Assembly: GCA_040767805.1 (NCBI GenBank)
Contig: JAXGNU010000009.1
Span: 1-58,589, forward strand
DNA from: Thermovirgaceae bacterium
GTDB lineage: Bacteria; Synergistota; Synergistia; Synergistales; Thermovirgaceae
Direction of reading: 5' to 3'
DNA: 58,589 bases
Part shown: positions 1 to 58,589 of the stretch, piece after piece
Position numbering within the stretch: the stretch's first letter is position 1
Layout of the letters: each line of letters opens with the position of its first letter
Notes under the pieces: model-generated
The model's input: the letters and a program-made list of their open reading frames with translations, nothing else
What the model was told of the DNA's origin: nothing
The model's database searches: none
Program-made: the position numbers and the translations under genes

Positions 1-1540
1 CAAGGTCGCCGCCGAGCTTGTCATAGCCAAGCTCGAAGGCCACATTGGGCGTGTAACAGTAGGTCATGGCAACGGTCCAGTTGTTGTAATCCACAACGCC
101 ATCGACATCGAGGTAGCGCACGTAGGTGCCCCACTTCTCGTTCCACCTCTGCATCGCGAGGACCATCCAGAGGGTGGTGTCGACCGGGACCTGCCCAAAA
201 GCGTTGTAGAACCTGTCGCCGGCCATCCAGCCGTAAGGCGCACTCCCGCTGGGGAAGACAAACCCCGCGTCGATCTTGGCGTACTCGATCCAGAGGCTGG
301 TGAAGCCGAGCACGTCCTGATCGATATCGAGAATAGCCTTCCACGCGTTGGGAGAATCGCCACCAACGACCGCCCAGAGAGGATCGTTATCCTGCATGAA
401 GTACTGCCCCTTCAGGGTTATGCCGGGCCTGAAGTTGACGATCAGGTCTCCCCAGAAAGTAGCGGTATCCGCAGCGAGGGTCCAGAACGGGCCAGGGAAA
501 CCTGTCCCCCAAATAAAGGAACCGGGCCAAGTAAGCGGAAGCTTCGTCCAAGGTCTGATGAAGTAAGCAACTGTAGCGTCACCCTGGTAGTCGTACTTCA
601 TGTAGTTGAGGGCCAGGCTGAACATCTCGCTGAAGTTGAAGTTGAGCCTCGCGCCGAAGATGTAACGTTCGCTTGCCATATTGCTGTCAAAGGACCAGTC
701 GAAACCGCTGGCCCAACTCCAGTAGTTATTGGGGTTCCCAAAGAACGTTACCCTGCCGGAGCCGAGGTTCTCACTCCAACCTGCGCTGTTGTCATGTCCT
801 ACGTAGAGGCTGAAATCCCCCATTCCAAAGGACATGTCGAACTTGACGGCCTGGGTGGCTCTGAAGTCGGTGATCCAGGCGTCGTTCATGGCGTAGTACC
901 ACCAGTCGCCGGCGTAGAAGTCGCCCTCCCAGTCGTGCCAAAAGCGCCCGACCGTCGTGGTGAGGCCATCAAAAAGGAAGTCGTTGATGGTGAAGTAGGC
1001 GAGGTTGATGTTCAGATCGCCCCCACCTGCAGCCTGGAGACGGATGTTCATCGTGATCTTGTCGTTGATGACCTTCTTGAGGTTCCAGCGGAACTGGTCG
1101 ACATTCCAATCGTCCGGACCATCGGTAAATTTCATCTGCGTGATGAGGCGGCCGCTGAAGTACCACTTGCCGACGCCCTTCTCCAGGTCAGCCACCCTGG
1201 CGTCGAGCTCGTCGACTTTCACGCCAAGGGCATCCAGCTCATCCTTGAACTCCACGACGAGTTTCTTGAGGAGCTCCAGGTCCTGCTTAGAGGCCTTGTT
1301 CATGTCGACGTAGGCAAGGGCTCTCGCCACGACGGAGGCCATCTCGTAACGGGTGGCCTTCCACTCGCCCTTGAAGGCGCCATCGGGATAACCCGACACC
1401 ACGCCCCTGGAGGCGAGCTGGGACACCGCGTCATAGGCCCAGTGGTTCATGGGGACATCCATGAACGGGTTGGCCGCGAATGCCGGGGCGGCAAACGCGA
1501 CGAGCGCTAGTACTGCTACTAGTGCCGCGAATCTTTTCAT
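1..1540 (-). CDS. S-layer homology (SLH) domain outer-membrane protein, OmpM-like (SLH + coiled coil + beta-barrel); 3' end runs off the window
   Basis: Manual translation from ATG at 1540: MKRFAALVAVLALVAFAAPAFA|ANPFMDVPMNHWAYDAVSQLASRGVVSGYPDGAFKGEWKATRYEMASVVARAL (signal peptide + SLH motif), then heptad-rich LELLKKLVVEFKDELDALGVKVDELDARVADLEK, then aromatic-rich beta-strand region; frame open to window edge; RBS AAGGGGG just upstream. Confidence 0.92.
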   Translation of the reverse strand, partial: MKRFAALVAVLALVAFAAPAFAANPFMDVPMNHWAYDAVSQLASRGVVSGYPDGAFKGEWKATRYEMASVVARALAYVDMNKASKQDLELLKKLVVEFKDELDALGVKVDELDARVADLEKGVGKWYFSGRLITQMKFTDGPDDWNVDQFRWNLKKVINDKITMNIRLQAAGGGDLNINLAYFTINDFLFDGLTTTVGRFWHDWEGDFYAGDWWYYAMNDAWITDFRATQAVKFDMSFGMGDFSLYVGHDNSAGWSENLGSGRVTFFGNPNNYWSWASGFDWSFDSNMASERYIFGARLNFNFSEMFSLALNYMKYDYQGDATVAYFIRPWTKLPLTWPGSFIWGTGFPGPFWTLAADTATFWGDLIVNFRPGITLKGQYFMQDNDPLWAVVGGDSPNAWKAILDIDQDVLGFTSLWIEYAKIDAGFVFPSGSAPYGWMAGDRFYNAFGQVPVDTTLWMVLAMQRWNEKWGTYVRYLDVDGVVDYNNWTVAMTYCYTPNVAFELGYDKLGGDL

Positions 1541-1892
1541 TCTTTTTAACCCCCTTGGGTTATGTATTCCGGCCCTCCGGGGTGCGCGCACGAAAGGGTG
1601 AGAAGTATCCAAGTTTCCTTCCGCCTCTCGTGCGGACCCTTTCCCGATAGGGTCCGGCTTCTACTATCCGCTCTCCCATTTTGGCCTCGGGGGTTGCACC
1701 TCCTTTCCTGCCGTCAGGGGTCACCGCGGAATTTGAAGCGTGTCCAAAGTTCGGTTTTAAAGGTGCTCTCGGTATACCCGGTGAAATATTACCCGTAAAA
1801 CTACCTACGGAAAATAGGACTTAAGTCCCATTTAGCCACATCTTGGCGGCTGGGACCTATCATTTTCGGGCTCGGGACAACTTCACAGGAAT

Positions 1893-1921
1893 AAACTATC
1901 ACCGCTATTTCAAAGTGTCAA
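1893..1921 (-). promoter_or_regulatory. sigma70-type promoter for the SLH gene (TTGACA-17 bp-TAGTTT, extended -10 TG)
   Basis: Minus strand reads TTGACA CTTTGAAATAGCGGTGA TAGTTT; perfect -35 and 17-bp spacer. Confidence 0.6.
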
Positions 1922-2153
1922 GGTGAGAGCGAGGGGTTGTGACCGGAAAGCGACAAGGTCCCCTTCCTTTCGGAAGCGGGTAATGTCACCCCTTAAGGGG
2001 ACTCGGTTTTTTCCATTAAAGCCCCGACAAGGATTCCTGGGCGGCAGAATCATACCTAACCAGGTATTCGTAAATAATAGAATCCACGTCACCATCCTGG
2101 TCCGGCGTCAGTTGCCAAGCGATGACCTACTTTTAAAAACCTTCCTAAATTAT

Positions 2154-2849
2154 TCAATGTCCATCGCTCACAAACCTATGATAAACGTCAATGCTGTTTT
2201 GAATTGAAAAGCCTAGAGAGAAATACAGGTTGATCACGCTAAGATTCGACGCTGAAACAGAACTTTTTAAAACATCGAAACCTGATCCATACAGCATCCT
2301 GCAGCCCTTGGTCCAGAAAAATTTCGCCAGGCCTCTGCCTCGATATTTCATAGCCAGGGCGTGGAGGACGATCTTGCCCCTCTCATCACAACTCCAAAAC
2401 CCTGCTGGTTCGCTGTCACCACCATAATAAAAAGCCCAGAGACGTTCTTGTTCATGAAGATCGATCAGCCAGTATTTATACCTCATATCAGCACAATATT
2501 CCGTCAGGTTCCTGTCCTTGTGGAAACGGTCGTGTGTGAAAGTGCCATCAACGATACGTAGTATTTTTTCAAGATCGTACTCTTTGGATACCGAAGCCCG
2601 GTCGTCATCGTATCCTTTGAAACGGTCTTTGTTACAGGCGGGCTCCAACAGGGTATCGCAATAGTAAAAACCCAGGCTCTCAAAACTGCCTTTCCCGGTT
2701 TCAGAGGGGACCTTTAAAGTGAAGAAACCCGGGGTTTTTGAAAGCCATTCCAACACCGCGGCAGTCCATGCGGTGATCTCGAAGGCGGCTTTTCCCAATA
2801 CCCTGGAGTCCCAGGGAGCTTCCCTCACGCCTTCCGGCAGTTCGCTCAT
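2154..2849 (-). CDS. GNAT acetyltransferase, dTDP-fucosamine acetyltransferase (WecD/RffC)-like
   Basis: 231 aa; N-term APWDSRVLG, C-term acetyl-CoA motif KYRGRGLAK and NLSVINLYFSLGF; directly downstream of wecE. Confidence 0.75.
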   Translation of the reverse strand: MSELPEGVREAPWDSRVLGKAAFEITAWTAAVLEWLSKTPGFFTLKVPSETGKGSFESLGFYYCDTLLEPACNKDRFKGYDDDRASVSKEYDLEKILRIVDGTFTHDRFHKDRNLTEYCADMRYKYWLIDLHEQERLWAFYYGGDSEPAGFWSCDERGKIVLHALAMKYRGRGLAKFFWTKGCRMLYGSGFDVLKSSVSASNLSVINLYFSLGFSIQNSIDVYHRFVSDGH

Positions 2850-2856
2850 CGACGTA

Positions 2857-3972
2857 TCAGCTCCCTTTGAAAAAGTCCCTTAAGGATCTCACTACCTCGT
2901 CACAATCAACGCCTATGAAAAGAGGAAGGCGGAGAAGCCTGCCCGATATGCTGTCGGTCTCTTTCAATGTCTCATTCGACCCGGAAAAAGGTGCGGAATG
3001 GAGCGGGATGTAATGGAAAACTGCCATGATGTCCCTCTTTTTCAGGAAAGAGATCAATTCATCCCTCGTCGCGGCATCCTTCAAAAGAATGAAGTAAATG
3101 TGCGCGTTCCCTGGGTTTTGATCCTCCAAAACAGGCCGTTTGAGCAACCCCTCCTTTTCCAGGGAGGACAGTTCTTCATGGTATTTCCTCCAAATCTCTT
3201 TCCTCATGGAGGTGATCCCCTGGGCCCCCTCAAGCTGGGCCCAGAGGAAGGCGGACGTCATCTCATTGACCAGGAAGGAGGAGCCTACATCCGTCCAGGT
3301 GTACCGGTCGACCTCGCCGCGGAAAAACTTGTTTCTATTGGTCCCTTTTTCCATAATGATCTCAGCGCGTTCCACTAGATTTTGATCGTTGATCAGGAGA
3401 GCGCCACCCTCGCCGCAGTGAATGTTCTTGGTCTCGTGAAAGCTGAGGGCACCCATCTGTCCCAGGCTCCCAAGGTGGCGCCCCTTGTAGTAGGAAAGGA
3501 TGCATTGGGCGGCATCCTCCAGGACCAGAAGGCCGTGCTTTTCCGCTATTGATAAAATGACGTCCATCCTACAACCCACCCCGGCATAATGGACCGGCAG
3601 GATAGCTTTTGTCCTCGAAGTGATGGCCTTTTCTATGAGTTTTTCGTCGAGGTTCAAGGTATCCGGCCTTATATCCAGGAAGACCGGTTTCGCCCCTCTC
3701 AATACAACTGAATTTGCTGTAGAGGTGAAGGTAAAGGAGGGCATCAACACTTCGTCACCGGGGCCAATAGCGGCCAAGAGCATCATCATTTCAAGCGCGG
3801 AAGACCCGGACGGGGTCAGTATCGCCTTTTGACAGCCGGTGGTCTTTTCAAGCCATTGGGTACAAAGCCTGGAATACTTCCCATTCCCGGCAAAGGAGCG
3901 GTTTTCCAGGACCTGTTGGATGTAAAAGGACTCTTTTCCAGTCAAATATGGCCTGTTAAAGGGTATTCCCAT
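2857..3972 (-). CDS. wecE: dTDP-4-amino-4,6-dideoxygalactose transaminase (DegT/DnrJ family)
   Basis: IPFNRPY start, LTPSGSSALEM, EDAAQ, SFHETKNIHCGEGG, EKGTNRNKFFRGEVDRYTW, VFHYIPLH are WecE/RffA signatures. Confidence 0.9.
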   Translation of the reverse strand: MGIPFNRPYLTGKESFYIQQVLENRSFAGNGKYSRLCTQWLEKTTGCQKAILTPSGSSALEMMMLLAAIGPGDEVLMPSFTFTSTANSVVLRGAKPVFLDIRPDTLNLDEKLIEKAITSRTKAILPVHYAGVGCRMDVILSIAEKHGLLVLEDAAQCILSYYKGRHLGSLGQMGALSFHETKNIHCGEGGALLINDQNLVERAEIIMEKGTNRNKFFRGEVDRYTWTDVGSSFLVNEMTSAFLWAQLEGAQGITSMRKEIWRKYHEELSSLEKEGLLKRPVLEDQNPGNAHIYFILLKDAATRDELISFLKKRDIMAVFHYIPLHSAPFSGSNETLKETDSISGRLLRLPLFIGVDCDEVVRSLRDFFKGS

Positions 3973-4018
3973 CGATCGATCCCTCCAAAAATATTCGCGG
4001 TGACAAACCCCTTGTCGG

Positions 4019-4891
4019 TTATCTGCCCCTTACAATAGACAAAAGGTATTGTCCATAGGTATTCCTCATTCCCTTCGACATTTCGATGATATCCTTATCG
4101 CTTATGTATCCCTTCCTCCAGGCTATCTCCTCGGGGCAGGCTATCATGAAGCCCTGCCGGTTCTGGATGGTAGAGACGAACTTGGAGGCGTCCAGAAGGC
4201 TGTCGTGGGTCCCCGTATCCAGCCAGGCGTAACCTCGCCCAAAAATCATGGCCTTCAAAAGGCCGTCCTCCAGGTAGTGGCGGTTGAGGTCGGTGATCTC
4301 CAGTTCCCCCCTCTTGGAGGGCTTGAGCTCCCTGGCCCTTTCCACCACGGTGCCGTCGTAGAAGTAAAGGCCCACGACGGCGTAGTTGGACCTTGGCTTG
4401 TCAGGCTTCTCCTCCAGGGAGAGGACCCGACCTTGGTCGTCGAATTCCACCACGCCGTAGCGCTGGGGGTCGGTGACGGGATAGCCGAATATGGTGGCCC
4501 CCCGTTCGGTCCTTACGGCCTCCTCGAGAAGGCCCGTCAGCCCCTGGCCGTAAAAGAGGTTGTCCCCTAGTATGAGGGCGCAGGGGTCGCAAGCGATGAA
4601 CTCCTCCCCTATCAGGAAGGCCTGGGCGAGCCCGCCTGGCTCGGGCTGGACTGAGTAGGTGAAGTCCAGCCCCCACCGGCTGCCGTCGCCGAGGAGGCGG
4701 ACGAAGTTGGGCCGGTCTTCAGGGGTGGTGATGATGAGGATCTCCCTTATGCCGGCCAGCATCAACACCGACAGGGGGTAGTAGATCATGGGCTTGTCGT
4801 AGACGGGGAGCAGCTGTTTGCTGGCACCCAGCGTCACCGGGTAGAGCCTGGACCCGGAACCACCAGCGAGGATGATCCCCTTCCTGATCAT
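4019..4891 (-). CDS. rmlA: glucose-1-phosphate thymidylyltransferase
   Basis: [17 protein letters not shown]...[28 protein letters not shown]; start reassigned to ATG 4891 (ATGA overlap with rmlB stop). Confidence 0.96.
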
Positions 4892-5985
4892 TTCGACCCA
4901 CCCCTTTTGCGGGAGCCGAGGCGCTCCATCCTGTACTTCCCCGAAAGGACGTCCTCGACCCATGCCTGGTTTTCCAGGTACCACCGGACGGTGCTCCTGA
5001 TTCCCGACTCAAAGGTGTTCCTGGGTTTCCAACCCAGTTCCCTTTCGATCCTGGAGGCGTCTATGGCGTACCTCCTGTCATGGCCAGGCCTGTCCGGAAC
5101 GAAGGTGATCTGCTCTTCGTAGCTTGCACCGTCTTCCCTTGGCTGGAGTCCGTCTAGGATCCGGCAGAGGGTGCGGACTACTTCGATATTGGTCTTTTCC
5201 GATCCGCCGCCGATGTTGTAGGTCTCACCGGGAGTTCCCTTCTCCAGGACGAGTTCCAGGGCTTCGCAGTGGTCCTCCACGTAGAGCCAGTCCCTTATGT
5301 TCATCCCGTCGCCGTAGATGGGGAGGTCCTTGCCCCTCACGGCGCTGTTAATCACGAGGGGAATGAGTTTCTCGGGGAACTGGAAGGGCCCGTAGTTGTT
5401 GGAGCAGTTGGTCACGATGACGGGAAGGCCGTAGGTGTGATGGAAGGCCCTCGCGAGATGGTCCGACGAGGCCTTGGAGGCCGAGTAGGGCGACCTCGGG
5501 TCGTAGGGCGTGGTCTCGGTGAAGTACCCCTCGGGCCCTAGGGAACCGAAAACTTCGTCGGTGGAGACGTGGAGGAACCGGAAACGATGCCGGCCTTCCG
5601 CGTCCAGGGCCATGAAGTGTTCCAGGGCGGCTGAAAGAAGACGGTAGGTACCCACGATGTTGGTCTGGATGAACTCATCCGGCGAGTCGATGGAGCGGTC
5701 CACGTGGCTTTCGGCAGCCAGGTGGAAAACGGCGCTGGGCCGGTGTTTTTCGAAAAGGTCCCTCACCAGCTCCGCGTCGCCTATGTCACCCTTGACGAAG
5801 GTGTAGCCGGGGTCGTCTTCCAGGTCGGCGAGGGAAAACCTGTTGCCGGCATAGGTCAGTTTGTCGAGGTTGACCACGCGGTACCCGCTCCGCAGGCAAC
5901 ACCTGACAAGGTTGGAACCGATGAAACCGCAGCCGCCGGTGATCAATAATCTTTTCTCAGAAAGAGAAACGCCGTGGGATATCAT
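4888..5985 (-). CDS. rmlB: dTDP-glucose 4,6-dehydratase
   Basis: [50 protein letters not shown]; start uncertain (5985 ATG or 6009 TTG). Confidence 0.96.
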
Positions 5986-6418
5986 CTTCTGAGAAACAAC
6001 CCCTTGCAAAATGGTTTTTATTCATCCGTCCAGTCCTCCAACCGACAAAAGGTTTGCCGAAGTAGAACCAGGACCATACTGCCATCGGTTACAACGTGAT
6101 CTTAAACGTCATCCAGAGGGAGGGCTTTGCCCTGAAAACTTTTTTGATCCCTTATCCTTCATGGATTCCTTATCTCCATCCATGCTCACTTTAACAGAAC
6201 CTTGACAGCTATCCATTGCTTCGCACAATGTTGGTACATTTGCATGGGAACCCCACGGCCTGAAGACCTCTTCCTGGCTCAGGTGTCCACAGCGGACGTT
6301 CCCTTTCTTGACTTCCGCCAGGTTCTGACAAGAGGGGTACTTGGCCTCAACGACTACTTATGTCACAGACTATGTCACCTTTTTTCATAAGATCATCTCA
6401 TGGAAAATCGCAGTCTTC

Positions 6419-6556
6419 TTAATTGCCTTCCGGCTCCTTTTCAGGTGAACCGTTGTCAACTACAAGCATCGGCTACCTGGGATACCAGGAATAAAGGGAT
6501 CGCAGAAGGGGCAGGGTTTCTTCCATTGTCATGCCGTGAAGTACTGCAAGTGCCTT
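6419..6556 (-). pseudogene. 5' remnant of a family-2 glycosyltransferase
   Basis: Manual translation KALAVLHGMTMEETLPLLRSLYSWYPR*PMLVVDNGSPEKEPEGN*, resembling a GT2 N-terminus (VVDNGS), with internal stop and truncation; lies right after the ligase gene. Confidence 0.5.
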
Positions 6557-6564
6557 TTAATTTT

Positions 6565-7821
6565 TTAGAGTAAGACCTCTCTCCCAGGTTTTTTTACGCT
6601 TTCATGTTGAGAAAGGATCGCACCAAAAATAGTCCAGAAGTAAATGGCCAGAATACGTCGTTCATCAAATATGGTTGCAACCAGGGCAAAAACCATTATC
6701 CCGGCAAAGGCCGACCCTAGAAGTGCTGACTTCAGGCGCTCCTTCCTTCTGGTAAGGGAGTGAAGGATTGAAAAACACCCCCACAGGAAAAGGAGATAGG
6801 CGCCGAGAGAGGGAATTCCACCCTCTACCAGTAAGGTCAGGTACTCGTTATGGATTGAAGAAAAACAGCGCTCTTGAACGAGTTGTTTTTCGCCGATGTA
6901 ATATTTTACAGTTTTTTCGAACTGGTCCCACCCGATGCCCGCAGGGTGTCGTCTCGCGCAAAAAAAAGCAGCCTCCCATATCTGGCTCCGCTTGGAAGTC
7001 AATACATCAGGATCATCCAGGGCCGTAAGTTGCGCTATTTCTCCTTGGATTCTTTCCTTTACCGACGGCCAATGTCCGGATAGCAAAAGGACGACGGACA
7101 AGCAAGCTGCCGCAAGGACCAGGGTAGTAAAAAACAACGCGAGTTTTTTCCTTGAAGGCCGGAAAAGCGCAAGAAGCACAATAATGGCGACCATGTTCGA
7201 TACCAGGGCCCCGCTCGAAAGGCCAATAAAGAACAGCACTATCAAAAAAAAAGGGGCTACGAGATGCAGGACATTTCCTCGCCAGTATCCTTCTTCATCA
7301 AACGCTGAAAGCATCGTTAAAGAAAAAAGAGGTATTGTGATCATCGCCGAGAAAGTATGGACTGAAAAAAGGCCATTCATATTTCCCTTAATAATTAGGG
7401 ACCATAGAGTCAATCCGCCCATGACGCAAACGAGGAGCGCCATGAAATACCGCCACCTCTCGAAAGCCCTTGAAGACCTAAGTACAAAGGCGGCAAGGAG
7501 GACCCAGAAAGCAAATTCGATAACGAGCGACCAGCCTTTACCCCAGGAAAAGAAAGAGTCGGCCTTGAAGGCCGTGATCATTGCGCCCCAGATCAACAGG
7601 AAAGATAAGGAAATCTTTACGAAAAGAGGCAATGACTTAAAAAAAGATGCCAATTCGGATTTCCTGGACACTGAACCCATTAGGGCGATCAAAAAACCGA
7701 GATACCTGGGGATCGGTCCAATAACCCCGAATAGCAAAGCAAATAGAAACCCAGCTTCGACTAGGCTTTCGGGGAACAAGAATTGAAAACGCCTCGAAAG
7801 ATCGTTGAAGATTTTTTTCAT
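6565..7821 (-). CDS. O-antigen ligase family (WaaL/Wzy_C) polytopic membrane protein
   Basis: 418 aa with many TM segments; periplasmic TSKRSQIWEAA...GIGWDQF...SIHNEYLTLLVEGGI motif (R...H-N pattern of O-antigen ligases). Confidence 0.85.
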   Translation of the reverse strand: MKKIFNDLSRRFQFLFPESLVEAGFLFALLFGVIGPIPRYLGFLIALMGSVSRKSELASFFKSLPLFVKISLSFLLIWGAMITAFKADSFFSWGKGWSLVIEFAFWVLLAAFVLRSSRAFERWRYFMALLVCVMGGLTLWSLIIKGNMNGLFSVHTFSAMITIPLFSLTMLSAFDEEGYWRGNVLHLVAPFFLIVLFFIGLSSGALVSNMVAIIVLLALFRPSRKKLALFFTTLVLAAACLSVVLLLSGHWPSVKERIQGEIAQLTALDDPDVLTSKRSQIWEAAFFCARRHPAGIGWDQFEKTVKYYIGEKQLVQERCFSSIHNEYLTLLVEGGIPSLGAYLLFLWGCFSILHSLTRRKERLKSALLGSAFAGIMVFALVATIFDERRILAIYFWTIFGAILSQHESVKKPGREVLL

Positions 7822-7852
7822 TTTTAGTCAACTCCCCGGTGGAAAAGAATGA

Positions 7853-8869
7853 TCATCTCTGGCGGGTGACGTCCTCATAAAAAGACAATACTCCTGCCGC
7901 CATGTCTGGGATCGAAGGGACAACCCCGGGGTCAAACCGTGGAGGGCCTATTCTCCCTGAAAGGATATCCTCGATCCCCTGTCGCCATTTTCCCACGTCC
8001 CCCGGTGTCACCAAAGGAGCGCTTTCGCCTACCAGTTCCCTTACAGGCCCTATATCCGAGGCAAGGACCGGGATCCCAACCCTGATCGCCTGCATTAGGA
8101 CCAAACCCATCCCCTCATCGAGGGAAGGAAAAAGCAGTAGTTCGCTTTCGGCCATCCACTCCTCAGGGTTATCTTGAAAGCCATGAAAAAAAACCCTACC
8201 CTCAAGCCCCAAGGAAGCGGCCAAGGCTTCCAAGTCTTCTCTCTTGGGACCGTCCCCAACAATATCAAGGCGCCATTCTTGTTCCCTGATCCCCGAAAGC
8301 GCTTGGATCACCACTTGCAACCCTTTTCTGTCGGTGAGGCGCCCGAGGAAAAGGAGTTTTGTGACCCTGGTTTCCCTTTTTGAACACTTTCGGCCAGAAA
8401 AAGGAATGCCGTTTATAATGACTACTGTTTTCGCAGGTAGTGAACCGGAGAGATGGGATCTTACCGCCTCGCTGCCACATATTGAACCATGAGCTCTTTT
8501 AAATGGCCTTATTGCCCAGTCTTTCCTGTAACGGTCGTGAGCCGTAAAAACCCAGGGTATATCCGACATCGAGGACGCCCACCAGGCGATCCATACCGGT
8601 ACCCTCGAGTGGGCATGAAGGATATCCCATCCTTCTCCTTTCGCCCTGGCGGCGATCTTCAAGGCCGAATAAAACCCCATGAGGGGGTCCTTCCGGTGGA
8701 CAGGCAGCCTCCAGAACTTGACCGACGGGTCAAGCTTATCCTCCAATTTGCCGCCGGCGGTGATGACCGTCACCTGATGGCCCATCGCGGCCAGCTCATT
8801 GGAAAGCCAAAGGACGTGCCGTTCCACGCCGCCCTCGTGGAACTCGGGCAAGATCTGGGCTATCTTCAA
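7853..8869 (-). CDS. family 4 glycosyltransferase
   Basis: KIAQILPEFHEGGVERH, HAHSR, GRLTDRKG, PSLDEGMGLVLMQA; probable TTG start at 8869 overlapping upstream stop (TTGA). Confidence 0.9.
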   Translation of the reverse strand: MKIAQILPEFHEGGVERHVLWLSNELAAMGHQVTVITAGGKLEDKLDPSVKFWRLPVHRKDPLMGFYSALKIAARAKGEGWDILHAHSRVPVWIAWWASSMSDIPWVFTAHDRYRKDWAIRPFKRAHGSICGSEAVRSHLSGSLPAKTVVIINGIPFSGRKCSKRETRVTKLLFLGRLTDRKGLQVVIQALSGIREQEWRLDIVGDGPKREDLEALAASLGLEGRVFFHGFQDNPEEWMAESELLLFPSLDEGMGLVLMQAIRVGIPVLASDIGPVRELVGESAPLVTPGDVGKWRQGIEDILSGRIGPPRFDPGVVPSIPDMAAGVLSFYEDVTRQR

Positions 8870-10026
8870 GGACCCCAACCCTGGATGATCCACTCGGCCG
8901 CCCTCCTCGCCTCGTTGAACGAAAGACCTTCGTTTTTCCTCCCCTGGGCCGGCGGTTTTTCATCGATCCCCTCGGGGTCATATTCCATTGCCAATCCCCT
9001 GTCACAGAATGATTCTATCATTAAGTCAAACCTGGGAATGCCCCAAAGCCTTCGGGGGGCCAGCAATTTTTTCTCGACCATCTTTGCCGTGATGTCCTGG
9101 AGAGCTTTCCTGGCCCCTCCCTGCCTTCCGATCCTGAGGATCTGGACGATGTGCCCCCCGGTCGCCGCCTCGGAGATCATGGAGACCGAGTCCTCGGTGC
9201 AGAAAATACGCTCACAGGCCCCGAGCATGCCGGGGACGGGATTCCAGGGGTCTCTGGTCCCCAAGACCAGCATCCTGACGTGGGGAAACCTTCTCACGGC
9301 CTCTTCGATCCTGGCTTCGGTCTCGGGCCGGGTCCTGCGGGAGGTGGTCATGTATACTTCGGCCCCCCTGGTCTTCGCCTCCTCCAGCAGGGGAAGCAGC
9401 ACCTCCCCCACCCAGGAGGGGGGAATGGTGTAGTTGGCGTCGTCCCCGCCGACCAATATCCCCCATCGCCTATTTTCCCCGCCGGGGAACCTGGACAGGA
9501 GCAGGGAGCCTTCCTCCTGGAGCAGTTCCTCCCGGATCATATTAGGGGCGCCGAGGGTTATGAGGAGGTTGGGGGAAGGCCGAGGATGATCATGCTCAGG
9601 GACGATGGCGAAGTCAAAAGGGGCCGTCCCCAGCACCGATGGAGTCATGATGGTACAGCATTTCTGCTCGGTCGCCCTGGCTAGGGCCAGGGCAAAAGGG
9701 GCGGCGCTGCTCCCTGCTGACAAAAAAAGGGCTGTTCCTGGATTGTTATTTTTTTTGAACAGTTTTTCCCGGGCTGAATCGAGGTGCCCGCCGCCCCCTG
9801 CCTGGCAGAGCCACTTCTCTGCTTCCTTCGCATCCACGCCAGGTAGGAGGAGGGGTTTGAATTTCAACAGGCGGATCCTTTCCCAACCAGAATAACGAGG
9901 CGCTCCCATCTCCAGTACAACAGCACCTGTAAACCTGGAGATCCAGCCGGCCACTCCTCTCGACTGGGAAACATGGCCCTGTATCCCGTCACTCAGGAGA
10001 AAGACAAAGGAGGGGAAAAGTGCCAC
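8866..10026 (-). CDS. ELM1 (mitochondrial fission ELM1-like)/GtrOC1 family putative glycosyltransferase
   Basis: LSDGIQGHVSQSRG, FDFAIVPEHD, LVGGD, TTSRRT, CTEDSVSMISEAATGG match the ELM1 family; GTG start with AAAAGGAG RBS. Confidence 0.82.
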   Translation of the reverse strand: MALFPSFVFLLSDGIQGHVSQSRGVAGWISRFTGAVVLEMGAPRYSGWERIRLLKFKPLLLPGVDAKEAEKWLCQAGGGGHLDSAREKLFKKNNNPGTALFLSAGSSAAPFALALARATEQKCCTIMTPSVLGTAPFDFAIVPEHDHPRPSPNLLITLGAPNMIREELLQEEGSLLLSRFPGGENRRWGILVGGDDANYTIPPSWVGEVLLPLLEEAKTRGAEVYMTTSRRTRPETEARIEEAVRRFPHVRMLVLGTRDPWNPVPGMLGACERIFCTEDSVSMISEAATGGHIVQILRIGRQGGARKALQDITAKMVEKKLLAPRRLWGIPRFDLMIESFCDRGLAMEYDPEGIDEKPPAQGRKNEGLSFNEARRAAEWIIQGWGP

Positions 10027-10196
10027 TTAATCACTCCTTTTCATTTGAGAATAAGCATTGCAATTGTACTCAAGAAATGGACCTTGACCTTGTTTAAAAT
10101 GGTTGTTGCAGTCTTGATGGACTCATTCCAGCCTTCCCTTTGACAATACCCCAGCATCTCATTCAAATGAAAAGCCAGTAGAACCTTGCCAATGTA

Positions 10197-10909
10197 ATGA
10201 CCTTAAAAAAGAACCGGAAGCCGACAAGGCGGAAGCCGTTTCTGGCCGAGCTGGAACAGTTCGTTCCATGGAAAGATCTGAATGCCATCATAGGGCCTTC
10301 CGATCCCCACTCCAAGGCAAGGAAGGGAAAACCACCCAAGCCTGAACGGATGCTCCGGGTCCATCCTCCAGCTAATGCCACCATCATCAACGCCCCGCCA
10401 CAGTGGAATAACAGGGAGAAAAAGCGGGATCCAAAGATGAGATACGCCAAAAAAGCACAACCAGAAATATTTTGGAATGAAGAACCATGTCAGGGTTGAC
10501 AGGGGCATCAAGCTGGTCCACAGTCTTGTAACAACATCGTAGAATGTTAACAAGAACCGGATGGTAAGAGACCTTCTTCACGGAGGCGAGGAGGCCGAAT
10601 GGGGTGACATGACACTTCCTTCATGAGACAGAACAAAGTGATTAGGGAGAAAACCCCTAAGGCACTTGACCTGACCCAGAAGAGGGATGCGAATTACAGG
10701 AAGCTCTCCGAAGAGAGAAAGGAAAAGAATTCCTCCGGAATTCCAGCCCGAGTAAATCACGTCTTCGACGTGGCAAAACATATTTTTTAATACAGGAAGG
10801 TTCCCTATTAGGGTCTTTCGAAGTACTTCTATTTCATCTTTGTTATTTTACGTTGTAGAACCTTAATATGGTCAGGTGGGATCTGCTCTCGCTCTTTGCA
10901 GGGTCATAG
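10197..10909 (+). pseudogene. degenerate IS5-family (IS5 subgroup) transposase with internal deletion, frameshifts and stops
   Basis: Successive blocks align by eye with IS5 InsH: PTRRKPFLAELEQFVPW...PERMLRVH | ATIINAP...RDPKM | YFGMKNHVRVD..KLVHSLVTT..DLLHGGEEAEWGD | ARVNHVFDVAKHIF*YRKVPY*GLSK | NLNMVRWDLL...*. Confidence 0.8.
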
Positions 10910-11035
10910 TGTCCCTGGTGTCAATTAACACCCAGATTCCCGCAGTAAATTTACATCCACTTTCCCGCAGATATACACATTCCTTCTTGAACGCGTTGGG
11001 GTGATTCGTGAACCTGAAATGTTTGACCGTTCAGG

Positions 11036-11827
11036 TCATCCCTCCTTCCGCGGTGCGGGCCTGGTCCGTTGTTCCATCTCCCAGAGGCGGTAACTGCTTC
11101 CGTCGACATGAACGACGTGGCAATGGTGTAAAAGCCTGTCCAGGATAGCGGTAGTGAGGACTTCGTCTCCTGCAAGCATCTCCGGCCAATCCCGTATGCT
11201 CTTGTTCGACGTGATGATCGTGCTCGCCCTTTCGTACCTGGCGCTTACCACCTTGAAGAGCAGGTGGGCGTCGCCCCGGTCCAGGACCTGAAACCCCAGC
11301 TCGTCTATCACGAGAACACCCGAGGAGAGGTATTTCCTCCTCCTGTTTCGCCTGGAAGGGTTCTCCTCGTCCCGCCTGAGGCGAAAAAGCAGGTCGTCGG
11401 CAGTCAGCCAGGAGACGGAGAAGCCATTCTGGACGGCCCGCACCCCTAACGCCGCGGCGAGGTGGCTCTTGCCCACTCCGGGCGGGCCGAGGAGGAGGAT
11501 GTTCTCCTTCCTCTTGGCGTATTCGCAGGTCGAAAGCAGCTCGATCTCCTTTTTGTTCACGCTCCGACCAAAGGTGAAGTCGAAGCTTTCAAGGGTCTTG
11601 CCCTGGGGCAGGCCGGACAGCTTCAGCGAGGTCCTTATCCTGCGCTCTTCCCGGTATTCATGTTCTCTTCTCAAAACCTTTTCCAGAAAGTCACCGTAGG
11701 AGGCGTTGTCCTTTACGGCCTGTTCCATGAGCTCCGCCACGAGGTGCTGGGCATGCTCAAAGCCCATCTCTTCCAGCAAAGACCTGCTCGCGTCCAGACC
11801 GGTCACTGCCTCTTGAAGCCTGGTCAT
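11036..11827 (-). CDS. istB: IS21 helper AAA+ ATPase
   Basis: GPPGVGKSHLA Walker A, LVIDELGF Walker B, ITSNKS, AILDRLLHH. Confidence 0.96.
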   Translation of the reverse strand: MTRLQEAVTGLDASRSLLEEMGFEHAQHLVAELMEQAVKDNASYGDFLEKVLRREHEYREERRIRTSLKLSGLPQGKTLESFDFTFGRSVNKKEIELLSTCEYAKRKENILLLGPPGVGKSHLAAALGVRAVQNGFSVSWLTADDLLFRLRRDEENPSRRNRRRKYLSSGVLVIDELGFQVLDRGDAHLLFKVVSARYERASTIITSNKSIRDWPEMLAGDEVLTTAILDRLLHHCHVVHVDGSSYRLWEMEQRTRPAPRKEG

Positions 11828-13110
11828 GACCGTGTACCCACAGCTTCCGCGTAGCGATCTATGGAACGCCTGGGGGCATCTTCTATCTCCCAGCTTCTGG
11901 GTATTACGATCTCCCTGCCAATTTTCCCAAGAGGAACAGGGGTCTTTCCCGTGCCTTCGCTGGCCCCTTCGTAGTGGCCCTGGTCAATGAGAAGCCTGCA
12001 GTCCGTTTTGCGCGGGAAGGTGCAGAGCAGTTTCCCCTCTCCCCATATCTCGACGGTGTCCGTACACCCCCTGACCTGGACTGTCCGTTTAGTCCAAGTG
12101 TAGGGGACGCTGTAACGTCTTCCCTCGAAGGAGACAAGGCAATCCCGGCCAACTTCCCTCGAGACCTGTACATCGAAGGGTACAGGAAGAAAAAATGGAA
12201 GGGGCTTTAGATGCTGCTTTTCAAGGTTCCAGCTGTCGTAGATGCTTTTGCCCGTTACTGGGCATAGTAACTTCCGTGATCTGGCAAGGATCCGGAGGGT
12301 GCTGGTCTCCTGCAGGTCCTCCATATCCTCGAACCGGTCCTTCTCCGTAATCTGGAGCGTCTTCACATCCTGGACCCTACGTTCCGCCTTGCCCTTGTCC
12401 CTGGGTGTCCTGACCCTGTGGGGGTCTATGGCGAAATCCATCTGCTTCGCGTAGGAGGCGTACCCTTCGTTGAGCTTCGCCCAGGCTCCGCAGCCGCAGG
12501 CTACTCCCGTTTTGAGGTTGTCGATCCTGACCGTGGACGGGACACCTCCCAGGAATTCGAAGGCCCTGTTGTGGCAGGTAAGCCAGGTGAGCATGTTTTC
12601 GCTCCGGCTCCAGACGACGGACCACATCCGGGAGTGGGACAGGGTCATTATGAATGCCGAGATCTTTGTCTCTCCGCCAAGTTCGTGGATATAGATCTTC
12701 TTTTGAAGCCAGTCGGCCTGAGCTTGCGCCCCCGGCTTGGTCTCCACCCGGCGGAAGGGGGCAGGGAAAGGGGCCTTGCGCCTCCTTTTGACGAACCTGT
12801 AGACACTCATATAGCTCCCCGTGTATCCGTGGTCCGCGCAGAGTCTCTCATACAATGCCTGAACGGATTCCGGCCGCTCCTGCCCTTCCTGCTCCTGTAT
12901 CCACTCGAGGACAAGGGGTCGGAAGGGAGCGCACGCTTCCTCCTGGAGCGATCTGCCATCCACGGCTCCTGTCCGATGCCGTTCGAGCCTGTATCTCAAG
13001 GTGCTTTCGTCCACGCAAAAGGTGGACGCTATATCCCTGATGCTTTTGTGGTTTGCTAGTTCTTCCGCGCACATGATGTGATGCTCCTTTAGCTTCGCCA
13101 CGGTTGGCAC
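11824..13110 (-). CDS. istA: IS21 DDE transposase
   Basis: N-terminal HTH; RVETKPGAQAQADW, FLGGVPSTVRIDNLKT, PRDKGKAER, FEGRRYSVP; ATGA overlap with istB. Confidence 0.95.
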   Translation of the reverse strand: MPTVAKLKEHHIMCAEELANHKSIRDIASTFCVDESTLRYRLERHRTGAVDGRSLQEEACAPFRPLVLEWIQEQEGQERPESVQALYERLCADHGYTGSYMSVYRFVKRRRKAPFPAPFRRVETKPGAQAQADWLQKKIYIHELGGETKISAFIMTLSHSRMWSVVWSRSENMLTWLTCHNRAFEFLGGVPSTVRIDNLKTGVACGCGAWAKLNEGYASYAKQMDFAIDPHRVRTPRDKGKAERRVQDVKTLQITEKDRFEDMEDLQETSTLRILARSRKLLCPVTGKSIYDSWNLEKQHLKPLPFFLPVPFDVQVSREVGRDCLVSFEGRRYSVPYTWTKRTVQVRGCTDTVEIWGEGKLLCTFPRKTDCRLLIDQGHYEGASEGTGKTPVPLGKIGREIVIPRSWEIEDAPRRSIDRYAEAVGTRS

Positions 13111-13542
13111 CCCCGTCCAGGTCCTTCCTGAACAAAGAATGCCATATCCGTTTACAAGACTTCACCTCAAGATTGTATCCATGTGCGGGAATCTGGATGT
13201 AAATTTAGATCCATCATATGGGTGTTGGTGACACCTGGATAATGGGGAAAACCAAAAAACGAAAAGAGCGATACAGGCCTCCGTAGGTCTTGTAATAATC
13301 ATCAAAAGGCCAAAAAGGCTTGGATGGCCACATGAAACGGATTCGGGTGTCAAGGTTCAGCAGTTGCGGCTTCCAAGTTTTTCTGTAAAAAAAGTTCCTT
13401 AAGATTCCTTTGTATTTAATCAATTTTCTCGAATATTTTCCTTTGCCCCAATAGTAAAAAAGAAACTTCATCAATTTAGGAGGGGAATGCTATTCCGCGG
13501 CTAACCAGAAGCGACAGCGTTGCCCTAACACCACTGAAGTGT

Positions 13543-14196
13543 TTGAATAATCTGCGAAAACACATCCGTTACACTTTCCGTTTCACCTTGAGAGCCTTGT
13601 TAAGAGATAACGCAAACAGATTCTGTTTCGGACCAGATGCTCCCAAGTTTGCTGAAAGAATCTGGGTAAACCCCTTTGATTGCACAGTTTGCCTCACCGG
13701 ATTAAGTAATCGTTACACCGGAAAGGTCGTTGGGGACCCTTGGCCTCCCAAAGGTGGCACGATTCGTGAATTCAGCGATAGTTTTAAACTGCAAGCATGC
13801 TTTGAACATTGGAAGAAAGGAATCCTGTGGGAGGAAACCGGGATCTATGATCGTCTTCTACAAAGAATAAAAGCAGACCCGAGAGGCCGTTTTGACGACT
13901 GTTCGAACATTGAGGACATCCAGAAAAGATATAAAAAACTGGATGATCTTTTCAATGAATCAAAGAAGAAAGGTTATTACCCAGAGATTAAACCGAGTAA
14001 CAATAACTGGGCCTTCAGAGAATATGACGGCATTACCATCCATATTGGTCCTGATGGCCGTCTCTATTTTGGTGGAAATGGCACCCATCGATTTGCTCTA
14101 GCCCTTGTGTTGCAACTGACCCGGATCCCGGCCATGTTAGGTTGTGTTCACATAAATGCACTACCATTATTGCCATCATACCGGGAAAAAGAGTGA
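13543..14196 (+). CDS. hypothetical protein with C-terminal ParB/sulfiredoxin-like G-x-H-R motif
   Basis: 217 aa low-GC ORF, the only intact plus-strand gene seen; WEETGIY...RYKKLDDLFNESKKKGY...ITIHIGPDGRLYFGGNGTHRFALALVLQLTRIP. Confidence 0.7.
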   Translation: MNNLRKHIRYTFRFTLRALLRDNANRFCFGPDAPKFAERIWVNPFDCTVCLTGLSNRYTGKVVGDPWPPKGGTIREFSDSFKLQACFEHWKKGILWEETGIYDRLLQRIKADPRGRFDDCSNIEDIQKRYKKLDDLFNESKKKGYYPEIKPSNNNWAFREYDGITIHIGPDGRLYFGGNGTHRFALALVLQLTRIPAMLGCVHINALPLLPSYREKE

Positions 14197-14431
14197 AAGG
14201 ACATGTAAAAGAGTTCAGCTGTCCAAACTAAAACAGAACCGCTCGAAAACCTTTGAAAAAAGAACATAAGCCTTGTTGTAATCCGCCTTCAGGACCCGAG
14301 CTATTGTTGCCTGATCCTTCACGGGCCCGTCGCTCCGCTTCAAAAGCACCAAGATGTTCTGTACTGCGCAGACCAGGTTTTCCTAGATGCTCTCTCCTCA
14401 TCACTTCCTCCAGTGTGCACGGTTTTAGCCG

Positions 14432-14515
14432 TAAGGCCTGTCCCTGGTTTTCATGACTCCTTACGCCGTCCTTCAGGACGAACACTATCCCTGTACCCCT
14501 GGACCCGTCTTGCAT
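14432..14515 (-). pseudogene. possible 5' remnant of a second ELM1-family gene
   Basis: MQDGSRGTGIVFVLKDGVRSHENQGQAL resembles the N-terminus of the intact 8866-10026 protein (FVFLLSDGIQGHVSQSRGVA); similarity ends after ~28 codons. Confidence 0.4.
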
Positions 14516-14552
14516 GGTCTTTATCTACCTTCTACCCTTCCCTGCACAATGG

Positions 14553-14595
14553 GCCGACTGACACCCTTCAACACCCCAGGGCCCGGCGCACCCTT
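14553..14595. repeat. direct repeat copy 2 (duplicate of kdsB 3' end)
   Basis: GCCGACTGACACCCTTCAACACCCCAGGGCCCGGCGCACCCTT; 42/43 identical to 19384-19426, 37 bp perfect. Confidence 0.95.
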
Positions 14596-14597
14596 CT

Positions 14598-15569
14598 CTA
14601 TCGGGCGAACACGCCAACGCTTTGTAGCATCTCGACCGAGGACTTGAACACTTCATCGACCTTGATAGTCCTCATAGGCTCGTTGCCGCCATTCCTCCCG
14701 GCCGCCACACAACTATGCCTGGTACCCCAGGGACCGAAACGAGCTAGGTTCTTCGGCAGGTAGAGGCCTACCACCGGCGTGCCCACGGCGCAGGCCAAGT
14801 GAAGGGGCCCGGTGTCGTTGGACACGAAAAGGACCGATCTCTCAATAAGCGCCCCAAGGGTCGTGACGTGACGGTCCCCTGAAAAGTTACCGCACCTTTC
14901 TTCGCCTATCGCTTCGCATATCTTTGCGGCAGCTTCCCGCTCCGCCCCGTAGTATCCCGTCACGCCGAGATTAATACAAAAGGAGTCGACCACACGAAGG
15001 CCCAGTTCGATGAAGTTTTCCAGGGGCCAGGTCTTGTATTTCCCGGGGGTTCCGGGGTTGAGGAGTACCCAGGGCCTGTCCTTCCACCTCGAGGCCATCA
15101 ACCGGCAGGCCTCTTCCCTTGACTGTGGCGGAATGAAAAACCGGAGTCTCCGGCCATAGACGGGCACCCCCAGGGTTGTCATGCACCAGATGTTTCTCTC
15201 CACCTCGTGCATTTTTTGGGGGAGGAAGAGTTCCCTTAATCCCCAGAAAGGGCGATAACGGGCGCCGGAAAAGAGAGGCATCGCCGAAGAGCGCAAGTCT
15301 ACCAGGAGATCATGGGGGTATGACCTGATCGTTCCGACCGATGCCAGGCGCCCTCTCAAACCCTTTTCACGACGGTATTCCTCGACCTTGTCCCAAAGGG
15401 GGTCTCTCTCAAGGACCGGAAGTGCCACGGGCCCGGCAAGAATTGTGAAGTGCGCGTCGGGAAGGAAACGCCTGAGGTTCCAGAGGGCGGCGGTGGAAAG
15501 GATCATGTCCCCCATGCATGAAAGGCCGATGACAAGAACGCGCTCAATCTTTTCGGGGTCTAACTTCAG
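14598..15569 (-). CDS. family 9 glycosyltransferase (ADP-heptose:LPS heptosyltransferase, WaaC/WaaF-like)
   Basis: RVLVIGLSCMGDMILST, LLNPGTPGKYKTWP, FVSNDTGPLHLACAVGTPVVGLY; probable CTG start at 15569 behind GAGGGAGG. Confidence 0.88.
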   Translation of the reverse strand: MKLDPEKIERVLVIGLSCMGDMILSTAALWNLRRFLPDAHFTILAGPVALPVLERDPLWDKVEEYRREKGLRGRLASVGTIRSYPHDLLVDLRSSAMPLFSGARYRPFWGLRELFLPQKMHEVERNIWCMTTLGVPVYGRRLRFFIPPQSREEACRLMASRWKDRPWVLLNPGTPGKYKTWPLENFIELGLRVVDSFCINLGVTGYYGAEREAAAKICEAIGEERCGNFSGDRHVTTLGALIERSVLFVSNDTGPLHLACAVGTPVVGLYLPKNLARFGPWGTRHSCVAAGRNGGNEPMRTIKVDEVFKSSVEMLQSVGVFAR

Positions 15570-15702
15570 CCCGTTCCCTCCCTCTCTTTCCCGTACACCC
15601 GGGGTAAACCGACCCAAAACGGGGGAGCAACCGGGACCCATCACCACGATGAGCCTGCAGACCGGCAGAGGCCTAGGAGCGCCATGGGTTTTCCCGTAGA
15701 TT

Positions 15703-17202
15703 CTACTTTTCGCCGCCTCCGGCGGGGAATTTTCTCGCCCGTTCCCATATTTTGGAAGAACTAAGGCCTTCCAGCAGCGGGACCAGGACCACCTTGCCGC
15801 CCCAGGAGGCGACCTCGCGGGCTCCAGCGATCTCTTCCTCACGGTAGTCCCCGCCCTTGACGAGAACGTCAGGCCTCAGGACATTGATGAGGGGCAAGGG
15901 CGTCTTTTCCTCGAATACCACCACCATGTCCACCGCTGCCAGTGACGACAGCACTTTGGCCCGGAGTTCCTGGGGATTGAGAGGCCGGCCCGGCCCCTTG
16001 TTCATCTTGACCGACCGATCGGAGTTCAACCCGACCACAAGCCTGTCGCCCTGCTCTTTAGCTTTCTCCAGGCAATGGACATGACCAGCGTGGAGGATAT
16101 CGAAGCAGCCGTTGGTGAAAACGATCCTGTTCCCTTGTTTTTTCCATTCTTCCGTGATTAGAGCCGCATCCTCAGCATCCTTGACCTTCCCGGAGGAACC
16201 CGGAGGCTGAACTCTCATGATAATGTCCAGCAGTTCTCCCCTGCTTGCAGCGTAGATCCCGACCTTTCCCACGACGTACCCGGCTGCCAGGTTGGCCATC
16301 CTGGCAGAGTCCCTCAGGGAGGCCCTCGCCGAGATGAAGGCGGAAAGGACCGCCACAACCGTGTCGCCCGCTCCGGTCACATCAAAAATCTCAAGGGCCC
16401 TGGCGGGTTCGTGGAAGGTGGCGTCCGCCGAGAGGAGTGAAAGGCCTTTTTCAGACCTCGTCACGACGATGGAGCCAAGGCTGAATCGGTCCATCAGCTC
16501 CCGGGCCGCCAGTTCGATGTCGTCGTCGGCGTTCGGGACCTCCCTCCCCCGGGCTGCACCCAGCTCCTTGAGGTTCGGGGTCACCAGGGAAGCTCCCCTG
16601 TACTTTTCCCATTCCGCCCCCTTGGGGTCGACGATGAGGGGTATCCCCCTGTCCACGCACTCCCGGATGACGCCCTGGCATACCCCGAAGGTGCAGACTC
16701 CCTTCCCGTAGTCCGAAAGGACGACCCCATTGAAACCGTCGAGAAAAGGGCCGGTCACCCGTTTCAACAGTCTTTCCTCTTCCCCGGGTGAAAGGGGCGT
16801 CTCGTCCTCGAAATCGAGCCTCAGCATCTGCTGCCTCGAGGAAAGGATCCTCACCTTCTTCGTGGTGGACCTCTCCGCTGAGGGGATCAGCCTGCCGCCT
16901 ATTCCTTTCGAAGCCACCAGGTCCGCGAGGACCGCTCCTTCTTCATCGTCGCCGACGACAGCGGCCAACTCGACCGGGCAACCCAGGCAGACGAGGTTAT
17001 GAGCGACGTTGCAAGCTCCCCCCAAACCGAAGCTCGATGAACGGACCTTGACCACTGGGATGGGCGCTTCGGGCGAAATCCTTCCCGTTGAACCCTCGTA
17101 GGTCTGGTCCAGGATGGGGTCCCCGACCACGAGCACCCTTGAGCCGCCGAAACCTTTTCTGAGAAGATCGAGGGCGGCCTCCTGTACTACCATCTCATCC
17201 AC
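15703..17202 (-). CDS. hldE: bifunctional heptose 7-phosphate kinase / heptose 1-phosphate adenylyltransferase
   Basis: VLVVGDPILD..RISPEAPIPVV, DVTGAGDTV (PfkB) plus VFTNGCFDILHAGHV..GLNSDRSV..VKGGDY. Confidence 0.96.
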   Translation of the reverse strand: MDEMVVQEAALDLLRKGFGGSRVLVVGDPILDQTYEGSTGRISPEAPIPVVKVRSSSFGLGGACNVAHNLVCLGCPVELAAVVGDDEEGAVLADLVASKGIGGRLIPSAERSTTKKVRILSSRQQMLRLDFEDETPLSPGEEERLLKRVTGPFLDGFNGVVLSDYGKGVCTFGVCQGVIRECVDRGIPLIVDPKGAEWEKYRGASLVTPNLKELGAARGREVPNADDDIELAARELMDRFSLGSIVVTRSEKGLSLLSADATFHEPARALEIFDVTGAGDTVVAVLSAFISARASLRDSARMANLAAGYVVGKVGIYAASRGELLDIIMRVQPPGSSGKVKDAEDAALITEEWKKQGNRIVFTNGCFDILHAGHVHCLEKAKEQGDRLVVGLNSDRSVKMNKGPGRPLNPQELRAKVLSSLAAVDMVVVFEEKTPLPLINVLRPDVLVKGGDYREEEIAGAREVASWGGKVVLVPLLEGLSSSKIWERARKFPAGGGEK

Positions 17203-18172
17203 CCTCCCCGAAAAGGTAACCGCCGTTCCTTTCCAGAAGAGCCACGTACCTCTCTACCGCTTCCTCCAGGGGGGTAAAACCCGCCACGAAGCCTGCCGAT
17301 CTCAACCTGGAGAGGTCGGCTTTGGTGTAACCCTGGTATTTTCCTTTCATTTCTTCCGGAAAGGGGATGTATTCCACCCTGCCCTTCCCGACCGATCTTA
17401 TAACGGAGTCGGCCAGGTCCTGGAAGGACCTGGACTTGCCGGTCCCGCAGTTGAAAATACCGGACTTCTCAGGGTGTTCCAGGAAGAAGAGGTTCACCTT
17501 GACGGCGTCCTCCACGGCGAGGAAATCCCTTCGCTGTTCCCCGGGGCCGTAACCGCCGGAACCCTCGAAGAGCCTTATCGTTCCGTCGGCGATGATGCTG
17601 TTGTAGGCATGGAAAACCATCGAGGCCATTTTCCCCTTGTGGGCCTCCTGGGGGCCGAAGACGTTGAAATACCTCAACCCCACGACCTGGGACCCTGCCG
17701 TCGGGAGTTTATGCCTCACGTAGTTGTCAAAAAGGAGCTTTGAAAAAGCGTACAGGTTCAGTGGGAACTCACAGCCGGGTTCCTCCCGGAAACCGTTCCC
17801 GCCCGACCCGTAAACCGACGCGGAGGAAGCGTAGATGAAGGGGAAGCCTTCGGCTACGGCGAGATCGAGGAGTTCACGGGAGTACCGGTAATTATTGTCC
17901 AGCATGTAGTCCCCGTCGGTATTCAGGGTGTCAGAACAAGCCCCCTGGTGGAAAAGGGCCCTGATCCTTTTTCCTTTAAAAGCTCCTCGCCTGACCAGTT
18001 CCCTAAAGTCGTCCCTGTCGATAAAGTCCGAAAACCCTAGTCCCCTGAGATTTTTATACTTTTCCGACCTGCCCACGTGGTCCACCACGAGGATGTCGTC
18101 GATGCCCTTCCCGTTCAGCCCGGCGACGAGGTTGCTGCCGATAAACCCCGCGCCGCCGGTCACGATGATCAA
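17195..18172 (-). CDS. hldD: ADP-L-glycero-D-manno-heptose 6-epimerase
   Basis: [61 protein letters not shown]. Confidence 0.96.
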   Translation of the reverse strand: MIIVTGGAGFIGSNLVAGLNGKGIDDILVVDHVGRSEKYKNLRGLGFSDFIDRDDFRELVRRGAFKGKRIRALFHQGACSDTLNTDGDYMLDNNYRYSRELLDLAVAEGFPFIYASSASVYGSGGNGFREEPGCEFPLNLYAFSKLLFDNYVRHKLPTAGSQVVGLRYFNVFGPQEAHKGKMASMVFHAYNSIIADGTIRLFEGSGGYGPGEQRRDFLAVEDAVKVNLFFLEHPEKSGIFNCGTGKSRSFQDLADSVIRSVGKGRVEYIPFPEEMKGKYQGYTKADLSRLRSAGFVAGFTPLEEAVERYVALLERNGGYLFGEGG

Positions 18173-18786
18173 GAAGGATCACCCCCCGCCGGGCCGGGGT
18201 CGCCGCCGAATATCATCTCTTCGACCAGGGCGCAAAGCACGTGTTCGACGGCCAGATGCACATTCTGAATGACCGACGTGTTTTTTGAATCGACCTCGAT
18301 CGCCACATCGGCGTGCCGCCCGATCGCTCCTCCCCTGCATGTCAGTGCGATCGTACCTATCCTGAGGGTTTTTGACACCCTGACGGCCCTTTTGACGTTC
18401 TCCGAATCCCCGCTGGTGCTGATGCCCATCAGCACATCGCCCGGCCGTCCAAGGGCCTGTACCTGCCGGAGGAACACGTTCTCGAAGCAGTAATCGTTGC
18501 AGAAGGCCGTAAGGAACGACGTATCCGTAGTGAGGGCGATGGCGGGCAGGGCCGGCCTCTCTCTTTGTTTTGAGAGGCGGCATACGAACTCGGCGGCCAT
18601 GTGCTGGCAATCGGCGGCGCTCCCCCCGTTGCCGCAGAGCATCAGTTTACCACCCGACCTCATGGAACCGGCGATCAGGACGGCCGCGCGGTAGATTGAC
18701 CCGCCCTCCTGGTCCGGCAACGCGGCCAGTATCCCCGCGGTCTCAAGGAGCGGGGAGGATATCATTTTTTTGATGCGATCATCCAT
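18169..18786 (-). CDS. gmhA: sedoheptulose 7-phosphate isomerase
   Basis: CGNGGSAADCQHMAAE, LPAIALTTDTS, ISTSGDSENV, IQNVHLAVEH; start reassigned to ATG 18786. Confidence 0.95.
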   Translation of the reverse strand: MDDRIKKMISSPLLETAGILAALPDQEGGSIYRAAVLIAGSMRSGGKLMLCGNGGSAADCQHMAAEFVCRLSKQRERPALPAIALTTDTSFLTAFCNDYCFENVFLRQVQALGRPGDVLMGISTSGDSENVKRAVRVSKTLRIGTIALTCRGGAIGRHADVAIEVDSKNTSVIQNVHLAVEHVLCALVEEMIFGGDPGPAGGDPS

Positions 18787-19351
18787 CCCGGGTCCCACCT
18801 TCTCCCCCTTCGACCCATAGGCGGATAACTTCAGCGGCGGCCTTGACGTCATCCACCACGGCGTCCCAGAGGGGGCCCCCTTCCTCTTCGGCCTTTCGGC
18901 CGCAACCCGTCCTGACGAGGACCCCCTTCGCGCCGATCGCCCTGGCCAGCTCCATGTCCGAACTCTTGTCGCCCACGACAAAGGACTTCAGCAGGTCGAT
19001 GCCCAGGTCCCTGGAAGCCCTAAAGGCCAGGCCGGGTTTCGGTTTCCGGCAATCGCACCCTTCCCAAGGCGCGTGGGGGCAATGATACACCCCATCGAGG
19101 CTCGCCCCGCCTTCTCCCAAAAGCAGGGCCATTCTCTCCGTCACCCTGGAATAGTCTTCTTCGAGGAACAGCCCTCTTCCGATCCCCGACTGGTTCGTGA
19201 GGACGACGACCTTCAGCCCCATCGAGGTCATCCTTCCAATTGCTTCCGGGGCTCCATCGATGAGGACCACGTCCTCCGGATCGGAGATAAACCCTTTATC
19301 CTCGATTATCACGCCGTCCCGGTCCAGGAAGACGGCTCTTGAGTACTTCAT
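18779..19351 (-). CDS. gmhB: D-glycero-D-manno-heptose 1,7-bisphosphate phosphatase
   Basis: AVFLDRDGVI, TNQSGIGRG, CPH...CDCRKPKPG, VGDKSSD. Confidence 0.95.
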   Translation of the reverse strand: MKYSRAVFLDRDGVIIEDKGFISDPEDVVLIDGAPEAIGRMTSMGLKVVVLTNQSGIGRGLFLEEDYSRVTERMALLLGEGGASLDGVYHCPHAPWEGCDCRKPKPGLAFRASRDLGIDLLKSFVVGDKSSDMELARAIGAKGVLVRTGCGRKAEEEGGPLWDAVVDDVKAAAEVIRLWVEGGEGGTRDG

Positions 19352-19383
19352 AGCTCGAACTCCCGTGAGACAGTTTCACTGGT

Positions 19384-19426
19384 GCCGAATGACACCCTTC
19401 AACACCCCAGGGCCCGGCGCACCCTT
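19384..19426. repeat. direct repeat copy 1 (last kdsB codons, stop and 15 downstream nt)
   Basis: GCCGAATGACACCCTTCAACACCCCAGGGCCCGGCGCACCCTT; matches 14553-14595. Confidence 0.95.
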
Positions 19427-20124
19427 TCCAGGTCCTCCGGCGTGTCCACGCTGGGGCCGGACTCCCCGCGGGTCACGGCCACCTTCATATTGTAGCCGTG
19501 TTCGAGGACCCTGAGCTGTTCCAGGGATTCAACTTCGGAGAGGGGCGTCGGGGCCAGGTCCGCGTAGGTGAAGAGAAAATCCCGCCGAAAACCGTAGATG
19601 CCGATGTGTTGGAAGAGGGGGATATCCATCCGCGCCCGAAGGTAGGGTATGGGCGACCGGCTGAAGTAAAGGGCGTAACCCCGCAGGTCGGTCACCACCT
19701 TCACCGTGTTGGGGTCCGAAAGGGAGCCGGGATCGGTGATGGGGGCGCAGAGCGTCGATGACAGGGCTTCATCGTCCTCCCGGAGCACCCCCGCGGCCTC
19801 GTCGATCATGACGGGGTCGAGGAGGGGCTCATCCCCCTGGATGTTGATCACTATCGCCGCGTCGTAATGGTTCGACGCCTCCGCCACGCGGCAGGTACCG
19901 TTGGGGTGGCCGGGGGAGGTCATCAGGCATTCGCCCCCGAAGGCGCGGACGGTTTCAAAGATGCGCTCGTCGTCGGTGGCCACGACCAGCCGGTCCAGGG
20001 TCCTGGAAAGGGCCGCCCGTTCATGGACCCTCTGGATGAGGGTCTTGCCGCAGATATCGGCCAGGGGCTTGCCCGGGAGCCTGGTGGAGGCATAGCGGGC
20101 CGGGATCACGCCGAGGACTTTCAT
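19399..20124 (-). CDS. kdsB: 3-deoxy-manno-octulosonate cytidylyltransferase (CMP-Kdo synthetase)
   Basis: VIPARYASTRLPGKPL, INIQGDEP, ALYFSRSPIP, HIGIYGF, ESLEQLRVLEHG, SVDTPEDL. Confidence 0.97.
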   Translation of the reverse strand: MKVLGVIPARYASTRLPGKPLADICGKTLIQRVHERAALSRTLDRLVVATDDERIFETVRAFGGECLMTSPGHPNGTCRVAEASNHYDAAIVINIQGDEPLLDPVMIDEAAGVLREDDEALSSTLCAPITDPGSLSDPNTVKVVTDLRGYALYFSRSPIPYLRARMDIPLFQHIGIYGFRRDFLFTYADLAPTPLSEVESLEQLRVLEHGYNMKVAVTRGESGPSVDTPEDLERVRRALGC

Positions 20125-21332
20125 GACGGGACCCCGTGCCGCCTCGCCCAGGCCAGGGCCTCATTCCTGTCGACGGGCTCTATTTCATTGACTATCCACT
20201 CCCTCATGGCCTCGCCCTCGGGGGTGTGCTGGGCGTAGCTCATGAAGTCCAGGGGGATCCCCAGGGCCTTTGAGGCTCTCCAGGCCATGACGGGCCAGAC
20301 CTCGCCGATGTCCCCGATGATGGGGATGCTCCCCTCGTGGCGGGCGAAGGCGGACATCTCCATCCGGAAGGGGATCCTGGAGATCTTCGTCTTGGGGAGG
20401 CCCCTGTCGATGGCCTCCTGGATGAGGGATGAGCCCGTCTCGAGGTCCCTGGCCCTGCGAAGGTTTTCGTCCAGGTCAATCCGGATGAGGGTCTTGCCCT
20501 TGAGGGAAAAGGTCCGCAGCCCCTTCCACCACGACCAGATACCGTGCCCCGTGTAGCACTCGAAGGGGCCGTCGTGGATCTCCTGGGTGAGGGCTACCGC
20601 CGATTCTATGATGACATCGGCGGACTCGAGCATCATGGCGACGCGCATGGACCGCTCGAAAAGGGAGATGCTGTCGCCGACGGCCATGCCCACGTGGCCG
20701 CTACCCACCATCTGGGGGATGCTCACCAGCACGGGAAGGCCCTTCTCCGCCCCCTTGCCTATCATGGTGCGCCGGTCGGCCCCCCACCCGGCCACGATCT
20801 CGAAGGGCAGGCCGTAAGCCTTGCAGATTACCAGCAGCTCGCCGGCCAGGTTCTCCGTCCTCAACCCCATGGGGTAGGCCATGTTGCCGGCGGCCTTGAT
20901 GACGAACCGACCGTCGGCCTTCTCCCCTTTTTCGAGGAGGTCCTCGTCGAGGACCATCTCCTTTCGGAGCGTGTCCAACTGCTCTCGGGAAAGCCGGGTG
21001 AACTCGAAGACGCCGCTTCGGGGCATGAAAGCGGGGTCGAAGCCCAGGTCGGCGGCGCTGCACATCTTGACCCTGTCGAGGGCTCCTGCCATTTCGTGCC
21101 CCACCACGGCGGAACTGGTGGTGACGCCGTCCACCAGGCCCTTGTCCATGAGTTCCGCGATGAGGGTGGTCACCCCTTCGTGGATGTTGGGACCGCTCCC
21201 GGTGGCCACCACGATTTTGCCACCGGCCATCTTGGCGGCCACTACTTTTTCCACGGCTTCATCGAGGCTCGCCCGGGAGCGTTCGTCCAGGTTTTCGTAA
21301 AACCGGTCCAGCAACTCCTCCTGCACTTTCAT
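20121..21332 (-). CDS. hypothetical protein, deoxyhypusine-synthase-like (DHS/NAD-binding) fold suspected
   Basis: 403 aa from ATG 21332; ATGA overlaps with both waaA and kdsB; KIVVATGSGPNIHEGVTTLIAELMDKGLVDGVTTSSAVVGHE resembles the DHS N-terminal nucleotide-binding segment; IIGDIGEVWP resembles its C-terminal segment. Confidence 0.6.
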   Translation of the reverse strand: MKVQEELLDRFYENLDERSRASLDEAVEKVVAAKMAGGKIVVATGSGPNIHEGVTTLIAELMDKGLVDGVTTSSAVVGHEMAGALDRVKMCSAADLGFDPAFMPRSGVFEFTRLSREQLDTLRKEMVLDEDLLEKGEKADGRFVIKAAGNMAYPMGLRTENLAGELLVICKAYGLPFEIVAGWGADRRTMIGKGAEKGLPVLVSIPQMVGSGHVGMAVGDSISLFERSMRVAMMLESADVIIESAVALTQEIHDGPFECYTGHGIWSWWKGLRTFSLKGKTLIRIDLDENLRRARDLETGSSLIQEAIDRGLPKTKISRIPFRMEMSAFARHEGSIPIIGDIGEVWPVMAWRASKALGIPLDFMSYAQHTPEGEAMREWIVNEIEPVDRNEALAWARRHGVPS

Positions 21333-22597
21333 GACCCGATCTCCTTTCGGATCGCTTCCACCGACGCTTTCGCCGCCCCCGAAGAAGCCGAGAAGAACAG
21401 CCCCGCCCCCTCCCGGGCGGCCTTCTTCGTGCCCGGTTCGAGGCATTTCAGCCAATGGGCAGCCATCTCCCCGGCGCACCGGACCACGGTGGAGACACCC
21501 CTTTCGCCGAGCCTTTCGGAGGCCTCCCGGAAATCCCGCATGAAGGGGCCGTGGGAGAGGGGTATGCCGAAAACGGCCGGTTCCATTATATTCTGTCCCC
21601 CCCTGTCCACGAGGCTCCCTCCCACGAAAGCCCCGTCCACTACCCCGTAGAGGTCGAAGAGGACCCCGATGCGGTCGGCTACGAGGACCTCCCAGGGGGT
21701 TTTTCCCGCTCCGGCCCCCTCCACCTCGGTGAGGAGTGCCGACGGCCCCGCCTTTCCGGCAATGCCCAGGACCCGGGCGCTCCTCTCGGGGTGGCGGGGA
21801 ACGATGATGAGCCGGGCCTCGTGGATCTTCGCCTTAAGCAACCTGAAGGCCTCCAGGACGACCTCTTCCTCGCCCGGGTGGGTGCTCCCGGCGAGGAAGA
21901 CCGGCCCCCCGCCGACGATGGACCTCGCCCACTTCAGGTCCGCCTCTTCTTTTCGAAGGATTATGGCGTCGATCTTGCAGTCCCCCGTGACCCGGACCTT
22001 CCGCTCTTCGAGGCCGATATCCAGGAGCAGGGCCCTGTCGGCTTCGGATCGGACCAGGAGGAGGGAGAAGGATCTGTACACCCTCCGCCAAAAGGAGAGG
22101 TGGCTCCGGATATGGCCGGCGGTCTTCTCGGAGAACCGCCCGTTGACCAGTATGGCGGGGATGCCCCTTTCGCGCAGTTCGTCCAGCATCAGGGGCCAGA
22201 TCTCCGTCTCGATCACCGCAAAGGCCCTGGGCCGGACCGTGTCGAGTGCGCGGCGGACGATCCAGGGTATATCCCAGGGGTAGTAAAGGTGCTCGTGGAA
22301 AAGCCCCCCCGCGACGCGGTAGGCCATCTCCCGCCCCGTGGTCGTGGTGGTGGAAAGGAGGATCCCCTCGGGGCCCGCGCCCTCCCGGGCGAGAATCTTT
22401 AAAAGGGGCCAGGCGGACTGCACTTCCCCCACCGAGACGGCATGGAACCACAGAGGATCTTCAGGCAGGCTGCCCTTCTTCTCCTCGCTGTAGAGGCCCC
22501 TCCTCTCCGCCAGCCCCGGGGCGTACTTTTTCGCCAGCCAGGGGAAGACGGCGCAATAGGCTGCCGAGATGAAGGAGCGGTAAAGGAGGGATGCCAG
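21329..22597 (-). CDS. waaA: Kdo transferase
   Basis: LWFHAVSVGEV, IETEIWP, AGSTHPGEEE, VPRHPER, FVGGSL..GGQNIMEPA; frame extends 55 codons above the ORF-track GTG to a CTG at 22597, giving a typical 422 aa. Confidence 0.93.
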   Translation of the reverse strand: MASLLYRSFISAAYCAVFPWLAKKYAPGLAERRGLYSEEKKGSLPEDPLWFHAVSVGEVQSAWPLLKILAREGAGPEGILLSTTTTTGREMAYRVAGGLFHEHLYYPWDIPWIVRRALDTVRPRAFAVIETEIWPLMLDELRERGIPAILVNGRFSEKTAGHIRSHLSFWRRVYRSFSLLLVRSEADRALLLDIGLEERKVRVTGDCKIDAIILRKEEADLKWARSIVGGGPVFLAGSTHPGEEEVVLEAFRLLKAKIHEARLIIVPRHPERSARVLGIAGKAGPSALLTEVEGAGAGKTPWEVLVADRIGVLFDLYGVVDGAFVGGSLVDRGGQNIMEPAVFGIPLSHGPFMRDFREASERLGERGVSTVVRCAGEMAAHWLKCLEPGTKKAAREGAGLFFSASSGAAKASVEAIRKEIGS

Positions 22598-22598
22598 G

Positions 22599-23606
22599 TC
22601 AGACCACTCCCGCCTTGAGGAGTTCGTGGATGTGGATTATTCCCGTGGCCCTCCCCTCCTCGGTGACCACCAGGCAGGATATCTCGCGCTCCTCCATGAT
22701 ATGCATCGCCTCAGCGGCCAGCCGGTCCGGAGCTATGGTCCTGGGGTCCCTCGTCATGACCTCCTCTATCGGCAGGGAGAGGGCGTCCAGGCCCCTGTCC
22801 TCGAGGAGCCGACGAAGGTCCCCGTCGGTGAAGATGCCCGAAGCCATCCCACGGTCATCCTCGATTATCGTGGCCCCGAAGCCCTTGCTCGTGATCTCGA
22901 AAAGGGCTTCCCTGACCGAGGAATCCCGTTTCACCCTGGGCACCCTTTCCCCCGTGGACATTACGTCCGAGACCCTCAGGAGCAGCCGCTTTCCCAGCGC
23001 CCCCCCGGGGTGGAAGAGGGCGAAATCCTCGGGACGGAGGCCCCGGAGTTCGGTGACCATGCCGGCCAGGGCGTCGCCAAGGGCCAATTGCAGCGTGGTG
23101 CTGGTGGTGGGGGCGAGTCCGAGGGGGTCCGCCTCTTTCGCCACGCCGGAATGGATGACCACGTCGGAGTCCCTGGCGAGCCTGGAGGAGGTGTCGCCCG
23201 TCATGGCTATGATCGGGGCGCCGAGCCTCCTGAAAAAGGGGAGCACCTCGAGGACCTCCCTCGTCTGGCCGCTGTTGCTGAGGAAAAGACCGGCGTCCTC
23301 CCGGCAGACCATCCCCAGGTCGCCGTGGGCCCCTTCGGCGGCGTGGAGGAAGAAGGCCGGCGTGCCCAGCGATGCCAGCGTGGCGGCGATCTTGCGTCCG
23401 ACCAGGCCGGACTTGCCCATCCCCACGACCACGAGCCTCCCCTCGCACCGGCTTATGATCCTTGCCGCCTCCACCAGTTCCTGCCCCACCCTGGCGACGG
23501 CTCGGAGGATCTCCTCGGCCTCCATCCTCAGGACCCGGCGGCCGACCTCGAGCAGCCTCTCATCGTCGAGATCCTTGTTGTCCCGTTCCCTCGGCAGGCT
23601 GACCAC
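22599..23606 (-). CDS. kdsD: arabinose 5-phosphate isomerase (KpsF/GutQ; SIS + CBS)
   Basis: GMGKSGLVGRKIAATLASLGTPAFFLH, HGDLG, APTTSTT, FHPGGALG, GIFTDGDLRR. Confidence 0.95.
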   Translation of the reverse strand: MVSLPRERDNKDLDDERLLEVGRRVLRMEAEEILRAVARVGQELVEAARIISRCEGRLVVVGMGKSGLVGRKIAATLASLGTPAFFLHAAEGAHGDLGMVCREDAGLFLSNSGQTREVLEVLPFFRRLGAPIIAMTGDTSSRLARDSDVVIHSGVAKEADPLGLAPTTSTTLQLALGDALAGMVTELRGLRPEDFALFHPGGALGKRLLLRVSDVMSTGERVPRVKRDSSVREALFEITSKGFGATIIEDDRGMASGIFTDGDLRRLLEDRGLDALSLPIEEVMTRDPRTIAPDRLAAEAMHIMEEREISCLVVTEEGRATGIIHIHELLKAGVV

Positions 23607-23609
23607 CGG

Positions 23610-24443
23610 TCACTTCCCCCCTTCCGCGACGCCGGCGGCGCGGTGTATCGCCAGGACCCTCTGCAGCAGGTTCTCGAGCGAGTCGAGGGAGACCATGTTG
23701 GGGCCGTCGCTCTTGGCCGAGTCCGGGTCGGGGTGGGTCTCGAGGAAAAGGGCGTCGATCCCCGCGGCGGCGGCGGCCCGGGCCAGGACAGGGACGAACC
23801 GCCTGTCCCCCCCGCTGGATGTCCCCTGCGCCCCGGGCATCTGCACACTGTGGGTGGCGTCGAACATTACGGGGTAGCCCAGGGACCTCATGATGGCCAG
23901 GGAGCGCATGTCGACCACCAGCTGGCCGTACCCGAAGGTGCTCCCCCTCTCGCAGAGGATGACCTTGTCGTTGCCCGCCTCGAGGCACTTGGAGACGGCC
24001 TGCCCCATGTCCACGGGGGCTAGGAACTGCCCCTTCTTGATATTCACTACCTTGCCCGTGGCCGCGGCAGCGACGACGAGGTCGGTCTGTCTGCAGAGGA
24101 AGGCCGGTATCTGAATAATGTCCACCACCTCGGCCGCCCTTTCGGCCTGCCCCGGGAGGTGGATGTCGGTGAGGACGGGACAGCCGACGGAGCCCTTCAC
24201 CTCGGCGAGCCACTCGAGGCCTTTATCGAGGCCCGGCCCCCTGAAGCTGTGGATGGAGGTCCTGTTGGCCTTGTCGAAGGAGGCCTTGAAGACGTAGGGG
24301 ATGCCGAGTTTTCCGCATATACCCGAGACCTCCCGCGCGATGAGGAGGGCCGACTCGAGGTCCTCGAGGACGCAGGGACCCGCCACGAGGGCCAGCCTCC
24401 CGTCGCCGAAGGTGACCCCTCCGGCGGAAAAGATCTTCGTCAT
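23610..24443 (-). CDS. kdsA: Kdo 8-phosphate synthase
   Basis: [46 protein letters not shown]. Confidence 0.97.
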
Positions 24444-26725
24444 GACCTGTCACCTCCATGCACTTCGGGTTCACGGCCCGACCTTTCGAGGTACTTTTCA
24501 ACGTGGGCGCCGAAGACACGGCACACTTCCTGCCTCTTACGCCACCCCAGGGTCTGGGAAGCGTATTCGATGACCGCCTCCACGGCGCCGCCCGTGCCCA
24601 TCCTCTGCCTTCCCGCGCTGGACATGCTCTCGCGGCGGCCGGGGTCCCTGAGGATGGCCAGCGCTTCACCGGCGAGGGAGGCCGCGTCGGCCGGGACGAG
24701 CGATTCCGCCCCGCCCAGGAGTTTCTTTTGCACCCTTTTGCCCTTCTCGTCGATGGAGACCACGGGGACCCCCAAACCGGCGCAGATCTGGTTCGCCGTC
24801 CCGCCCAGGCCTATAAGGACCTCCGCGCCGAGGGCAGCTTCCGACAGGTCGCCGAAAAAAAGCCCCACCTGGAGAGAACCGTCCCGGGTCCGGATCACGT
24901 CACCGGGTGCCCGCTCCCAGGAGGGGGCCTTTTCAAGGAGCCTGCCGGGGTCCAGCGTGGGCGCCACGACCATCGCGAAACGGAGTTCCTCCTCTTCAGC
25001 CATCAGGAGGGCCGCGTCGAGCAGGAGCGCCAGGTCTTCGTAGGCCCTCTCCCGGCTCCCCGGGAGAAGCAGGACGCGCTTGCCCCCTCCCTCACTAGCC
25101 CTGTCAATAGTATCACCGGCGAGGTCCATTATCGGGTTTCCCCTGTAGACGGCGTCGGCGCCGCGGTCGGCCAACTCCCGGGCCGTCTCCGGGTCCCTGG
25201 TGAACACCCTTCTGCAGCGCATCTTCAAAAGTCGTTTTTCCAAGCCCCAGTGGCCGTGGAGGCGGACGGACTTGGCTGTGGCCATGAGCACCGGCATCGT
25301 TCCCTGCCCCCATAGGGTGTGAAGGAAAAGGTAGACGTCCCCGACGCAGAGGACGGTCCTCAACCGCCCCCTGAGGCCGCTCCAGGCCTCGGCCTGGGCC
25401 CCGATATGCCGGAAGAGGCCCGACCGGATGTCGCGGATGAGGTCCCTCAGGCGGTACTTGACCACGCCGCCGCTGGGCGTCTCGCTGGGCGGCGAGAGCA
25501 CGCGGATCCCCCTGGAGCGGTACTCCTGGCCCCTCCCCACGAGAGGGAAGCCCGATACCTCGAAAAGGGGGTACCTCTCCTGGAGTTTCTCGGCGAGCAG
25601 GCTCCCGATGGCATCCTCCCCGTGGCCGTTGGAGGAGACGACGACCCTTGGCCTGAGGCGCCCGGAAAGGTCGGAAAAGAAGGTACCCTCATCGCTGAGG
25701 ACGGCGTGGACCCGGGGAATGTAAAGGGGAACGGCGGGCGACCAGTCCGGGGGGAAGTTGAAGATATCCTTCTCGGTGCAGATCAGGGACCGGGCCCCCA
25801 GGGAGGTCATCCTTTCACCAAGGGCCGCCAATTCTGACTCCGTGAATATGTGATGGTCCCGAAAGGTCTCGTGGAACAGGGTCGGAAACCCCAGCCCCTC
25901 GAGAAAGGAACCGAAACTGGCGGGGTTGCCGATGGCCGAAAAAGCCGCGGCGGGGAGTTCCGGCGGCCCGCTTTCCTCCAGGGCGACCCCGGGGCCCCGA
26001 AAGCGCGACCACCCCGCCAGGGCCAGGGAGGAGAGGAACGGGTCCTCGCCGGTGACAGCCTTAATGGCGGCCGATATTTCCTCCACGCTGACCTCGGGGG
26101 CCTGGTCGGCCTTGGTGATCACCACCATGTGGGCCCTCCCTAGCGACGCCGGTCTCTCCCTGAGCATCCCGGCCGGCATAAGCCGGCCGTTGCCGAAGGG
26201 GCAGGTGGCGTCGATGAGGACCACGTTCACGTCCCGGCCCATCTTCCTGTGCTGGAAGCCGTCGTCGGCTATGGCTATATCCACGCCCTCTTCGGCCAGG
26301 CGCAGGACCCCCCCGGCCCGGTCCGCCGACACGGCTATGGGCACACCCCTGAGCCTTCCGGCAAGGAGAAGGGCCTCATCGCCCAGGAGGTCCCTGCTAG
26401 GTTCGCACTCCCCGGCCAGGAGGCACTCCGTCCCCTTCCTGCCGTAGCCGCGCATGACTATGCCCGGCCGGAGCCCGGCCCGGACGAATTTCCGGGCGAG
26501 CATTTCAACGAAGGGCGTCTTGTTGGTGCCTCCGTGGGTGATGTTGCCGACGCTCACCACGGGGATGGGCATCTCCCGGGAAGCTGACAGGCCGTGATCG
26601 TAGGAGAAGTTCCTGGCCGAAGAAAGGGCGCCGGTGAGCCACCCCAGCGGGGCGAGAAGCGCCCAGGGGGGCCCCTCCTTTTCGCCACGGATGTGCCTGA
26701 AGTAGCTATTCAGCAGCGCTCCCAT
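24440..26725 (-). CDS. lpxK: tetraacyldisaccharide 4'-kinase fused to a C-terminal lipid-A-disaccharide-synthase-related (SNGHGED) domain
   Basis: N-half [32 protein letters not shown] (LpxK); from ~25655 downward [14 protein letters not shown]...VGDVY...GNPIMD...LLPGSR...GLGGTANQ (GT-B, TIGR03492-like). Confidence 0.9.
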
Positions 26726-28481
26726 GGTTTTCCCCGAACTGGAGGCAGCAAAGCCTGGCGTAGAGTCCCCCGGAACGCTTCAGCTCCTCGTGGGTGCCCT
26801 CCTCGACGATCCTCCCCCGGTCTACGACCAAGATGCGGTCGGCCTCCCTGACGGTGGCGAGCCTGTGAGCGATCACGATCGAAGTCCTGCCCGACGCGGC
26901 TTTCTTCATGGCCTCCTGGATCTCCTGCTCCACGGCGGCGTCGAGGGAGGAAGTGGCCTCGTCCATGATGAGTATCCTGGGGTTCCTGACGATGGCCCTG
27001 GCGATAGCGACCCTCTGGCGCTGGCCGCCGCTGAGGGTGACGCCCCGCTCACCCACCTCGGTGTTGAAACCCCCCGGCAGCGACAGGACGAAATCGTGAA
27101 TCCCCGCCACCCTGGCCGCCTCCTCGATGTCAACCTCGGAAAGGTCCTCGCACCCGTAGGCGATGTTGAAGGCGATGCTGCCCTTCAAAAGGACGGGGTC
27201 CTGGGGGACGACGCCGACTTTCCTCCTCAGCCCCTTGAGGTCGAGCTTCCTTATGTCCTTCCCGTCGATGAGGACGGCGCCTTCCTGGGGGTCGTAGAAA
27301 CGGGTGATGAGGTCGGCGATGGTCGATTTGCCCGCCCCGGTGGGCCCCACGATGGCGACCCTTTCGCCGGGGAGGACCCGGAAGGTAACGTCTGCCAGGA
27401 CCCAGGCGCCCTCGTTGTAGGCGAAGGAGACACCCTCGAAGGCGACCTCCCCCCGGATATCATCGACCCTTTCGGGGTGCTTGGGGGGCTTGACCTCGCT
27501 CTCCACATCGAGGATCTCGAAGACCCTGTCGGCGGCGGCCAACCCCTGCTGCACCTGGGCCACCACCCTCGAGAAGACCCGGACGGGCTGGACGAGCAGG
27601 GCCAGGTAGCCAAGGAAGGCGATGAGTTCGCCCGGCGATAGTTCACCGGCGACCACCAGCCTCCCGCCGAACCACAGGATCACCGCCAACGCCGTTATGA
27701 GGATGACCTCCACTATCCCCGTCAGGGCGGCGTTGGTCTGCACCCCCCTCATCAGGGCCCTGAAGTGGGCGTTGCTCTGCGATTCGAAGCGGCCGTATTC
27801 CTGCTCCTCGGTGGCGAAGAGGCGTACTATCCGTATCGCCGAAAGGGCCTCGGCAGCGATGGCCGAAAGCCCGGCCAACTGCTGCTGGACGTCGTGCCCG
27901 ACGACCCTGAGCCGCCTGGAGGCCGCGTCCAGCACAAGGGCGGCCAGAGGAAGGACGAGGAAGGACAGGAGGGAGAGCTTCCAGTTTATGTAGAGCAGGA
28001 AGGCGATCATCCCTGCGAAACTGATCCCCTGGACGACGATATCGATGAACACCGTGGTTATCATCCCCTGCAGGATGGTGACGTCGTTCGTTATCCTGGA
28101 GAGCATCTCGCCGATCCGTTTGCCGTAAAGGTAACGGAAGGACATCCTCTGCATGTGGTCGTAGAGCTGGAGCCTCAAGTCGACCACCACCCGCTGCCCC
28201 ACCCAGTTCATCAGGTACTGCTGGCCGTAGAAGAAGATGCTTTTCGCGAAGTAAAGGAGCACCAGCCCCACGGCGACGAGGTTCAGCATGACCATGTCCC
28301 TGCTTATGAGCACATCGTCCACGATGTTCCTGAGGAGCCAGGGGGCCGCGACCGCGCAGGCCGAGGAGAGCACCATGCAGGCGAGGGCGCCCAGTATGCG
28401 ATGGACGTAGGGCCTCGCGTAGGCCAGGAGCCTTGGGTAAGCCCGTTTTCCTGTCTCTTGCCTTTTCTTCAAAGTTCTCAT
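26706..28481 (-). CDS. msbA: lipid A ABC exporter, MsbA-like
   Basis: 6-TM domain + GPTGAGKST, LSGGQRQR, DEATSSLD; embedded in lpx cluster. Confidence 0.88.
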   Translation of the reverse strand: MRTLKKRQETGKRAYPRLLAYARPYVHRILGALACMVLSSACAVAAPWLLRNIVDDVLISRDMVMLNLVAVGLVLLYFAKSIFFYGQQYLMNWVGQRVVVDLRLQLYDHMQRMSFRYLYGKRIGEMLSRITNDVTILQGMITTVFIDIVVQGISFAGMIAFLLYINWKLSLLSFLVLPLAALVLDAASRRLRVVGHDVQQQLAGLSAIAAEALSAIRIVRLFATEEQEYGRFESQSNAHFRALMRGVQTNAALTGIVEVILITALAVILWFGGRLVVAGELSPGELIAFLGYLALLVQPVRVFSRVVAQVQQGLAAADRVFEILDVESEVKPPKHPERVDDIRGEVAFEGVSFAYNEGAWVLADVTFRVLPGERVAIVGPTGAGKSTIADLITRFYDPQEGAVLIDGKDIRKLDLKGLRRKVGVVPQDPVLLKGSIAFNIAYGCEDLSEVDIEEAARVAGIHDFVLSLPGGFNTEVGERGVTLSGGQRQRVAIARAIVRNPRILIMDEATSSLDAAVEQEIQEAMKKAASGRTSIVIAHRLATVREADRILVVDRGRIVEEGTHEELKRSGGLYARLCCLQFGENHGSAAE

Positions 28482-29578
28482 CCCACCAACCCGGATATTC
28501 GCGCCGCTACCCTGCCGGCGGCCCCCGGGGAACGAGGGATCCCCTCCAAGCCGAAGCGGATCTCCCTGAGCCCGGCCTCGTCACCCAGGAGCGCCACCGC
28601 CCGGTCCGCGACCTCGACGGCTGTTATGTCGCCCACCATTTCCGGCATGATCTCCTGGCCCGTTATGCGGTTGGGCCAGGCCAGGAAGCCCCTCTTTCCG
28701 CTTCGTCGGCGGAGCACCCTTTCCTTGAGGGCCGTGCCCGCGACAGGCAACGAGCCCAGGAGCCCCAAAAACCCGGGAAGGGGGACCCGCTTGAGGAAAA
28801 CGAAGGGTACGACCACTATTCCGGGGACAAGGCTGTAGGCCAGTTCCAGGGTGTTCGTGCCCGGCTGGGTGACGGCGAGGTCCGCTCCTTTAAGAATGCT
28901 CCCCGTGGGGGCGGCCACCGCCCTCAAGACCGGGGACCCCCATCTCTCCGCTTCCCCGGGTTCGGAAAAGGGGGAGAGGGCCACGACGGTCTCCGAGCGG
29001 GGCAGTAGTTCCCTTATCCTGCCGGCCAATTCCGTGATGAAGGGTAAAGCCGCGGAACGGATCACCCCGCGGCTCCCCGGGAAGAGGACGATCCTTGGGC
29101 TCCGCCCCGGGGTCCACCGGAATTCGCTTCGCTCCATCGCCAGGGCGTCGGCGACGAGGTCGCCGACGATCAATAGCTTATCACGGAGGGCGCCCCCGAA
29201 TTGGAGCGTCTCTTCGAAAGCCGAAAAGACTCCGTCGCACCGGGCGAGCAGGGGCTTGGGGCCGTAAGTGTAGCAGAAGAGGGGCGCCCTGTTCCTGGCG
29301 GAGAAGGCCAGGCCGAAAAGCAGGTCGCCGCCCAACTGCAGGATTGCGTCGTAACCGCCCCCCCTCTTCCCGGCGAGGGCGGCGAATACGGACATCGGCG
29401 GGTCGACCCCGCCCTCGACCATGCCGTCCGCAATGTCCCTTTCTTTGCCTGAAGCGTACTGGCAGGGGAGGAGCCTCAAGGAGACCTCGAAACCGCGCTC
29501 ACCCAGGGCTGGTATCATCGGCCTCGCCCAGCACCAGAGTTCCCCCGGGCCGTTGGCCAGGAGCAGGATCCTCTTCAT
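28478..29578 (-). CDS. lipid-A-disaccharide-synthase (LpxB)-like protein, second paralog
   Basis: MKRILLLANGPGELW...LQLGGD...VGDLVAD...LFPGSR...TQPGTNTLEL...LAWPN; start ATG 29578 overlapping lpxB stop. Confidence 0.75.
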   Translation of the reverse strand: MKRILLLANGPGELWCWARPMIPALGERGFEVSLRLLPCQYASGKERDIADGMVEGGVDPPMSVFAALAGKRGGGYDAILQLGGDLLFGLAFSARNRAPLFCYTYGPKPLLARCDGVFSAFEETLQFGGALRDKLLIVGDLVADALAMERSEFRWTPGRSPRIVLFPGSRGVIRSAALPFITELAGRIRELLPRSETVVALSPFSEPGEAERWGSPVLRAVAAPTGSILKGADLAVTQPGTNTLELAYSLVPGIVVVPFVFLKRVPLPGFLGLLGSLPVAGTALKERVLRRRSGKRGFLAWPNRITGQEIMPEMVGDITAVEVADRAVALLGDEAGLREIRFGLEGIPRSPGAAGRVAARISGLVG

Positions 29579-30714
29579 GACGACAGGGCCTCCAGGATGG
29601 AACCCGCCCAGCACCGGGGGGCGTCGTCTCCATCGAGGGATCGAGCCGCGGTCCTCATCATCCCATCGATCCTTCTCCTGAGGGTCGGGTCGCCGACGTA
29701 ATCGTCGAAATGCCGGAGGACCTTCCCCGGGGTGGCCTCGAACTGGAGTAGTTCCGGGTAGAGGCCGCCCCCCGCCAGGATGTTGGGGATGGAGACCCAC
29801 CTCGTCCTGACGAAGACCTTGTAGGCCAGCCAGGAGCTGAGGGAAGCCCGGTAGAGCACGATCATGTACCTGCCCAACATGAGGGCTTCCACGGCCGCCG
29901 TGCCGCTGGAGCCTATCACAAGCTTGGAAGCGGCCATGAGGGCCGCCCCGGGACCGTCGTAGACATCCCACCGCCGGCATCGGTCCCTGATCATCGCCGA
30001 TGTCTCTACTCTAAGCCCGGGGGCGGCGGAGAAGACAGGGCGGTAACCCCTTGCGGCAAGCCCTTCGGCGGTCTCCAGCAGTACGGGAAGCAGCTTCGAG
30101 ACCTCGCTCTTCCTGCTCCCTGGGAGCAAGGCCACGGTCTTTTCCTTCGGGGAACCCACGTCGGCCGGAACCACGTCCTTCAAGATGCCCGAAAGAGGGT
30201 GCCCGAACCAGCGGCAGGGCACGCCACGGCCCTCGAGAAAGGCGCGTTCGAAATCGAAAAGGGGGAAACACAGGTCGCACAACGCCGCCAAGAGGGATAC
30301 CCTTCCCGGGCGCCAGGCCCAGACGGCCGGCGGGGCGATGTAAAAGATTTTCCCCCGGTACCCCTTTTTTTTCAGGGCCTTGAGAAGGGGCAGGTGGAAA
30401 TCGGGGCTGTCGATGACGACGACCCCCAAGGGGGACCGCTTCAGGACCTCGGCGCAGATCTCCCCTTTTAACCTTACCAGGCGCGGGACGGCTCCCAGTA
30501 CCTCCGTCACGCCCATCAGGGAAAGGGCGCCGCTACCCCAGGCCGCCTCCCCTCCGGCGGAGGCCCCCATGGGGCCCAGCATCCCCCATAGGCCACCCTG
30601 GAATCCTGCGGCCCGGAGGGCATCGATGAGGCTTTTTGAGTACTGGTCCCCCGAAGCCTCACCGCAGCTTACGAAGAGGGAACCGGGACCACGCCGGTCA
30701 CCGCTATCTCCCAT
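29575..30714 (-). CDS. lpxB: lipid-A-disaccharide synthase
   Basis: SCGEASGD, MGVTEVL, IDSPDFH, YIAPPAVWAWRPGR, GHPL, LLPGSRKSE, SGTAAVE, SIPNILAG..YPELLQ. Confidence 0.93.
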   Translation of the reverse strand: MGDSGDRRGPGSLFVSCGEASGDQYSKSLIDALRAAGFQGGLWGMLGPMGASAGGEAAWGSGALSLMGVTEVLGAVPRLVRLKGEICAEVLKRSPLGVVVIDSPDFHLPLLKALKKKGYRGKIFYIAPPAVWAWRPGRVSLLAALCDLCFPLFDFERAFLEGRGVPCRWFGHPLSGILKDVVPADVGSPKEKTVALLPGSRKSEVSKLLPVLLETAEGLAARGYRPVFSAAPGLRVETSAMIRDRCRRWDVYDGPGAALMAASKLVIGSSGTAAVEALMLGRYMIVLYRASLSSWLAYKVFVRTRWVSIPNILAGGGLYPELLQFEATPGKVLRHFDDYVGDPTLRRRIDGMMRTAARSLDGDDAPRCWAGSILEALSS

Positions 30715-31493
30715 ATCTCGGCCCTCTCTCTGAAACGTTCGCCCCCCAGCACGATGGTGCGACCCGCCTCGACGGCCAGGCAGCGCAGGCCCGCTTCGTG
30801 CATCTTCGCCAGCGTCCCGGGCCCGACGACGGGGATGTCGTACCTTTCATCCTGATCGGGGCGCATCAGTTTCACCACTACGCCGCCCCCGGAAATTGAC
30901 CCGGCTCTCCCGATCGTCTCATCGGTGCCCTCCATGGCCTCGACGGCAACGACGGATCTCCCGCTGACCACCACCGTCTGGCCGAAGGACATCGGCACCA
31001 GCGCCGCCGCTATCCGCAGGCCGTAGAGGATGTCTTCCTCCTCGCCGGGGAGAGGCCTCCTGCCGGCAATGGCACCCTTGGGGGCCAGCAGTTCCGGGAT
31101 GATATCACGATAGGGCAAGACCGCGATGCCCCGGGATTCGAAAAATGACACGACCGCACCCAGCAGGGAGTGATCGTCCCTGGAGGGAAGGGACGAGAGG
31201 ATGCCGCGTAAGTCATCATCCAGGAGGTCGGGCCGGAAGATCAGCCCCTTGGGGACGAACCCGGCGAAGACGAGTTTTTTCACTTCCCTGGCCCGGAGCC
31301 CCTCGAGAAGTTCACCGGCGGCGGGCCTCTCGATCCTCGTCACCTCCAGGGCCCACTTTTCCAGGGGCGAAGGGTCCTCCCTGAAGGAGAATATCCGTGG
31401 AGGGCTCCCCTTCTCGGAGAGCCTACGGGCGATCTCGACGGAAAGGTCGCCTTCGCCGGCGAACAACCCGATCGTTTCTTCCAAAGAACCCAC
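30669..31493 (-). CDS. lpxI: UDP-2,3-diacylglucosamine diphosphatase LpxI (DUF1009)
   Basis: IGLFAGEGDL, FGQTVVV, AVEAMEGTD, PDQDERYDIPVVG, LAVEAGRT. Confidence 0.92.
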   Translation of the reverse strand: MGSLEETIGLFAGEGDLSVEIARRLSEKGSPPRIFSFREDPSPLEKWALEVTRIERPAAGELLEGLRAREVKKLVFAGFVPKGLIFRPDLLDDDLRGILSSLPSRDDHSLLGAVVSFFESRGIAVLPYRDIIPELLAPKGAIAGRRPLPGEEEDILYGLRIAAALVPMSFGQTVVVSGRSVVAVEAMEGTDETIGRAGSISGGGVVVKLMRPDQDERYDIPVVGPGTLAKMHEAGLRCLAVEAGRTIVLGGERFRERAEIWEIAVTGVVPVPSS

Positions 31494-31496
31494 CGC

Positions 31497-32615
31497 CTAT
31501 CTGTCGGCGACCCTCACCAGGTAACCGGCGATGATGAGGAAGACCAGGTTCGGCGCCCAGGCCGCGATGACGGGGGGCAGGTAGCCGGCCTCGCCGAATG
31601 AGCGGGAGAAGGACATGAGCACGTAGTAGGCGAACACTATCAGGACGCTCATGGCGAGCCCGACGCCGGCGCCGGATCGGTGGTGCCCTACGCCCAGCGA
31701 CGCCCCGAGGACGGCAAGGATGACGCAGGCCCAGGGCACGGCCAGTTTCAGGTGGAAGAGCACCCTCAGGGGGGCGAGGTTGGCCCCCTGCTTGTTCATG
31801 ACGCTGATATGCCTCCAAAGTTGGAAGGCGCTCATCTCGGCCGGCCTCTGGGATGTCTGGGCGACCTCGGCGGGCGCCAGGTCAAGGGGAAGTTTCTGCC
31901 GGACGAAGGTGAAGAGGAGCTTGACGGTCCGGTCCTTCAGCACCTCGAAGGTCTTCCCGTCCTCGAGCCACCATTCCCCGCCCCTCCAGGTACCCCTGGA
32001 AGCGGTGACGATGCGGCTCATCGCGCCTTCCTCGAACTCCTGCACGACGATGTCCTCCATGGTCCCCAGGTTCTGCCTAAGGCGCGAGATATAAATGACC
32101 CGCCGGAGCTCCCCGTCTCCTTCGTCCCTCAGGAAGACCTTTTCCCTCAAAAGGGTCGGCCGTTCGCGGGCTATCTCGTACCGCATTATGTTGTCGGCGG
32201 CCCTGTTGCTCAAGGGCACGATCGTCTCGTTGAGGAGGATGGCGCCCAGGGAGACCAGCACCGAGGCTGCCAGGACCGGCTTGACGATCCTGCGGAAGGA
32301 GATCCCCGCCGCCCGCAGGGCGACGATCTCGCTCTGCGAGGAGAGCCTGCCGAAGGTCAAAAGCGCCGACAGGAGCGAAGCCATGGGAAGGGTCATCACC
32401 ACCACTTCGGGCAGCTTGTAAACGAAGAGGCGGACCACTACCCCGAGGGCCACACCCTTGTCTATCATGAGGTTGGCGATCTGAAACAGCAGGTCGCCCG
32501 CGACAAGCAGCACCGAAAAGACCAGCACCCCGAAAATGAAGGAGTTGGCCATCTGGGTGACGATGAACCTGTCCAGGATGCTGATGGCGTTCTCTTTCTT
32601 TTTAGACCTGCTCAT
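31497..32615 (-). CDS. LPS export ABC transporter permease, LptF/LptG (YjgP/YjgQ) family
   Basis: ILDRFI, LPMASLLSALLTFGRLSSQSEIVALRAAGIS, AAWAPNLVF. Confidence 0.92.
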   Translation of the reverse strand: MSRSKKKENAISILDRFIVTQMANSFIFGVLVFSVLLVAGDLLFQIANLMIDKGVALGVVVRLFVYKLPEVVVMTLPMASLLSALLTFGRLSSQSEIVALRAAGISFRRIVKPVLAASVLVSLGAILLNETIVPLSNRAADNIMRYEIARERPTLLREKVFLRDEGDGELRRVIYISRLRQNLGTMEDIVVQEFEEGAMSRIVTASRGTWRGGEWWLEDGKTFEVLKDRTVKLLFTFVRQKLPLDLAPAEVAQTSQRPAEMSAFQLWRHISVMNKQGANLAPLRVLFHLKLAVPWACVILAVLGASLGVGHHRSGAGVGLAMSVLIVFAYYVLMSFSRSFGEAGYLPPVIAAWAPNLVFLIIAGYLVRVADR

Positions 32616-33097
32616 TTATCCGCCTTTTCATTGAAGGACAGGATGTCCTCCACGGCATCCCTAACGGCGCCGTAGCCCCCCGGGGCTTCGGTGATTACAT
32701 CGGCGGCCTCTCTCGCCTCGGGGCGGGCGTCGGAAGGGGCGAAACCCCTGCCCGCCCAGGTTATGCATTCCCGGTCGTTCACATCATCGCCGATATAGGC
32801 TATCTCTTCGGGTGAAAGGCCCATTTCCTCCGCGAGCCTCTTCAGTTCCGAGAGTTTGTCCTTGGCGCCCTGGACCACGATCCCTATCCCCAGTTCCTTC
32901 GCCCGCCTCTCGGTGACGGCCGAGTGCCGCCCGCTGATGATCGCGGCCCTGACCCCGGAAGCCGTGAGCCGGGCCACACCGAGGCCGTCTCTGACGTCGA
33001 AGCGCTTGAACTCCCCGCCGTCGCCGTCGAGGAATACGGCGCCGTCGGTCATGGTTCCGTCCACGTCCATGACGAAGAGCCTAATCAACGTGGTCAC
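32612..33097 (-). CDS. kdsC: Kdo 8-phosphate phosphatase (HAD)
   Basis: MDVDGTMTDG, FDVRDGLG, ISGRHS, IGDDVND, GGYGAVRD. Confidence 0.95.
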   Translation of the reverse strand: MTTLIRLFVMDVDGTMTDGAVFLDGDGGEFKRFDVRDGLGVARLTASGVRAAIISGRHSAVTERRAKELGIGIVVQGAKDKLSELKRLAEEMGLSPEEIAYIGDDVNDRECITWAGRGFAPSDARPEAREAADVITEAPGGYGAVRDAVEDILSFNEKADK

Positions 33098-33881
33098 CCC
33101 TGCCGCTCCAGGGCGTGACGCCCCGCTTGGAGGAGCGGATGAAGTCGAGGATCTCCCTTACGTGAGGCCCGGGATCGTCCTGTTCCAGCCTGGCCAGGGC
33201 TTCCCTGTCGATGGAGGAAGAAGGGAAGAGCTCATGGTAGGCCCTCTTGACCTGGAGACGGTCCTCCTGGGAGATCCCCCTCCTCCGGAGGCCCACGACG
33301 TTCAGGCCGTAGATCCTGGCCGGGTGGCCGTCGACGAGGGTGAAGGGAGGTACGTCCTTCACCACTTTCGTCAGGCCCCCGACCATGCAGAGACTCCCCA
33401 CCCTGGTGAACTGGTGGAGGCCGGACATCCCCCCCAGGACGCTGCCGTCGCCCACGCTGGAGTACCCCGAGAGGCCGACGCCGTTCGCCAGGACGCACTC
33501 TTTCCCTATGGAAGAGTTGTGGCCGGCGTGGGAGCCGACCATCATCCAGGTGCCGTCGCCGACGGAGGTGACCGTGTCCTCCCCGCTTCCCCTGTGGACC
33601 GTCACGTTCTCCCGGAGGACCACCCCGTCGCCGATCCTGACGAAGGATCGTTCGCCCTTGAAGGCGAAATCCTGGGGTTCACCGCCGAGGACGACGTTCT
33701 CGAAGATCCTGCACTTTTTGCCCAGCGTCACGTGTTCCAGGATCCTGGCGTAACCCTCGAGCCTCGTCCCTTCGCCGATCTCCACATCGGGGCCTACCAA
33801 GCAAAAAGGGCCTATCCAGACGCCGTCGGCTATCCTGGCCTCCCTGGAGACCTCCGACGTGGGGTGGATGAAAACGCTCAT
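33081..33881 (-). CDS. lpxA: UDP-N-acetylglucosamine acyltransferase
   Basis: IHPTS, hexapeptide repeats, GGEPQDFAFKGE, RENVTVHRG, HQFTRVG, KDVPPF, GLNVVGLRRRG. Confidence 0.96.
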   Translation of the reverse strand: MSVFIHPTSEVSREARIADGVWIGPFCLVGPDVEIGEGTRLEGYARILEHVTLGKKCRIFENVVLGGEPQDFAFKGERSFVRIGDGVVLRENVTVHRGSGEDTVTSVGDGTWMMVGSHAGHNSSIGKECVLANGVGLSGYSSVGDGSVLGGMSGLHQFTRVGSLCMVGGLTKVVKDVPPFTLVDGHPARIYGLNVVGLRRRGISQEDRLQVKRAYHELFPSSSIDREALARLEQDDPGPHVREILDFIRSSKRGVTPWSGRGDHVD

Positions 33882-34324
33882 CCGGCCTCTTCCCCCGTGA
33901 GCCTCGAGGCGATGACGAAACCGAGGACCGCCTCGGCAGCTATGTCACCTTCCACCCTGGCCACGGCCCGGACCTTCCCGACGCGGCCCCGGATCTTCTC
34001 TATCGAGGCTTCGGTGACGAGGCGGTCCCCAGGCACGACGGGCCTCCTGAACCGGGCCTTTTCGACAGAGGTCAAGTACAACACGGAACCCTTCAATTCA
34101 GGCCGCAGGGCGATGAGCATCCCCCCCACCTGGCCCATGGCCTCGAGGATCAGGACGCCGGGCATGACGGGCTCCGAGGGGAAATGGCCCTGGAAGAAGG
34201 GTTCGTTGATGGTGACGTTCTTGTACCCCACGACCCTGTCCTCGCTCATCTCAGTTATCCTGTCGACGAGGAGAAAGGGGTACCGGTGAGGCAGGGCCTC
34301 AAAGATCTTATGGATGTCGAGCAT
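33878..34324 (-). CDS. fabZ: 3-hydroxyacyl-ACP dehydratase
   Basis: LPHRYPFLLVDRI, NEPFFQGHFP, MPGVLILEAMGQ; start reassigned to ATG 34324. Confidence 0.97.
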   Translation of the reverse strand: MLDIHKIFEALPHRYPFLLVDRITEMSEDRVVGYKNVTINEPFFQGHFPSEPVMPGVLILEAMGQVGGMLIALRPELKGSVLYLTSVEKARFRRPVVPGDRLVTEASIEKIRGRVGKVRAVARVEGDIAAEAVLGFVIASRLTGEEAG

Positions 34325-34343
34325 GGCCGTTCTCCTTTCCTGT

Positions 34344-35168
34344 TCAGTGTAAAAGCAGGCTCCTGCGGATCCGTCGGACCAGTTCAAGGTGCATCCGGTG
34401 GCCCGCCCTGTGAGCGATGACCCTCCCCTTGAGAGGCCTCCCAAGGGTGGCAAGGTCCCCGATGAGGTCCAGGACCTTGTGGCGGACGGGCTCCGAGGGC
34501 ACCCGGTATTTCGAGGGTGAGGGGGGGTCACCGTCACCGATCACGAGGACATTTTCCGCCGAGCCGCCGAGGCCGAGCCCCCGCTTCCTGATACCATCGA
34601 TCTCCGACTCCAGGACGAAGGTCCTGGCGGGGGCGATCTCCCCGGCGAAAACGTCGCCGCTGACGCTCCCCTCGTAGACCTGGGCGCCGATGGCCGAAGG
34701 ATCGTAACTGATGGAGCAGGCGATCTCGAATCCTTCCGACGGGATCACCCCCATGTAGCCTCCCCTGGGGCCTCCGAAGGCGATCTCCCTGGCCACGACG
34801 ATGGGGGCTACCTCCAGCCCGGGCTCACGGAGGGGTGCAAGGGCTTCGGCGAAGACCCCGGCGCTCCCGTCCATGGCGGGAATCTCCCGCCCGGACACGG
34901 TCAACAGGGCGCTCCAGATCCCCAGGCCTGCCAGGGCGGCGAGAAGGTGCTCCACCGTCATCACCGTGGACCCGTCGGGGAAGGTCAACGCGGTACCTCT
35001 CGCCGTGCCGTCGGCCGACGCCGACTGGACCGGGTAAACACCGCCCCCGAGGGAGAAGAACAACCCCGGCTCCTCGAAGGGGGCAACCAGGACCTCCGAG
35101 GGCGACCCCGTATGGATCCCCGCTCCCTTGAAGGAGGCTTCGCCCTTTAACCGGAAGAATCCGGTCAT
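34344..35168 (-). CDS. lpxC: UDP-3-O-acyl-N-acetylglucosamine deacetylase
   Basis: [49 protein letters not shown]. Confidence 0.95.
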
Positions 35169-36205
35169 CGCCCGCCTCTTCCCTTCAGTTCTTGAAGTTC
35201 TCTCTTCAGCCTCCTGATCTCATCGCGCATCTCGGGCAACCTTGCCGTCAGCGCCTGGATCTTCATCTGTTCTCGGTGGTCCCTGGCGGGGAACCCCGAA
35301 ACGGTGGCGCCGGGAGGAACGTCCTTGGTGGCGCCCCCCTCGGCCGCCACCTGGGCCCTCTTACCGATGGTGACATGGTCGGAGACCCCGCTCCTGGCGG
35401 CCATCACGACGCCGTCCTCGAGGACGGCGCTGCCGGCGATGCCCGTCATCGCTACGAGGATGCAGTTTTTCCCGATCCGGGCGTTATGGCCGATATGGAC
35501 GTGGTCGTCTATGACGGTCCCATCGCCGATCACCGTTTCATCGAGGGTCGCCCTATCGATGGTGACACAGGCCCCGACCTCAACCCTATCGCCTATCCTG
35601 ACGCGACCGAGTTGGGGGATCTTCACGTGCCCCCCTTCGAAATCGGGGATAAACCCGAAGCCGTCACAGCCAATCACCGCCCCGGAGTGGATGAGGCAGT
35701 CTTCCCCCACGACGGTCCCGTCCCTCAGAACAGCCCCGGCCTCGATGCGGGTCCTCGCGCCGATGGAAACGTCCGAGCCCAGGTACACCTGGGCCTCCAG
35801 CGCCACCTCATCGCCGATAACGCAGCCCGCCCCCACCAGGCAATGGGGTCCCACGTAAGCCGAGGGGGAAAGGGCCGCGTCGGGAGCGACGACGGACGTC
35901 CCGTGCACGCCCGCCGTGGAGGTCTTCGGTGGTGAAAACAGTTCCAGGACCTGGGCAAAGGCCTTTTCCACGTCGGGGACCTCCACCCCGGTCAGGCCGT
36001 CCGAAGCGCCGCCCATGGGGACGACGACGGCGATGCCGGCCGTCGATGAAACAACCCCTCGCGGGTCCCTGGAAACGATGATCCTGGAGGGGTCCTTCCC
36101 GCCGGGTCCCTGGACACCCCTCACCACGCGCCGACCGTCTCCGAAGGGGCGGCCGCCCAAGATCTCCGCAAGTTCGGCGATGGTGATCCCCTTGATGAAG
36201 TCCAT
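35165..36205 (-). CDS. lpxD: UDP-3-O-(3-hydroxyacyl)glucosamine N-acyltransferase
   Basis: [37 protein letters not shown]. Confidence 0.96.
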
Positions 36206-36235
36206 GGCGTTTCTCCTTTGTAATCCGCGACGGCG

Positions 36236-37486
36236 CTAAAGATTCCCAACGAGCCTGACGCAGATCCTGTCGCCGTCACGGCTGTCGTAATAGAGTTCCC
36301 AGGCCAGGTAGCCGCCGAAGCGCCACCCGACCCCGGCCACGGCGTCGCCGTCATCGTTCAGCCTGCCCCAGAGATAGACCCTTGGCAGGATCTCTTCGAA
36401 CCACACCCTGAACCAGATATCCTCCCCGGGATACGCCACCTCGGCGCCTACCCAGATGTCGGGCCAGGCCGGCCACCTTACACCCCACCGGCTCTCAACG
36501 TGCAGGTCGTTGGTCCTGGCCACCCATTCCCCGTAGAGCTCCAGGTTCCAGCCCTGGACGGGTGAGGTCATCCTGCCGAGGTGGACCCCTATCTCGGGGT
36601 GCCTCTCGTCGGAGCCCAGGCTGACCGCGGCCCAGGCCTGGAGGGTGTACCGGTCGCTCTCCACCCTAATGTCTACGGGGGCTATCCTCTCAGGGGTGAT
36701 ATCGACGGTGACCTCGCCCCTCACCTCCCGGGCCGCCCACTTCGTCTCGAGGGTCCCGGCCACCATCACCTCGATGGCGGCTTTGTGCCTGTCGACCCAC
36801 TCGCCGGGGAGGCCGATGAAGGGGGCGAGGGCCTCCAGGGCGTTGTCGGTTATCTCGGTCTGGAGGATCCTGGGGAGGGTTCGGGAACTGATCCTGGGCG
36901 AATAGGCGATTATCACCGGCGGGAGGGCGCTGAAACTTACGTGGGCTTCGATGCCGCCCTCCCTGCCCTGGACGAAGAGTATCGACGGGTACCAGCCGGG
37001 GACGGCCTCGGTCAGCATCCTCGACGCTTCCCTCTGGAAGGACTGCCCCGCCCAGGAGAGCGACTCCACCGGAAGAGGGGCGATTATCCCCTCGAGCCGG
37101 GCTGCTGTGTCCCCCAGGTCCTGCCGGAAAAGGGCATCCAGTTCCGGGACCAGCCCGGGGGGGTTGACACTGACTCTCCAACCACCCGAAGGCGGGGCCC
37201 CGGGGGAAAGGTCCACCCGCAACTCCTCACCCGAGAGGGTGATGTCTTCGATCTTGACGCCGGGGAAGATCCTTTCCGCCACGATGCGGAGGGTTTTCAA
37301 TCCCGAGGCGGGGTCCTTGGACCGGAGGACTTCCTCCCACACTGCCTCAAGGGGCCCGGAGATGGTAGGGCCGATCCATTCCGGGACCCCTCTCACTCGC
37401 ACGGACGCGTTTGCCGGTGCCGTTAAAAGCAGGGCCACGGCGAAGAAGCCGGCCGCGGCCCTGCAGAGGTACTGTTGGATTCTCAC
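36236..37486 (-). CDS. hypothetical exported protein, probable C-terminal outer-membrane beta-barrel
   Basis: 416 aa; signal peptide (..ALLLTAPANA|S); C-terminal third has alternating aromatic/hydrophobic strands (WNLELYGEW, WGVRW, YLWGRL, VGWRF, LAWELYYD); between bamA and lpxD. Confidence 0.7.
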   Translation of the reverse strand: MRIQQYLCRAAAGFFAVALLLTAPANASVRVRGVPEWIGPTISGPLEAVWEEVLRSKDPASGLKTLRIVAERIFPGVKIEDITLSGEELRVDLSPGAPPSGGWRVSVNPPGLVPELDALFRQDLGDTAARLEGIIAPLPVESLSWAGQSFQREASRMLTEAVPGWYPSILFVQGREGGIEAHVSFSALPPVIIAYSPRISSRTLPRILQTEITDNALEALAPFIGLPGEWVDRHKAAIEVMVAGTLETKWAAREVRGEVTVDITPERIAPVDIRVESDRYTLQAWAAVSLGSDERHPEIGVHLGRMTSPVQGWNLELYGEWVARTNDLHVESRWGVRWPAWPDIWVGAEVAYPGEDIWFRVWFEEILPRVYLWGRLNDDGDAVAGVGWRFGGYLAWELYYDSRDGDRICVRLVGNL

Positions 37487-37506
37487 CGGATGACCTCTTC
37501 CCCCGT

Positions 37507-39252
37507 TTAGAACATTTCCCCGAAGCCGAAATGGGTCCTGTTCTCGTCTTCCCCGTAGGCGAAATCCACCCTCAAGTTCCCCATGGGAGTCTTGACCCTG
37601 ACACCGATGCCGTACCCGCTCTTCAGGTTGGAGAAGGCCGATTCGTCGCTCGCCATCCCGATATCATAGAAGGCCACGACGGAAAAAGCTTCCTGGATCG
37701 GGACACGGAGCTCGAAGTTACCGAGGGCCATCTCGCCCCCCTTGAAATAATCATCCCGGTAACCCCTGAGCGTCCTCGCCCCCCCTACGAAAAACTGTTC
37801 CGCGTAGGGCAGTTCCCCCGAGGAATAGCCAACCCTGATACGGGAGGCGAATATGACGGGGTTATCCTCGGTGCCGATCTCCCGGTCCAGGAGGTCCTGG
37901 AAAAAGGCGTGAAGCGGCAGGTAGTACCTCCACTCCACCCAGTACTTCATATAGTTCATGTCCTCTATCGTCGGGTCGGCCGATTCGAACATGCCGTACT
38001 CCACGCTCAGGCTCTGGACCTGCCCCTTGGGGTAACTGAGGTAGGGGTCGAGCAGGTTCCTCGTCAAGGTGCCCGTGACGGAATAATTGGTCCCCGAAAG
38101 ACCCTTCTTGGGAGGGAAATCCCTGCCGGGTTCCTTGCGGACGTTGTAGAACTCCACTTCGTGGTAATCGGCCCTCAGGAACCAGCTAAGCGTCGGGTTG
38201 TGCCGAAACTTCTTCCCGATTCCGGCGTAAATGCCTTGTTTGTCCTGATCGTAGGTGACATTGAGGGTGTTATCGATGGGGTCGTAGTCTACGAGGTCCA
38301 CCCATTCATAGCTATACAGCCCCGCTTCCCAGGCATAGGTGTACTCGTCCATGTAGGGTGCCCGGTACTGGAGCCAGTACTGCTGCCGGTCACCCATTTC
38401 AAAACCTATCCCAACGATGTGGCCGAGGCCGCGGTAGTTGAGCTCCTCCCAGGCCGCCCCCCCTGACCACCCCGACTCGGAGCCGTGTCCCACGCTCAGG
38501 GAGATCCTGGAGGATTTCCCCTCCTCGACGGTGAGGACGATGTTGACGATCTCGGGGTCCGGCGTGGGCTCAAACCCAACCCTTACATCCTCGAGGAATC
38601 CGAGCTGGTTGATCTTTTTTATGGAGTGGCGGAGGATATTCGCGTTGAAGAGGTCCCCCGTCTTGAGGTTGAATTCCCTTTCTATCACGTGGGCCTTGGT
38701 CTTCTTGTTGCCCTGGATGACCACCTCGCCCACCTTCGGTTCCAGGATCCTCACGTCGATGACCCCGTCATGGATGCCCACATCCTGGACCTGGACGAAA
38801 ACGTAGCCGGCCTTCTCGTACTTCTCGCCAATCCTCTGGAGGTCATGCCTGAAGAAGACCCTGTTGAAGACTGTCCCGGGGCGGGTGAAGACGACCTCCA
38901 TGAGTTGGTCCGCGGTGAAGACCGTGTTGCCGGTGAAGGTGATGTCCCGGACGGTCGGGTTCTCCTGGACCTTGAACTCGACGAAGACGCCGCCGAACTG
39001 TTCGACCACATTGACGTCGACAAAGGAAAAGAAGCCCAAACCGTATATCGCGTCAATGTCCTGTTGAACCTGTTCGGGGTTGAAATGGTCCCCGGCCTTA
39101 GTTCCGATGACACCGAGGATATGTTCGGATACTACTTCCTGGTTCCCGGTGACGTCGACACCGACGACAACCGGCTGAACGGCCGAAGAAGCAGCACCGG
39201 CCGCCAAAAGGAGAAACGCGACGGCAAAAGCCGCGGACCATGCCCGTTTCAA
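37507..39252 (-). CDS. bamA: Omp85/BamA outer-membrane protein assembly factor (about 3 POTRA domains)
   Basis: signal peptide, POTRA motifs (DIDAIYGLGFF..VQENP; IQGNKKTKAHVIERE), FFVGGARTLRGY, GIGVRVKTPMGNLRVDFAY, C-terminal F. Confidence 0.93.
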   Translation of the reverse strand: MKRAWSAAFAVAFLLLAAGAASSAVQPVVVGVDVTGNQEVVSEHILGVIGTKAGDHFNPEQVQQDIDAIYGLGFFSFVDVNVVEQFGGVFVEFKVQENPTVRDITFTGNTVFTADQLMEVVFTRPGTVFNRVFFRHDLQRIGEKYEKAGYVFVQVQDVGIHDGVIDVRILEPKVGEVVIQGNKKTKAHVIEREFNLKTGDLFNANILRHSIKKINQLGFLEDVRVGFEPTPDPEIVNIVLTVEEGKSSRISLSVGHGSESGWSGGAAWEELNYRGLGHIVGIGFEMGDRQQYWLQYRAPYMDEYTYAWEAGLYSYEWVDLVDYDPIDNTLNVTYDQDKQGIYAGIGKKFRHNPTLSWFLRADYHEVEFYNVRKEPGRDFPPKKGLSGTNYSVTGTLTRNLLDPYLSYPKGQVQSLSVEYGMFESADPTIEDMNYMKYWVEWRYYLPLHAFFQDLLDREIGTEDNPVIFASRIRVGYSSGELPYAEQFFVGGARTLRGYRDDYFKGGEMALGNFELRVPIQEAFSVVAFYDIGMASDESAFSNLKSGYGIGVRVKTPMGNLRVDFAYGEDENRTHFGFGEMF

Positions 39253-39349
39253 TCGAACAGCACCCCTTTCCCTGGACTGGAAGCACCCGGCGAGCCGGGG
39301 TCACCCGGGGTGTCCCTCCGGATGACTCATACCTTGGGATTATAAACTA

Positions 39350-39946
39350 TTACTCGGGACTTTGGATAATTATTCCTTCACCTCTCAGGGCTCTCTGCCC
39401 TATCTCGATGAGAGTCAGGATCTCGTCGAGGGTCCCGGCGGGCGCAGCTTGCTCTTCCCGAGCGATCCGGGGAGCGGCCCCGGAGGGTTGAGGCATCGGC
39501 ATGGGGGCCGCGGGCGCCTCCTCGACGGGGTAGTCCTGGTTCAAGGTCTCCCTGGCCAGGTTCATTTCGCTCAAGCTGGTCCTCAAGGCTGAGAGGACGC
39601 TCTGCTCATCGACGGTGACCCACTCAAGGCGCAACTGCCTGGTATCCGCTACCCCCACGGGGGCATATCCCCCCGTGGATATCGGTATGGCCGCCACCAT
39701 GATGACCAGGAAAGCCATGGCGATGGAGAGAAAGGAGAGCCCTACGAAGCGCCCGGCGCGGCTGGGTTCCCCCACCCCCGATGCCCTCCGCCATATCTCG
39801 TCGCTGGCCGACTCGAGTTCAGCCCTGGCGCACTCCACTTCCGCGAGGGCCGAGTCCCACCTTTCACTCCGGCACGCGGCGATGCACCTTTCAATCCAGC
39901 GTTGCACCCGCTTAAGGTTCTTCTCCATTTCCTGACCGGCCTCCAA
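39350..39946 (-). CDS. hypothetical single-pass membrane protein
   Basis: 198 aa; charged helical N-terminus, one TM (FVGLSFLSIAMAFLVIMVAAIPI), Pro/Ala-rich C-terminal part. Confidence 0.7.
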   Translation of the reverse strand: MEAGQEMEKNLKRVQRWIERCIAACRSERWDSALAEVECARAELESASDEIWRRASGVGEPSRAGRFVGLSFLSIAMAFLVIMVAAIPISTGGYAPVGVADTRQLRLEWVTVDEQSVLSALRTSLSEMNLARETLNQDYPVEEAPAAPMPMPQPSGAAPRIAREEQAAPAGTLDEILTLIEIGQRALRGEGIIIQSPE

Positions 39947-40020
39947 CAGGAGTATTTGCCGACACCCCGAAAAGGGGCCTTGCCCCCAAAAGGGACCGCG
40001 CCCCTTCTATTATCCCAATA

Positions 40021-40614
40021 TCACGGTCGGTCCGTGGCATCACCCAGTTCCAGCCAGGTCCTGAGCTTAGCCAGGGCCCGGCGCTGGATCCTGTAGACGT
40101 TGCTGACGTCCATCCCGGCGCTTTCGGCGTAATCCCTTGCCTTGAGTCCTTCGACAACAAGGGCCCTGACGATGTCACCCTCGCGCTCGGAGAGCGCCTT
40201 GATGCCGTCTGCGAGGCAGATCTTCCAGTCCAGTGAGTCCGCGTCGAAGGGGTCGGGTACCTGGATCTCGGCGTCGTCGACAGGGGAGGGGGCTTTTGCC
40301 TCGACGCGCTGGAGAAAGTTAGTCATCTGGCCCTTAATCCTGTAGAAGCCGTAGGTGACGAAACGGATGTTCCTGTCGGGTTCGAAGCGGTCAACGGCTT
40401 TGATCAGGGCCACCATGCCCTCCTGGACGAGGTCCTGGTAGCGTTGGGGGGCTACGCGGTATTTTCGGGCGATCCAGAAGACCAGGGGGCGATAGGAAAG
40501 AATGAGCCTCTCGCGGGCCTCTTCATCGCCCTCGCCGCAAAGGGACCATAGCCGGGCTTCTTCTTCCCGGGACAGGGGTTCCTTTTCCGGATGATCCTGG
40601 TCTCCGTCGTTCAT
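40021..40614 (-). CDS. sigma-70 family alternative RNA polymerase sigma factor
   Basis: PLSREEE..GDEEARERLILSYRPLV, DLVQEGMVALIKAVDRFEPDRNIRFVTY (region 2); LSEREGDIV..SNVYRIQRRALAKLR (region 4). Confidence 0.92.
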   Translation of the reverse strand: MNDGDQDHPEKEPLSREEEARLWSLCGEGDEEARERLILSYRPLVFWIARKYRVAPQRYQDLVQEGMVALIKAVDRFEPDRNIRFVTYGFYRIKGQMTNFLQRVEAKAPSPVDDAEIQVPDPFDADSLDWKICLADGIKALSEREGDIVRALVVEGLKARDYAESAGMDVSNVYRIQRRALAKLRTWLELGDATDRP

Positions 40615-40674
40615 GATGAGGACCTCCCCGGTTCTGCTGGACCCTTTATACCACGACAGGGAGGTGTTTGACCA

Positions 40675-41331
40675 CTACAGCAACGGGAGGCTGCCGGCGA
40701 GTTCCGGGGTGACGTGGATGTGAAGGGTATCGTTCACGTAGCGGAGCGTGGTCCTGTCGGGCGCCAGGTCGACGGCGGTGATAGAGCAATTGTCCGTTCG
40801 AAACCTCCAGGCCGACACAGGGGGGATGCCCATCAACACCGACAGGAAGGCTCGGATCGTCCCCCCGTGGCAGACCACGAGAAGGTTGTCTCCTTCTTCA
40901 GAAAGGACCTCACTCAACACCCGGCCGACCCTGGCGATGAGGTCGGGGAAGGATTCACCCCCGGGCGGGGTCGTGGAGGACGGGTCCCTGCTCCACGCGG
41001 AGAACAGTTCGGGGTGCCGTTCACGTATCTCGCCTATCCTGAGACCTTCCCACTGGCCGAAGGACATCTCCGAAAGGCCGTCAACGGCGGTCGCTTCCTC
41101 CACGTCCTCCTTCAGGCGGACGATGGCGGAGGCGGTCTGGTGGGCCCTCAAGAGGGGACTGGTATAGACCTTGTCCAGGGGAACCCTGGCCAGCCGTTGG
41201 GCCAGGAGGGCGGCCTGGGTCAGTCCTCTCTCACTCAGGGGGACATCGGTCCTGCCCTGGAAGCGGAAGGCGCTGTTCCATTCCGTCTCTCCATGCCTTA
41301 CAAGCAGGATCCTGCGTTTTCGCGTTTCCAT
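40675..41331 (-). CDS. histidine phosphatase family protein (CobC/GpmB-like)
   Basis: LVRHGETEWN..FQGRTDVPL, TSPLLRA, EMSFGQWEG, VCHGGTIR. Confidence 0.92.
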   Translation of the reverse strand: METRKRRILLVRHGETEWNSAFRFQGRTDVPLSERGLTQAALLAQRLARVPLDKVYTSPLLRAHQTASAIVRLKEDVEEATAVDGLSEMSFGQWEGLRIGEIRERHPELFSAWSRDPSSTTPPGGESFPDLIARVGRVLSEVLSEEGDNLLVVCHGGTIRAFLSVLMGIPPVSAWRFRTDNCSITAVDLAPDRTTLRYVNDTLHIHVTPELAGSLPLL

Positions 41332-41366
41332 CGAGTACCTCCGGTCTTCGTCCTTTAAGCTTTAAG

Positions 41367-41390
41367 AAAAAAGCCACCCGCGGGGGTGGC
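41367..41390 (-). terminator. rho-independent terminator after the tRNA operon
   Basis: Minus strand GCCACCC-CCGC-GGGTGGC followed by TTTTTT. Confidence 0.85.
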
Positions 41391-41402
41391 CTCGATGAGC
41401 CT

Positions 41403-41478
41403 TGGAGCCGGCGGGCGGACTTGAACCGCCGACCTGCGCATTACGAGTGCGCTGCTCTGCCAACTGAGCTACGCCGGC
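41403..41478 (-). tRNA. tRNA-Thr(CGT)
   Basis: GCCGGCGTAGCTCAGTTGGCAGAGCAGCGCACT-CGT-AATGCGCAGGTCGGCGGTTCAAGTCCGCCCGCCGGCTCCA; 76 nt, encoded CCA. Confidence 0.97.
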
Positions 41479-41485
41479 ATGTTTT

Positions 41486-41561
41486 TGGCGGTCCCAACGG
41501 GATTCGAACCCGTGCCGCAGCCTTGAAAGGGCTGTGTCCTAGGCCACTAGACGATGGGACC
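41486..41561 (-). tRNA. tRNA-Glu(TTC)
   Basis: GGTCCCATCGTCTAGTGGCCTAGGACACAGCCCT-TTC-AAGGCTGCGGCACGGGTTCGAATCCCGTTGGGACCGCCA. Confidence 0.97.
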
Positions 41562-41574
41562 GCGAAACCTGACG

Positions 41575-41650
41575 TGGTGGGCCGTACAGGGATCGAACCT
41601 GTGACACCCGGATTAAAAGTCCGGTGCTCTTCCAACTGAGCTAACGGCCC
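41575..41650 (-). tRNA. tRNA-Lys(TTT)
   Basis: GGGCCGTTAGCTCAGTTGGAAGAGCACCGGACT-TTT-AATCCGGGTGTCACAGGTTCGATCCCTGTACGGCCCACCA. Confidence 0.97.
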
Positions 41651-41667
41651 ATATCCAGCGCTGAAAA

Positions 41668-41696
41668 ACTATACAGTGCCCATGTAGCCGTGTCAA
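41668..41696 (-). promoter_or_regulatory. sigma70 promoter of the tRNA operon
   Basis: TTGACA-17 bp-TATAGT on minus strand, 17 nt upstream of tRNA-Lys. Confidence 0.85.
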
Positions 41697-41752
41697 GGAC
41701 GCTGGCCCGGCTGGTGTGGCCGGACAGCGTGGGGTGGCCTGCCGCCATGCTC

Positions 41753-41805
41753 TACGATTCACGATTTACGATTCACGACTCACGGCCCTTACGATTTACG
41801 GCCCT
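41753..41805. repeat. short tandem heptamer repeats (YACGATT / YACGGCC)
   Basis: TACGATT CACGATT TACGATT CACGACT CACGGCC CT TACGATT TACGGCC CT immediately after argH stop. Confidence 0.85.
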
Positions 41806-43214
41806 CAAAGCACAAACCGCGCCGGGTAGGCGGCGAGTTTTTTCCGGAATACCTCGAGCGTCTCAAGCCCCCGCTCTATCTGGAGCGCTACCTGCTTGAA
41901 GGAGGTCCCCCCCTGGGTGTTCCTCCTGGATACGGAACTCTCGATGTTCAGGATCGGCACCAGGTCATCGCCGCTGGAAGGGATGAGTTCCTTCCACTCC
42001 TCCCGGGTCAGGCTCAGGAGGGTCCTCTTCCTGTCGAGGCACCACCGGACCGCTTCGCCCACCTGTTCGTGGGCGGTCCTGAAGGGGACCCCCTTCATGA
42101 CCAGGTACTCGGCCACGTCCGTCGCCAGGGTGAAGCCGTCCGAAAAGGCCTCCGCGGCCCTCTCGGCGTCGATCTCGACGCGGGCGATGAGCTGGGGAAG
42201 CACGTCGAGGACATCCTTGACGATCTGGGTCGACGACCACAGGGCCCGCTTGTCCTCCTGCATGTCCCTGTTGTAGGCCAGGGGTAGCCCCTTGATGATG
42301 GTAAGGAGGTCCACCAGGTCGCCGATGACCCGCCCCGTGCGTCCCCTCACCAGTTCAAGGACGTCGGGGTTCTTCTTCTGGGGCATCATGCTGGAACCGG
42401 TGCAGAAGGCGTCGGGAAGGACGATCCACCCGAATTCGCGGCTGTTGTAGATCACCAGGTCCTCGGCCATCCGGCTCGCGTGGACCATCAGGACCGTCAT
42501 GGCGTACTGGCAGTCCAGGAGGTGGTCCCTGTGCGCCACCGAGTCCATGCTGTTGTCGCTGGTCCTGTCGAAGCCCAGCATGACCGTGGTGAACCCGCGG
42601 TCCAGGGGAAGGGTGGAGCCCGCCAGGGCGCCGCTCCCGAGGGGGCACTCGTTGACCGACTCCAGGGCGAAGAGCACCCTGCGGAAGTCCCTGGCAAGGG
42701 CCCAGAAATGGGCCAGCCAGTAATGCCCCATGCTGATCGGCTGGGCCTGCTGGAGGTGGGTGTAGCCCGGCACGATGATGTGCCTGTGGGCCGTGGCCCT
42801 GTCGAGCAGGGCGTCCATCAGCGTTATGAGGCCGTCTCCTACGGAGTACATCTCCTTTCTCAGGTAGAGCCTGACGGAGGTGGCGGACTGGTCGTTGCGG
42901 CTCCGCCCCGAGTGCAGTTTCGCCCCCAGGGGCCCGATCAGTTCGGTGAGCCTCGCCTCGATGTTCATGTGGACGTCTTCCATCGACTCGAGCGGCTTGA
43001 GGCTGCCCTCCTGGATCTCGCGGAGGACCTCCCTCAGCCCGTCCTCGATCACCGCGGCTTCGCGCTGTTCGAGCAACCCCACGTGTTCGAGCATCCGTAC
43101 GTGGGCGATGCTCCCGTAGATATCGTAGGGGGCCAGCCGCCAGTCCAGGTCCAGCGACTGGGAAAAGTGCTGGACCATCTCCTCCGTATCTTCCCTGAAC
43201 CGTCCGTGCCACAT
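41805..43214 (-). CDS. argH: argininosuccinate lyase
   Basis: MWHGRF, EDVHMNIE, GRSRNDQ, PGYTHLQQAQP, GSSMMPQKKNPD, AYNRDMQEDK. Confidence 0.98.
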   Translation of the reverse strand: MWHGRFREDTEEMVQHFSQSLDLDWRLAPYDIYGSIAHVRMLEHVGLLEQREAAVIEDGLREVLREIQEGSLKPLESMEDVHMNIEARLTELIGPLGAKLHSGRSRNDQSATSVRLYLRKEMYSVGDGLITLMDALLDRATAHRHIIVPGYTHLQQAQPISMGHYWLAHFWALARDFRRVLFALESVNECPLGSGALAGSTLPLDRGFTTVMLGFDRTSDNSMDSVAHRDHLLDCQYAMTVLMVHASRMAEDLVIYNSREFGWIVLPDAFCTGSSMMPQKKNPDVLELVRGRTGRVIGDLVDLLTIIKGLPLAYNRDMQEDKRALWSSTQIVKDVLDVLPQLIARVEIDAERAAEAFSDGFTLATDVAEYLVMKGVPFRTAHEQVGEAVRWCLDRKRTLLSLTREEWKELIPSSGDDLVPILNIESSVSRRNTQGGTSFKQVALQIERGLETLEVFRKKLAAYPARFVL

Positions 43215-43220
43215 GAAAAT

Positions 43221-44144
43221 CTACCTCCCGGTCCCTCGCGGCATCATCGCCGATGAAGCGTAAAAGCCCCTCCCGGCCGCCGCCTCCCGGCAAAGCGCCC
43301 ATAAAAGGTCCGTCTCGCTATGGGTGTACTCCGAGGCCCCGGCGAGTCCGAGGAAGGCCCTGATCACCGAAAGCCCCGCCACGATGATGTCGGCCCTCCC
43401 CATCTCGAGGCCGGTGATGGAGGACCGTTCCTCAAGGGGAGTCGTCAGAACCCTGGCGATCAGCCTCTCCAGTTCTTCGCTTTTCATGGGCCGCCCATGG
43501 AGCCGCGAGGGGGCGTATTCCGTCACGGGGATCGCTTCCATCATCATCGCCGCCGATGAGGAGGTCCCCCCCACCCCAACAAGCTTCCCCGGAGGACCTT
43601 CCAGGCTGTCCCCGACGGCGCGCCGCGTTTCTTCCATCACCGCTGCCGGGTCCTCGCCGAAAAGGGCGGTCATCCTGACGGCGCCCAGGGGAAAGGTAAA
43701 GGTCTGATCGGCGGTCCCCACATCGAGGCTGCCGCCGCCGAGGTCGAAGACCATCCCCGCCCCGGGGATCCCCAGCGACGCCCCCTTCCACGCGAGCCGG
43801 GCCTCGTCGGCGGGGTCCAACACCTCCAGGTGGAGCCCCGTCAGCTCCTCCATGGCCCTTATTATTTTGTCCCTGTTCGTCGCGCTCCTCAGACTCTCGG
43901 TGGCGCGGAAGGCGACGTGACCCAGGGGGACCCCCGACCTTCCCAGGAGCAGCAGCGCCTCGCCGACAGCATCCAGGGTCCTGCCCAGGGGCTTGTCACC
44001 GACCGATACGGCCCCTCCGCCGATGCCCTCGGTCAGCCTCGTTATCCAGGCCCCCGAGTCGATGTACTCGAGCACCCCCCCGCGAACCCTGACCGCCAGG
44101 CACCGGACGGAGTTGGAACCCAGGTCGATCGCGCCGAACCTCAT
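43221..44144 (-). CDS. ppx: Ppx/GppA family phosphatase
   Basis: GAIDLGSNSVR, ATESLRSA, DLGGGS, PLGAVR, GVGGT, RADIIVAG; start ATG 44144. Confidence 0.85.
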   Translation of the reverse strand: MRFGAIDLGSNSVRCLAVRVRGGVLEYIDSGAWITRLTEGIGGGAVSVGDKPLGRTLDAVGEALLLLGRSGVPLGHVAFRATESLRSATNRDKIIRAMEELTGLHLEVLDPADEARLAWKGASLGIPGAGMVFDLGGGSLDVGTADQTFTFPLGAVRMTALFGEDPAAVMEETRRAVGDSLEGPPGKLVGVGGTSSSAAMMMEAIPVTEYAPSRLHGRPMKSEELERLIARVLTTPLEERSSITGLEMGRADIIVAGLSVIRAFLGLAGASEYTHSETDLLWALCREAAAGRGFYASSAMMPRGTGR

Positions 44145-44710
44145 GGCGCCCCACAGGGCCAGGCCGAAGGGTCGCCGCATTCGACCTCACCCAGCATCTC
44201 TCGGAGCCGGCCCTCGCCGGGGTGCCACCCGAACCCGATCATGGAGGCCGCCTGGAGGTGAAGGCATTTCACCGAGACGCCCCCCCCGATCCTTATACCC
44301 CCCACTCCCGTGGCGGCGAAGGACTTCCAGGCGGATGGGTCCTCCCACATTATATTCCGTGTCCTCTCCGGCCCGAGGAGAAAAACCCTGAAAAGCAGGT
44401 ATTCCAGGTTGAAGACCCTCCAACCCTCGGGATTTTCCCTCTCTATGTGGCGGCCCAGGGACCTCACCCCCCCGGCTGACTCCAGTTCATCGGCCCTGAG
44501 AGAGAGGTGAGGACAGGTCAGCCAGAAGACCGTCGGGAAGGGTCGCCCCTTCTTTAGGGGGTCGCAAAGGGTCACCTGGGGGAAGCCGTGCCTGCATCTT
44601 CGCGAAACGCCCCGCACCAGGCCCGCGTCGAAACGCCTCGAACCGGCCTGCCTCTTCACGGCCTCGATGTCGCCGGGGAAGATGGGCTCAAAAAAAACAG
44701 GGGGCAACAT
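44141..44710 (-). CDS. DUF501 family protein
   Basis: RCRHGFPQV, PFPTVFWLTCP, LESAGG, GVGG, VKCLH. Confidence 0.88.
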   Translation of the reverse strand: MLPPVFFEPIFPGDIEAVKRQAGSRRFDAGLVRGVSRRCRHGFPQVTLCDPLKKGRPFPTVFWLTCPHLSLRADELESAGGVRSLGRHIERENPEGWRVFNLEYLLFRVFLLGPERTRNIMWEDPSAWKSFAATGVGGIRIGGGVSVKCLHLQAASMIGFGWHPGEGRLREMLGEVECGDPSAWPCGAP

Positions 44711-44742
44711 GCCCCCCGCGGCAGGCGCTTCCAGCCACCGCC

Positions 44743-45141
44743 CTATTTCTTTCCCCGCGGTTTCCCCCCGGACCCTTCCTTGCTCTTCTTGTTCAGATCG
44801 GATAATTTCTGATCGCTCGCCTTCAGGAAGGAGGCCAGTTTCTTCTCGAAATCATCCCCCGCGGCCGACGGGGCGCCCCTCTGCTGCCTCGGGCGCTCGG
44901 GCCGGGCCTGGAGTTGCTTCAGGGAGAGATCAATGCGGCCCCTTTCGTCGATCTTCAAGACCTTGGCCCTTACCTCCTGCTGGACCCGGAGGACATCCTC
45001 CACCTTCTTGACGTACTCGTGGGCCAGTTCCGAGATATGGATCATCGCTTTCTGCCCCGTCGAAAGCCTGACAAAGGCCCCGTATGGCAGGATCTGTTCC
45101 ACTGTACCCGTGACGATATCCCCGACCTTGACCTCCGTCAT
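44743..45141 (-). CDS. S1 RNA-binding domain protein (YabR/YugI-like)
   Basis: VGDIVTGTVEQILPYGAFV..MIHISELAHEYVK..GRIDLSLKQ..DFEKKLASFLKASD. Confidence 0.92.
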   Translation of the reverse strand: MTEVKVGDIVTGTVEQILPYGAFVRLSTGQKAMIHISELAHEYVKKVEDVLRVQQEVRAKVLKIDERGRIDLSLKQLQARPERPRQQRGAPSAAGDDFEKKLASFLKASDQKLSDLNKKSKEGSGGKPRGKK

Positions 45142-45306
45142 CTGGGAACCTTTCTCATGGGTCATCAACCGGTATTCCCCTCCGTAAGATTTGAAAAAAT
45201 GATCTATGGATACACCGGCCCCGTCGGGCCCGGTCCGCGACGTCAAGTATATCATTTCCGACGCCGCGATACGCAACCCCGGTCAGCGGTGTCGGGGACC
45301 ATCCCG

Positions 45307-46146
45307 CTAGTGTTCCGTCACCCCGAGGTCCTCCAGGAAGAGGGGGCTCAGGACCTTGATGAAGGTGCCCTTCATGCCGAGGCTCCGGCTCTCGATTATG
45401 CCGGCGCTCTCCAGTTTTCGAAGGGCGTTGACTATGACGCTCCTCGTGACCCCAACCCTGTCGGCGACGCGGCTCGCCACGACTATCCCTTCGGAGCCCT
45501 TCAATTCCTTGATGATCTGCCTGATGGACTCCACTTCCGAGTAGGAGAGGGCCCTCATGGCCATCTGGACCACCAGCCGTTCCCGGGCCCTGTCGGCGAT
45601 GGTCCTCGCCCTGGCGTGCAGGATCTCGAGGCCCACCACGGTGGCCAGGTACTCCCCCAGCACGAGGTCGCGGTTGTCGAAGGGGTAGCCGAAGCGGGCC
45701 AGGATGAGCGTCCCAAGCCGTTCACCGGCCCCGTGGATCGGGACGTAGACCACGTGCTTGTTCGAGTAGGTACAGGGCTCGTCGGAGTAGGCGCAAAGGC
45801 CGTGGTCGGTGTGGTTGAGCTCCGACTCGTGGTACTGGTTGACCTTTTCAGTGTAGTTCTCGGGCATGGAACCCGTCTCCAGGAGGTCCGACATGATGGG
45901 GCAGTTGTATTCGCTCACCCAGGAGTAGCCCAGGATGACGCCCTCCCGGTTGATGATATAGACGTTCGCCGCTGACAGTTCACAGAGGAGCCTGGCGAGC
46001 CTCTGGTAGTCCGGCGTCCCGGGGTCCTTGCGGCTCTGGAGGATCCTGTTGACGGCCCGGGTCTTCTCGAGCAGGTCCTGCATCGCCGAAGGATTGGCGA
46101 TCGGGGCCCTCGATTCGATCAGTTCTTTCGGTGTGTCCATCGTCAT
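45307..46146 (-). CDS. codY: GTP/BCAA-sensing transcriptional repressor CodY
   Basis: LLEKTRAVNRILQ, GERLGTLILAR, EYLATVVGLEI, LSYSE, VASRVADRVGVTRSVIVNALRKLESAGIIESRSLGMKGTFIKV. Confidence 0.97.
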   Translation of the reverse strand: MTMDTPKELIESRAPIANPSAMQDLLEKTRAVNRILQSRKDPGTPDYQRLARLLCELSAANVYIINREGVILGYSWVSEYNCPIMSDLLETGSMPENYTEKVNQYHESELNHTDHGLCAYSDEPCTYSNKHVVYVPIHGAGERLGTLILARFGYPFDNRDLVLGEYLATVVGLEILHARARTIADRARERLVVQMAMRALSYSEVESIRQIIKELKGSEGIVVASRVADRVGVTRSVIVNALRKLESAGIIESRSLGMKGTFIKVLSPLFLEDLGVTEH

Positions 46147-46194
46147 GATAATCCCTCCCGGTTACGTGGGGCGCCTTCGAAAAAGGCTCCCCCG

Positions 46195-47616
46195 CTAGAG
46201 CAGGTACTTCCTTACGTCCGTGTCGGCCACCAGTTTCTCGAGCCGCTCCCTCACCAGGCCCTCATCGATCTCCACTCCTTGGCCCGAGAGGTCGGGGGCG
46301 TCGTACTGGATCTCCTCGAGGAGGTTCTCCATCATCGTGTGGAGCCTCCGGGCGCCGATATCCTCGGTCTCGCGGTTCATCTTCGCCGCCAGGGAGGCGA
46401 TCGCCTTTATGGCTTCTTCCGAAAAGGTGAGGGATACATCCTCCGTTGAAAGAAGGGCCTTGTACTGGTCCACCAGGCTGTGCTCGGGCTCGACCAGTAT
46501 CCTGGCCAGGTCCTCCTCGCCCAGGGGGGCCAGTTCGACCCTCAGGGGGAACCTTCCCTGCAGCTCCGGCACGAGGTCCGAGGGCTTCAACTTGTGGAAC
46601 GCGCCGGCCGCGATGAAGAGGATATGGTCGGTCCTGGCGGGTCCATACCTTGTGTTGACCGTGCACCCCTCGACGATGGACAGGAGGTCCCTCTGGACGC
46701 CCTCACGGCTCACGTCGGGCCCGGAGTGGCCGCTCCCGGCGGAAGCGACCTTGTCCAGTTCGTCGATGAAGATTATGCCCTCCTCTTGGGCCTTCGCCAG
46801 GCCCTCCTGGGCGGCGGCCTCGTGGTCGACGAGTTTTTCCGCCTCCTCGGCCTCCAGGATCTCCCTGGCGACGGCTATGGTGACGGAGCGCCGCTTCCTC
46901 TTCTTGGGGATCATACCGCTGAGCATCTCCCCCAGGTTTATACCCATCTCCTCCATGCCGGGGCCGCCCATGATCGGTATGCCGAACTGGGGGCTCTCGC
47001 TCACCTCGATCTCGACTTCCCGAGCCTCGAGCCTGCCCTCGTCGAGCATGCGGGCCAGCCTCTCCCTGGTGGAAAGGCGCTGCTTCTCGGCTTTCTCCTC
47101 TTCCTCGGCGGGAAGTCGCTCCTCCTTCGCGGTCTGCTGCCCCGTGAAGAGGTGCATGAAGTCAGAGACCTTCTCCTGGACCCTCACCGGGGGGATGAGG
47201 GCATCGAGGATCTTCTCCCGGGCCCGCGAGGCAGCCTCCTCGCGGACCTCCTCGATCTTGCGCTGCTTGACCATCTGGACGGACCTCTCGACGAGGTCCC
47301 GAACCATGGATTCCACGTCTCGGCCGACGTAACCCACCTCGGTGTACTTGGTGGCCTCGACCTTTATGAAGGGGGCGCTCACCAGCTGGGAGAGCCTCCT
47401 GGCTATCTCGGTCTTGCCGACCCCCGTGGGGCCGACCATGAGGATGTTCTTCGGCGCTATCTCCCGGGCCACGTCCTCGGGCAGTTCCAGGCGGCGCAGC
47501 CTGTTCCGCAGGGCGATGGCGACGGCCCTCTTGGCGTCGCGCTGCCCCACGATGTACCGGTCAAGGTAGGCCGTGATGGCCTTGGGGGTGAGAGCACCGG
47601 TCCTGCCGCCCCTCAA
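46195..47616 (-). CDS. hslU: ATP-dependent protease ATPase subunit
   Basis: [57 protein letters not shown]; probable TTG start 47616 overlapping hslV stop. Confidence 0.97.
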
Positions 47617-48143
47617 TCCTCGAGCACCTCCAGCGTGATGGAATCGTTGGTGTAGATGCATATCTTCGAGGCAATGACCAGGGACCTCCTGGCGATCTCA
47701 TCAGCCCGGGCTTCGGAAGATTCCAGGAACGCCCTCGCCGCCGCCAGGGCGTAGCCGGCGCCCGAGCCGATGGCACAGGCCTCGCCCTCGGGCTCCAGGA
47801 TGTCGCCGGCGCCGCTCAACAGGAGGGTCGTCCCCCGGTCGGCCACGAGCATCATGGCCTCGAGCCGCCTCAGGACCCTGTCGGTGCGCCAGTCCTTTAC
47901 CAGTTCCGTAGCCGCCCTGACGAGGTTGCCGCCGTGCTCGGCCAGCCTCTTCTCGAAACGCTCCAGGAGGGTCATCGCGTCGGCGGTGCCGCCGGCGAAT
48001 CCCGTGAGCACGCGGCCATCGTAGAGGCGCCTCACTTTCTTGGCGCCCACTTTTATGACCTGGTCCCCCTGCGTGACCTGGCCGTCGCCGGCCATGGCCA
48101 CCACGTTACCCCTCCTGACGCAAAGTATCGTTGTCCCCTTCAT
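47613..48143 (-). CDS. hslV: ATP-dependent protease peptidase subunit
   Basis: [46 protein letters not shown]; start could be 48143, 48152 or 48155. Confidence 0.97.
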
Positions 48144-49038
48144 CGTCCGCATCACCGCTTCCGGCCCTGGGGTGGGCCATGGTATAGCTCTTCCTCAGTT
48201 GTTCTATGGTGACCTTCAGGTACTTCTGGGTGGTCACGAGGCTCTCGTGCCCCAGCAATTCCTGGAGAACCCTCAGGTTGGCCCCGCCCTCGAGCATATG
48301 GGTGGCGAAGCTGTGCCTCAGCACGTGGGGCGTCACCCCGGTCAGGCCCACCGTGGAGGCGGCCTTCAGTACGGCCCTGTGGAGGGTCCTGACGGTGATA
48401 TGGCCTCCCCTGCTCCCGGGGAAGACGGGACCCGTCGGGTCCGGGCAGGAGTCCTTCCACTCCCTCAGGGCCTTGACGGCGAACTTTCCCATCGGGACGA
48501 GGCGTTCCTTCTCGCCCTTGCCCATAACCCTGACCCATCTTTCTTCGAGGTCGACCTCTTCCCACCGGAGGGCCGCCGTCTCGGCCACCCTGAGGCCGGA
48601 GCCGTACATGAGCTCCATCGCCGCCTTGTCCCTGCAGGCCTCGCGCCCGGTGGGGCCTCTATCGAGCAGTGCTTCCACGTCCTCCCTGGAGATGGCCCTC
48701 GGGAGCCTCCCAGGGAGCCTCGGTCCCCGGATGCCCGCGGCGGGGTTCGACGTTATCACGCCCCGTTCCTGGAGGAAACCGAGCCAGCTCTTGATGGCGG
48801 ACAGTTTCCTGGCCGCCGAGGAGCGGGCGTAACCGAAGCCCACCACGTCGCGGATAAAACCCCTTACATGGGAGGACTCCACACCCCCCGGATCGCCGAT
48901 GCCCAGGCCTTCCAGGTAGTCGGCGAACTGGGAGAGGTCCACGGCGTAGTTGAGGGTGGTGTGACCCGAACTTCCCCTGCCGGACCCCATCTCCTCGAGG
49001 AAAAGGTCGATCGATGCCGAAACAGCGTCCCTTGGCAT
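48106..49038 (-). CDS. xerC: XerC/CodV-type tyrosine recombinase
   Basis: [65 protein letters not shown]; position before hslV. Confidence 0.9.
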
Positions 49039-49074
49039 ACCGCCTATTTTACCACTTTGACGGGGATTAACCAT

Positions 49075-49089
49075 AATTTTCAGAAGATA
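49075..49089. promoter_or_regulatory. putative CodY box upstream of xerC-hslV-hslU-codY
   Basis: AATTTTCAGAAGATA = 13/15 match to AATTTTCWGAAAATT, in an AT-rich intergenic patch of a GC-rich region. Confidence 0.65.
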
Positions 49090-49105
49090 TCGGTTTGGTC
49101 GGAAT

Positions 49106-50452
49106 TCATCTCAAAAGAGGTGGTAATTCATCGATGAACTTCCTCAAGGCCTCCAAGGAGCGGGCCGCGTGCTTCTGGCACCGGTCGGCCCTCTTCCTGG
49201 CCCTCTCGGGCAGCGGGGGAAAAGGCCCCAGGTTGATGTTCATCGGCTGGAACGACCGCGGTTGGAGGTCCGATAGGTGCCCCAGCAGGGAACCGATGGC
49301 GGTCTCCCTCGGCCAGGCCGGGAACTCCAGGCCCCGGACGAGGGCGGCGGCGTTGAGAGCCGCCACGAGGCCCATGGCCGTGCTCTCCATGTAACCCTCC
49401 ACGCCCGTCACCTGGCCGGCGAGGAAGAGGTCGCCGCGGTTCTTCAGCCTCAAGAAGGGGTCGAGGACCTTCGGCGCGTCGACGAAGACGTTCCGGTGCA
49501 TCACGCCGAGCCTGACGAACTCGGCGCGGGAGAGGGCGGGGATCATCCTGAAGACCCTCTCCTGCTCGGGCCACCGGAGGCCCGTCTGGAAACCGACGAG
49601 GTTGAAGAGGGTGCCCCCGGTGTTCTCCTGGCGGAGTTGGACCACCGCCCAGGGTTCTTCGCCGGTGCGGGGGTCCCTGAGGCCTACGGGCCTCAGGGGG
49701 CCGAAACGCAGCGTGTCCACACCGCGGGAGGCGATGACCTCCACGGTGAGGCATCCTTCGAAGTAGCGTTCGTCCTTTTCGAAGTCGCGCCTCGGCGCCC
49801 TCTCGGCCGAGGCGAGGGCCGCCTGGAAGGCCTCGTACTCCTCCCTCGTCATGGGGCAGTTTATGTAGTCGTCGCCCAAACCCCGACGGCCGCCGCGGTA
49901 GGCCCTGGTCATATCGATGGACTCGGCCGTCACCACGGGGGCCACGGCGTCGAAGAAGGATAACAGCTTCTCACCCACCAGCCGGGAGAGGGAGTCCGCC
50001 AGGGGTTCCGAGGTTAGGGGACCTGTCGCGATGATGGCCGGGCCTTGGGGCACCTCCCGGAGTTCCTCCCTCACGAGGGTGACCAGGGGTTCCGAGGTGA
50101 GGGCGCCGGTCACGCCTTCCGAGAAGACCTGCCGGTCCACGGCCAGGGCCTTCCCCGCCGGGACCCGGGACCGCCTGGCACGGTCAAGGATGAGGCTCCC
50201 CAGGAGGTCCAGTTCGGCCTTCAGTATGCCCCCGGCGCTCGTCGTCCCGTCGGCCCCCAGGGAGTTGCTGCACACCAGTTCCGCGAAGCCGGGGGTCTTG
50301 TGGGCCGGCGTCATCTTCAGGGGTCGCATTTCAACGAGGGTGACGGGGATGCCCCTCCGGGCCAACTGCCAGGCGGCCTCGGAACCGGCCAGGCCGGCCC
50401 CGGCCACGATCACCCCTTCGCCGGCCTTACCTGTAGGGGCCTTCTTCGTCAT
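49106..50452 (-). CDS. trmFO: folate/FAD-dependent tRNA (uracil-54) methyltransferase
   Basis: VAGAGLAGSEAAWQLA, EMRP, AELVCSNS, FFDAVAPVV, FGPLRPVGL, GFQT, GVMHRN, AGQVTGVEGY, FQPMNIN. Confidence 0.96.
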   Translation of the reverse strand: MTKKAPTGKAGEGVIVAGAGLAGSEAAWQLARRGIPVTLVEMRPLKMTPAHKTPGFAELVCSNSLGADGTTSAGGILKAELDLLGSLILDRARRSRVPAGKALAVDRQVFSEGVTGALTSEPLVTLVREELREVPQGPAIIATGPLTSEPLADSLSRLVGEKLLSFFDAVAPVVTAESIDMTRAYRGGRRGLGDDYINCPMTREEYEAFQAALASAERAPRRDFEKDERYFEGCLTVEVIASRGVDTLRFGPLRPVGLRDPRTGEEPWAVVQLRQENTGGTLFNLVGFQTGLRWPEQERVFRMIPALSRAEFVRLGVMHRNVFVDAPKVLDPFLRLKNRGDLFLAGQVTGVEGYMESTAMGLVAALNAAALVRGLEFPAWPRETAIGSLLGHLSDLQPRSFQPMNINLGPFPPLPERARKRADRCQKHAARSLEALRKFIDELPPLLR

Positions 50453-52616
50453 CGGTAGGGACCCCAGGCGGGCCGCCGCCCTGCCCTCCCCCGTCGCCGG
50501 GCGGGGTGAAGGAGACATAGTCGCACTCGGGGTAACGGGAACAACCGTAGAAGGGCTTGCCCCTCTTACCTTTTCTCCTCACGACCTCGCCCTCGCCGCA
50601 TTTGGGGCAGGCCACGCCCGTCGTCTTCAGTATGGGGCGGGTGTAACGGCACTTTTTTGCCGGGTCGGAGAAGCCGGAACAGCCAATGAAGTCGCCGAAA
50701 CGCCCCGACTTGATCACCAGCGGCGAGCCGCAGAGGGGGCAGTCCTCCCCTATCGGTTCGGGGGGAGGGGGAGCCACCTTCTCGGCCTCCGCCGCCGCCC
50801 TTTCCAGGGAGGCGGAGAAGCCCGTCCAGAAGTCGCGGACCACGTCGCTCCACAGCCTGCCGTTATCCTCGATCTCGTCCAGTTCATTCTCCATCCCCGC
50901 CGTGAAGGCCAGGTCCACGATGCCGGGGAAGTGGGCCTCCAGGAAGGCGTCCACTATACGGCCGAGGGGCGTGGGGGCAAGACGCTTGTCCTCGTCCCTG
51001 ACGACGTATTTCCTGTCGTAGAGGGTCTGTACGATGGTCGCGTAGGTCGAGGGGCGCCCTATGCCCTCCTCCTCGAGGGCCTTGATGAGCCCGGCGTCGG
51101 TGAATCTCGAAGGTGGTTTCGTGAAGCGCTGCTCCCTGGTTATCCCCTTCACTTCCAGGAGTTCGCCTTCCCTGGCGGGCTCGATGACCTCGTCTTTCAT
51201 GTCCAGGGGCCAGAGCGCTCCCCAGCCATCGAAGACCACGCAGGCCCCGGACTGCCTCATCCCAACCCTCCCGCTTTCGGCCTCCACGGTGCTCCTGGCT
51301 ATCCTCGCGGGGCTCATCTGGCTCGCCACGAAGCGGCGCCAGACCAGGTCATAGATCCTGTACTGGTCCGGGGTCAGGTGCTCCCTCACCGAACCGGGCG
51401 TGAGGGTGACGTCTGTGGGCCTTATGGCTTCGTGGGCGTCCTGGGAGCGGCCCTTGCCCTCGTGCACTTGGGCCGAGGGGGGCAGGTAGTCCTTGCCGAA
51501 GGCGGTCTTTATATACTCCCTGGCCTGGCCGGCGGCCTCCGGTGAGACCCTGAGGCTGTCGGTCCTCATGTAGGTGATGAGGCCCGTCGTCCCGCGGCCC
51601 GGGATTGGGACGCCCTCGTAGAGCCCCTGGGCTGTGAACATCGTCTTCCGGGGGGCGAAAGAGAGCCTCCGGGACGCCTCCTGCTGCAGGGTGCTCGTCT
51701 TGAAGGGGGGCAGTGACTTGCGGGTGCCCTCCTTCTGGGTGAAGGAGACCACCCTGACCTCGTTGGAGCGGACCTCCTCCTCTATCTCGGCGGCTGAGGA
51801 CTCGTCCTTGATCAGCAACGTACGGCCGTCCTTGACGAGGGACTTGCCGTCGAGCCTGTCGACCCTGAGGGAGTACTCCCGTCCACCTTCGGCCGCTGCG
51901 GCCACCGTGACCTGCCAGTACTCCTGCGGAACGAAGGAATCGATCAGGCCCTGCCTGTCGCAGATCATCTTCAGGGCAGCCGACTGGACCCTCCCGGCCG
52001 AAAGGCCTCTCTTGATCTTGTCCCACAGCAGGGGGCTCAGCTTGTACCCGACAAGCCTGTCCAGGACGCGGCGGGCCTGCTGGGCCTCGACCTTTTTCAT
52101 ATCGACCGAGGAGACATGCTCAAAGGCCTCCTTGACGCCCTTGGGGGTGATCTCGTACATCCTCACCCTGCAGGGGGAACCGGGGTCGACGCCCAGCGTT
52201 TCGGAAAGGTGCCAGGCTATGGCCTCCCCCTCCCTGTCGGGGTCGGAGGCAATGAGCACCCGGCTGCTCACCGAGGCCCTCTCCTTCAGGTTCCGGACGA
52301 CGGCCCCCTTACCCCTGACCAGGATGTACTCCGGCTCGAAACCTTTCTCCACGTCGATGGCCAGGCGGCTCTTGGGCAGGTCGCGGATGTGGCCCACGCT
52401 GGACTGGATGTCGTAACCCTTGCCGAGGATCTTGCCGAGGGTCCTGGCCTTGGAGGGGGATTCGACGATGACCAGGGTCCGCCCCGGTTCAGGGGCGGCC
52501 CGGGACGCCCTTTTTTTAGCAGGCTTCGTCCCTGCCGTCGACGGCTTTCGGGAGGGTGAGGCCCCGGTCTTTTTCGTCCTCGCCTTTTTCGCCCTGGGTC
52601 CTTCGTCCTTCAGCAC
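50427..52616 (-). CDS. topA: DNA topoisomerase I (type IA) with C-terminal zinc ribbons
   Basis: LVIVESPSKA, GHIRDLP, DPDREGEAI, LSAGRVQS, LITYMRTDS, QDAHEAIRPT, GIGRPSTYA, CPLCG/CPKCG. Confidence 0.98.
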   Translation of the reverse strand: MLKDEGPRAKKARTKKTGASPSRKPSTAGTKPAKKRASRAAPEPGRTLVIVESPSKARTLGKILGKGYDIQSSVGHIRDLPKSRLAIDVEKGFEPEYILVRGKGAVVRNLKERASVSSRVLIASDPDREGEAIAWHLSETLGVDPGSPCRVRMYEITPKGVKEAFEHVSSVDMKKVEAQQARRVLDRLVGYKLSPLLWDKIKRGLSAGRVQSAALKMICDRQGLIDSFVPQEYWQVTVAAAAEGGREYSLRVDRLDGKSLVKDGRTLLIKDESSAAEIEEEVRSNEVRVVSFTQKEGTRKSLPPFKTSTLQQEASRRLSFAPRKTMFTAQGLYEGVPIPGRGTTGLITYMRTDSLRVSPEAAGQAREYIKTAFGKDYLPPSAQVHEGKGRSQDAHEAIRPTDVTLTPGSVREHLTPDQYRIYDLVWRRFVASQMSPARIARSTVEAESGRVGMRQSGACVVFDGWGALWPLDMKDEVIEPAREGELLEVKGITREQRFTKPPSRFTDAGLIKALEEEGIGRPSTYATIVQTLYDRKYVVRDEDKRLAPTPLGRIVDAFLEAHFPGIVDLAFTAGMENELDEIEDNGRLWSDVVRDFWTGFSASLERAAAEAEKVAPPPPEPIGEDCPLCGSPLVIKSGRFGDFIGCSGFSDPAKKCRYTRPILKTTGVACPKCGEGEVVRRKGKRGKPFYGCSRYPECDYVSFTPPGDGGGQGGGPPGVPTDDEEGPYR

Positions 52617-52855
52617 AACAACATTTCCTTCGGCCCCGAGGCCTTTGTTTTTTCACGGGCCGAGTACAAAAGGGACTCAAAAAGACCCGCGTTAATGGGA
52701 AAGTCGCCGATCAGGCCGAGGCGGACCGCCTCGGTCAGGGTTTCCTCCACGACCTCCCTGGAAAGGTTCTCGTCGGCGCAGGCACGGTAGGCCAGGGCCA
52801 GGGCGTCCTCGGTGAGGAAGCGGCTTTCGCTTTCGGGTATGAATCTTACGGACAT
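52610..52855 (-). CDS. small protein resembling the C-terminal half of Smg (DUF494)
   Basis: 81 aa from ATG 52855 with AGGAGAG RBS; VRFIPESESRFLTEDALAL..LSREVVEETL; sits in the dprA-smg-topA slot. Confidence 0.55.
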   Translation of the reverse strand: MSVRFIPESESRFLTEDALALAYRACADENLSREVVEETLTEAVRLGLIGDFPINAGLFESLLYSAREKTKASGPKEMLLC

Positions 52856-52884
52856 CCTCTCTCCTCCTGTTCCCCCGGGGCTCC

Positions 52885-53997
52885 TCAGGCCCCCCTTGCG
52901 GCCCTCGAACCCCACCTTCCGGGGCCGCTGGGGACGACAAGGCCGTAGGCCGACAGCACCCCGAGGACCCTCAATACGGCGGCGGCGCTCATTTTACCTT
53001 CCGTCGCTATGTTGTCAACCGTCATGTCACCGTGATCGCCCAGGATGCGAAGCACTTCGGCCTCCTCGGGCGTTAGGGGGGAGTTGGCGGGAACGCCCTG
53101 CCGGGGTATGGGCGGGAAGAGTTCACCCTGCCTCCCCGAGGCGAGGGCGGCGAACTCCCCGAGGTCCACCAGGGGCATGGCGCCGTCGGATATGAGGGCG
53201 TTCGAACCGCGGCAGACGGCGTCGGTGATCCGCCCCGGCACAGCCCAAACCTCCCTCCCCGTTTCGAGGGCGAGGCGGGCGGTAAGGACGGCGCCGCTCT
53301 TCTGGGGCGCCTCCACGACGACGCACCTCGAGCACAGTCCGGCGATGAGCCTGTTCCGCCGTGGGAATTGCCACGGCCTGGGGGGTGTCCCGAGGGGGAA
53401 CTCGCCCAGGAGGACCCCCTCTTCCATGATCTCTCCGAAAAGCGAGGCGTGCTGGACCGGGTAGAAGATATCCGCCCCGGTCCCGATCACGGCGACGGTC
53501 CTCCCCCCGGAGTCGATGCTGCCCCTGTGGGCGGCACCGTCGATCCCCCGGGCGCCCCCGCTTACGACGGCCACCGCGGCGCCCGCCAGCATCGAGGCGA
53601 GGTCGTAGGCGCAACCGGACCCGTAGGAAGTGCACTTCCTGGTCCCGACCACGGCCACCGCGTCCCCGGGGGGCAGACCCTTTCCCCTGGCGTAGAGCAC
53701 GAGAGGGGGGTCGCGGAGGTCACCCAGCATGGGAGGGTAACGGGCCTCCCCGAAAAAGATGATCTCGATGCCCTTCTTCTCGCAACGGTCGACCTCCCGG
53801 TCGCACCACCCCGACGAGATCAGCCCCAGCAAGGCCTCCCTGGGGGCACCCTTCACGCCGAGCGCGTCCAGGGCGGAATCCGATCCGGCGATGACATCCT
53901 CCCAGGAGACCCCGCGATCGGCGGCGGCCTCGAGGACACTTGCGTCGAAGCCGCCGGTGGCGTTCAGCAGGAGCATTCCCTTTTTCAGCGGTTCCAG
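52885..53997 (-). CDS. dprA: DNA-processing protein DprA (Smf)
   Basis: YPPML..DPPLVLY, AVVGTRKCT, VSGGARGIDGAAH, FPRRNRLIAGL, VVEAPQKSGA, VPGRI; start either CTG 53997 or ATG 53976. Confidence 0.96.
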   Translation of the reverse strand: MEPLKKGMLLLNATGGFDASVLEAAADRGVSWEDVIAGSDSALDALGVKGAPREALLGLISSGWCDREVDRCEKKGIEIIFFGEARYPPMLGDLRDPPLVLYARGKGLPPGDAVAVVGTRKCTSYGSGCAYDLASMLAGAAVAVVSGGARGIDGAAHRGSIDSGGRTVAVIGTGADIFYPVQHASLFGEIMEEGVLLGEFPLGTPPRPWQFPRRNRLIAGLCSRCVVVEAPQKSGAVLTARLALETGREVWAVPGRITDAVCRGSNALISDGAMPLVDLGEFAALASGRQGELFPPIPRQGVPANSPLTPEEAEVLRILGDHGDMTVDNIATEGKMSAAAVLRVLGVLSAYGLVVPSGPGRWGSRAARGA

Positions 53998-55496
53998 GGG
54001 AGGTCCCCCCCTTCCCTGAAGGCCAGCGCCTCGGCGAGGTGGACCGTGGTGAGGCCCTCATCGCCGGCGAGGTCAGCGATGGTCCTCGCCACCTTGAGGA
54101 CCCTGCTGATGCCCCTCCCGGAGAGGCGGACCCTCCCGGCCACGTCCTTAAGGAAGCGCCTGCCCTCGGCGTCGATCTTGACCTGTCTCCTCAGTGCCCT
54201 TTCGGGCAGTTCCGCGTTGCACTGGAAACCCAGGGGTCCCCACCGCCGCCACTGGACCTCCCTGGCCCTGAGGACCCTTTGGCGCACATCGGCGCTGTTC
54301 TCCCCCACCTGCCCCTCGAACTGCACCAGTTCGTCCGGCGTCAGCCTCGGCACGGTGACGTGGAGGTCGATCCTGTCCAGGATGGGGCCCGACATCTTGC
54401 GGCGGTAGCGTTCCACCGCCAGGGGGGAACAGCGGCAGGGCTCCTGGGGGTCGCCCAGGAAACCGCAGGGGCAGGGGTTGCAGGCGGCCACGAGCAGCAC
54501 CCTGGCCGGATAGGTCACGCTACCGCTGGCCCGGCTCACGGAGATGAAACCGTCCTCCAGGGGCTGGCGGAGGGATTCGAGCAGGTCCCGTCTGAACTCG
54601 GTGAACTCGTCGAGGAAAAGGACCCCCCGGTGGGCCAGGCTGATCTCGCCGGGCCGGAGGTTCGTCCCGCCGCCGCAGACGGATATGGTGCTCGAGGTGT
54701 GGTGGATGGCCCGGAAGGGCCGCCGGCGGGAGCTGTGGAGGGGGAGGCCCACGGTGCTCCTCACCAGGAGGACCTCCATCATCTCCTCGTCGGAGAGGGG
54801 CGGGAGGATATCCTTGAGCGCCCTGGCCAGGAGGGTCTTCCCCGAGCCGGGCGAACCCGTCATGAGGACGTTATGGTGGCCGGCGGCGGCTATCTCGAGG
54901 GCGCGCTTGGCAGCGGCCTGCCCCTTGATGTCGGAGAGGTCGGGGTCCGGTTCGGGGTTTTCCTCGGCCTCTTCGCCGGGAGCGATGGGTTCCAGTTGGG
55001 AAAAGCCCTGCAGGTGGGCGAAGAGATCGCGGATATGCCCCACCTTCCAGGCGGTGACGCCCTTGACGAGGGAGACCTCGCGGGCGTTCCCCTCGGGGAT
55101 GAAAAGGGGGAAACCGAGCTTCCTGGCCAACAGCGCCGCGGGGACGGCGCCCCGGACCCTCCGGACCCTGCCGTCGAGAGCCAGTTCCCCCATGAAGATC
55201 GTGGGCCGAGCGACGCGGACCTCGCCCATGGCGTGGGCGATCCCGATGGCGATGGGGAGGTCTATCAGGGCCCCCTCCTTGGGGATATCGGCCGGGGCCA
55301 GGTTGACGGCCACCCTGCCCTTCACGGAAAGGCCCAGGGACCTAAGAGCGGCCCGGACCCTCTCGCGGGCCTCCTTCACCGTGGCGTCGGGGAGCCCCAC
55401 CACCGATATGGCGAAAAGCCCCCCGGTCATCTCCACCTCGACCTCCACCTTCAGGGCCTCGATGCCCCGGAGGGTCACACCGTTGACCACGTTCAT
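53985..55496 (-). CDS. comM: YifB/ComM family Mg-chelatase-like AAA+ ATPase
   Basis: VGLPDATVKEARERVR, NLAPAD, DIKGQ, GHHNVLMTGSPGSGKT, PGEISLAHRGVLFLDE, NPCPCG, SGPILDRID. Confidence 0.95.
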   Translation of the reverse strand: MNVVNGVTLRGIEALKVEVEVEMTGGLFAISVVGLPDATVKEARERVRAALRSLGLSVKGRVAVNLAPADIPKEGALIDLPIAIGIAHAMGEVRVARPTIFMGELALDGRVRRVRGAVPAALLARKLGFPLFIPEGNAREVSLVKGVTAWKVGHIRDLFAHLQGFSQLEPIAPGEEAEENPEPDPDLSDIKGQAAAKRALEIAAAGHHNVLMTGSPGSGKTLLARALKDILPPLSDEEMMEVLLVRSTVGLPLHSSRRRPFRAIHHTSSTISVCGGGTNLRPGEISLAHRGVLFLDEFTEFRRDLLESLRQPLEDGFISVSRASGSVTYPARVLLVAACNPCPCGFLGDPQEPCRCSPLAVERYRRKMSGPILDRIDLHVTVPRLTPDELVQFEGQVGENSADVRQRVLRAREVQWRRWGPLGFQCNAELPERALRRQVKIDAEGRRFLKDVAGRVRLSGRGISRVLKVARTIADLAGDEGLTTVHLAEALAFREGGDLPWNR

Positions 55497-55864
55497 GGTT
55501 CGATGATCCCCACGGTGATGTCCCGGAAGATCTCCAGCGCGGGCTTCCCGTCGGGCCCGACGGTGATGGCGGCGATATCTATCCTCCAGGGGCCTTCCCA
55601 GCCGATGCGGTCCATGTAGGCCGTGCCGGTCCTGACAAGTTTACGGATCTTCGAGGGGCCGACCGTCGCCTCCGGGGGGAGCATCCTCCCGATGGTCCTC
55701 GTCCTGACCTCCACGACGACCATCTCGCCGTCCTCTTCGGCGATTATGTCCAGTTCCCCCATCCTCATCCGGACGTTGGCGTCGACAAGCCTGTAGCCAA
55801 GCCGTGAAAGCTCCCTGGCCGCGAGAGCCTCCCCCGCGGCGCCGAGTTCGATATGCTTTGCCAT
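55493..55864 (-). CDS. yraN: YraN (UPF0102) family predicted nuclease
   Basis: LGAAGEALAA, GELDIIA, VVEVRTR, WRIDIAAI. Confidence 0.92.
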   Translation of the reverse strand: MAKHIELGAAGEALAARELSRLGYRLVDANVRMRMGELDIIAEEDGEMVVVEVRTRTIGRMLPPEATVGPSKIRKLVRTGTAYMDRIGWEGPWRIDIAAITVGPDGKPALEIFRDITVGIIEP

Positions 55865-55928
55865 CTCATCCCCTCCGACCTTACGGGTACCGCCCCCCGG
55901 GCGGCGTTGTGAAGTGGCGCGGTTTACG

Positions 55929-56498
55929 CTAGGACCAGCCCCTTACGTGGTAACTCTTCCGGTGGACCCCGCAAGGGCCCTCGAGGCGAAGGGCCTCCAC
56001 GTGCTCCCGCGTGGCGTAACCCTTGTGGCGGAGGAACCCGTAGCACGGGAAGAGCCTGTCCAGGGACCCCATGACCCGGTCCCTCAGGACCTTGGCTACC
56101 ACCGAGGCGGCGGCCACCGACGGGACGAACTCGTCGGCCCGGGTGAGGGCTCTCTGAGGGATGCCGAGCCCCGGGATGGGGGTTAGGCCATCGACGATCA
56201 CCAGGCCGGGCTTCACCGAAAGGCGGGTCACGCTCCGGTTCATCGCCCACAGGGTGGCCGCCAGGATGTTGTCCCTGTCGATACGGCGGTGCGAGGCGGC
56301 CTGGGCTCGCCAGGCGACGCCCATACGGCATATTTCAGCGAAGATCGCCACCCTGGAGGCCGCCGACAGGGCCTTCGAGTCCCTCAAACCCATCGATAAC
56401 AGACGGACGGCCTCATCCCTGCCCAGGACGACGGCGGCCGCCACGACGGGCCCGGCCAGGGGGCCCCGGCCCGCTTCGTCGACACCCGCCACTATCAC
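55929..56498 (-). CDS. rnhB: ribonuclease HII
   Basis: AGVDEAGRGPLAGPVVAAAV, LRDSK, VAAASVVAKVLRD, HKGYAT, HRKSY. Confidence 0.97.
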   Translation of the reverse strand: MIVAGVDEAGRGPLAGPVVAAAVVLGRDEAVRLLSMGLRDSKALSAASRVAIFAEICRMGVAWRAQAASHRRIDRDNILAATLWAMNRSVTRLSVKPGLVIVDGLTPIPGLGIPQRALTRADEFVPSVAAASVVAKVLRDRVMGSLDRLFPCYGFLRHKGYATREHVEALRLEGPCGVHRKSYHVRGWS

Positions 56499-57334
56499 GG
56501 CCCCGCCTCCCAGGGCGGCGGGTCGCCCGGTCCCTCGAGGGTGAACCTCCCGAGCCTTCCCGTGGAGAAGGCTTCGATAAAGCGCTTCCCGGCGAGGTCC
56601 ATGTTAACCTCGCCCCCTTTCACGAGGCAGCCCAACCTCAGCCCCACCCTCCGGAGGGTGCCCGAGGGGGTTTCTTCCTGCGGCTCCAGGTCCCACGAGG
56701 CCAGGGCCCGTTCAAGCTTCGACGACTTCCTTAAGAAATCAATCAGACCCTCGGCCAGGTCCTCGTAGCCGCCTATCACGTCGCTCCTACTGCTCCCCAG
56801 CCAGGCCAGCCTTCGGTGGACCTCCCTGTGGGAGGCGGGGTCCAGGATGCCCGGCGAATCAACCACGAGGAGCCCCTTCCCCTTGTACCAGGCGACCCCT
56901 CGGGTGACCCCGGGGATCCCGCCGACAGGGGCGGAGCTCTTGCCGACGACGGCGTTGAGAAGCATCGACTTGCCGACGTTGGGGATCCCTATCACCGCCA
57001 GCCGCAGTTCCCTGTAGGCGGGTTTCAGCCTGGCGGCGGCCCTGAGGAGGGGCGACACGTTTCCCCTCCTCAGGTCCATCGCCCAGGCCTGGCTCCCCTG
57101 CCCGCGGAAAAAGGAAAGCCACCTCGCGGTGGCTTCTTCGGCGGCCAGGTCCACTTTGGACAGGACGACCCACACCGGCCGGAACTTGGCCACCTGCCCG
57201 CTGAAGGGGGATCCCGTAAGAAAGGGAGCCCTGGCGTCCCGGACCTCCACGAAGAGGTCCAGCTTCTCCGAGAGCTCCCTGAGTTTCCTCAACCCCCGGG
57301 CCATATGCCCCGGGTACCACACGGTCCTCGTCAT
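56495..57334 (-). CDS. rbgA: ribosome biogenesis GTPase RbgA/YlqF
   Basis: WYPGHM, EVRDARAP, SKVDL, GIPNVGKS, PGVTR, DSPG (circularly permuted GTPase), GRLGRFTLE. Confidence 0.94.
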   Translation of the reverse strand: MTRTVWYPGHMARGLRKLRELSEKLDLFVEVRDARAPFLTGSPFSGQVAKFRPVWVVLSKVDLAAEEATARWLSFFRGQGSQAWAMDLRRGNVSPLLRAAARLKPAYRELRLAVIGIPNVGKSMLLNAVVGKSSAPVGGIPGVTRGVAWYKGKGLLVVDSPGILDPASHREVHRRLAWLGSSRSDVIGGYEDLAEGLIDFLRKSSKLERALASWDLEPQEETPSGTLRRVGLRLGCLVKGGEVNMDLAGKRFIEAFSTGRLGRFTLEGPGDPPPWEAGP

Positions 57335-57849
57335 TCCTTGTAAAGCCCCCCGATCCTGGGTATGGGCCAGTAGCGGATAAAGGCGGGGCCCTTGATGTTC
57401 GCCTCCGGGACAAAACCCCAGAAACGGCTGTCCTGGGAGTGGGGCCGGTTGTCCCCCATCATGAAGTAGTGCCCCTCGGGCACCTTCAAGGGTCCAAAGC
57501 TCAGGTTGTCGTGATTCTTCACGTAGGGCTCCTGGAGGGGTTCACCGTCGATCATCACCGTGCCCTCGACGATCTCCACGGTCTCCCCCGGCAGGCCTAT
57601 CAACCTCTTTACGAAATCCCTCTTCGGATCCAGGGGATACTTGAAGACGATGATCTGCCCCCGCTTCGGCTCCGCGAAGGAGTACCAGAACTTGGCCACG
57701 AAGACCCTGTCCCGGGGCAGGAGGGTCGGGATCATGGAGCCGCTGGGGATCCAGAACGCCTGTATCACCAGCGCCCTCAGCACCAATGCCAGCACCAGCG
57801 CCCAAAGGATGGTCTCTATCGTCTCTCGCCACCACGGTTTCGCCGCCAA
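57331..57849 (-). CDS. lepB: signal peptidase I
   Basis: FWIPSGSMIPTL, FVKRLIGLPGE, MMGDNRPHSQDSRFWG; probable TTG start 57849. Confidence 0.96.
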   Translation of the reverse strand: MAAKPWWRETIETILWALVLALVLRALVIQAFWIPSGSMIPTLLPRDRVFVAKFWYSFAEPKRGQIIVFKYPLDPKRDFVKRLIGLPGETVEIVEGTVMIDGEPLQEPYVKNHDNLSFGPLKVPEGHYFMMGDNRPHSQDSRFWGFVPEANIKGPAFIRYWPIPRIGGLYKE

Positions 57850-57888
57850 TACAAAGCCCCCCAAATCAAAAGTACCCCCCGCCGGGCC

Positions 57889-58428
57889 TCAAGGCAACTC
57901 CGTGAGCCTCACGGAGCAATAGCCCGACACGGCTATTTCCGCGACCTTCTTCTTTCCTGGGGTGTAGATATACAGGGTGAAAGCCGGGGTCATCGTATGC
58001 CACGTTGGAGTATAACACTTGGGCTGCGCCACGGTCGACTTGAAGTAAACGAGGCACCTGTCCTTCGTCTGGTAACGCTCGTACTCCGAGGGGTTGTACC
58101 AATGGACCAGGAATTCCTTCCTGAAACCCGACAGGTACTGCACGTCGAAAGCCCTGCGGTGCAGGAGGGCCCTCATGAGGACCCTCTCGATGTGCCTGGT
58201 GAGGTTCCTGGCCTCGGCCCTGGCCGCCAGTTCGCTCCCGGCCCTCTGGGACAAAAGCCCCGTCACGACCGGGGAAAAGGCCAGGGACAGGGCCGCCATG
58301 AGGGAGAGCACCACGACGGCCTCCACCAGGGTGAAAGCTCTTCTTGACCGAGGGCTCCAAAAAGCGGGGAGCCCTTTTCCGGCCCCCCGCGACGGTCTTT
58401 CTATTTCGTCATCGATGGGTCCCAGCAT
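57889..58428 (-). CDS. prepilin-type N-terminal cleavage/methylation domain protein (pseudopilin)
   Basis: RSRRA|FTLVEAVVVLSLMAALSLAF class III signal; start uncertain. Confidence 0.7.
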   Translation of the reverse strand: MLGPIDDEIERPSRGAGKGLPAFWSPRSRRAFTLVEAVVVLSLMAALSLAFSPVVTGLLSQRAGSELAARAEARNLTRHIERVLMRALLHRRAFDVQYLSGFRKEFLVHWYNPSEYERYQTKDRCLVYFKSTVAQPKCYTPTWHTMTPAFTLYIYTPGKKKVAEIAVSGYCSVRLTELP

Positions 58429-58589
58429 AGCCCAGGTCCACCGCTTTGAGGTTGTCATCGACGAATTTCGATGGAGCCAGGGCCTTGACCGCTTCGCGCA
58501 CCTCTGCAATCGTCACGTCACCCACCCCGGCGCCGCAAAGAGCGCCCAGGATGAGGACGTTCAGGAAGAGGAAACGGCTCCCCATCTCG
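58409..58589 (-). CDS. 3' end of a 2-oxoacid:acceptor oxidoreductase gamma-subunit-like protein (partial)
   Basis: Manual translation EMGSRFLFLNVLILGALCGAGVGDVTIAEVREAVKALAPSKFVDDNLKAVDLGYAGTHR*. Confidence 0.75.
   Translation of the reverse strand, partial: EMGSRFLFLNVLILGALCGAGVGDVTIAEVREAVKALAPSKFVDDNLKAVDLGYAGTHR

Follow-up and report, generated by a model that had tools for sequence, protein, structure and literature searches.

The 43-bp direct repeat that brackets five heptose genes in this LPS locus is, more likely than not, what remains of a single rearrangement, made without a recombinase, of a locus already in place. The window, i.e., the whole stretch of 58,589 nt that was analysed, comes from a 1.65-Mb metagenome-assembled genome, G000, in which the repeat has two copies only (next-best match, E = 0.16). 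The copies match at 42 of 43 positions, differing at one base. Their starts are 4831 nt apart, and they share a perfect 37-nt core that starts at 14559 and 19390. Between them lie exactly gmhB, gmhA, hldD, hldE, and one GT9 gene (the module), all on the minus strand in the orientation of kdsB. No integrase was found between the repeats. The preliminary description had given this layout, including the right copy as the kdsB end plus 15 nt, and on these points it stands. The features are listed in Table 1.

Table 1. Features of the LPS locus, in window coordinates.
Feature	Position	Strand	Remarks
Vacated distal slot (putative), upstream of SLH-porin gene	1850..1930	-	homologue of the last codons of a congener's GT9 gene
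Intact mosaic ELM1-family gene, replacing the truncated one	8866..10026	-	PF06258
IS21-family element (istA, istB) inside decayed DDE element	10918..13233	-	polymorphic insertion
Degenerate 3′ end of DDE transposase gene, truncating ELM1 remnant	14230..14447	-	77–78% to two places on contig C3
ELM1 5′ remnant, 24 codons	14444..14515	-	in register with the congeners' kdsB-ELM1 junction
Left repeat copy	14553..14595	-	joined 2 nt after the GT9 stop (14598–14600)
GT9 glycosyltransferase, start uncertain	14598..15641	-	PF01075
hldE, bifunctional kinase/adenylyltransferase	15703..17202	-	TIGR02199 above cut-off; NF008454, 486.8 vs 521
hldD, ADP-heptose 6-epimerase	17195..18172	-	TIGR02197, 407.7 bits (cut-off 274.6)
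gmhA, phosphoheptose isomerase	18169..18786	-	best matches NF010546 and TIGR00441, both below cut-off; SIS_2
gmhB, heptose bisphosphate phosphatase	18779..19351	-	NF006506, 181.7 bits (cut-off 178)
Right repeat copy	19384..19426	-	functional kdsB 3′ end: last 28 nt (19399–19426, stop included) and 15 nt
kdsB, CMP-Kdo synthetase	19399..20124	-	TIGR00466, 228.7 bits (cut-off 155.2)

Compared with the right copy in G000, the similarity does not continue significantly past 43 nt, either over 30 nt on the upstream side (p~0.13) or over 12 nt on the downstream side (p~0.34), and a longer, decayed repeat was rejected; the p~0.02 obtained against kdsB of the congener G004 is not relied on. Of 149 inverted pairs, the 25 longest include no terminal inverted repeats or IS copies just inside the repeats, nor were any seen there by eye, which speaks against a composite transposon or a non-autonomous IS. 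The left end, 14448–14700, contains no multi-copy DNA besides the repeat itself. A module with its own promoter or terminator was also rejected, as counts of both are at shuffle level.

The pathway to ADP-L-glycero-D-manno-heptose is complete: GmhA, HldE, GmhB, and HldD are all present at full length. HldD, GmhB, and domain II of HldE score above the cut-offs, and the best matches of GmhA and whole HldE fall just or moderately below them. The five module genes, ELM1, GT4, and waaL are each single-copy in G000. The GT9 had been called a heptosyltransferase, an assignment its scores do not sustain, as all are below the cut-offs for heptosyltransferases I, II, and III (WaaC, 67.8 vs 185.3 bits; WaaF, 67.9 vs 134.6; WaaQ, 75.3 vs 170.2). 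Its structure matches in the PDB, 1psw and 3tov, are weak. Homologues (42–50%) occur in G009 and G019, genomes with no HldD over the cut-off and no full-length HldE match. Judged by sequence, the GT9 donor is probably ADP-heptose.

Gene order in relatives indicates where the block belongs. In G004, the order is kdsB-ELM1-GT4-(variable)-waaL-gmhB-gmhA-hldD-hldE-GT9-SLH porin. The gmhB-gmhA-hldD-hldE-GT9-SLH run is also found in G005 and G011, and hldD-hldE-GT9-SLH in G012. In congeners and family members, the heptose block thus lies distally in the LPS locus, with its genes in this order and without repeats. The Synergistales locus lpxK-kds-waaA-ELM1-GT4-gmh/hld-GT9-SLH (G004, G005, G010, G011, G024, and others) shares its genes and the internal order of the heptose block with G000. 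G000 differs in having the block directly behind kdsB, ahead of ELM1-GT4-waaL, and between repeats. In 22 further loci with heptose genes, some of them cut by contig ends, no perfect repeat of at least 22 nt encloses these genes.

Trees were built with FastTree and midpoint-rooted, using 32 HldD, 27 HldE, 14 GT9, 23 KdsD, and 16 ELM1 sequences from the loci examined. HldD groups with the congeners G001 and G004 (support 1.0) and HldE with G004 (0.999). The GT9 is as near to two other genera (70–72%) as to G004 (70%). The cargo is, on this sequence evidence, lineage-native. The proposal that the heptose pathway was gained as one unit is thus not upheld: the block is resident, in the same order, in the LPS locus of congeners and family, and its HldD and HldE are sister to theirs. 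As to an empty site in relatives, suggested earlier as a check, kdsB is directly followed by ELM1 in eight of the nine genomes with the closest KdsB, but the congeners G004 and G001 hold the same heptose genes elsewhere.

The two junctions differ in kind. Past the left copy, the sequence goes on as the ancestral spacer and the start of ELM1 (alignment to G004, p~0.002), which is not the case past the right copy (p~0.55). The ELM1 remnant matches ELM1 P0085 at 18 of 24 positions, the best among the ELM1 homologues compared. Since the left copy continues into the kdsB-ELM1 junction, an insertion-type duplication at kdsB is indicated; by its sequence, the left copy represents the 3′ end that kdsB originally had, now displaced, and the junction there reads as duplication-type. 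Beyond the right copy, the sequence switches to DNA derived from upstream of gmhB, with the G004 gmhB alignment starting ~15 nt before the ATG, and the junction there would be deletion-type. The Campbell-type signature proposed earlier is therefore half right: the geometry is that of an insertion duplicating the kdsB 3′ end, but a new gain of the pathway is not supported.

Debris fills the region to the left. The contig C3 ORF matching the DDE transposase remnant has DUF772 and DDE_Tnp_1_6 domains, and we take the remnant to be IS1182-like. The IS21 site is empty (10913–13234) in two of four runs. The intact ELM1 gene is 38–70% identical in nucleotides to that of G004 in its 5′ part and 72–88% at the ELM1/GT4 join. 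In G004 itself, an 87–91% partial GT4 duplication surrounds a manC fragment and two GT2-like ORFs (labels read from the sequence). The locus thus bears several scars of such kind, the ELM1 remnant in G000 and the GT4 duplication in G004.

At the distal end, a homologue of the congener's GT9 tail remains before the SLH gene. Local alignment to G004 starts in this slot, with a score, for the whole leader, of 674 against a shuffle maximum of 32.5. Conservation of the porin promoter alone can explain the retained tail. A promoter-like hexamer was noticed by eye within the slot. A gmhB vestige behind waaL, or the body of the G000 GT9 before SLH, was sought and rejected, neither rising above shuffles.

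We suggest the following course. The ancestral gene order is the one seen in G004. A segment starting 28 nt ahead of the kdsB end and closing with the end of GT9 would have undergone a head-to-tail duplication, whether in situ or by forming a merodiploid with the allele of a related strain, creating the junction of GT9 to the kdsB end. ELM1-GT4-waaL would then have been deleted from the first copy, between a point 15 nt past the kdsB stop and one shortly ahead of gmhB. From the second copy, the heptose genes and GT9 would have gone, leaving a slot now occupied by rmlB-rmlA-wecE-GNAT, and the ELM1 start of this copy would have been cut by an IS and later replaced. Each gene is thus back to a single copy, the lpxK-kdsB operon now carries the heptose genes, and of the duplication 43 nt are left. 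Rare deletion by accident between the two copies is physically possible; it would go one way only and is not a demonstrated function. The scheme calls for three events or more, and its intermediates were not observed. In the 80.6%-complete assembly, recA was not detected, though all four congeners have it. A KdsB (90.5%), an HldD (93.5%), and the intact ELM1 best matching the remnant are each listed with a longest contig of 7198 nt; circumstantially, the shared figure would fit a sister lineage that still has the allele from before the rearrangement. That figure is given for no GT4 in a set of 37 cluster representatives plus 99 members listed for 10 clusters, and GT9 clusters between 74% and 100% identity are lacking.

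A one-off re-import is the next candidate, a possible though unlikely one. A strain that had earlier lost the distal heptose block would have taken the five genes back, on a single fragment, from a related lineage. Either a non-replicating circle would have integrated at the kdsB 3′ end by single crossover or the fragment would have been joined there illegitimately, with 43 nt of target duplicated. Four-fold-site distances to G004 are 0.87–1.14 for the five module genes, 0.32–0.61 for kds/lpx genes, and 0.13–0.28 for the ORFs that match contig C14, some rows of the table being overlapping frames. As the module exceeds kds/lpx in synonymous distance, which counts against the scheme above and favors re-import, one of the two lineages has swapped the block with an unsampled relative. 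HldD is patchy in the phylum (37 of 246 genomes), heptose-free versions of the locus exist (in G032, kdsB-ELM1-GT4-waaL-SLH with no HldD over the cut-off), comEC is present, and the available text of PMC3240628 offers an experimental precedent. However, ELM1 and GT4 outside the repeats are equally diverged from G004 (0.92–1.10), so the divergence does not stop at the repeats. Likewise, low GC3 was rejected as an island mark because it continues beyond the left repeat: the module, at 0.74, ranks near the 24th percentile in a crude call of 912 ORFs, and ELM1 and GT4 outside are lower. Also, no donor with kdsB-gmhB adjacency is found in any locus examined, and the closest HldD outside the species seems to lie alongside an intact ELM1 and a close KdsB.

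More doubtful is a working cassette of the wzy type, in which RecA or slippage would excise the module at low frequency, yielding heptose-free, phage-resistant variants that regain the module from neighbors. The perfect 37-nt core exceeds the 23–27 bp RecA/RecBC minimum (PMC12074656), and the resulting gene set would resemble natural heptose-free loci. We agree, from the geometry, with the earlier statement that recombination between the copies would leave kdsB intact. Toggling between heptosylated and heptose-free states, also proposed there, finds no backing. Read depths for left flank, module, and right flank in four runs are 380/416/464–490, 14.8/16.4/15.8, 9.2/12.5/14, and 5.2/6.7–7.1/3.9–5.3. 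With no module deficit against the left flank in any of the four, no common empty allele is seen. Neither of two metagenome contigs (L059, L060) matched by a 28-nt repeat pattern is in the empty phase; both have the filled GT9-repeat junction, one reaching only 32 nt past the repeat. Once excised, the circle would lack an origin and disappear. In addition, the repeat is a third as long as the 113-bp wzy repeat and spans nearly twice the distance, it is absent from congeners, and its left copy sits within IS debris.

Strain differences speak for such a cassette. Runs X11 and X17, probably one haplotype, differ from the window at nine sites in the module and two in 10.9 kb of flank (binomial p~7e-4), and the repeat is kept in both haplotypes seen. 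The differences inside the module touch GmhB, GmhA, and HldE. That 9 of 11 fall in the module hints that the block is exchanged as a whole, something not expected of a plain scar. However it arose, the repeat might now serve as an integrase-free switch by which the whole ADP-heptose pathway and GT9 leave an essential Kdo operon without harm to kdsB and pass as a unit from strain to strain; the nine differences would then be its footprint. We give this reading little credence.

Twenty runs from eight studies, nine of which may be the source, hold 80–99% of the words of the stretch; runs X21–X24 hold almost none, and a lack of cover at 7200–8400 in run X20 was not counted as absence. The 17 holders with a habitat record are all digester or sludge metagenomes, and three have no record. 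ADP-heptose is the ALPK1-TIFA agonist, and a role in host recognition had been raised; these habitats, and the GT9 scores below the heptosyltransferase cut-offs, lend it no support.

It is very improbable that the repeat goes back to a site-specific integrative element with an att core overlapping the kdsB 3′ end and an integrase that has disappeared or works in trans. Such elements usually betray themselves by a duplicated target that restores a gene end, as is seen here, and the 41-bp repeats of Brucella GI-2 around an LPS locus, as given in the available text of PMC4700419, are of similar size. Against this, there is no recombinase or remnant between the repeats, and the two full tyrosine recombinase domains of the 80.6%-complete assembly lie elsewhere, one XerC-like in the window, within a topA-trmFO-xerC-hslV-hslU-codY run, and a second copy on contig C1; no resolvase was found. 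A phage att site was rejected, a 24-nt repeat pattern having no match in viral contigs, as was plasmid carriage, no plasmid record covering more than 10% of the module. The lineage-native cargo argues the same way. An assembly artefact, with the module contig placed twice around a collapsed sequence, is hardly credible: the source is metagenome-assembled, and k=31 contigs, interrupted by the 37-nt core, neither resolve the phase of the repeat nor reveal rare alleles, although they did reveal the empty IS21 site, but contigs end inside both copies in all four runs, the copies differ at one base, the left junction occurs in two other assemblies, all four adjacencies are present in four of four runs, and the stretch recurs in the 20 runs above.

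As most likely read, the repeat is a clear snapshot of an LPS locus reshuffling without mobile-element enzymes, and it cautions against inferring an island from nothing more than a duplicated gene end. Were excision frequent and selected, repeat-mediated receptor switching would extend from the O-antigen to the inner core, and the repeat would offer a PCR marker for phage pressure in digesters. Search listings returned no literature on Synergistota LPS genetics or on this locus.

Precedents exist for the rearrangement that we favor. In the available text of the two reports, gene ends are duplicated by single crossover of a non-replicating circle (PMC3240628) and tandem duplications are made by transformation (PMC3784515); these events are likewise integrase-free and leave a duplicated gene end or a merodiploid. 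They concern laboratory E. coli, with homology-facilitated illegitimate recombination (PMC3240628), and pneumococcus, at 109–950 bp or 100–900 kb, whereas here only the end state is seen. In Salmonella Typhimurium, according to the accessible part of PMC12074656, wzy lies between 113-bp intergenic repeats in all 134 genomes checked, and deletion (~1 in 500), the circle, phage selection, and reversion were measured. As in our locus, LPS gene content lies between direct repeats, no recombinase is identified, and deletion leaves one copy and intact neighbors. In contrast, the repeat described here has a 37-bp core, overlaps a gene end, spans five inner-core genes, and is absent from congeners, with no empty allele seen; our contigs could not show excision as rare as that of wzy. 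If the switch reading were true, the locus would be the inner-core counterpart of the wzy system in a free-living member of the Synergistota. In Brucella, as far as the available text of PMC4700419 goes, LPS genes at wbkA and GI-2 were also lost by recombination between flanking repeats, but GI-2 encodes an integrase of its own and IS copies flank wbkA, features that are both missing here. Both Brucella cases concern the O-polysaccharide, whereas the genes bracketed here are those of the inner core.

The heptose module (gmhB, gmhA, hldD, hldE and one GT9 gene) lies between two direct repeat copies spaced 4831 nt apart, identical at 42 of 43 positions and sharing a 37-nt perfect core. The preliminary description was accurate on the coordinates, the identity, the bracketed genes and the match to the 3′ end of kdsB. 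No third copy is found in the 1.65-Mb, 80.6%-complete assembly (genome G000). Going by the names attached to homologues, the genome probably belongs to Thermovirgaceae within Synergistales. The repeat is real and well defined, and it is most likely a scar.

Coordinates of features in the window and of the related duplication in G004
Feature	Position	Strand	Remarks
SLH-porin leader	1510-1930	-	long, non-coding; strongly conserved in G004 and G012
Depth break, run X3	7200-8926		contig depth of about 400 drops to 168 at the 3′ end of ELM1
IS21-family element	10918-13233		two further copies, 99.6-99.7% (contigs C2, C7); degraded copy in C5
217-aa ORF	13543-14196	+	low GC; no Pfam or NCBIfam match
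ELM1 start remnant	14515-14444		24 codons; truncated by decayed transposase end
Left repeat copy	14553-14595		begins 2 nt after the GT9 stop
Right repeat copy	19384-19426		final 28 nt of kdsB and 15 nt more
403-aa conserved gene	20121-21332	-	between waaA and kdsB; weak GSU2086-family match only; 63-71% identity in G004, G001, G032, G039, G021, G027
LpxK fusion	24440-26725	-	LpxK (residues 22-354) plus about 400 extra residues without Pfam match; kept full-length throughout the Synergistales loci examined
XerC-like recombinase	48106-49074	-	in the run topA-trmFO-xerC-hslV-hslU-codY (neighbours named from sequence)
Partial GT4 duplication (G004, locus L041)	9964-10417 and 14063-14388		87-91%; flanks a manC-like fragment and two GT2-like ORFs

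Past its stop codon, the left copy aligns with the spacer and ELM1 start of the congener G004 (p about 0.002); the sequence after the right copy shows no such match (p about 0.55). The ELM1 remnant is followed by an unknown ORF, another decayed element with an IS21 inside it, a second, intact ELM1 (PF06258), GT4, and a gene labelled waaL-like from its sequence, without an NCBIfam match. ELM1 directly follows kdsB in eight of the nine genomes with the closest KdsB; in the exception, G027, about 1.5 kb separates the two. Another KdsB allele, 91.7% identical to that of G000, ends in the same C-terminus; in three records its accession number runs consecutively with those of ELM1 and GT4. A frameshifted member of this allele continues across the repeat, in the frame of the latter, into a spacer of the G004 type and on to ELM1. 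Because of the left-copy alignment, the genome comparison and these records, an uninterrupted kdsB-ELM1 site appears to be the ancestral state, and the insertion geometry first described at the kdsB end is correct. The 217-aa ORF falls in unnamed ESM Atlas clusters (feature score 0.96, TM 0.90), with a weak ParB_N-like structural row. Runs X11 and X17 lack the IS21 insertion, and at their empty site 5 nt fit either side of the joint.

The block is not new to the lineage, contrary to the proposal that the pathway was gained as one unit. The G004 order is kdsB-ELM1-GT4-(variable)-waaL-gmhB-gmhA-hldD-hldE-GT9-SLH porin. All five genes stand ahead of the SLH gene also in G005 and G011, as do the last three in G012, and gmhB-gmhA-hldD-hldE lie within the same locus in G010, G018, G024, G049, G050, G051 and G053. 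In trees, HldD groups with the congeners G001 and G004 (support 1.0) and HldE with G004 (0.999), while GT9 falls within the family clade, nearest G011/G012 with weak support. A perfect repeat of at least 22 nt brackets the block in none of 22 other heptose-gene loci, some of which end at contig ends. In G000, rmlB-rmlA-wecE-GNAT (labels read from sequence) occupies the distal slot, and a homologue of the congener GT9 tail persists just before the SLH leader, which promoter conservation could also explain. The leader itself is possibly a structured 5′ leader.

GmhB, GmhA, HldD and HldE are predicted to form a complete ADP-heptose pathway, as proposed. The accompanying claim that GT9 adds heptose to Kdo is only a family-level guess, since its scores fall far under the HepI, II and III cut-offs and homologues at 42–50% occur in G009 and G019, neither of which has an HldD over the cut-off or a full-length HldE match. 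HldD is patchy, being present in 37 of 246 genomes of the phylum (28 of 176 high-quality ones). G032 carries a heptose-free version of the LPS locus, and therefore loss of these genes may be tolerated. The same-genus G002 (8 contigs, 91% complete) has no KdsB, HldD, HldE, ELM1, GT9 or LpxK match, so that either its LPS has been lost or a contig is missing; G008 likewise has no KdsB or LpxK match.

From the observed junctions, gene orders and trees we infer, with somewhat more confidence than doubt, a duplication of the kdsB-to-GT9 segment followed by complementary losses. A head-to-tail duplication of the ancestral segment would create exactly the GT9-to-kdsB-end junction. Were the first copy then to lose ELM1-GT4-waaL, the kdsB-to-gmhB junction would result; removal of the second copy's heptose genes would leave the present order. 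Every gene is single-copy in G000 today. Excerpts of PMC3240628 and PMC3784515 offer precedents, respectively single-crossover duplication of gene ends and transformation-made duplications. The assembly contains comEC; recA is present in all four congeners and was not found in the 80.6%-complete assembly. The main rival, in which a relative supplied the block anew in a single event, we hold to be rather unlikely.

Four-fold-site distances to G004 are 0.87–1.14 for the five block genes and 0.92–1.10 for ELM1/GT4, versus 0.32–0.61 for kds/lpx genes and 0.13–0.28 for ORFs on another contig. The high values mean that the whole distal locus, beyond the bracketed part, was exchanged with that of a relative outside the sample, in either the G000 or the G004 lineage. 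The intact ELM1 of G000 is a mosaic. For a KdsB (90.5%), an HldD (93.5%) and the ELM1 best matching the remnant (18/24), the longest contig is in each case 7198 nt, which suggests that a sister lineage has heptose genes of the G000 type and keeps the original ELM1 intact. Two observations count against a scar: nine module sites in X11 and X17 depart from the window sequence, versus two across 10.9 kb of X11 flank (p about 7e-4), and 4861-nt contigs hold variant GmhB, GmhA and HldE proteins. In G004 the GT4 duplication is another such scar, comparable with the G000 repeat. The X3 depth break, located where congeners are most alike, suggests that GT4-waaL represents one alternative allele within the X3 population.

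A working cassette is improbable. The locus matches the wzy type in anatomy; as to the defining behaviour, no deletion allele showed in the contig depths of four runs or in the two metagenome contigs. An empty allele should place module depth below both flanks. Four runs were compared over 7200–25200, their contigs breaking inside both repeat copies so that joints are not phasable; left/module/right depths were 380/416/464–490, 14.8/16.4/15.8, 9.2/12.5/14 and 5.2/6.7–7.1/3.9–5.3. The module is deeper than the left flank in all four and 10–15% under the right flank in two; GC across the three segments is 0.46, 0.60 and 0.66. We read these contig depths as showing that any empty allele stays below roughly a tenth. 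Under any origin, deletion between the copies could occur rarely, because the 37-nt core exceeds the 23–27 bp minimum quoted in an excerpt of PMC12074656. The predicted circle has no visible replication origin, and therefore deletion would be a loss, not the toggling envisaged in the preliminary description.

That the module is the relic of an integrative element is very improbable. As noted earlier, no integrase lies between the repeats, unlike in an island with an integrase of its own. Tyrosine recombinase domains number two at full length in the assembly, the XerC-like one standing in its customary operon, besides two fragments, and no resolvase was found at 80.6% completeness. Nor does the cargo look foreign: module GC3 (0.69–0.75, versus 0.83–0.90 for kds/lpx) is ordinary for G000 and is still low past the left repeat. 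An assembly artefact is almost certainly not the explanation; the filled-phase GT9-repeat junction occurs in both metagenome contigs matched by the repeat pattern, and window words are found at 80–99% in 20 runs from 8 studies, nine of which runs may be source and all 17 with a recorded habitat being from digester or sludge.

Search listings gave no paper on this locus. Among known systems the closest, going by excerpts of the two papers, are excision of wzy in Salmonella (PMC12074656) and loss of wbkA/GI-2 in Brucella (PMC4700419); the G000 locus resembles the former in anatomy.

Follow-up and report, generated by a model that had tools for sequence, protein, structure and literature searches.

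Organization of the locus

The gene considered here lies within the Synergistota lipid A/Kdo/heptose cluster, on a 58,589-nucleotide stretch of DNA from a Thermovirgaceae bacterium (contig JAXGNU010000009.1), which we refer to as the window. The relevant features, in order of position, are as follows.

14598..19351, minus strand: heptose block downstream of kdsB, assigned by Pfam, with gmhB-like HAD, gmhA (SIS_2), hldD (epimerase), hldE (PfkB plus cytidylyltransferase-like) and a GT9 heptosyltransferase
19399..20124, minus strand: kdsB (CMP-Kdo synthetase), canonical-type; PF02348 at 1.7e-58, TIGR00466 at 228.7 bits against a cut-off of 155
20121..21332, minus strand: the gene in question, encoding a 403-aa cytoplasmic protein of an unnamed family with a predicted DHS/OCD-like dinucleotide-binding fold
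21341..21345, minus strand: AGGAG, Shine-Dalgarno-like, 8 nt upstream of the ATG, read from the sequence
21329..22432, minus strand: waaA (Kdo transferase), PF04413 at 1.2e-43
22599..23606, minus strand: kdsD-type arabinose-5-phosphate isomerase, SIS plus CBS (Pfam)
23610..24443, minus strand: kdsA-type Kdo-8-phosphate synthase (DAHP_synth_1), PF00793 at 5.8e-73
24440..26725, minus strand: lpxK (PF02606, residues 22–354 of 761) with a fused C-terminal region of about 400 aa without a Pfam match
32612..33097, minus strand: kdsC-like HAD phosphatase, 161 aa, PF08282 and PF00702

These Pfam and TIGR matches bear out the sequence-only reading that KdsD, KdsA, KdsC, KdsB and WaaA are all encoded in the window. 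The kdsB product matched the KdsB structure 3oam from the PDB at E 5.8e-64, and kdsB is single in the window genome (one tblastn match). The waaA frame is open upstream to 22636 without a canonical start; from this and from an alignment to full-length WaaA, its true start is probably further upstream.

Translation of 20121–21332 on the minus strand gave 403 residues and a single terminal stop. The plus strand reads tcat at both 20121–20124 and 21329–21332, that is ATGA on the coding strand, and because of this ATGA at both ends the waaA stop overlaps the ATG of the gene, and the TGA of the gene overlaps the kdsB ATG. The 403-aa frame and its ATGA overlaps with waaA and kdsB, both of which had been read from the letters beforehand, are thus confirmed by the translation and by both junctions. 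The frame extends open to a GTG at 21479, which would give 452 aa, and the ATG at 21332 is the start shared with homologues in the alignment. Parts of the gene are covered by RNA-library contigs from three studies, and the kdsB and waaA junctions are bridged by two error-free RNA-library pieces, all of which are to be read with the reservation that DNA can contaminate such libraries. The window genome has one copy of the gene.

A conserved family without a name

A database search in which 8000 candidates were scored gave 3914 proteins at E<=0.001, with 69–94% identity to the query among the matches listed, which rules out a chance ORF. The ORF is a genuine gene that looks expressed, and it encodes a soluble member of a very conserved unnamed family; the source names of its more than 3900 homologues are "hypothetical" throughout. 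Within Synergistota the gene was found in 123 of 201 genomes, and every match was at least 61% identical. An alignment of 79 full-length homologues, drawn from every type of context, has 104 invariant positions out of 403 and a lowest pairwise identity of 56%, the window protein being 60–83% identical to the other 78. The invariant positions are rich in His, Glu, Asp, Lys and Arg located in loops, and no Cys is invariant in this set.

No full-length relative was found in the control genomes, which included well-studied LPS producers. The window protein matched no Pfam family at E<=0.01, and PDB sequence searches with the single protein and with the family profile returned nothing meaningful. 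Literature searches on Synergistetes LPS/Kdo and on Kdo catabolism found no publication on the family by title or abstract. One complete genome retains just two fragments of the gene beside an intact linked kdsB, and a search for longer proteins found a single metagenomic fusion of a KdsB-like part, the domain of the window protein and BNR_2.

Predicted fold and its nearest relatives

The AF2 model of the protein has a pLDDT of 89.2 and a pTM of 0.91. Foldseek gave deoxyhypusine synthase (DHS; 7cmc, E 2.7e-6) as the top match of the model, and VIA placed 8put first, with Z 16.9, an rmsd of 3.8 and 257 aligned residues, so the DHS-like fold proposed from the sequence was recovered by structure search. 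Over all of DHS, AgrE/ArgZ and 3c2q, the VIA scores ran from Z 15.6 to 16.9. The DHS family (PF01916, TIGR00321; 8put, 7cmc, 1dhs, 6dft) shares the overall fold at Z 15.6–16.9 over 248–257 residues, and the ornithine cyclodeaminase (OCD) domain (TIGR00300; the C-terminal part of AgrE/ArgZ in 6lrf, 6lrg and 6juy; 3c2q) is equally close at Z 15.7–16.6 over 217–219 residues. Sirtuins (Z 10.3–11.5) and the middle domains of ThDP enzymes (about 9–11) scored clearly below both. On this model, the protein shares its fold with deoxyhypusine synthase and with the ornithine cyclodeaminase domains of LOR/SDH type, without being a member of either family.

Residues 5–90 gave weak matches to DHS, GSU2086 and OCD models, in keeping with the DHS-like character that had been noted by eye for the N-terminal stretch. 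TIGR00321 (DHS) reached 18.4 bits against a cut-off of 304.25, over residues 5–90 only, and TIGR00300 (OCD) 14.5 bits against 410.8, over residues 28–84. The best sequence-model match was NF052581 (GSU2086), at E 1.3e-6 and 28.2 bits against a cut-off of 250, and PF01916 (DHS) was not matched at E<=0.01. As every curated family model failed, the protein is not a DHS. Alignment to the DHS profile by hhalign covered residues 21–207, the N-terminal half only, with a probability of 47%.

In that profile alignment GSGPN corresponds to the glycine-rich loop of DHS and TTSSAV..HE to its STGAN..H-D, two N-terminal motifs that we take to be nucleotide-binding. By eye, the order of strands is also similar, and the final GD.G..WP of the window protein resembles DAT..LP of DHS. 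The motif GGGxPKN is invariant across 11 DHS sequences, and the matching strand in the window protein, identified by eye, reads IIESAVAL; GGG occurs nowhere in the window protein or in the invariant columns of the 79 homologues. SWGK, the catalytic lysine motif, is invariant in DHS and absent from the window protein, where an invariant GLPKTK (K314, K316) at a similar place in the chain is a candidate counterpart picked by eye in the half that hhalign did not cover. The window protein is 11–13% identical to DHS and about 60–100 residues longer, and the genomic partner of its family is kdsB rather than eIF5A or polyamine genes.

DHS and OCD both use a bound pyridine dinucleotide for transient oxidation. 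OCD is a redox-neutral enzyme with tightly bound pyridine dinucleotide, whose substrate context is an amino acid and not a sugar acid; OCD cofactor chemistry is also described in PMC13524815.

GSU2086 (NF052581) is an uncharacterized, likewise DHS-like family (95% by hhalign to the DHS profile) from heptose operons of the phylum of Geobacter. It is embedded in an LPS inner-core sugar-nucleotide operon, with gmhA directly upstream in 17 of 20 loci; in Geobacter it lies between hldE and gmhA according to PMC5585712. It differs from the window family in its length of about 315 aa and in having the heptose pathway, not kdsB, as its partner, and only 73 N-terminal residues align (hhalign probability 82%). 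GSU2086 was not found in five gene-carrying genomes of its phylum.

The gene travels with canonical-type kdsB

In 59 of 79 assessable loci kdsB follows directly downstream (within 120 nt in 56, overlapping in two, and with one gene between in one), and this linkage recurs on contigs labelled as at least six phyla, so the neighborhood survey that had been suggested as a check did turn up a tie to Kdo genes. No kdsB adjoins the gene in the other 20 loci, some of which have it beside a GT90, a GT2 and an LpxL-like acyltransferase, or a Kdo/WaaP-family kinase.

A KdsB tree was built from 71 rows, comprising 55 linked copies, one copy whose genome has the gene 18 kb away, and 15 unlinked copies from Synergistota. 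A branch with 100/100 support separates the 55 linked copies and the 18-kb copy from the 15 unlinked ones. KdsBs of genomes labelled Bacteroidota are sister to the linked clade. By hand tally, 124 Synergistota genomes have a KdsB of canonical type (best E<=1e-70) and 119 of these carry the gene, compared with one of 66 that have the divergent type alone; no copy was found in five genomes with the canonical type. Where Synergistota carry the pair, it follows waaA in the lipid A/Kdo cluster, from which the divergent kdsB of the lineage is missing. The gene is thus inherited together with canonical-type kdsB, and its steady partner is kdsB, not LPS. The usual place of the divergent Synergistota kdsB is between lpxK and kdsA.

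The linked KdsBs retain QGDEP, HIGIY and LEQLR, like solved KdsBs, which argues against a grossly altered sugar; judging from these motifs, the substrate of the partner KdsB looks like ordinary Kdo. A specialized, altered partner KdsB was considered and ruled out, as it is the linked enzyme that looks canonical and the unlinked Synergistota KdsB that is divergent.

The pair in genomes without detected LPS genes

Four pair-carrying genomes, for which we rely on MAG labels and whose completeness is uncertain, had no PF04413 match, no KdsA above cut-off and no LpxC that we could find. The linked KdsB is in these genomes the sole KdsB above the TIGR00466 cut-off. In genomes without detected LPS genes that are labelled Atribacterota, Spirochaetota and Chloroflexota, the pair lies in sugar-acid uptake and lyase loci, together with TRAP or ABC importers, DHDPS-family lyases, pentose isomerases and kinases, and cytoplasmic sialidase-like proteins. 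Two types of locus illustrate this.

LacI, TRAP, the gene, KdsB, YhcH, DHDPS lyase, FucI-like isomerase, FGGY kinase
IclR, ABC, the gene, KdsB, two BNR_2 proteins without signal peptides; similar arrangements occur elsewhere

Sialic-acid scavenging employs a SiaPQM or ABC importer, the NanA lyase, YhcH and a CMP-sialate synthetase, and the loci without LPS genes are similar in having an importer, a DHDPS-family lyase, a YhcH-like protein, BNR_2 and a CMP-sugar synthetase. They differ in that the synthetase is of KdsB type (above the TIGR00466 cut-off) and in that the pentose isomerase and kinase fit cleavage of Kdo to arabinose, not the handling of ManNAc. NanOx/YjhC is an NAD-dependent 2,7-anhydro-sialate oxidoreductase. 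By analogy, a redox-neutral NAD enzyme that turns an odd sugar form back into a usable one is a plausible model for the gene, although the window protein is predicted to be DHS-like in fold and not Gfo/Idh/MocA.

Proposed role and alternatives

We tentatively favor, as a reading that comes close to an even chance, that the window protein works in the cytoplasm as an enzyme with a bound dinucleotide cofactor, NAD(P) being the most likely one, and carries out a redox-neutral conversion of free Kdo or CMP-Kdo, with the chemistry suggested by its structural relatives. It could act by shuttling a hydride, in an isomerization, an epimerization or the recovery of a Kdo by-product, and would in this way feed or edit the substrate or product of KdsB. 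In the window, this would amount to an accessory step in the Kdo branch of LPS synthesis, outside the textbook steps. Against this reading stand the weak sequence similarity to DHS, confined to the N-terminal half, the missing GGGxPKN, a counterpart of SWGK picked by eye, the 20 loci with no kdsB adjoining, the fragmented gene beside an intact kdsB, the five genomes with a canonical-type KdsB in which no copy was found, and the ability of well-studied LPS producers to do without the gene.

A wider reading, which we regard as possible but hold with more doubt, is that Kdo metabolism has a so far unrecognized step beside KdsB, carried out by a hydride-shuttling enzyme of DHS fold, and that the two genes form a cassette that has spread between phyla to serve either LPS or Kdo scavenging. 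The enzyme might make usable a form of Kdo that KdsB cannot use, such as an anomer, an epimer or a by-product of anhydro or dehydro type, or it might edit CMP-Kdo. The cassette would then support LPS assembly in Synergistota and scavenging of Kdo in bacteria without LPS.

KdnB and KdnA of the Kdo8N pathway in Shewanella are likewise accessory Kdo enzymes beside a dedicated KdsB, which is the role that we propose for the window protein, but they share no homology with it. KdnB belongs to the Fe-ADH family and KdnA to the DegT-type aminotransferases. No close homologue of either was found in the window genome; in six loci of other Synergistota, the divergent KdsB paralogue has a pair of Fe-ADH and DegT proteins beside it. 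The earlier statement that the protein is not homologous to KdnA or KdnB holds.

The gene product could instead help KdsB without redox chemistry, either as an anomerase that supplies the ring form used by KdsB or as a nucleotide-binding subunit that regulates or scaffolds and does no chemistry itself. The anomer that KdsB acts on is the minor beta-pyranose form of Kdo, and CMP-Kdo has a short lifetime, both of which would suit such a helper, as would the tight and often overlapping pairing with kdsB in every kind of context, the patchy, accessory spread over Synergistota and the loss of the DHS glycine motif. Against this, many of the 104 invariant residues are His, Glu, Asp, Lys or Arg placed in loops, which resembles an active site more than a scaffold, and a quarter or so of the loci (20/79) have no adjacent kdsB. 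We consider this explanation unlikely.

The sequence-only reading had proposed an LPS-core-specific enzyme that oxidizes, epimerizes or aminates Kdo, CMP-Kdo or a core sugar and would leave its carriers with a chemically modified inner core. The location of the gene between waaA and kdsB, where its start and stop codons overlap those of its neighbors, suggested this, and it agrees with waaA being directly upstream in 41 of 78 assessable loci and with the glycosyltransferase, acyltransferase and kinase neighbors of some kdsB-free loci. Moreover, when compared with a relative from the same family that lacks the gene, waaA and kdsB are 47% and 49% identical, versus 87% for kdsA, 84% for kdsD and 82% for msbA; this far greater divergence fits replacement of a waaA-gene-kdsB block. 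However, the pair is also found in the four genomes in which LpxC, WaaA and KdsA were not detected, where it accompanies import and lyase loci, and the partner KdsB keeps its canonical motifs. Co-variation of WaaA with the gene was rejected as well, as identities of 40–61% with the gene present and 39–47% with it absent give no clean split. The proposal therefore stands as to the DHS-like fold, the tie to Kdo genes and the lack of homology to KdnA and KdnB, but is not supported as to an LPS-core enzyme, which we now judge improbable, and somewhat more so than a KdsB helper.

Far less probable is that the cofactor is a nickel-pincer (di)nucleotide, and not NAD, as reported for LOR/SDH-type ornithine cyclodeaminases. 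OCD domains are among the nearest structural neighbors, TIGR00300 is called nickel-pincer dependent by NCBIfam, and a nickel-pincer adenine dinucleotide in OCDs is mentioned in PMC13524815, which cites Desguin 2025. Judging from the coordinates, a full-length larC also follows the gene and kdsB in the LPS core operon in nine of the 14 genomes of one Synergistota family that carry the gene, and larC was seen after the pair in 4 of 80 scanned loci, one LarC being just 34% identical to the others. Nevertheless, a search of 20 gene-carrying genomes from outside the phylum sample (completeness uncertain) failed to find LarC in 10 of them, including seven of seven labelled Bacteroidota, and it is near-universal in Synergistota (185/201) whether the gene is present or not. 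LarA homologues in the window genome and in most of its family already account for larC, and the family lacks an invariant cysteine. A nickel-pincer cofactor is disfavored. Besides LarA, OCD-like genes also account for larC.

Finally, a true deoxyhypusine/homospermidine-type polyamine enzyme, or an unrelated enzyme that is beside Kdo genes by accident, is hardly credible: the top structural match is DHS and the automatic cluster name in the ESM Atlas is "putative deoxyhypusine synthase", but the DHS models PF01916 and TIGR00321 failed as given above, GGGxPKN and SWGK are absent, no polyamine or translation-factor genes occurred in any neighborhood examined, and the kdsB linkage across phylum labels speaks against incidental placement.

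Significance

The Kdo branch of LPS synthesis (KdsD, KdsA, KdsC, KdsB, WaaA) is regarded as complete and is a drug-target pathway. The fixed pairing of the gene with kdsB, even where no LPS genes were found, points to an undescribed step in Kdo handling. If our proposal for a redox-neutral enzyme acting on Kdo or CMP-Kdo is true, the pathway would gain a step or a quality-control function, the chemistry of the DHS/OCD fold would extend from amines to sugar acids, and there would be a way into studying what anaerobes that lack LPS do with Kdo released by other bacteria or out of plant pectin. Should the wider, two-gene cassette reading also be true, LPS-less bacteria would make CMP-Kdo for some glycoconjugate. 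For annotation, thousands of "hypothetical proteins" can now be named and placed in a context.

The gene and its junctions

The gene lies in a cluster whose members, identified by Pfam and NCBIfam, are all on its strand and follow the order lpxD, lpxC, fabZ, lpxA, a kdsC-like HAD gene, lptF/G, lpxI, lpxB, a 500-aa unknown, msbA, an lpxK fusion, kdsA, kdsD, waaA, the gene, kdsB, a gmhB-like HAD gene, gmhA, hldD, hldE and a GT9 heptosyltransferase gene. All textbook Kdo enzymes were identified in this way, which bears out the sequence-only reading that the pathway is complete in the window without the gene.

20121–21332, reverse strand: the gene, translating to 403 residues with a single terminal stop
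24440–26725, reverse strand: lpxK fusion, with LpxK at residues 22–354 followed by about 400 residues without a Pfam match
28478–29980, reverse strand: 500-aa ORF without a Pfam family, between lpxB and msbA
11036–13110, reverse strand: IS21-type pair (rve/Mu-transposase-like gene and IstB)

The forward strand reads tcat at 20121–20124 and 21329–21332; on the coding strand one ATGA is thus common to the waaA stop and the ATG of the gene and another to its TGA and the kdsB ATG, exactly the two overlaps first noticed by eye. AGGAG is found 8 nt upstream of the ATG. The reading frame extends open upstream as far as a GTG at 21479, and the ATG is the start position in aligned homologues. Both the gene and kdsB are single-copy in the genome of the window (1.65 Mb, 80.6% complete). 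Parts of the gene are matched by RNA-library contigs from three studies, and the kdsB junction is bridged by a 184-nt piece without differences and the waaA junction by a 343-nt piece, which fits co-transcription, DNA carry-over being possible in such libraries.

Some features of the cluster deserve mention in their own right. The waaA frame (21329–22636, reverse strand) continues without a stop through 68 codons ahead of a GTG at 22432, its first canonical start; this stretch encodes the conserved WaaA N-terminus (a hydrophobic helix and HAVSVGEVQ) and holds no ATG, GTG or TTG, and a CTG is found in it at 22597, immediately past the kdsD stop. This reflects a start codon outside the canonical set or else a fault in the assembly. 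In other Synergistota clusters tblastn matches to the lpxK fusion cover about 2.2–2.3 kb, which suggests that the fusion is conserved, and the 500-aa ORF keeps its position in other Synergistota lipid A clusters at 35–53% identity. The IS21-type pair separates outer-core/O-antigen genes (Wzy_C ligase, GT4, Elm1-like) from the heptose block, and G+C drops from about 0.65 to 0.48–0.60 in the first 14 kb of the window.

A tight family with a DHS-like fold

No Pfam family matched the gene product at E ≤ 0.01, and NCBIfam matches were weak and restricted to residues 5–90. It scored below the models for the GSU2086 family (28 bits, cut-off 250), deoxyhypusine synthase (DHS; 18 bits, cut-off 304) and LOR/SDH ornithine cyclodeaminase (OCD; 14.5 bits, cut-off 411), and belongs to none of these families. 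Among 8000 proteins scored, 3914 match it at E ≤ 0.001, and their source names, where given, are "hypothetical". Matches among the representatives of 50%-identity clusters number only 174, mostly fragments and none of them a DHS, and the most distant full-length ones are 39–41% identical to it. In size the family is large, but its members diverge little.

A confident AlphaFold2 model based on 23 sequences (pLDDT 89.2, pTM 0.91) retrieved DHS structures first in Foldseek (7cmc, E 2.7e-6), followed by AgrE/ArgZ and 3c2q. An independent all-against-representatives structure alignment gave Z scores of 16.9 for DHS 8put, 16.6 for AgrE, 15.7 for both DHS 6dft and LOR/SDH 3c2q, and 15.6 for human DHS, with sirtuins (about 11) and the middle domains of ThDP enzymes (about 10) well below. 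As both methods place DHS and OCD on top, with DHS first, the DHS-like fold proposed by eye was called correctly. DHS membership itself is not supported: a profile built from 11 PF01916 proteins aligns with residues 21–207 only, at 47% probability, and the protein lacks GGGxPKN and SWGK, two motifs that are invariant in DHS. The lysines of the invariant GLPKTK are by-eye candidates for a counterpart of the DHS lysine. In an alignment of 79 full-length homologues that represents every context, with a minimum pairwise identity of 56%, 104 of 403 positions are invariant; numerous residues of His, Glu, Asp, Lys and Arg are among them, as is a long stretch at 311–347, so that the protein looks like an enzyme under strong constraint.

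An ORF of 329–358 aa with a weak TIGR00300 match, to the same part of the model as is matched by the gene product, may be another DHS-like paralogue. It was seen in three genomes, about 7 kb from the gene in G061 (contig C1, 204026–204214) and G102 (C94, 46540–46728) and on another contig in G156 (C8, 21170–21358).

Pairing with kdsB

We examined 80 loci of the gene on contigs from one genome per species. Of the 79 loci that could be assessed (one was too short), 59 have kdsB downstream of the gene, with a gap of at most 119 nt in 56, an overlap in two and an intervening PhyH-family gene in one, and the other 20 have no kdsB nearby; waaA lies immediately ahead of the gene in 41 of 78 assessable loci. 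Among the sampled Synergistota genomes, 123 of 201 were found to carry the gene (103 of 166 of high quality; 30 of 64 genera), entire families of this sample being without a match, and kdsB in 190 of the 201. The cluster reads lpxK-kdsA-kdsD-waaA-gene-kdsB where the gene is present and lpxK-kdsB-kdsA-kdsD-waaA where it is not (five loci), and kdsB of the latter is only 45–50% identical to that of the window.

The kdsB matches in Synergistota form two classes. In a maximum-likelihood tree of 71 KdsBs a 100/100 branch separates 15 unlinked copies, branching along taxonomy, from 56 that comprise all 55 KdsBs encoded beside the gene (linked KdsBs) and one from a genome carrying the gene 18 kb away; as the tree was confined to carriers of the gene and to Synergistota, its linked clade is no proof of a special subtype. 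At a working cut of best E ≤ 1e-70, a hand tally found the gene in 119 of 124 Synergistota genomes with the second, canonical-type KdsB, in 1 of 66 with the first, divergent kind only and in 3 of 11 where kdsB was not found, a description and not a statistical test, relatives not being independent. Linked KdsB keeps QGDEP, HIGIY, LEQLR and a conserved His, and for the window's copy the match to KdsBs of solved structure reaches E 5.8e-64; in Synergistota, unlinked copies have QVDDP, HIGPY and LEMLR. By its motifs, linked KdsB is thus the canonical-looking type.

A gene-less relative in the window's own family shares 82–87% identity in kdsA, kdsD and msbA but only 47–49% in waaA and kdsB, whereas more distant carriers within Synergistota share 77–80% in the gene, 67–73% in kdsB and only 61–64% in kdsA and kdsD. 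These contrasts fit lateral replacement of the block.

The association has exceptions. No copy of the gene was found in five genomes with canonical-type KdsB. In the complete Synergistota genome G051 (contig C1, 2019828–2020365; locus L143, 7829–8155) only two fragments of the gene remain, for residues 1–108 and 323–397, beside an intact linked kdsB, with a second kdsB elsewhere. The loci without kdsB are mostly from Bacteroidota-labelled genomes, whose only KdsB is encoded elsewhere and branches as sister to the linked clade; in three of those examined the gene lies beside candidate LPS-related genes (GT90/GT2/LpxL-like, a Kdo/WaaP-family kinase, a sulfatase-family protein), and in the remainder the neighbours are unrelated.

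Contexts outside LPS clusters

In loci labelled as other phyla the surroundings of the gene are unlike those in Synergistota.

Surroundings of the gene in loci labelled as other phyla
Atribacterota: LacI regulator, TRAP DctPQM, the gene, KdsB, YhcH/DUF386, DHDPS-family lyase, L-fucose/D-arabinose-type isomerase, FGGY kinase
Spirochaetota: IclR regulator, ABC or TRAP importer, the gene, KdsB, then two BNR_2 sialidase-like proteins, or cupin isomerase and FGGY kinase, or DHDPS lyase
Chloroflexota: DeoR, Fe-ADH, Zn-ADH, SIS, the gene, KdsB; or the gene, PhyH dioxygenase, KdsB, DHDPS lyase
Acidobacteriota: RraA-like aldolase, DHDPS, the gene, KdsB

In whole-genome scans behind four of these loci, the genomes being possibly incomplete, neither PF04413 (WaaA), KdsA over the cut-off nor LpxC was found, and the linked KdsB is the sole KdsB over the cut-off. 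Judged by these genomes, the gene is not bound to LPS. Kdo aldolase cleaves Kdo to pyruvate and D-arabinose, and fucose isomerase accepts D-arabinose too; because of these activities we infer that the Atribacterota locus could encode Kdo import and cleavage, while also activating Kdo. No signal peptides were found on the two Spirochaetota BNR_2 proteins. A protein of 885 aa from one metagenome contig (P0271) combines a KdsB-like N-terminus, a DHS-like domain (residues 156–504, 56% identical) and a BNR_2 sialidase-like domain (578–862), and could be a genuine fusion or an artefact of gene calling.

Related systems in core sugar synthesis

The GSU2086 family (NF052581) is DHS-like, as the gene product is (95% in hhalign to the DHS profile). 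In the phylum of a Smithella-labelled carrier it is over the cut-off in 97 of 151 genomes, by hand tally in 90 of 119 without HldD over the cut-off and 7 of 32 with it, and in 17 of 20 loci the gene immediately upstream is gmhA (L091–L110; e.g. L091, 1483–2436). In Geobacter, GSU2086 lies between hldE and gmhA, and its disruption is reported to have lowered growth on electrodes (PMC5585712). As a lead, the family may stand in for the NAD-dependent ADP-heptose 6-epimerase. Its gene neighborhoods place this second DHS-fold family in an inner-core sugar-nucleotide pathway, which gives some support to the idea that the gene product could perform like chemistry.

At six loci of Synergistota that carry the gene-kdsB pair, a second, divergent kdsB adjoins genes for a 371-aa Fe-ADH, a 392-aa DegT aminotransferase or both (L127, 3625–6816; L138, 2851–5965; L130, 3618–6991; L129, 6091–7975; L126, 3130–5175; L140, 5507–7579). 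We take these to be the families of Shewanella KdnB and KdnA, and the arrangement suggests synthesis of 8-amino-Kdo (Kdo8N) in Synergistota. No close homologues of either enzyme were found in the window's genome.

Proposed function

The gene product is a cytoplasmic, extremely conserved protein that resembles DHS and OCD above all in its fold, and probably also in the cofactor it uses, and is inherited with kdsB in biosynthetic and scavenging settings. We infer that it would bind a pyridine dinucleotide and carry out a redox-neutral conversion of Kdo or CMP-Kdo, since each of its close relatives in structure is an enzyme of that type. It could provide the anomer used by KdsB, convert a breakdown product or an anhydro form back to usable Kdo, in analogy to NanOx/YjhC for sialic acid, or epimerise Kdo or CMP-Kdo. 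As the partner KdsB looks canonical, we favor a reaction that would yield or start from ordinary Kdo.

Alternatively, the cofactor could be a nickel-pincer nucleotide. NCBIfam names TIGR00300 as nickel-pincer dependent, and a 2026 paper (PMC13524815) cites work of 2025 that reported an adenine dinucleotide of the nickel-pincer type in cyclodeaminases of this group. Furthermore, a full-length larC follows gene-kdsB in the LPS core operon in 9 of 14 sampled carriers of one Synergistota family, preceding Elm1-like, GT4 and GT9 transferases. However, LarC occurs in 185 of 201 Synergistota whether the gene is present or not; a LarA homologue is present in the window's genome, and LarA is over the cut-off in 12 of 14 genomes of the larC-operon family, OCD-like genes being present in the genome with none; and searches of 20 carriers outside the sample left 10 without a LarC match, all seven labelled Bacteroidota among them. 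For these reasons we rate a nickel-pincer cofactor as improbable. The larC operons, with larC between gene-kdsB and the core glycosyltransferases, are from loci labelled Pyramidobacter and Dethiosulfovibrio (L146, 8265–9509; L145, 6817–8250; L036, 8085–9326; L045, 7913–9115; L042, 4222–5232; L055, 8030–9088). In the window's genome larC is split in two genes on contig C2 (L147; 6416–7192, reverse, and 8128–9411, forward), one encoding the 258-aa N-terminal part and the other a PP-loop (LarE-like) domain fused to the LarC C-terminal domain.

Against the proposed function stand the loss of the DHS glycine loop from a putative cofactor binder, the loci in which the gene lies apart from kdsB, the complete genome that retains a linked kdsB beside gene fragments and the five genomes with canonical-type KdsB in which the gene was not found. 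Our literature search found no paper on the family, which we regard as new, though its fold is known, and as part of a new metabolic partnership.
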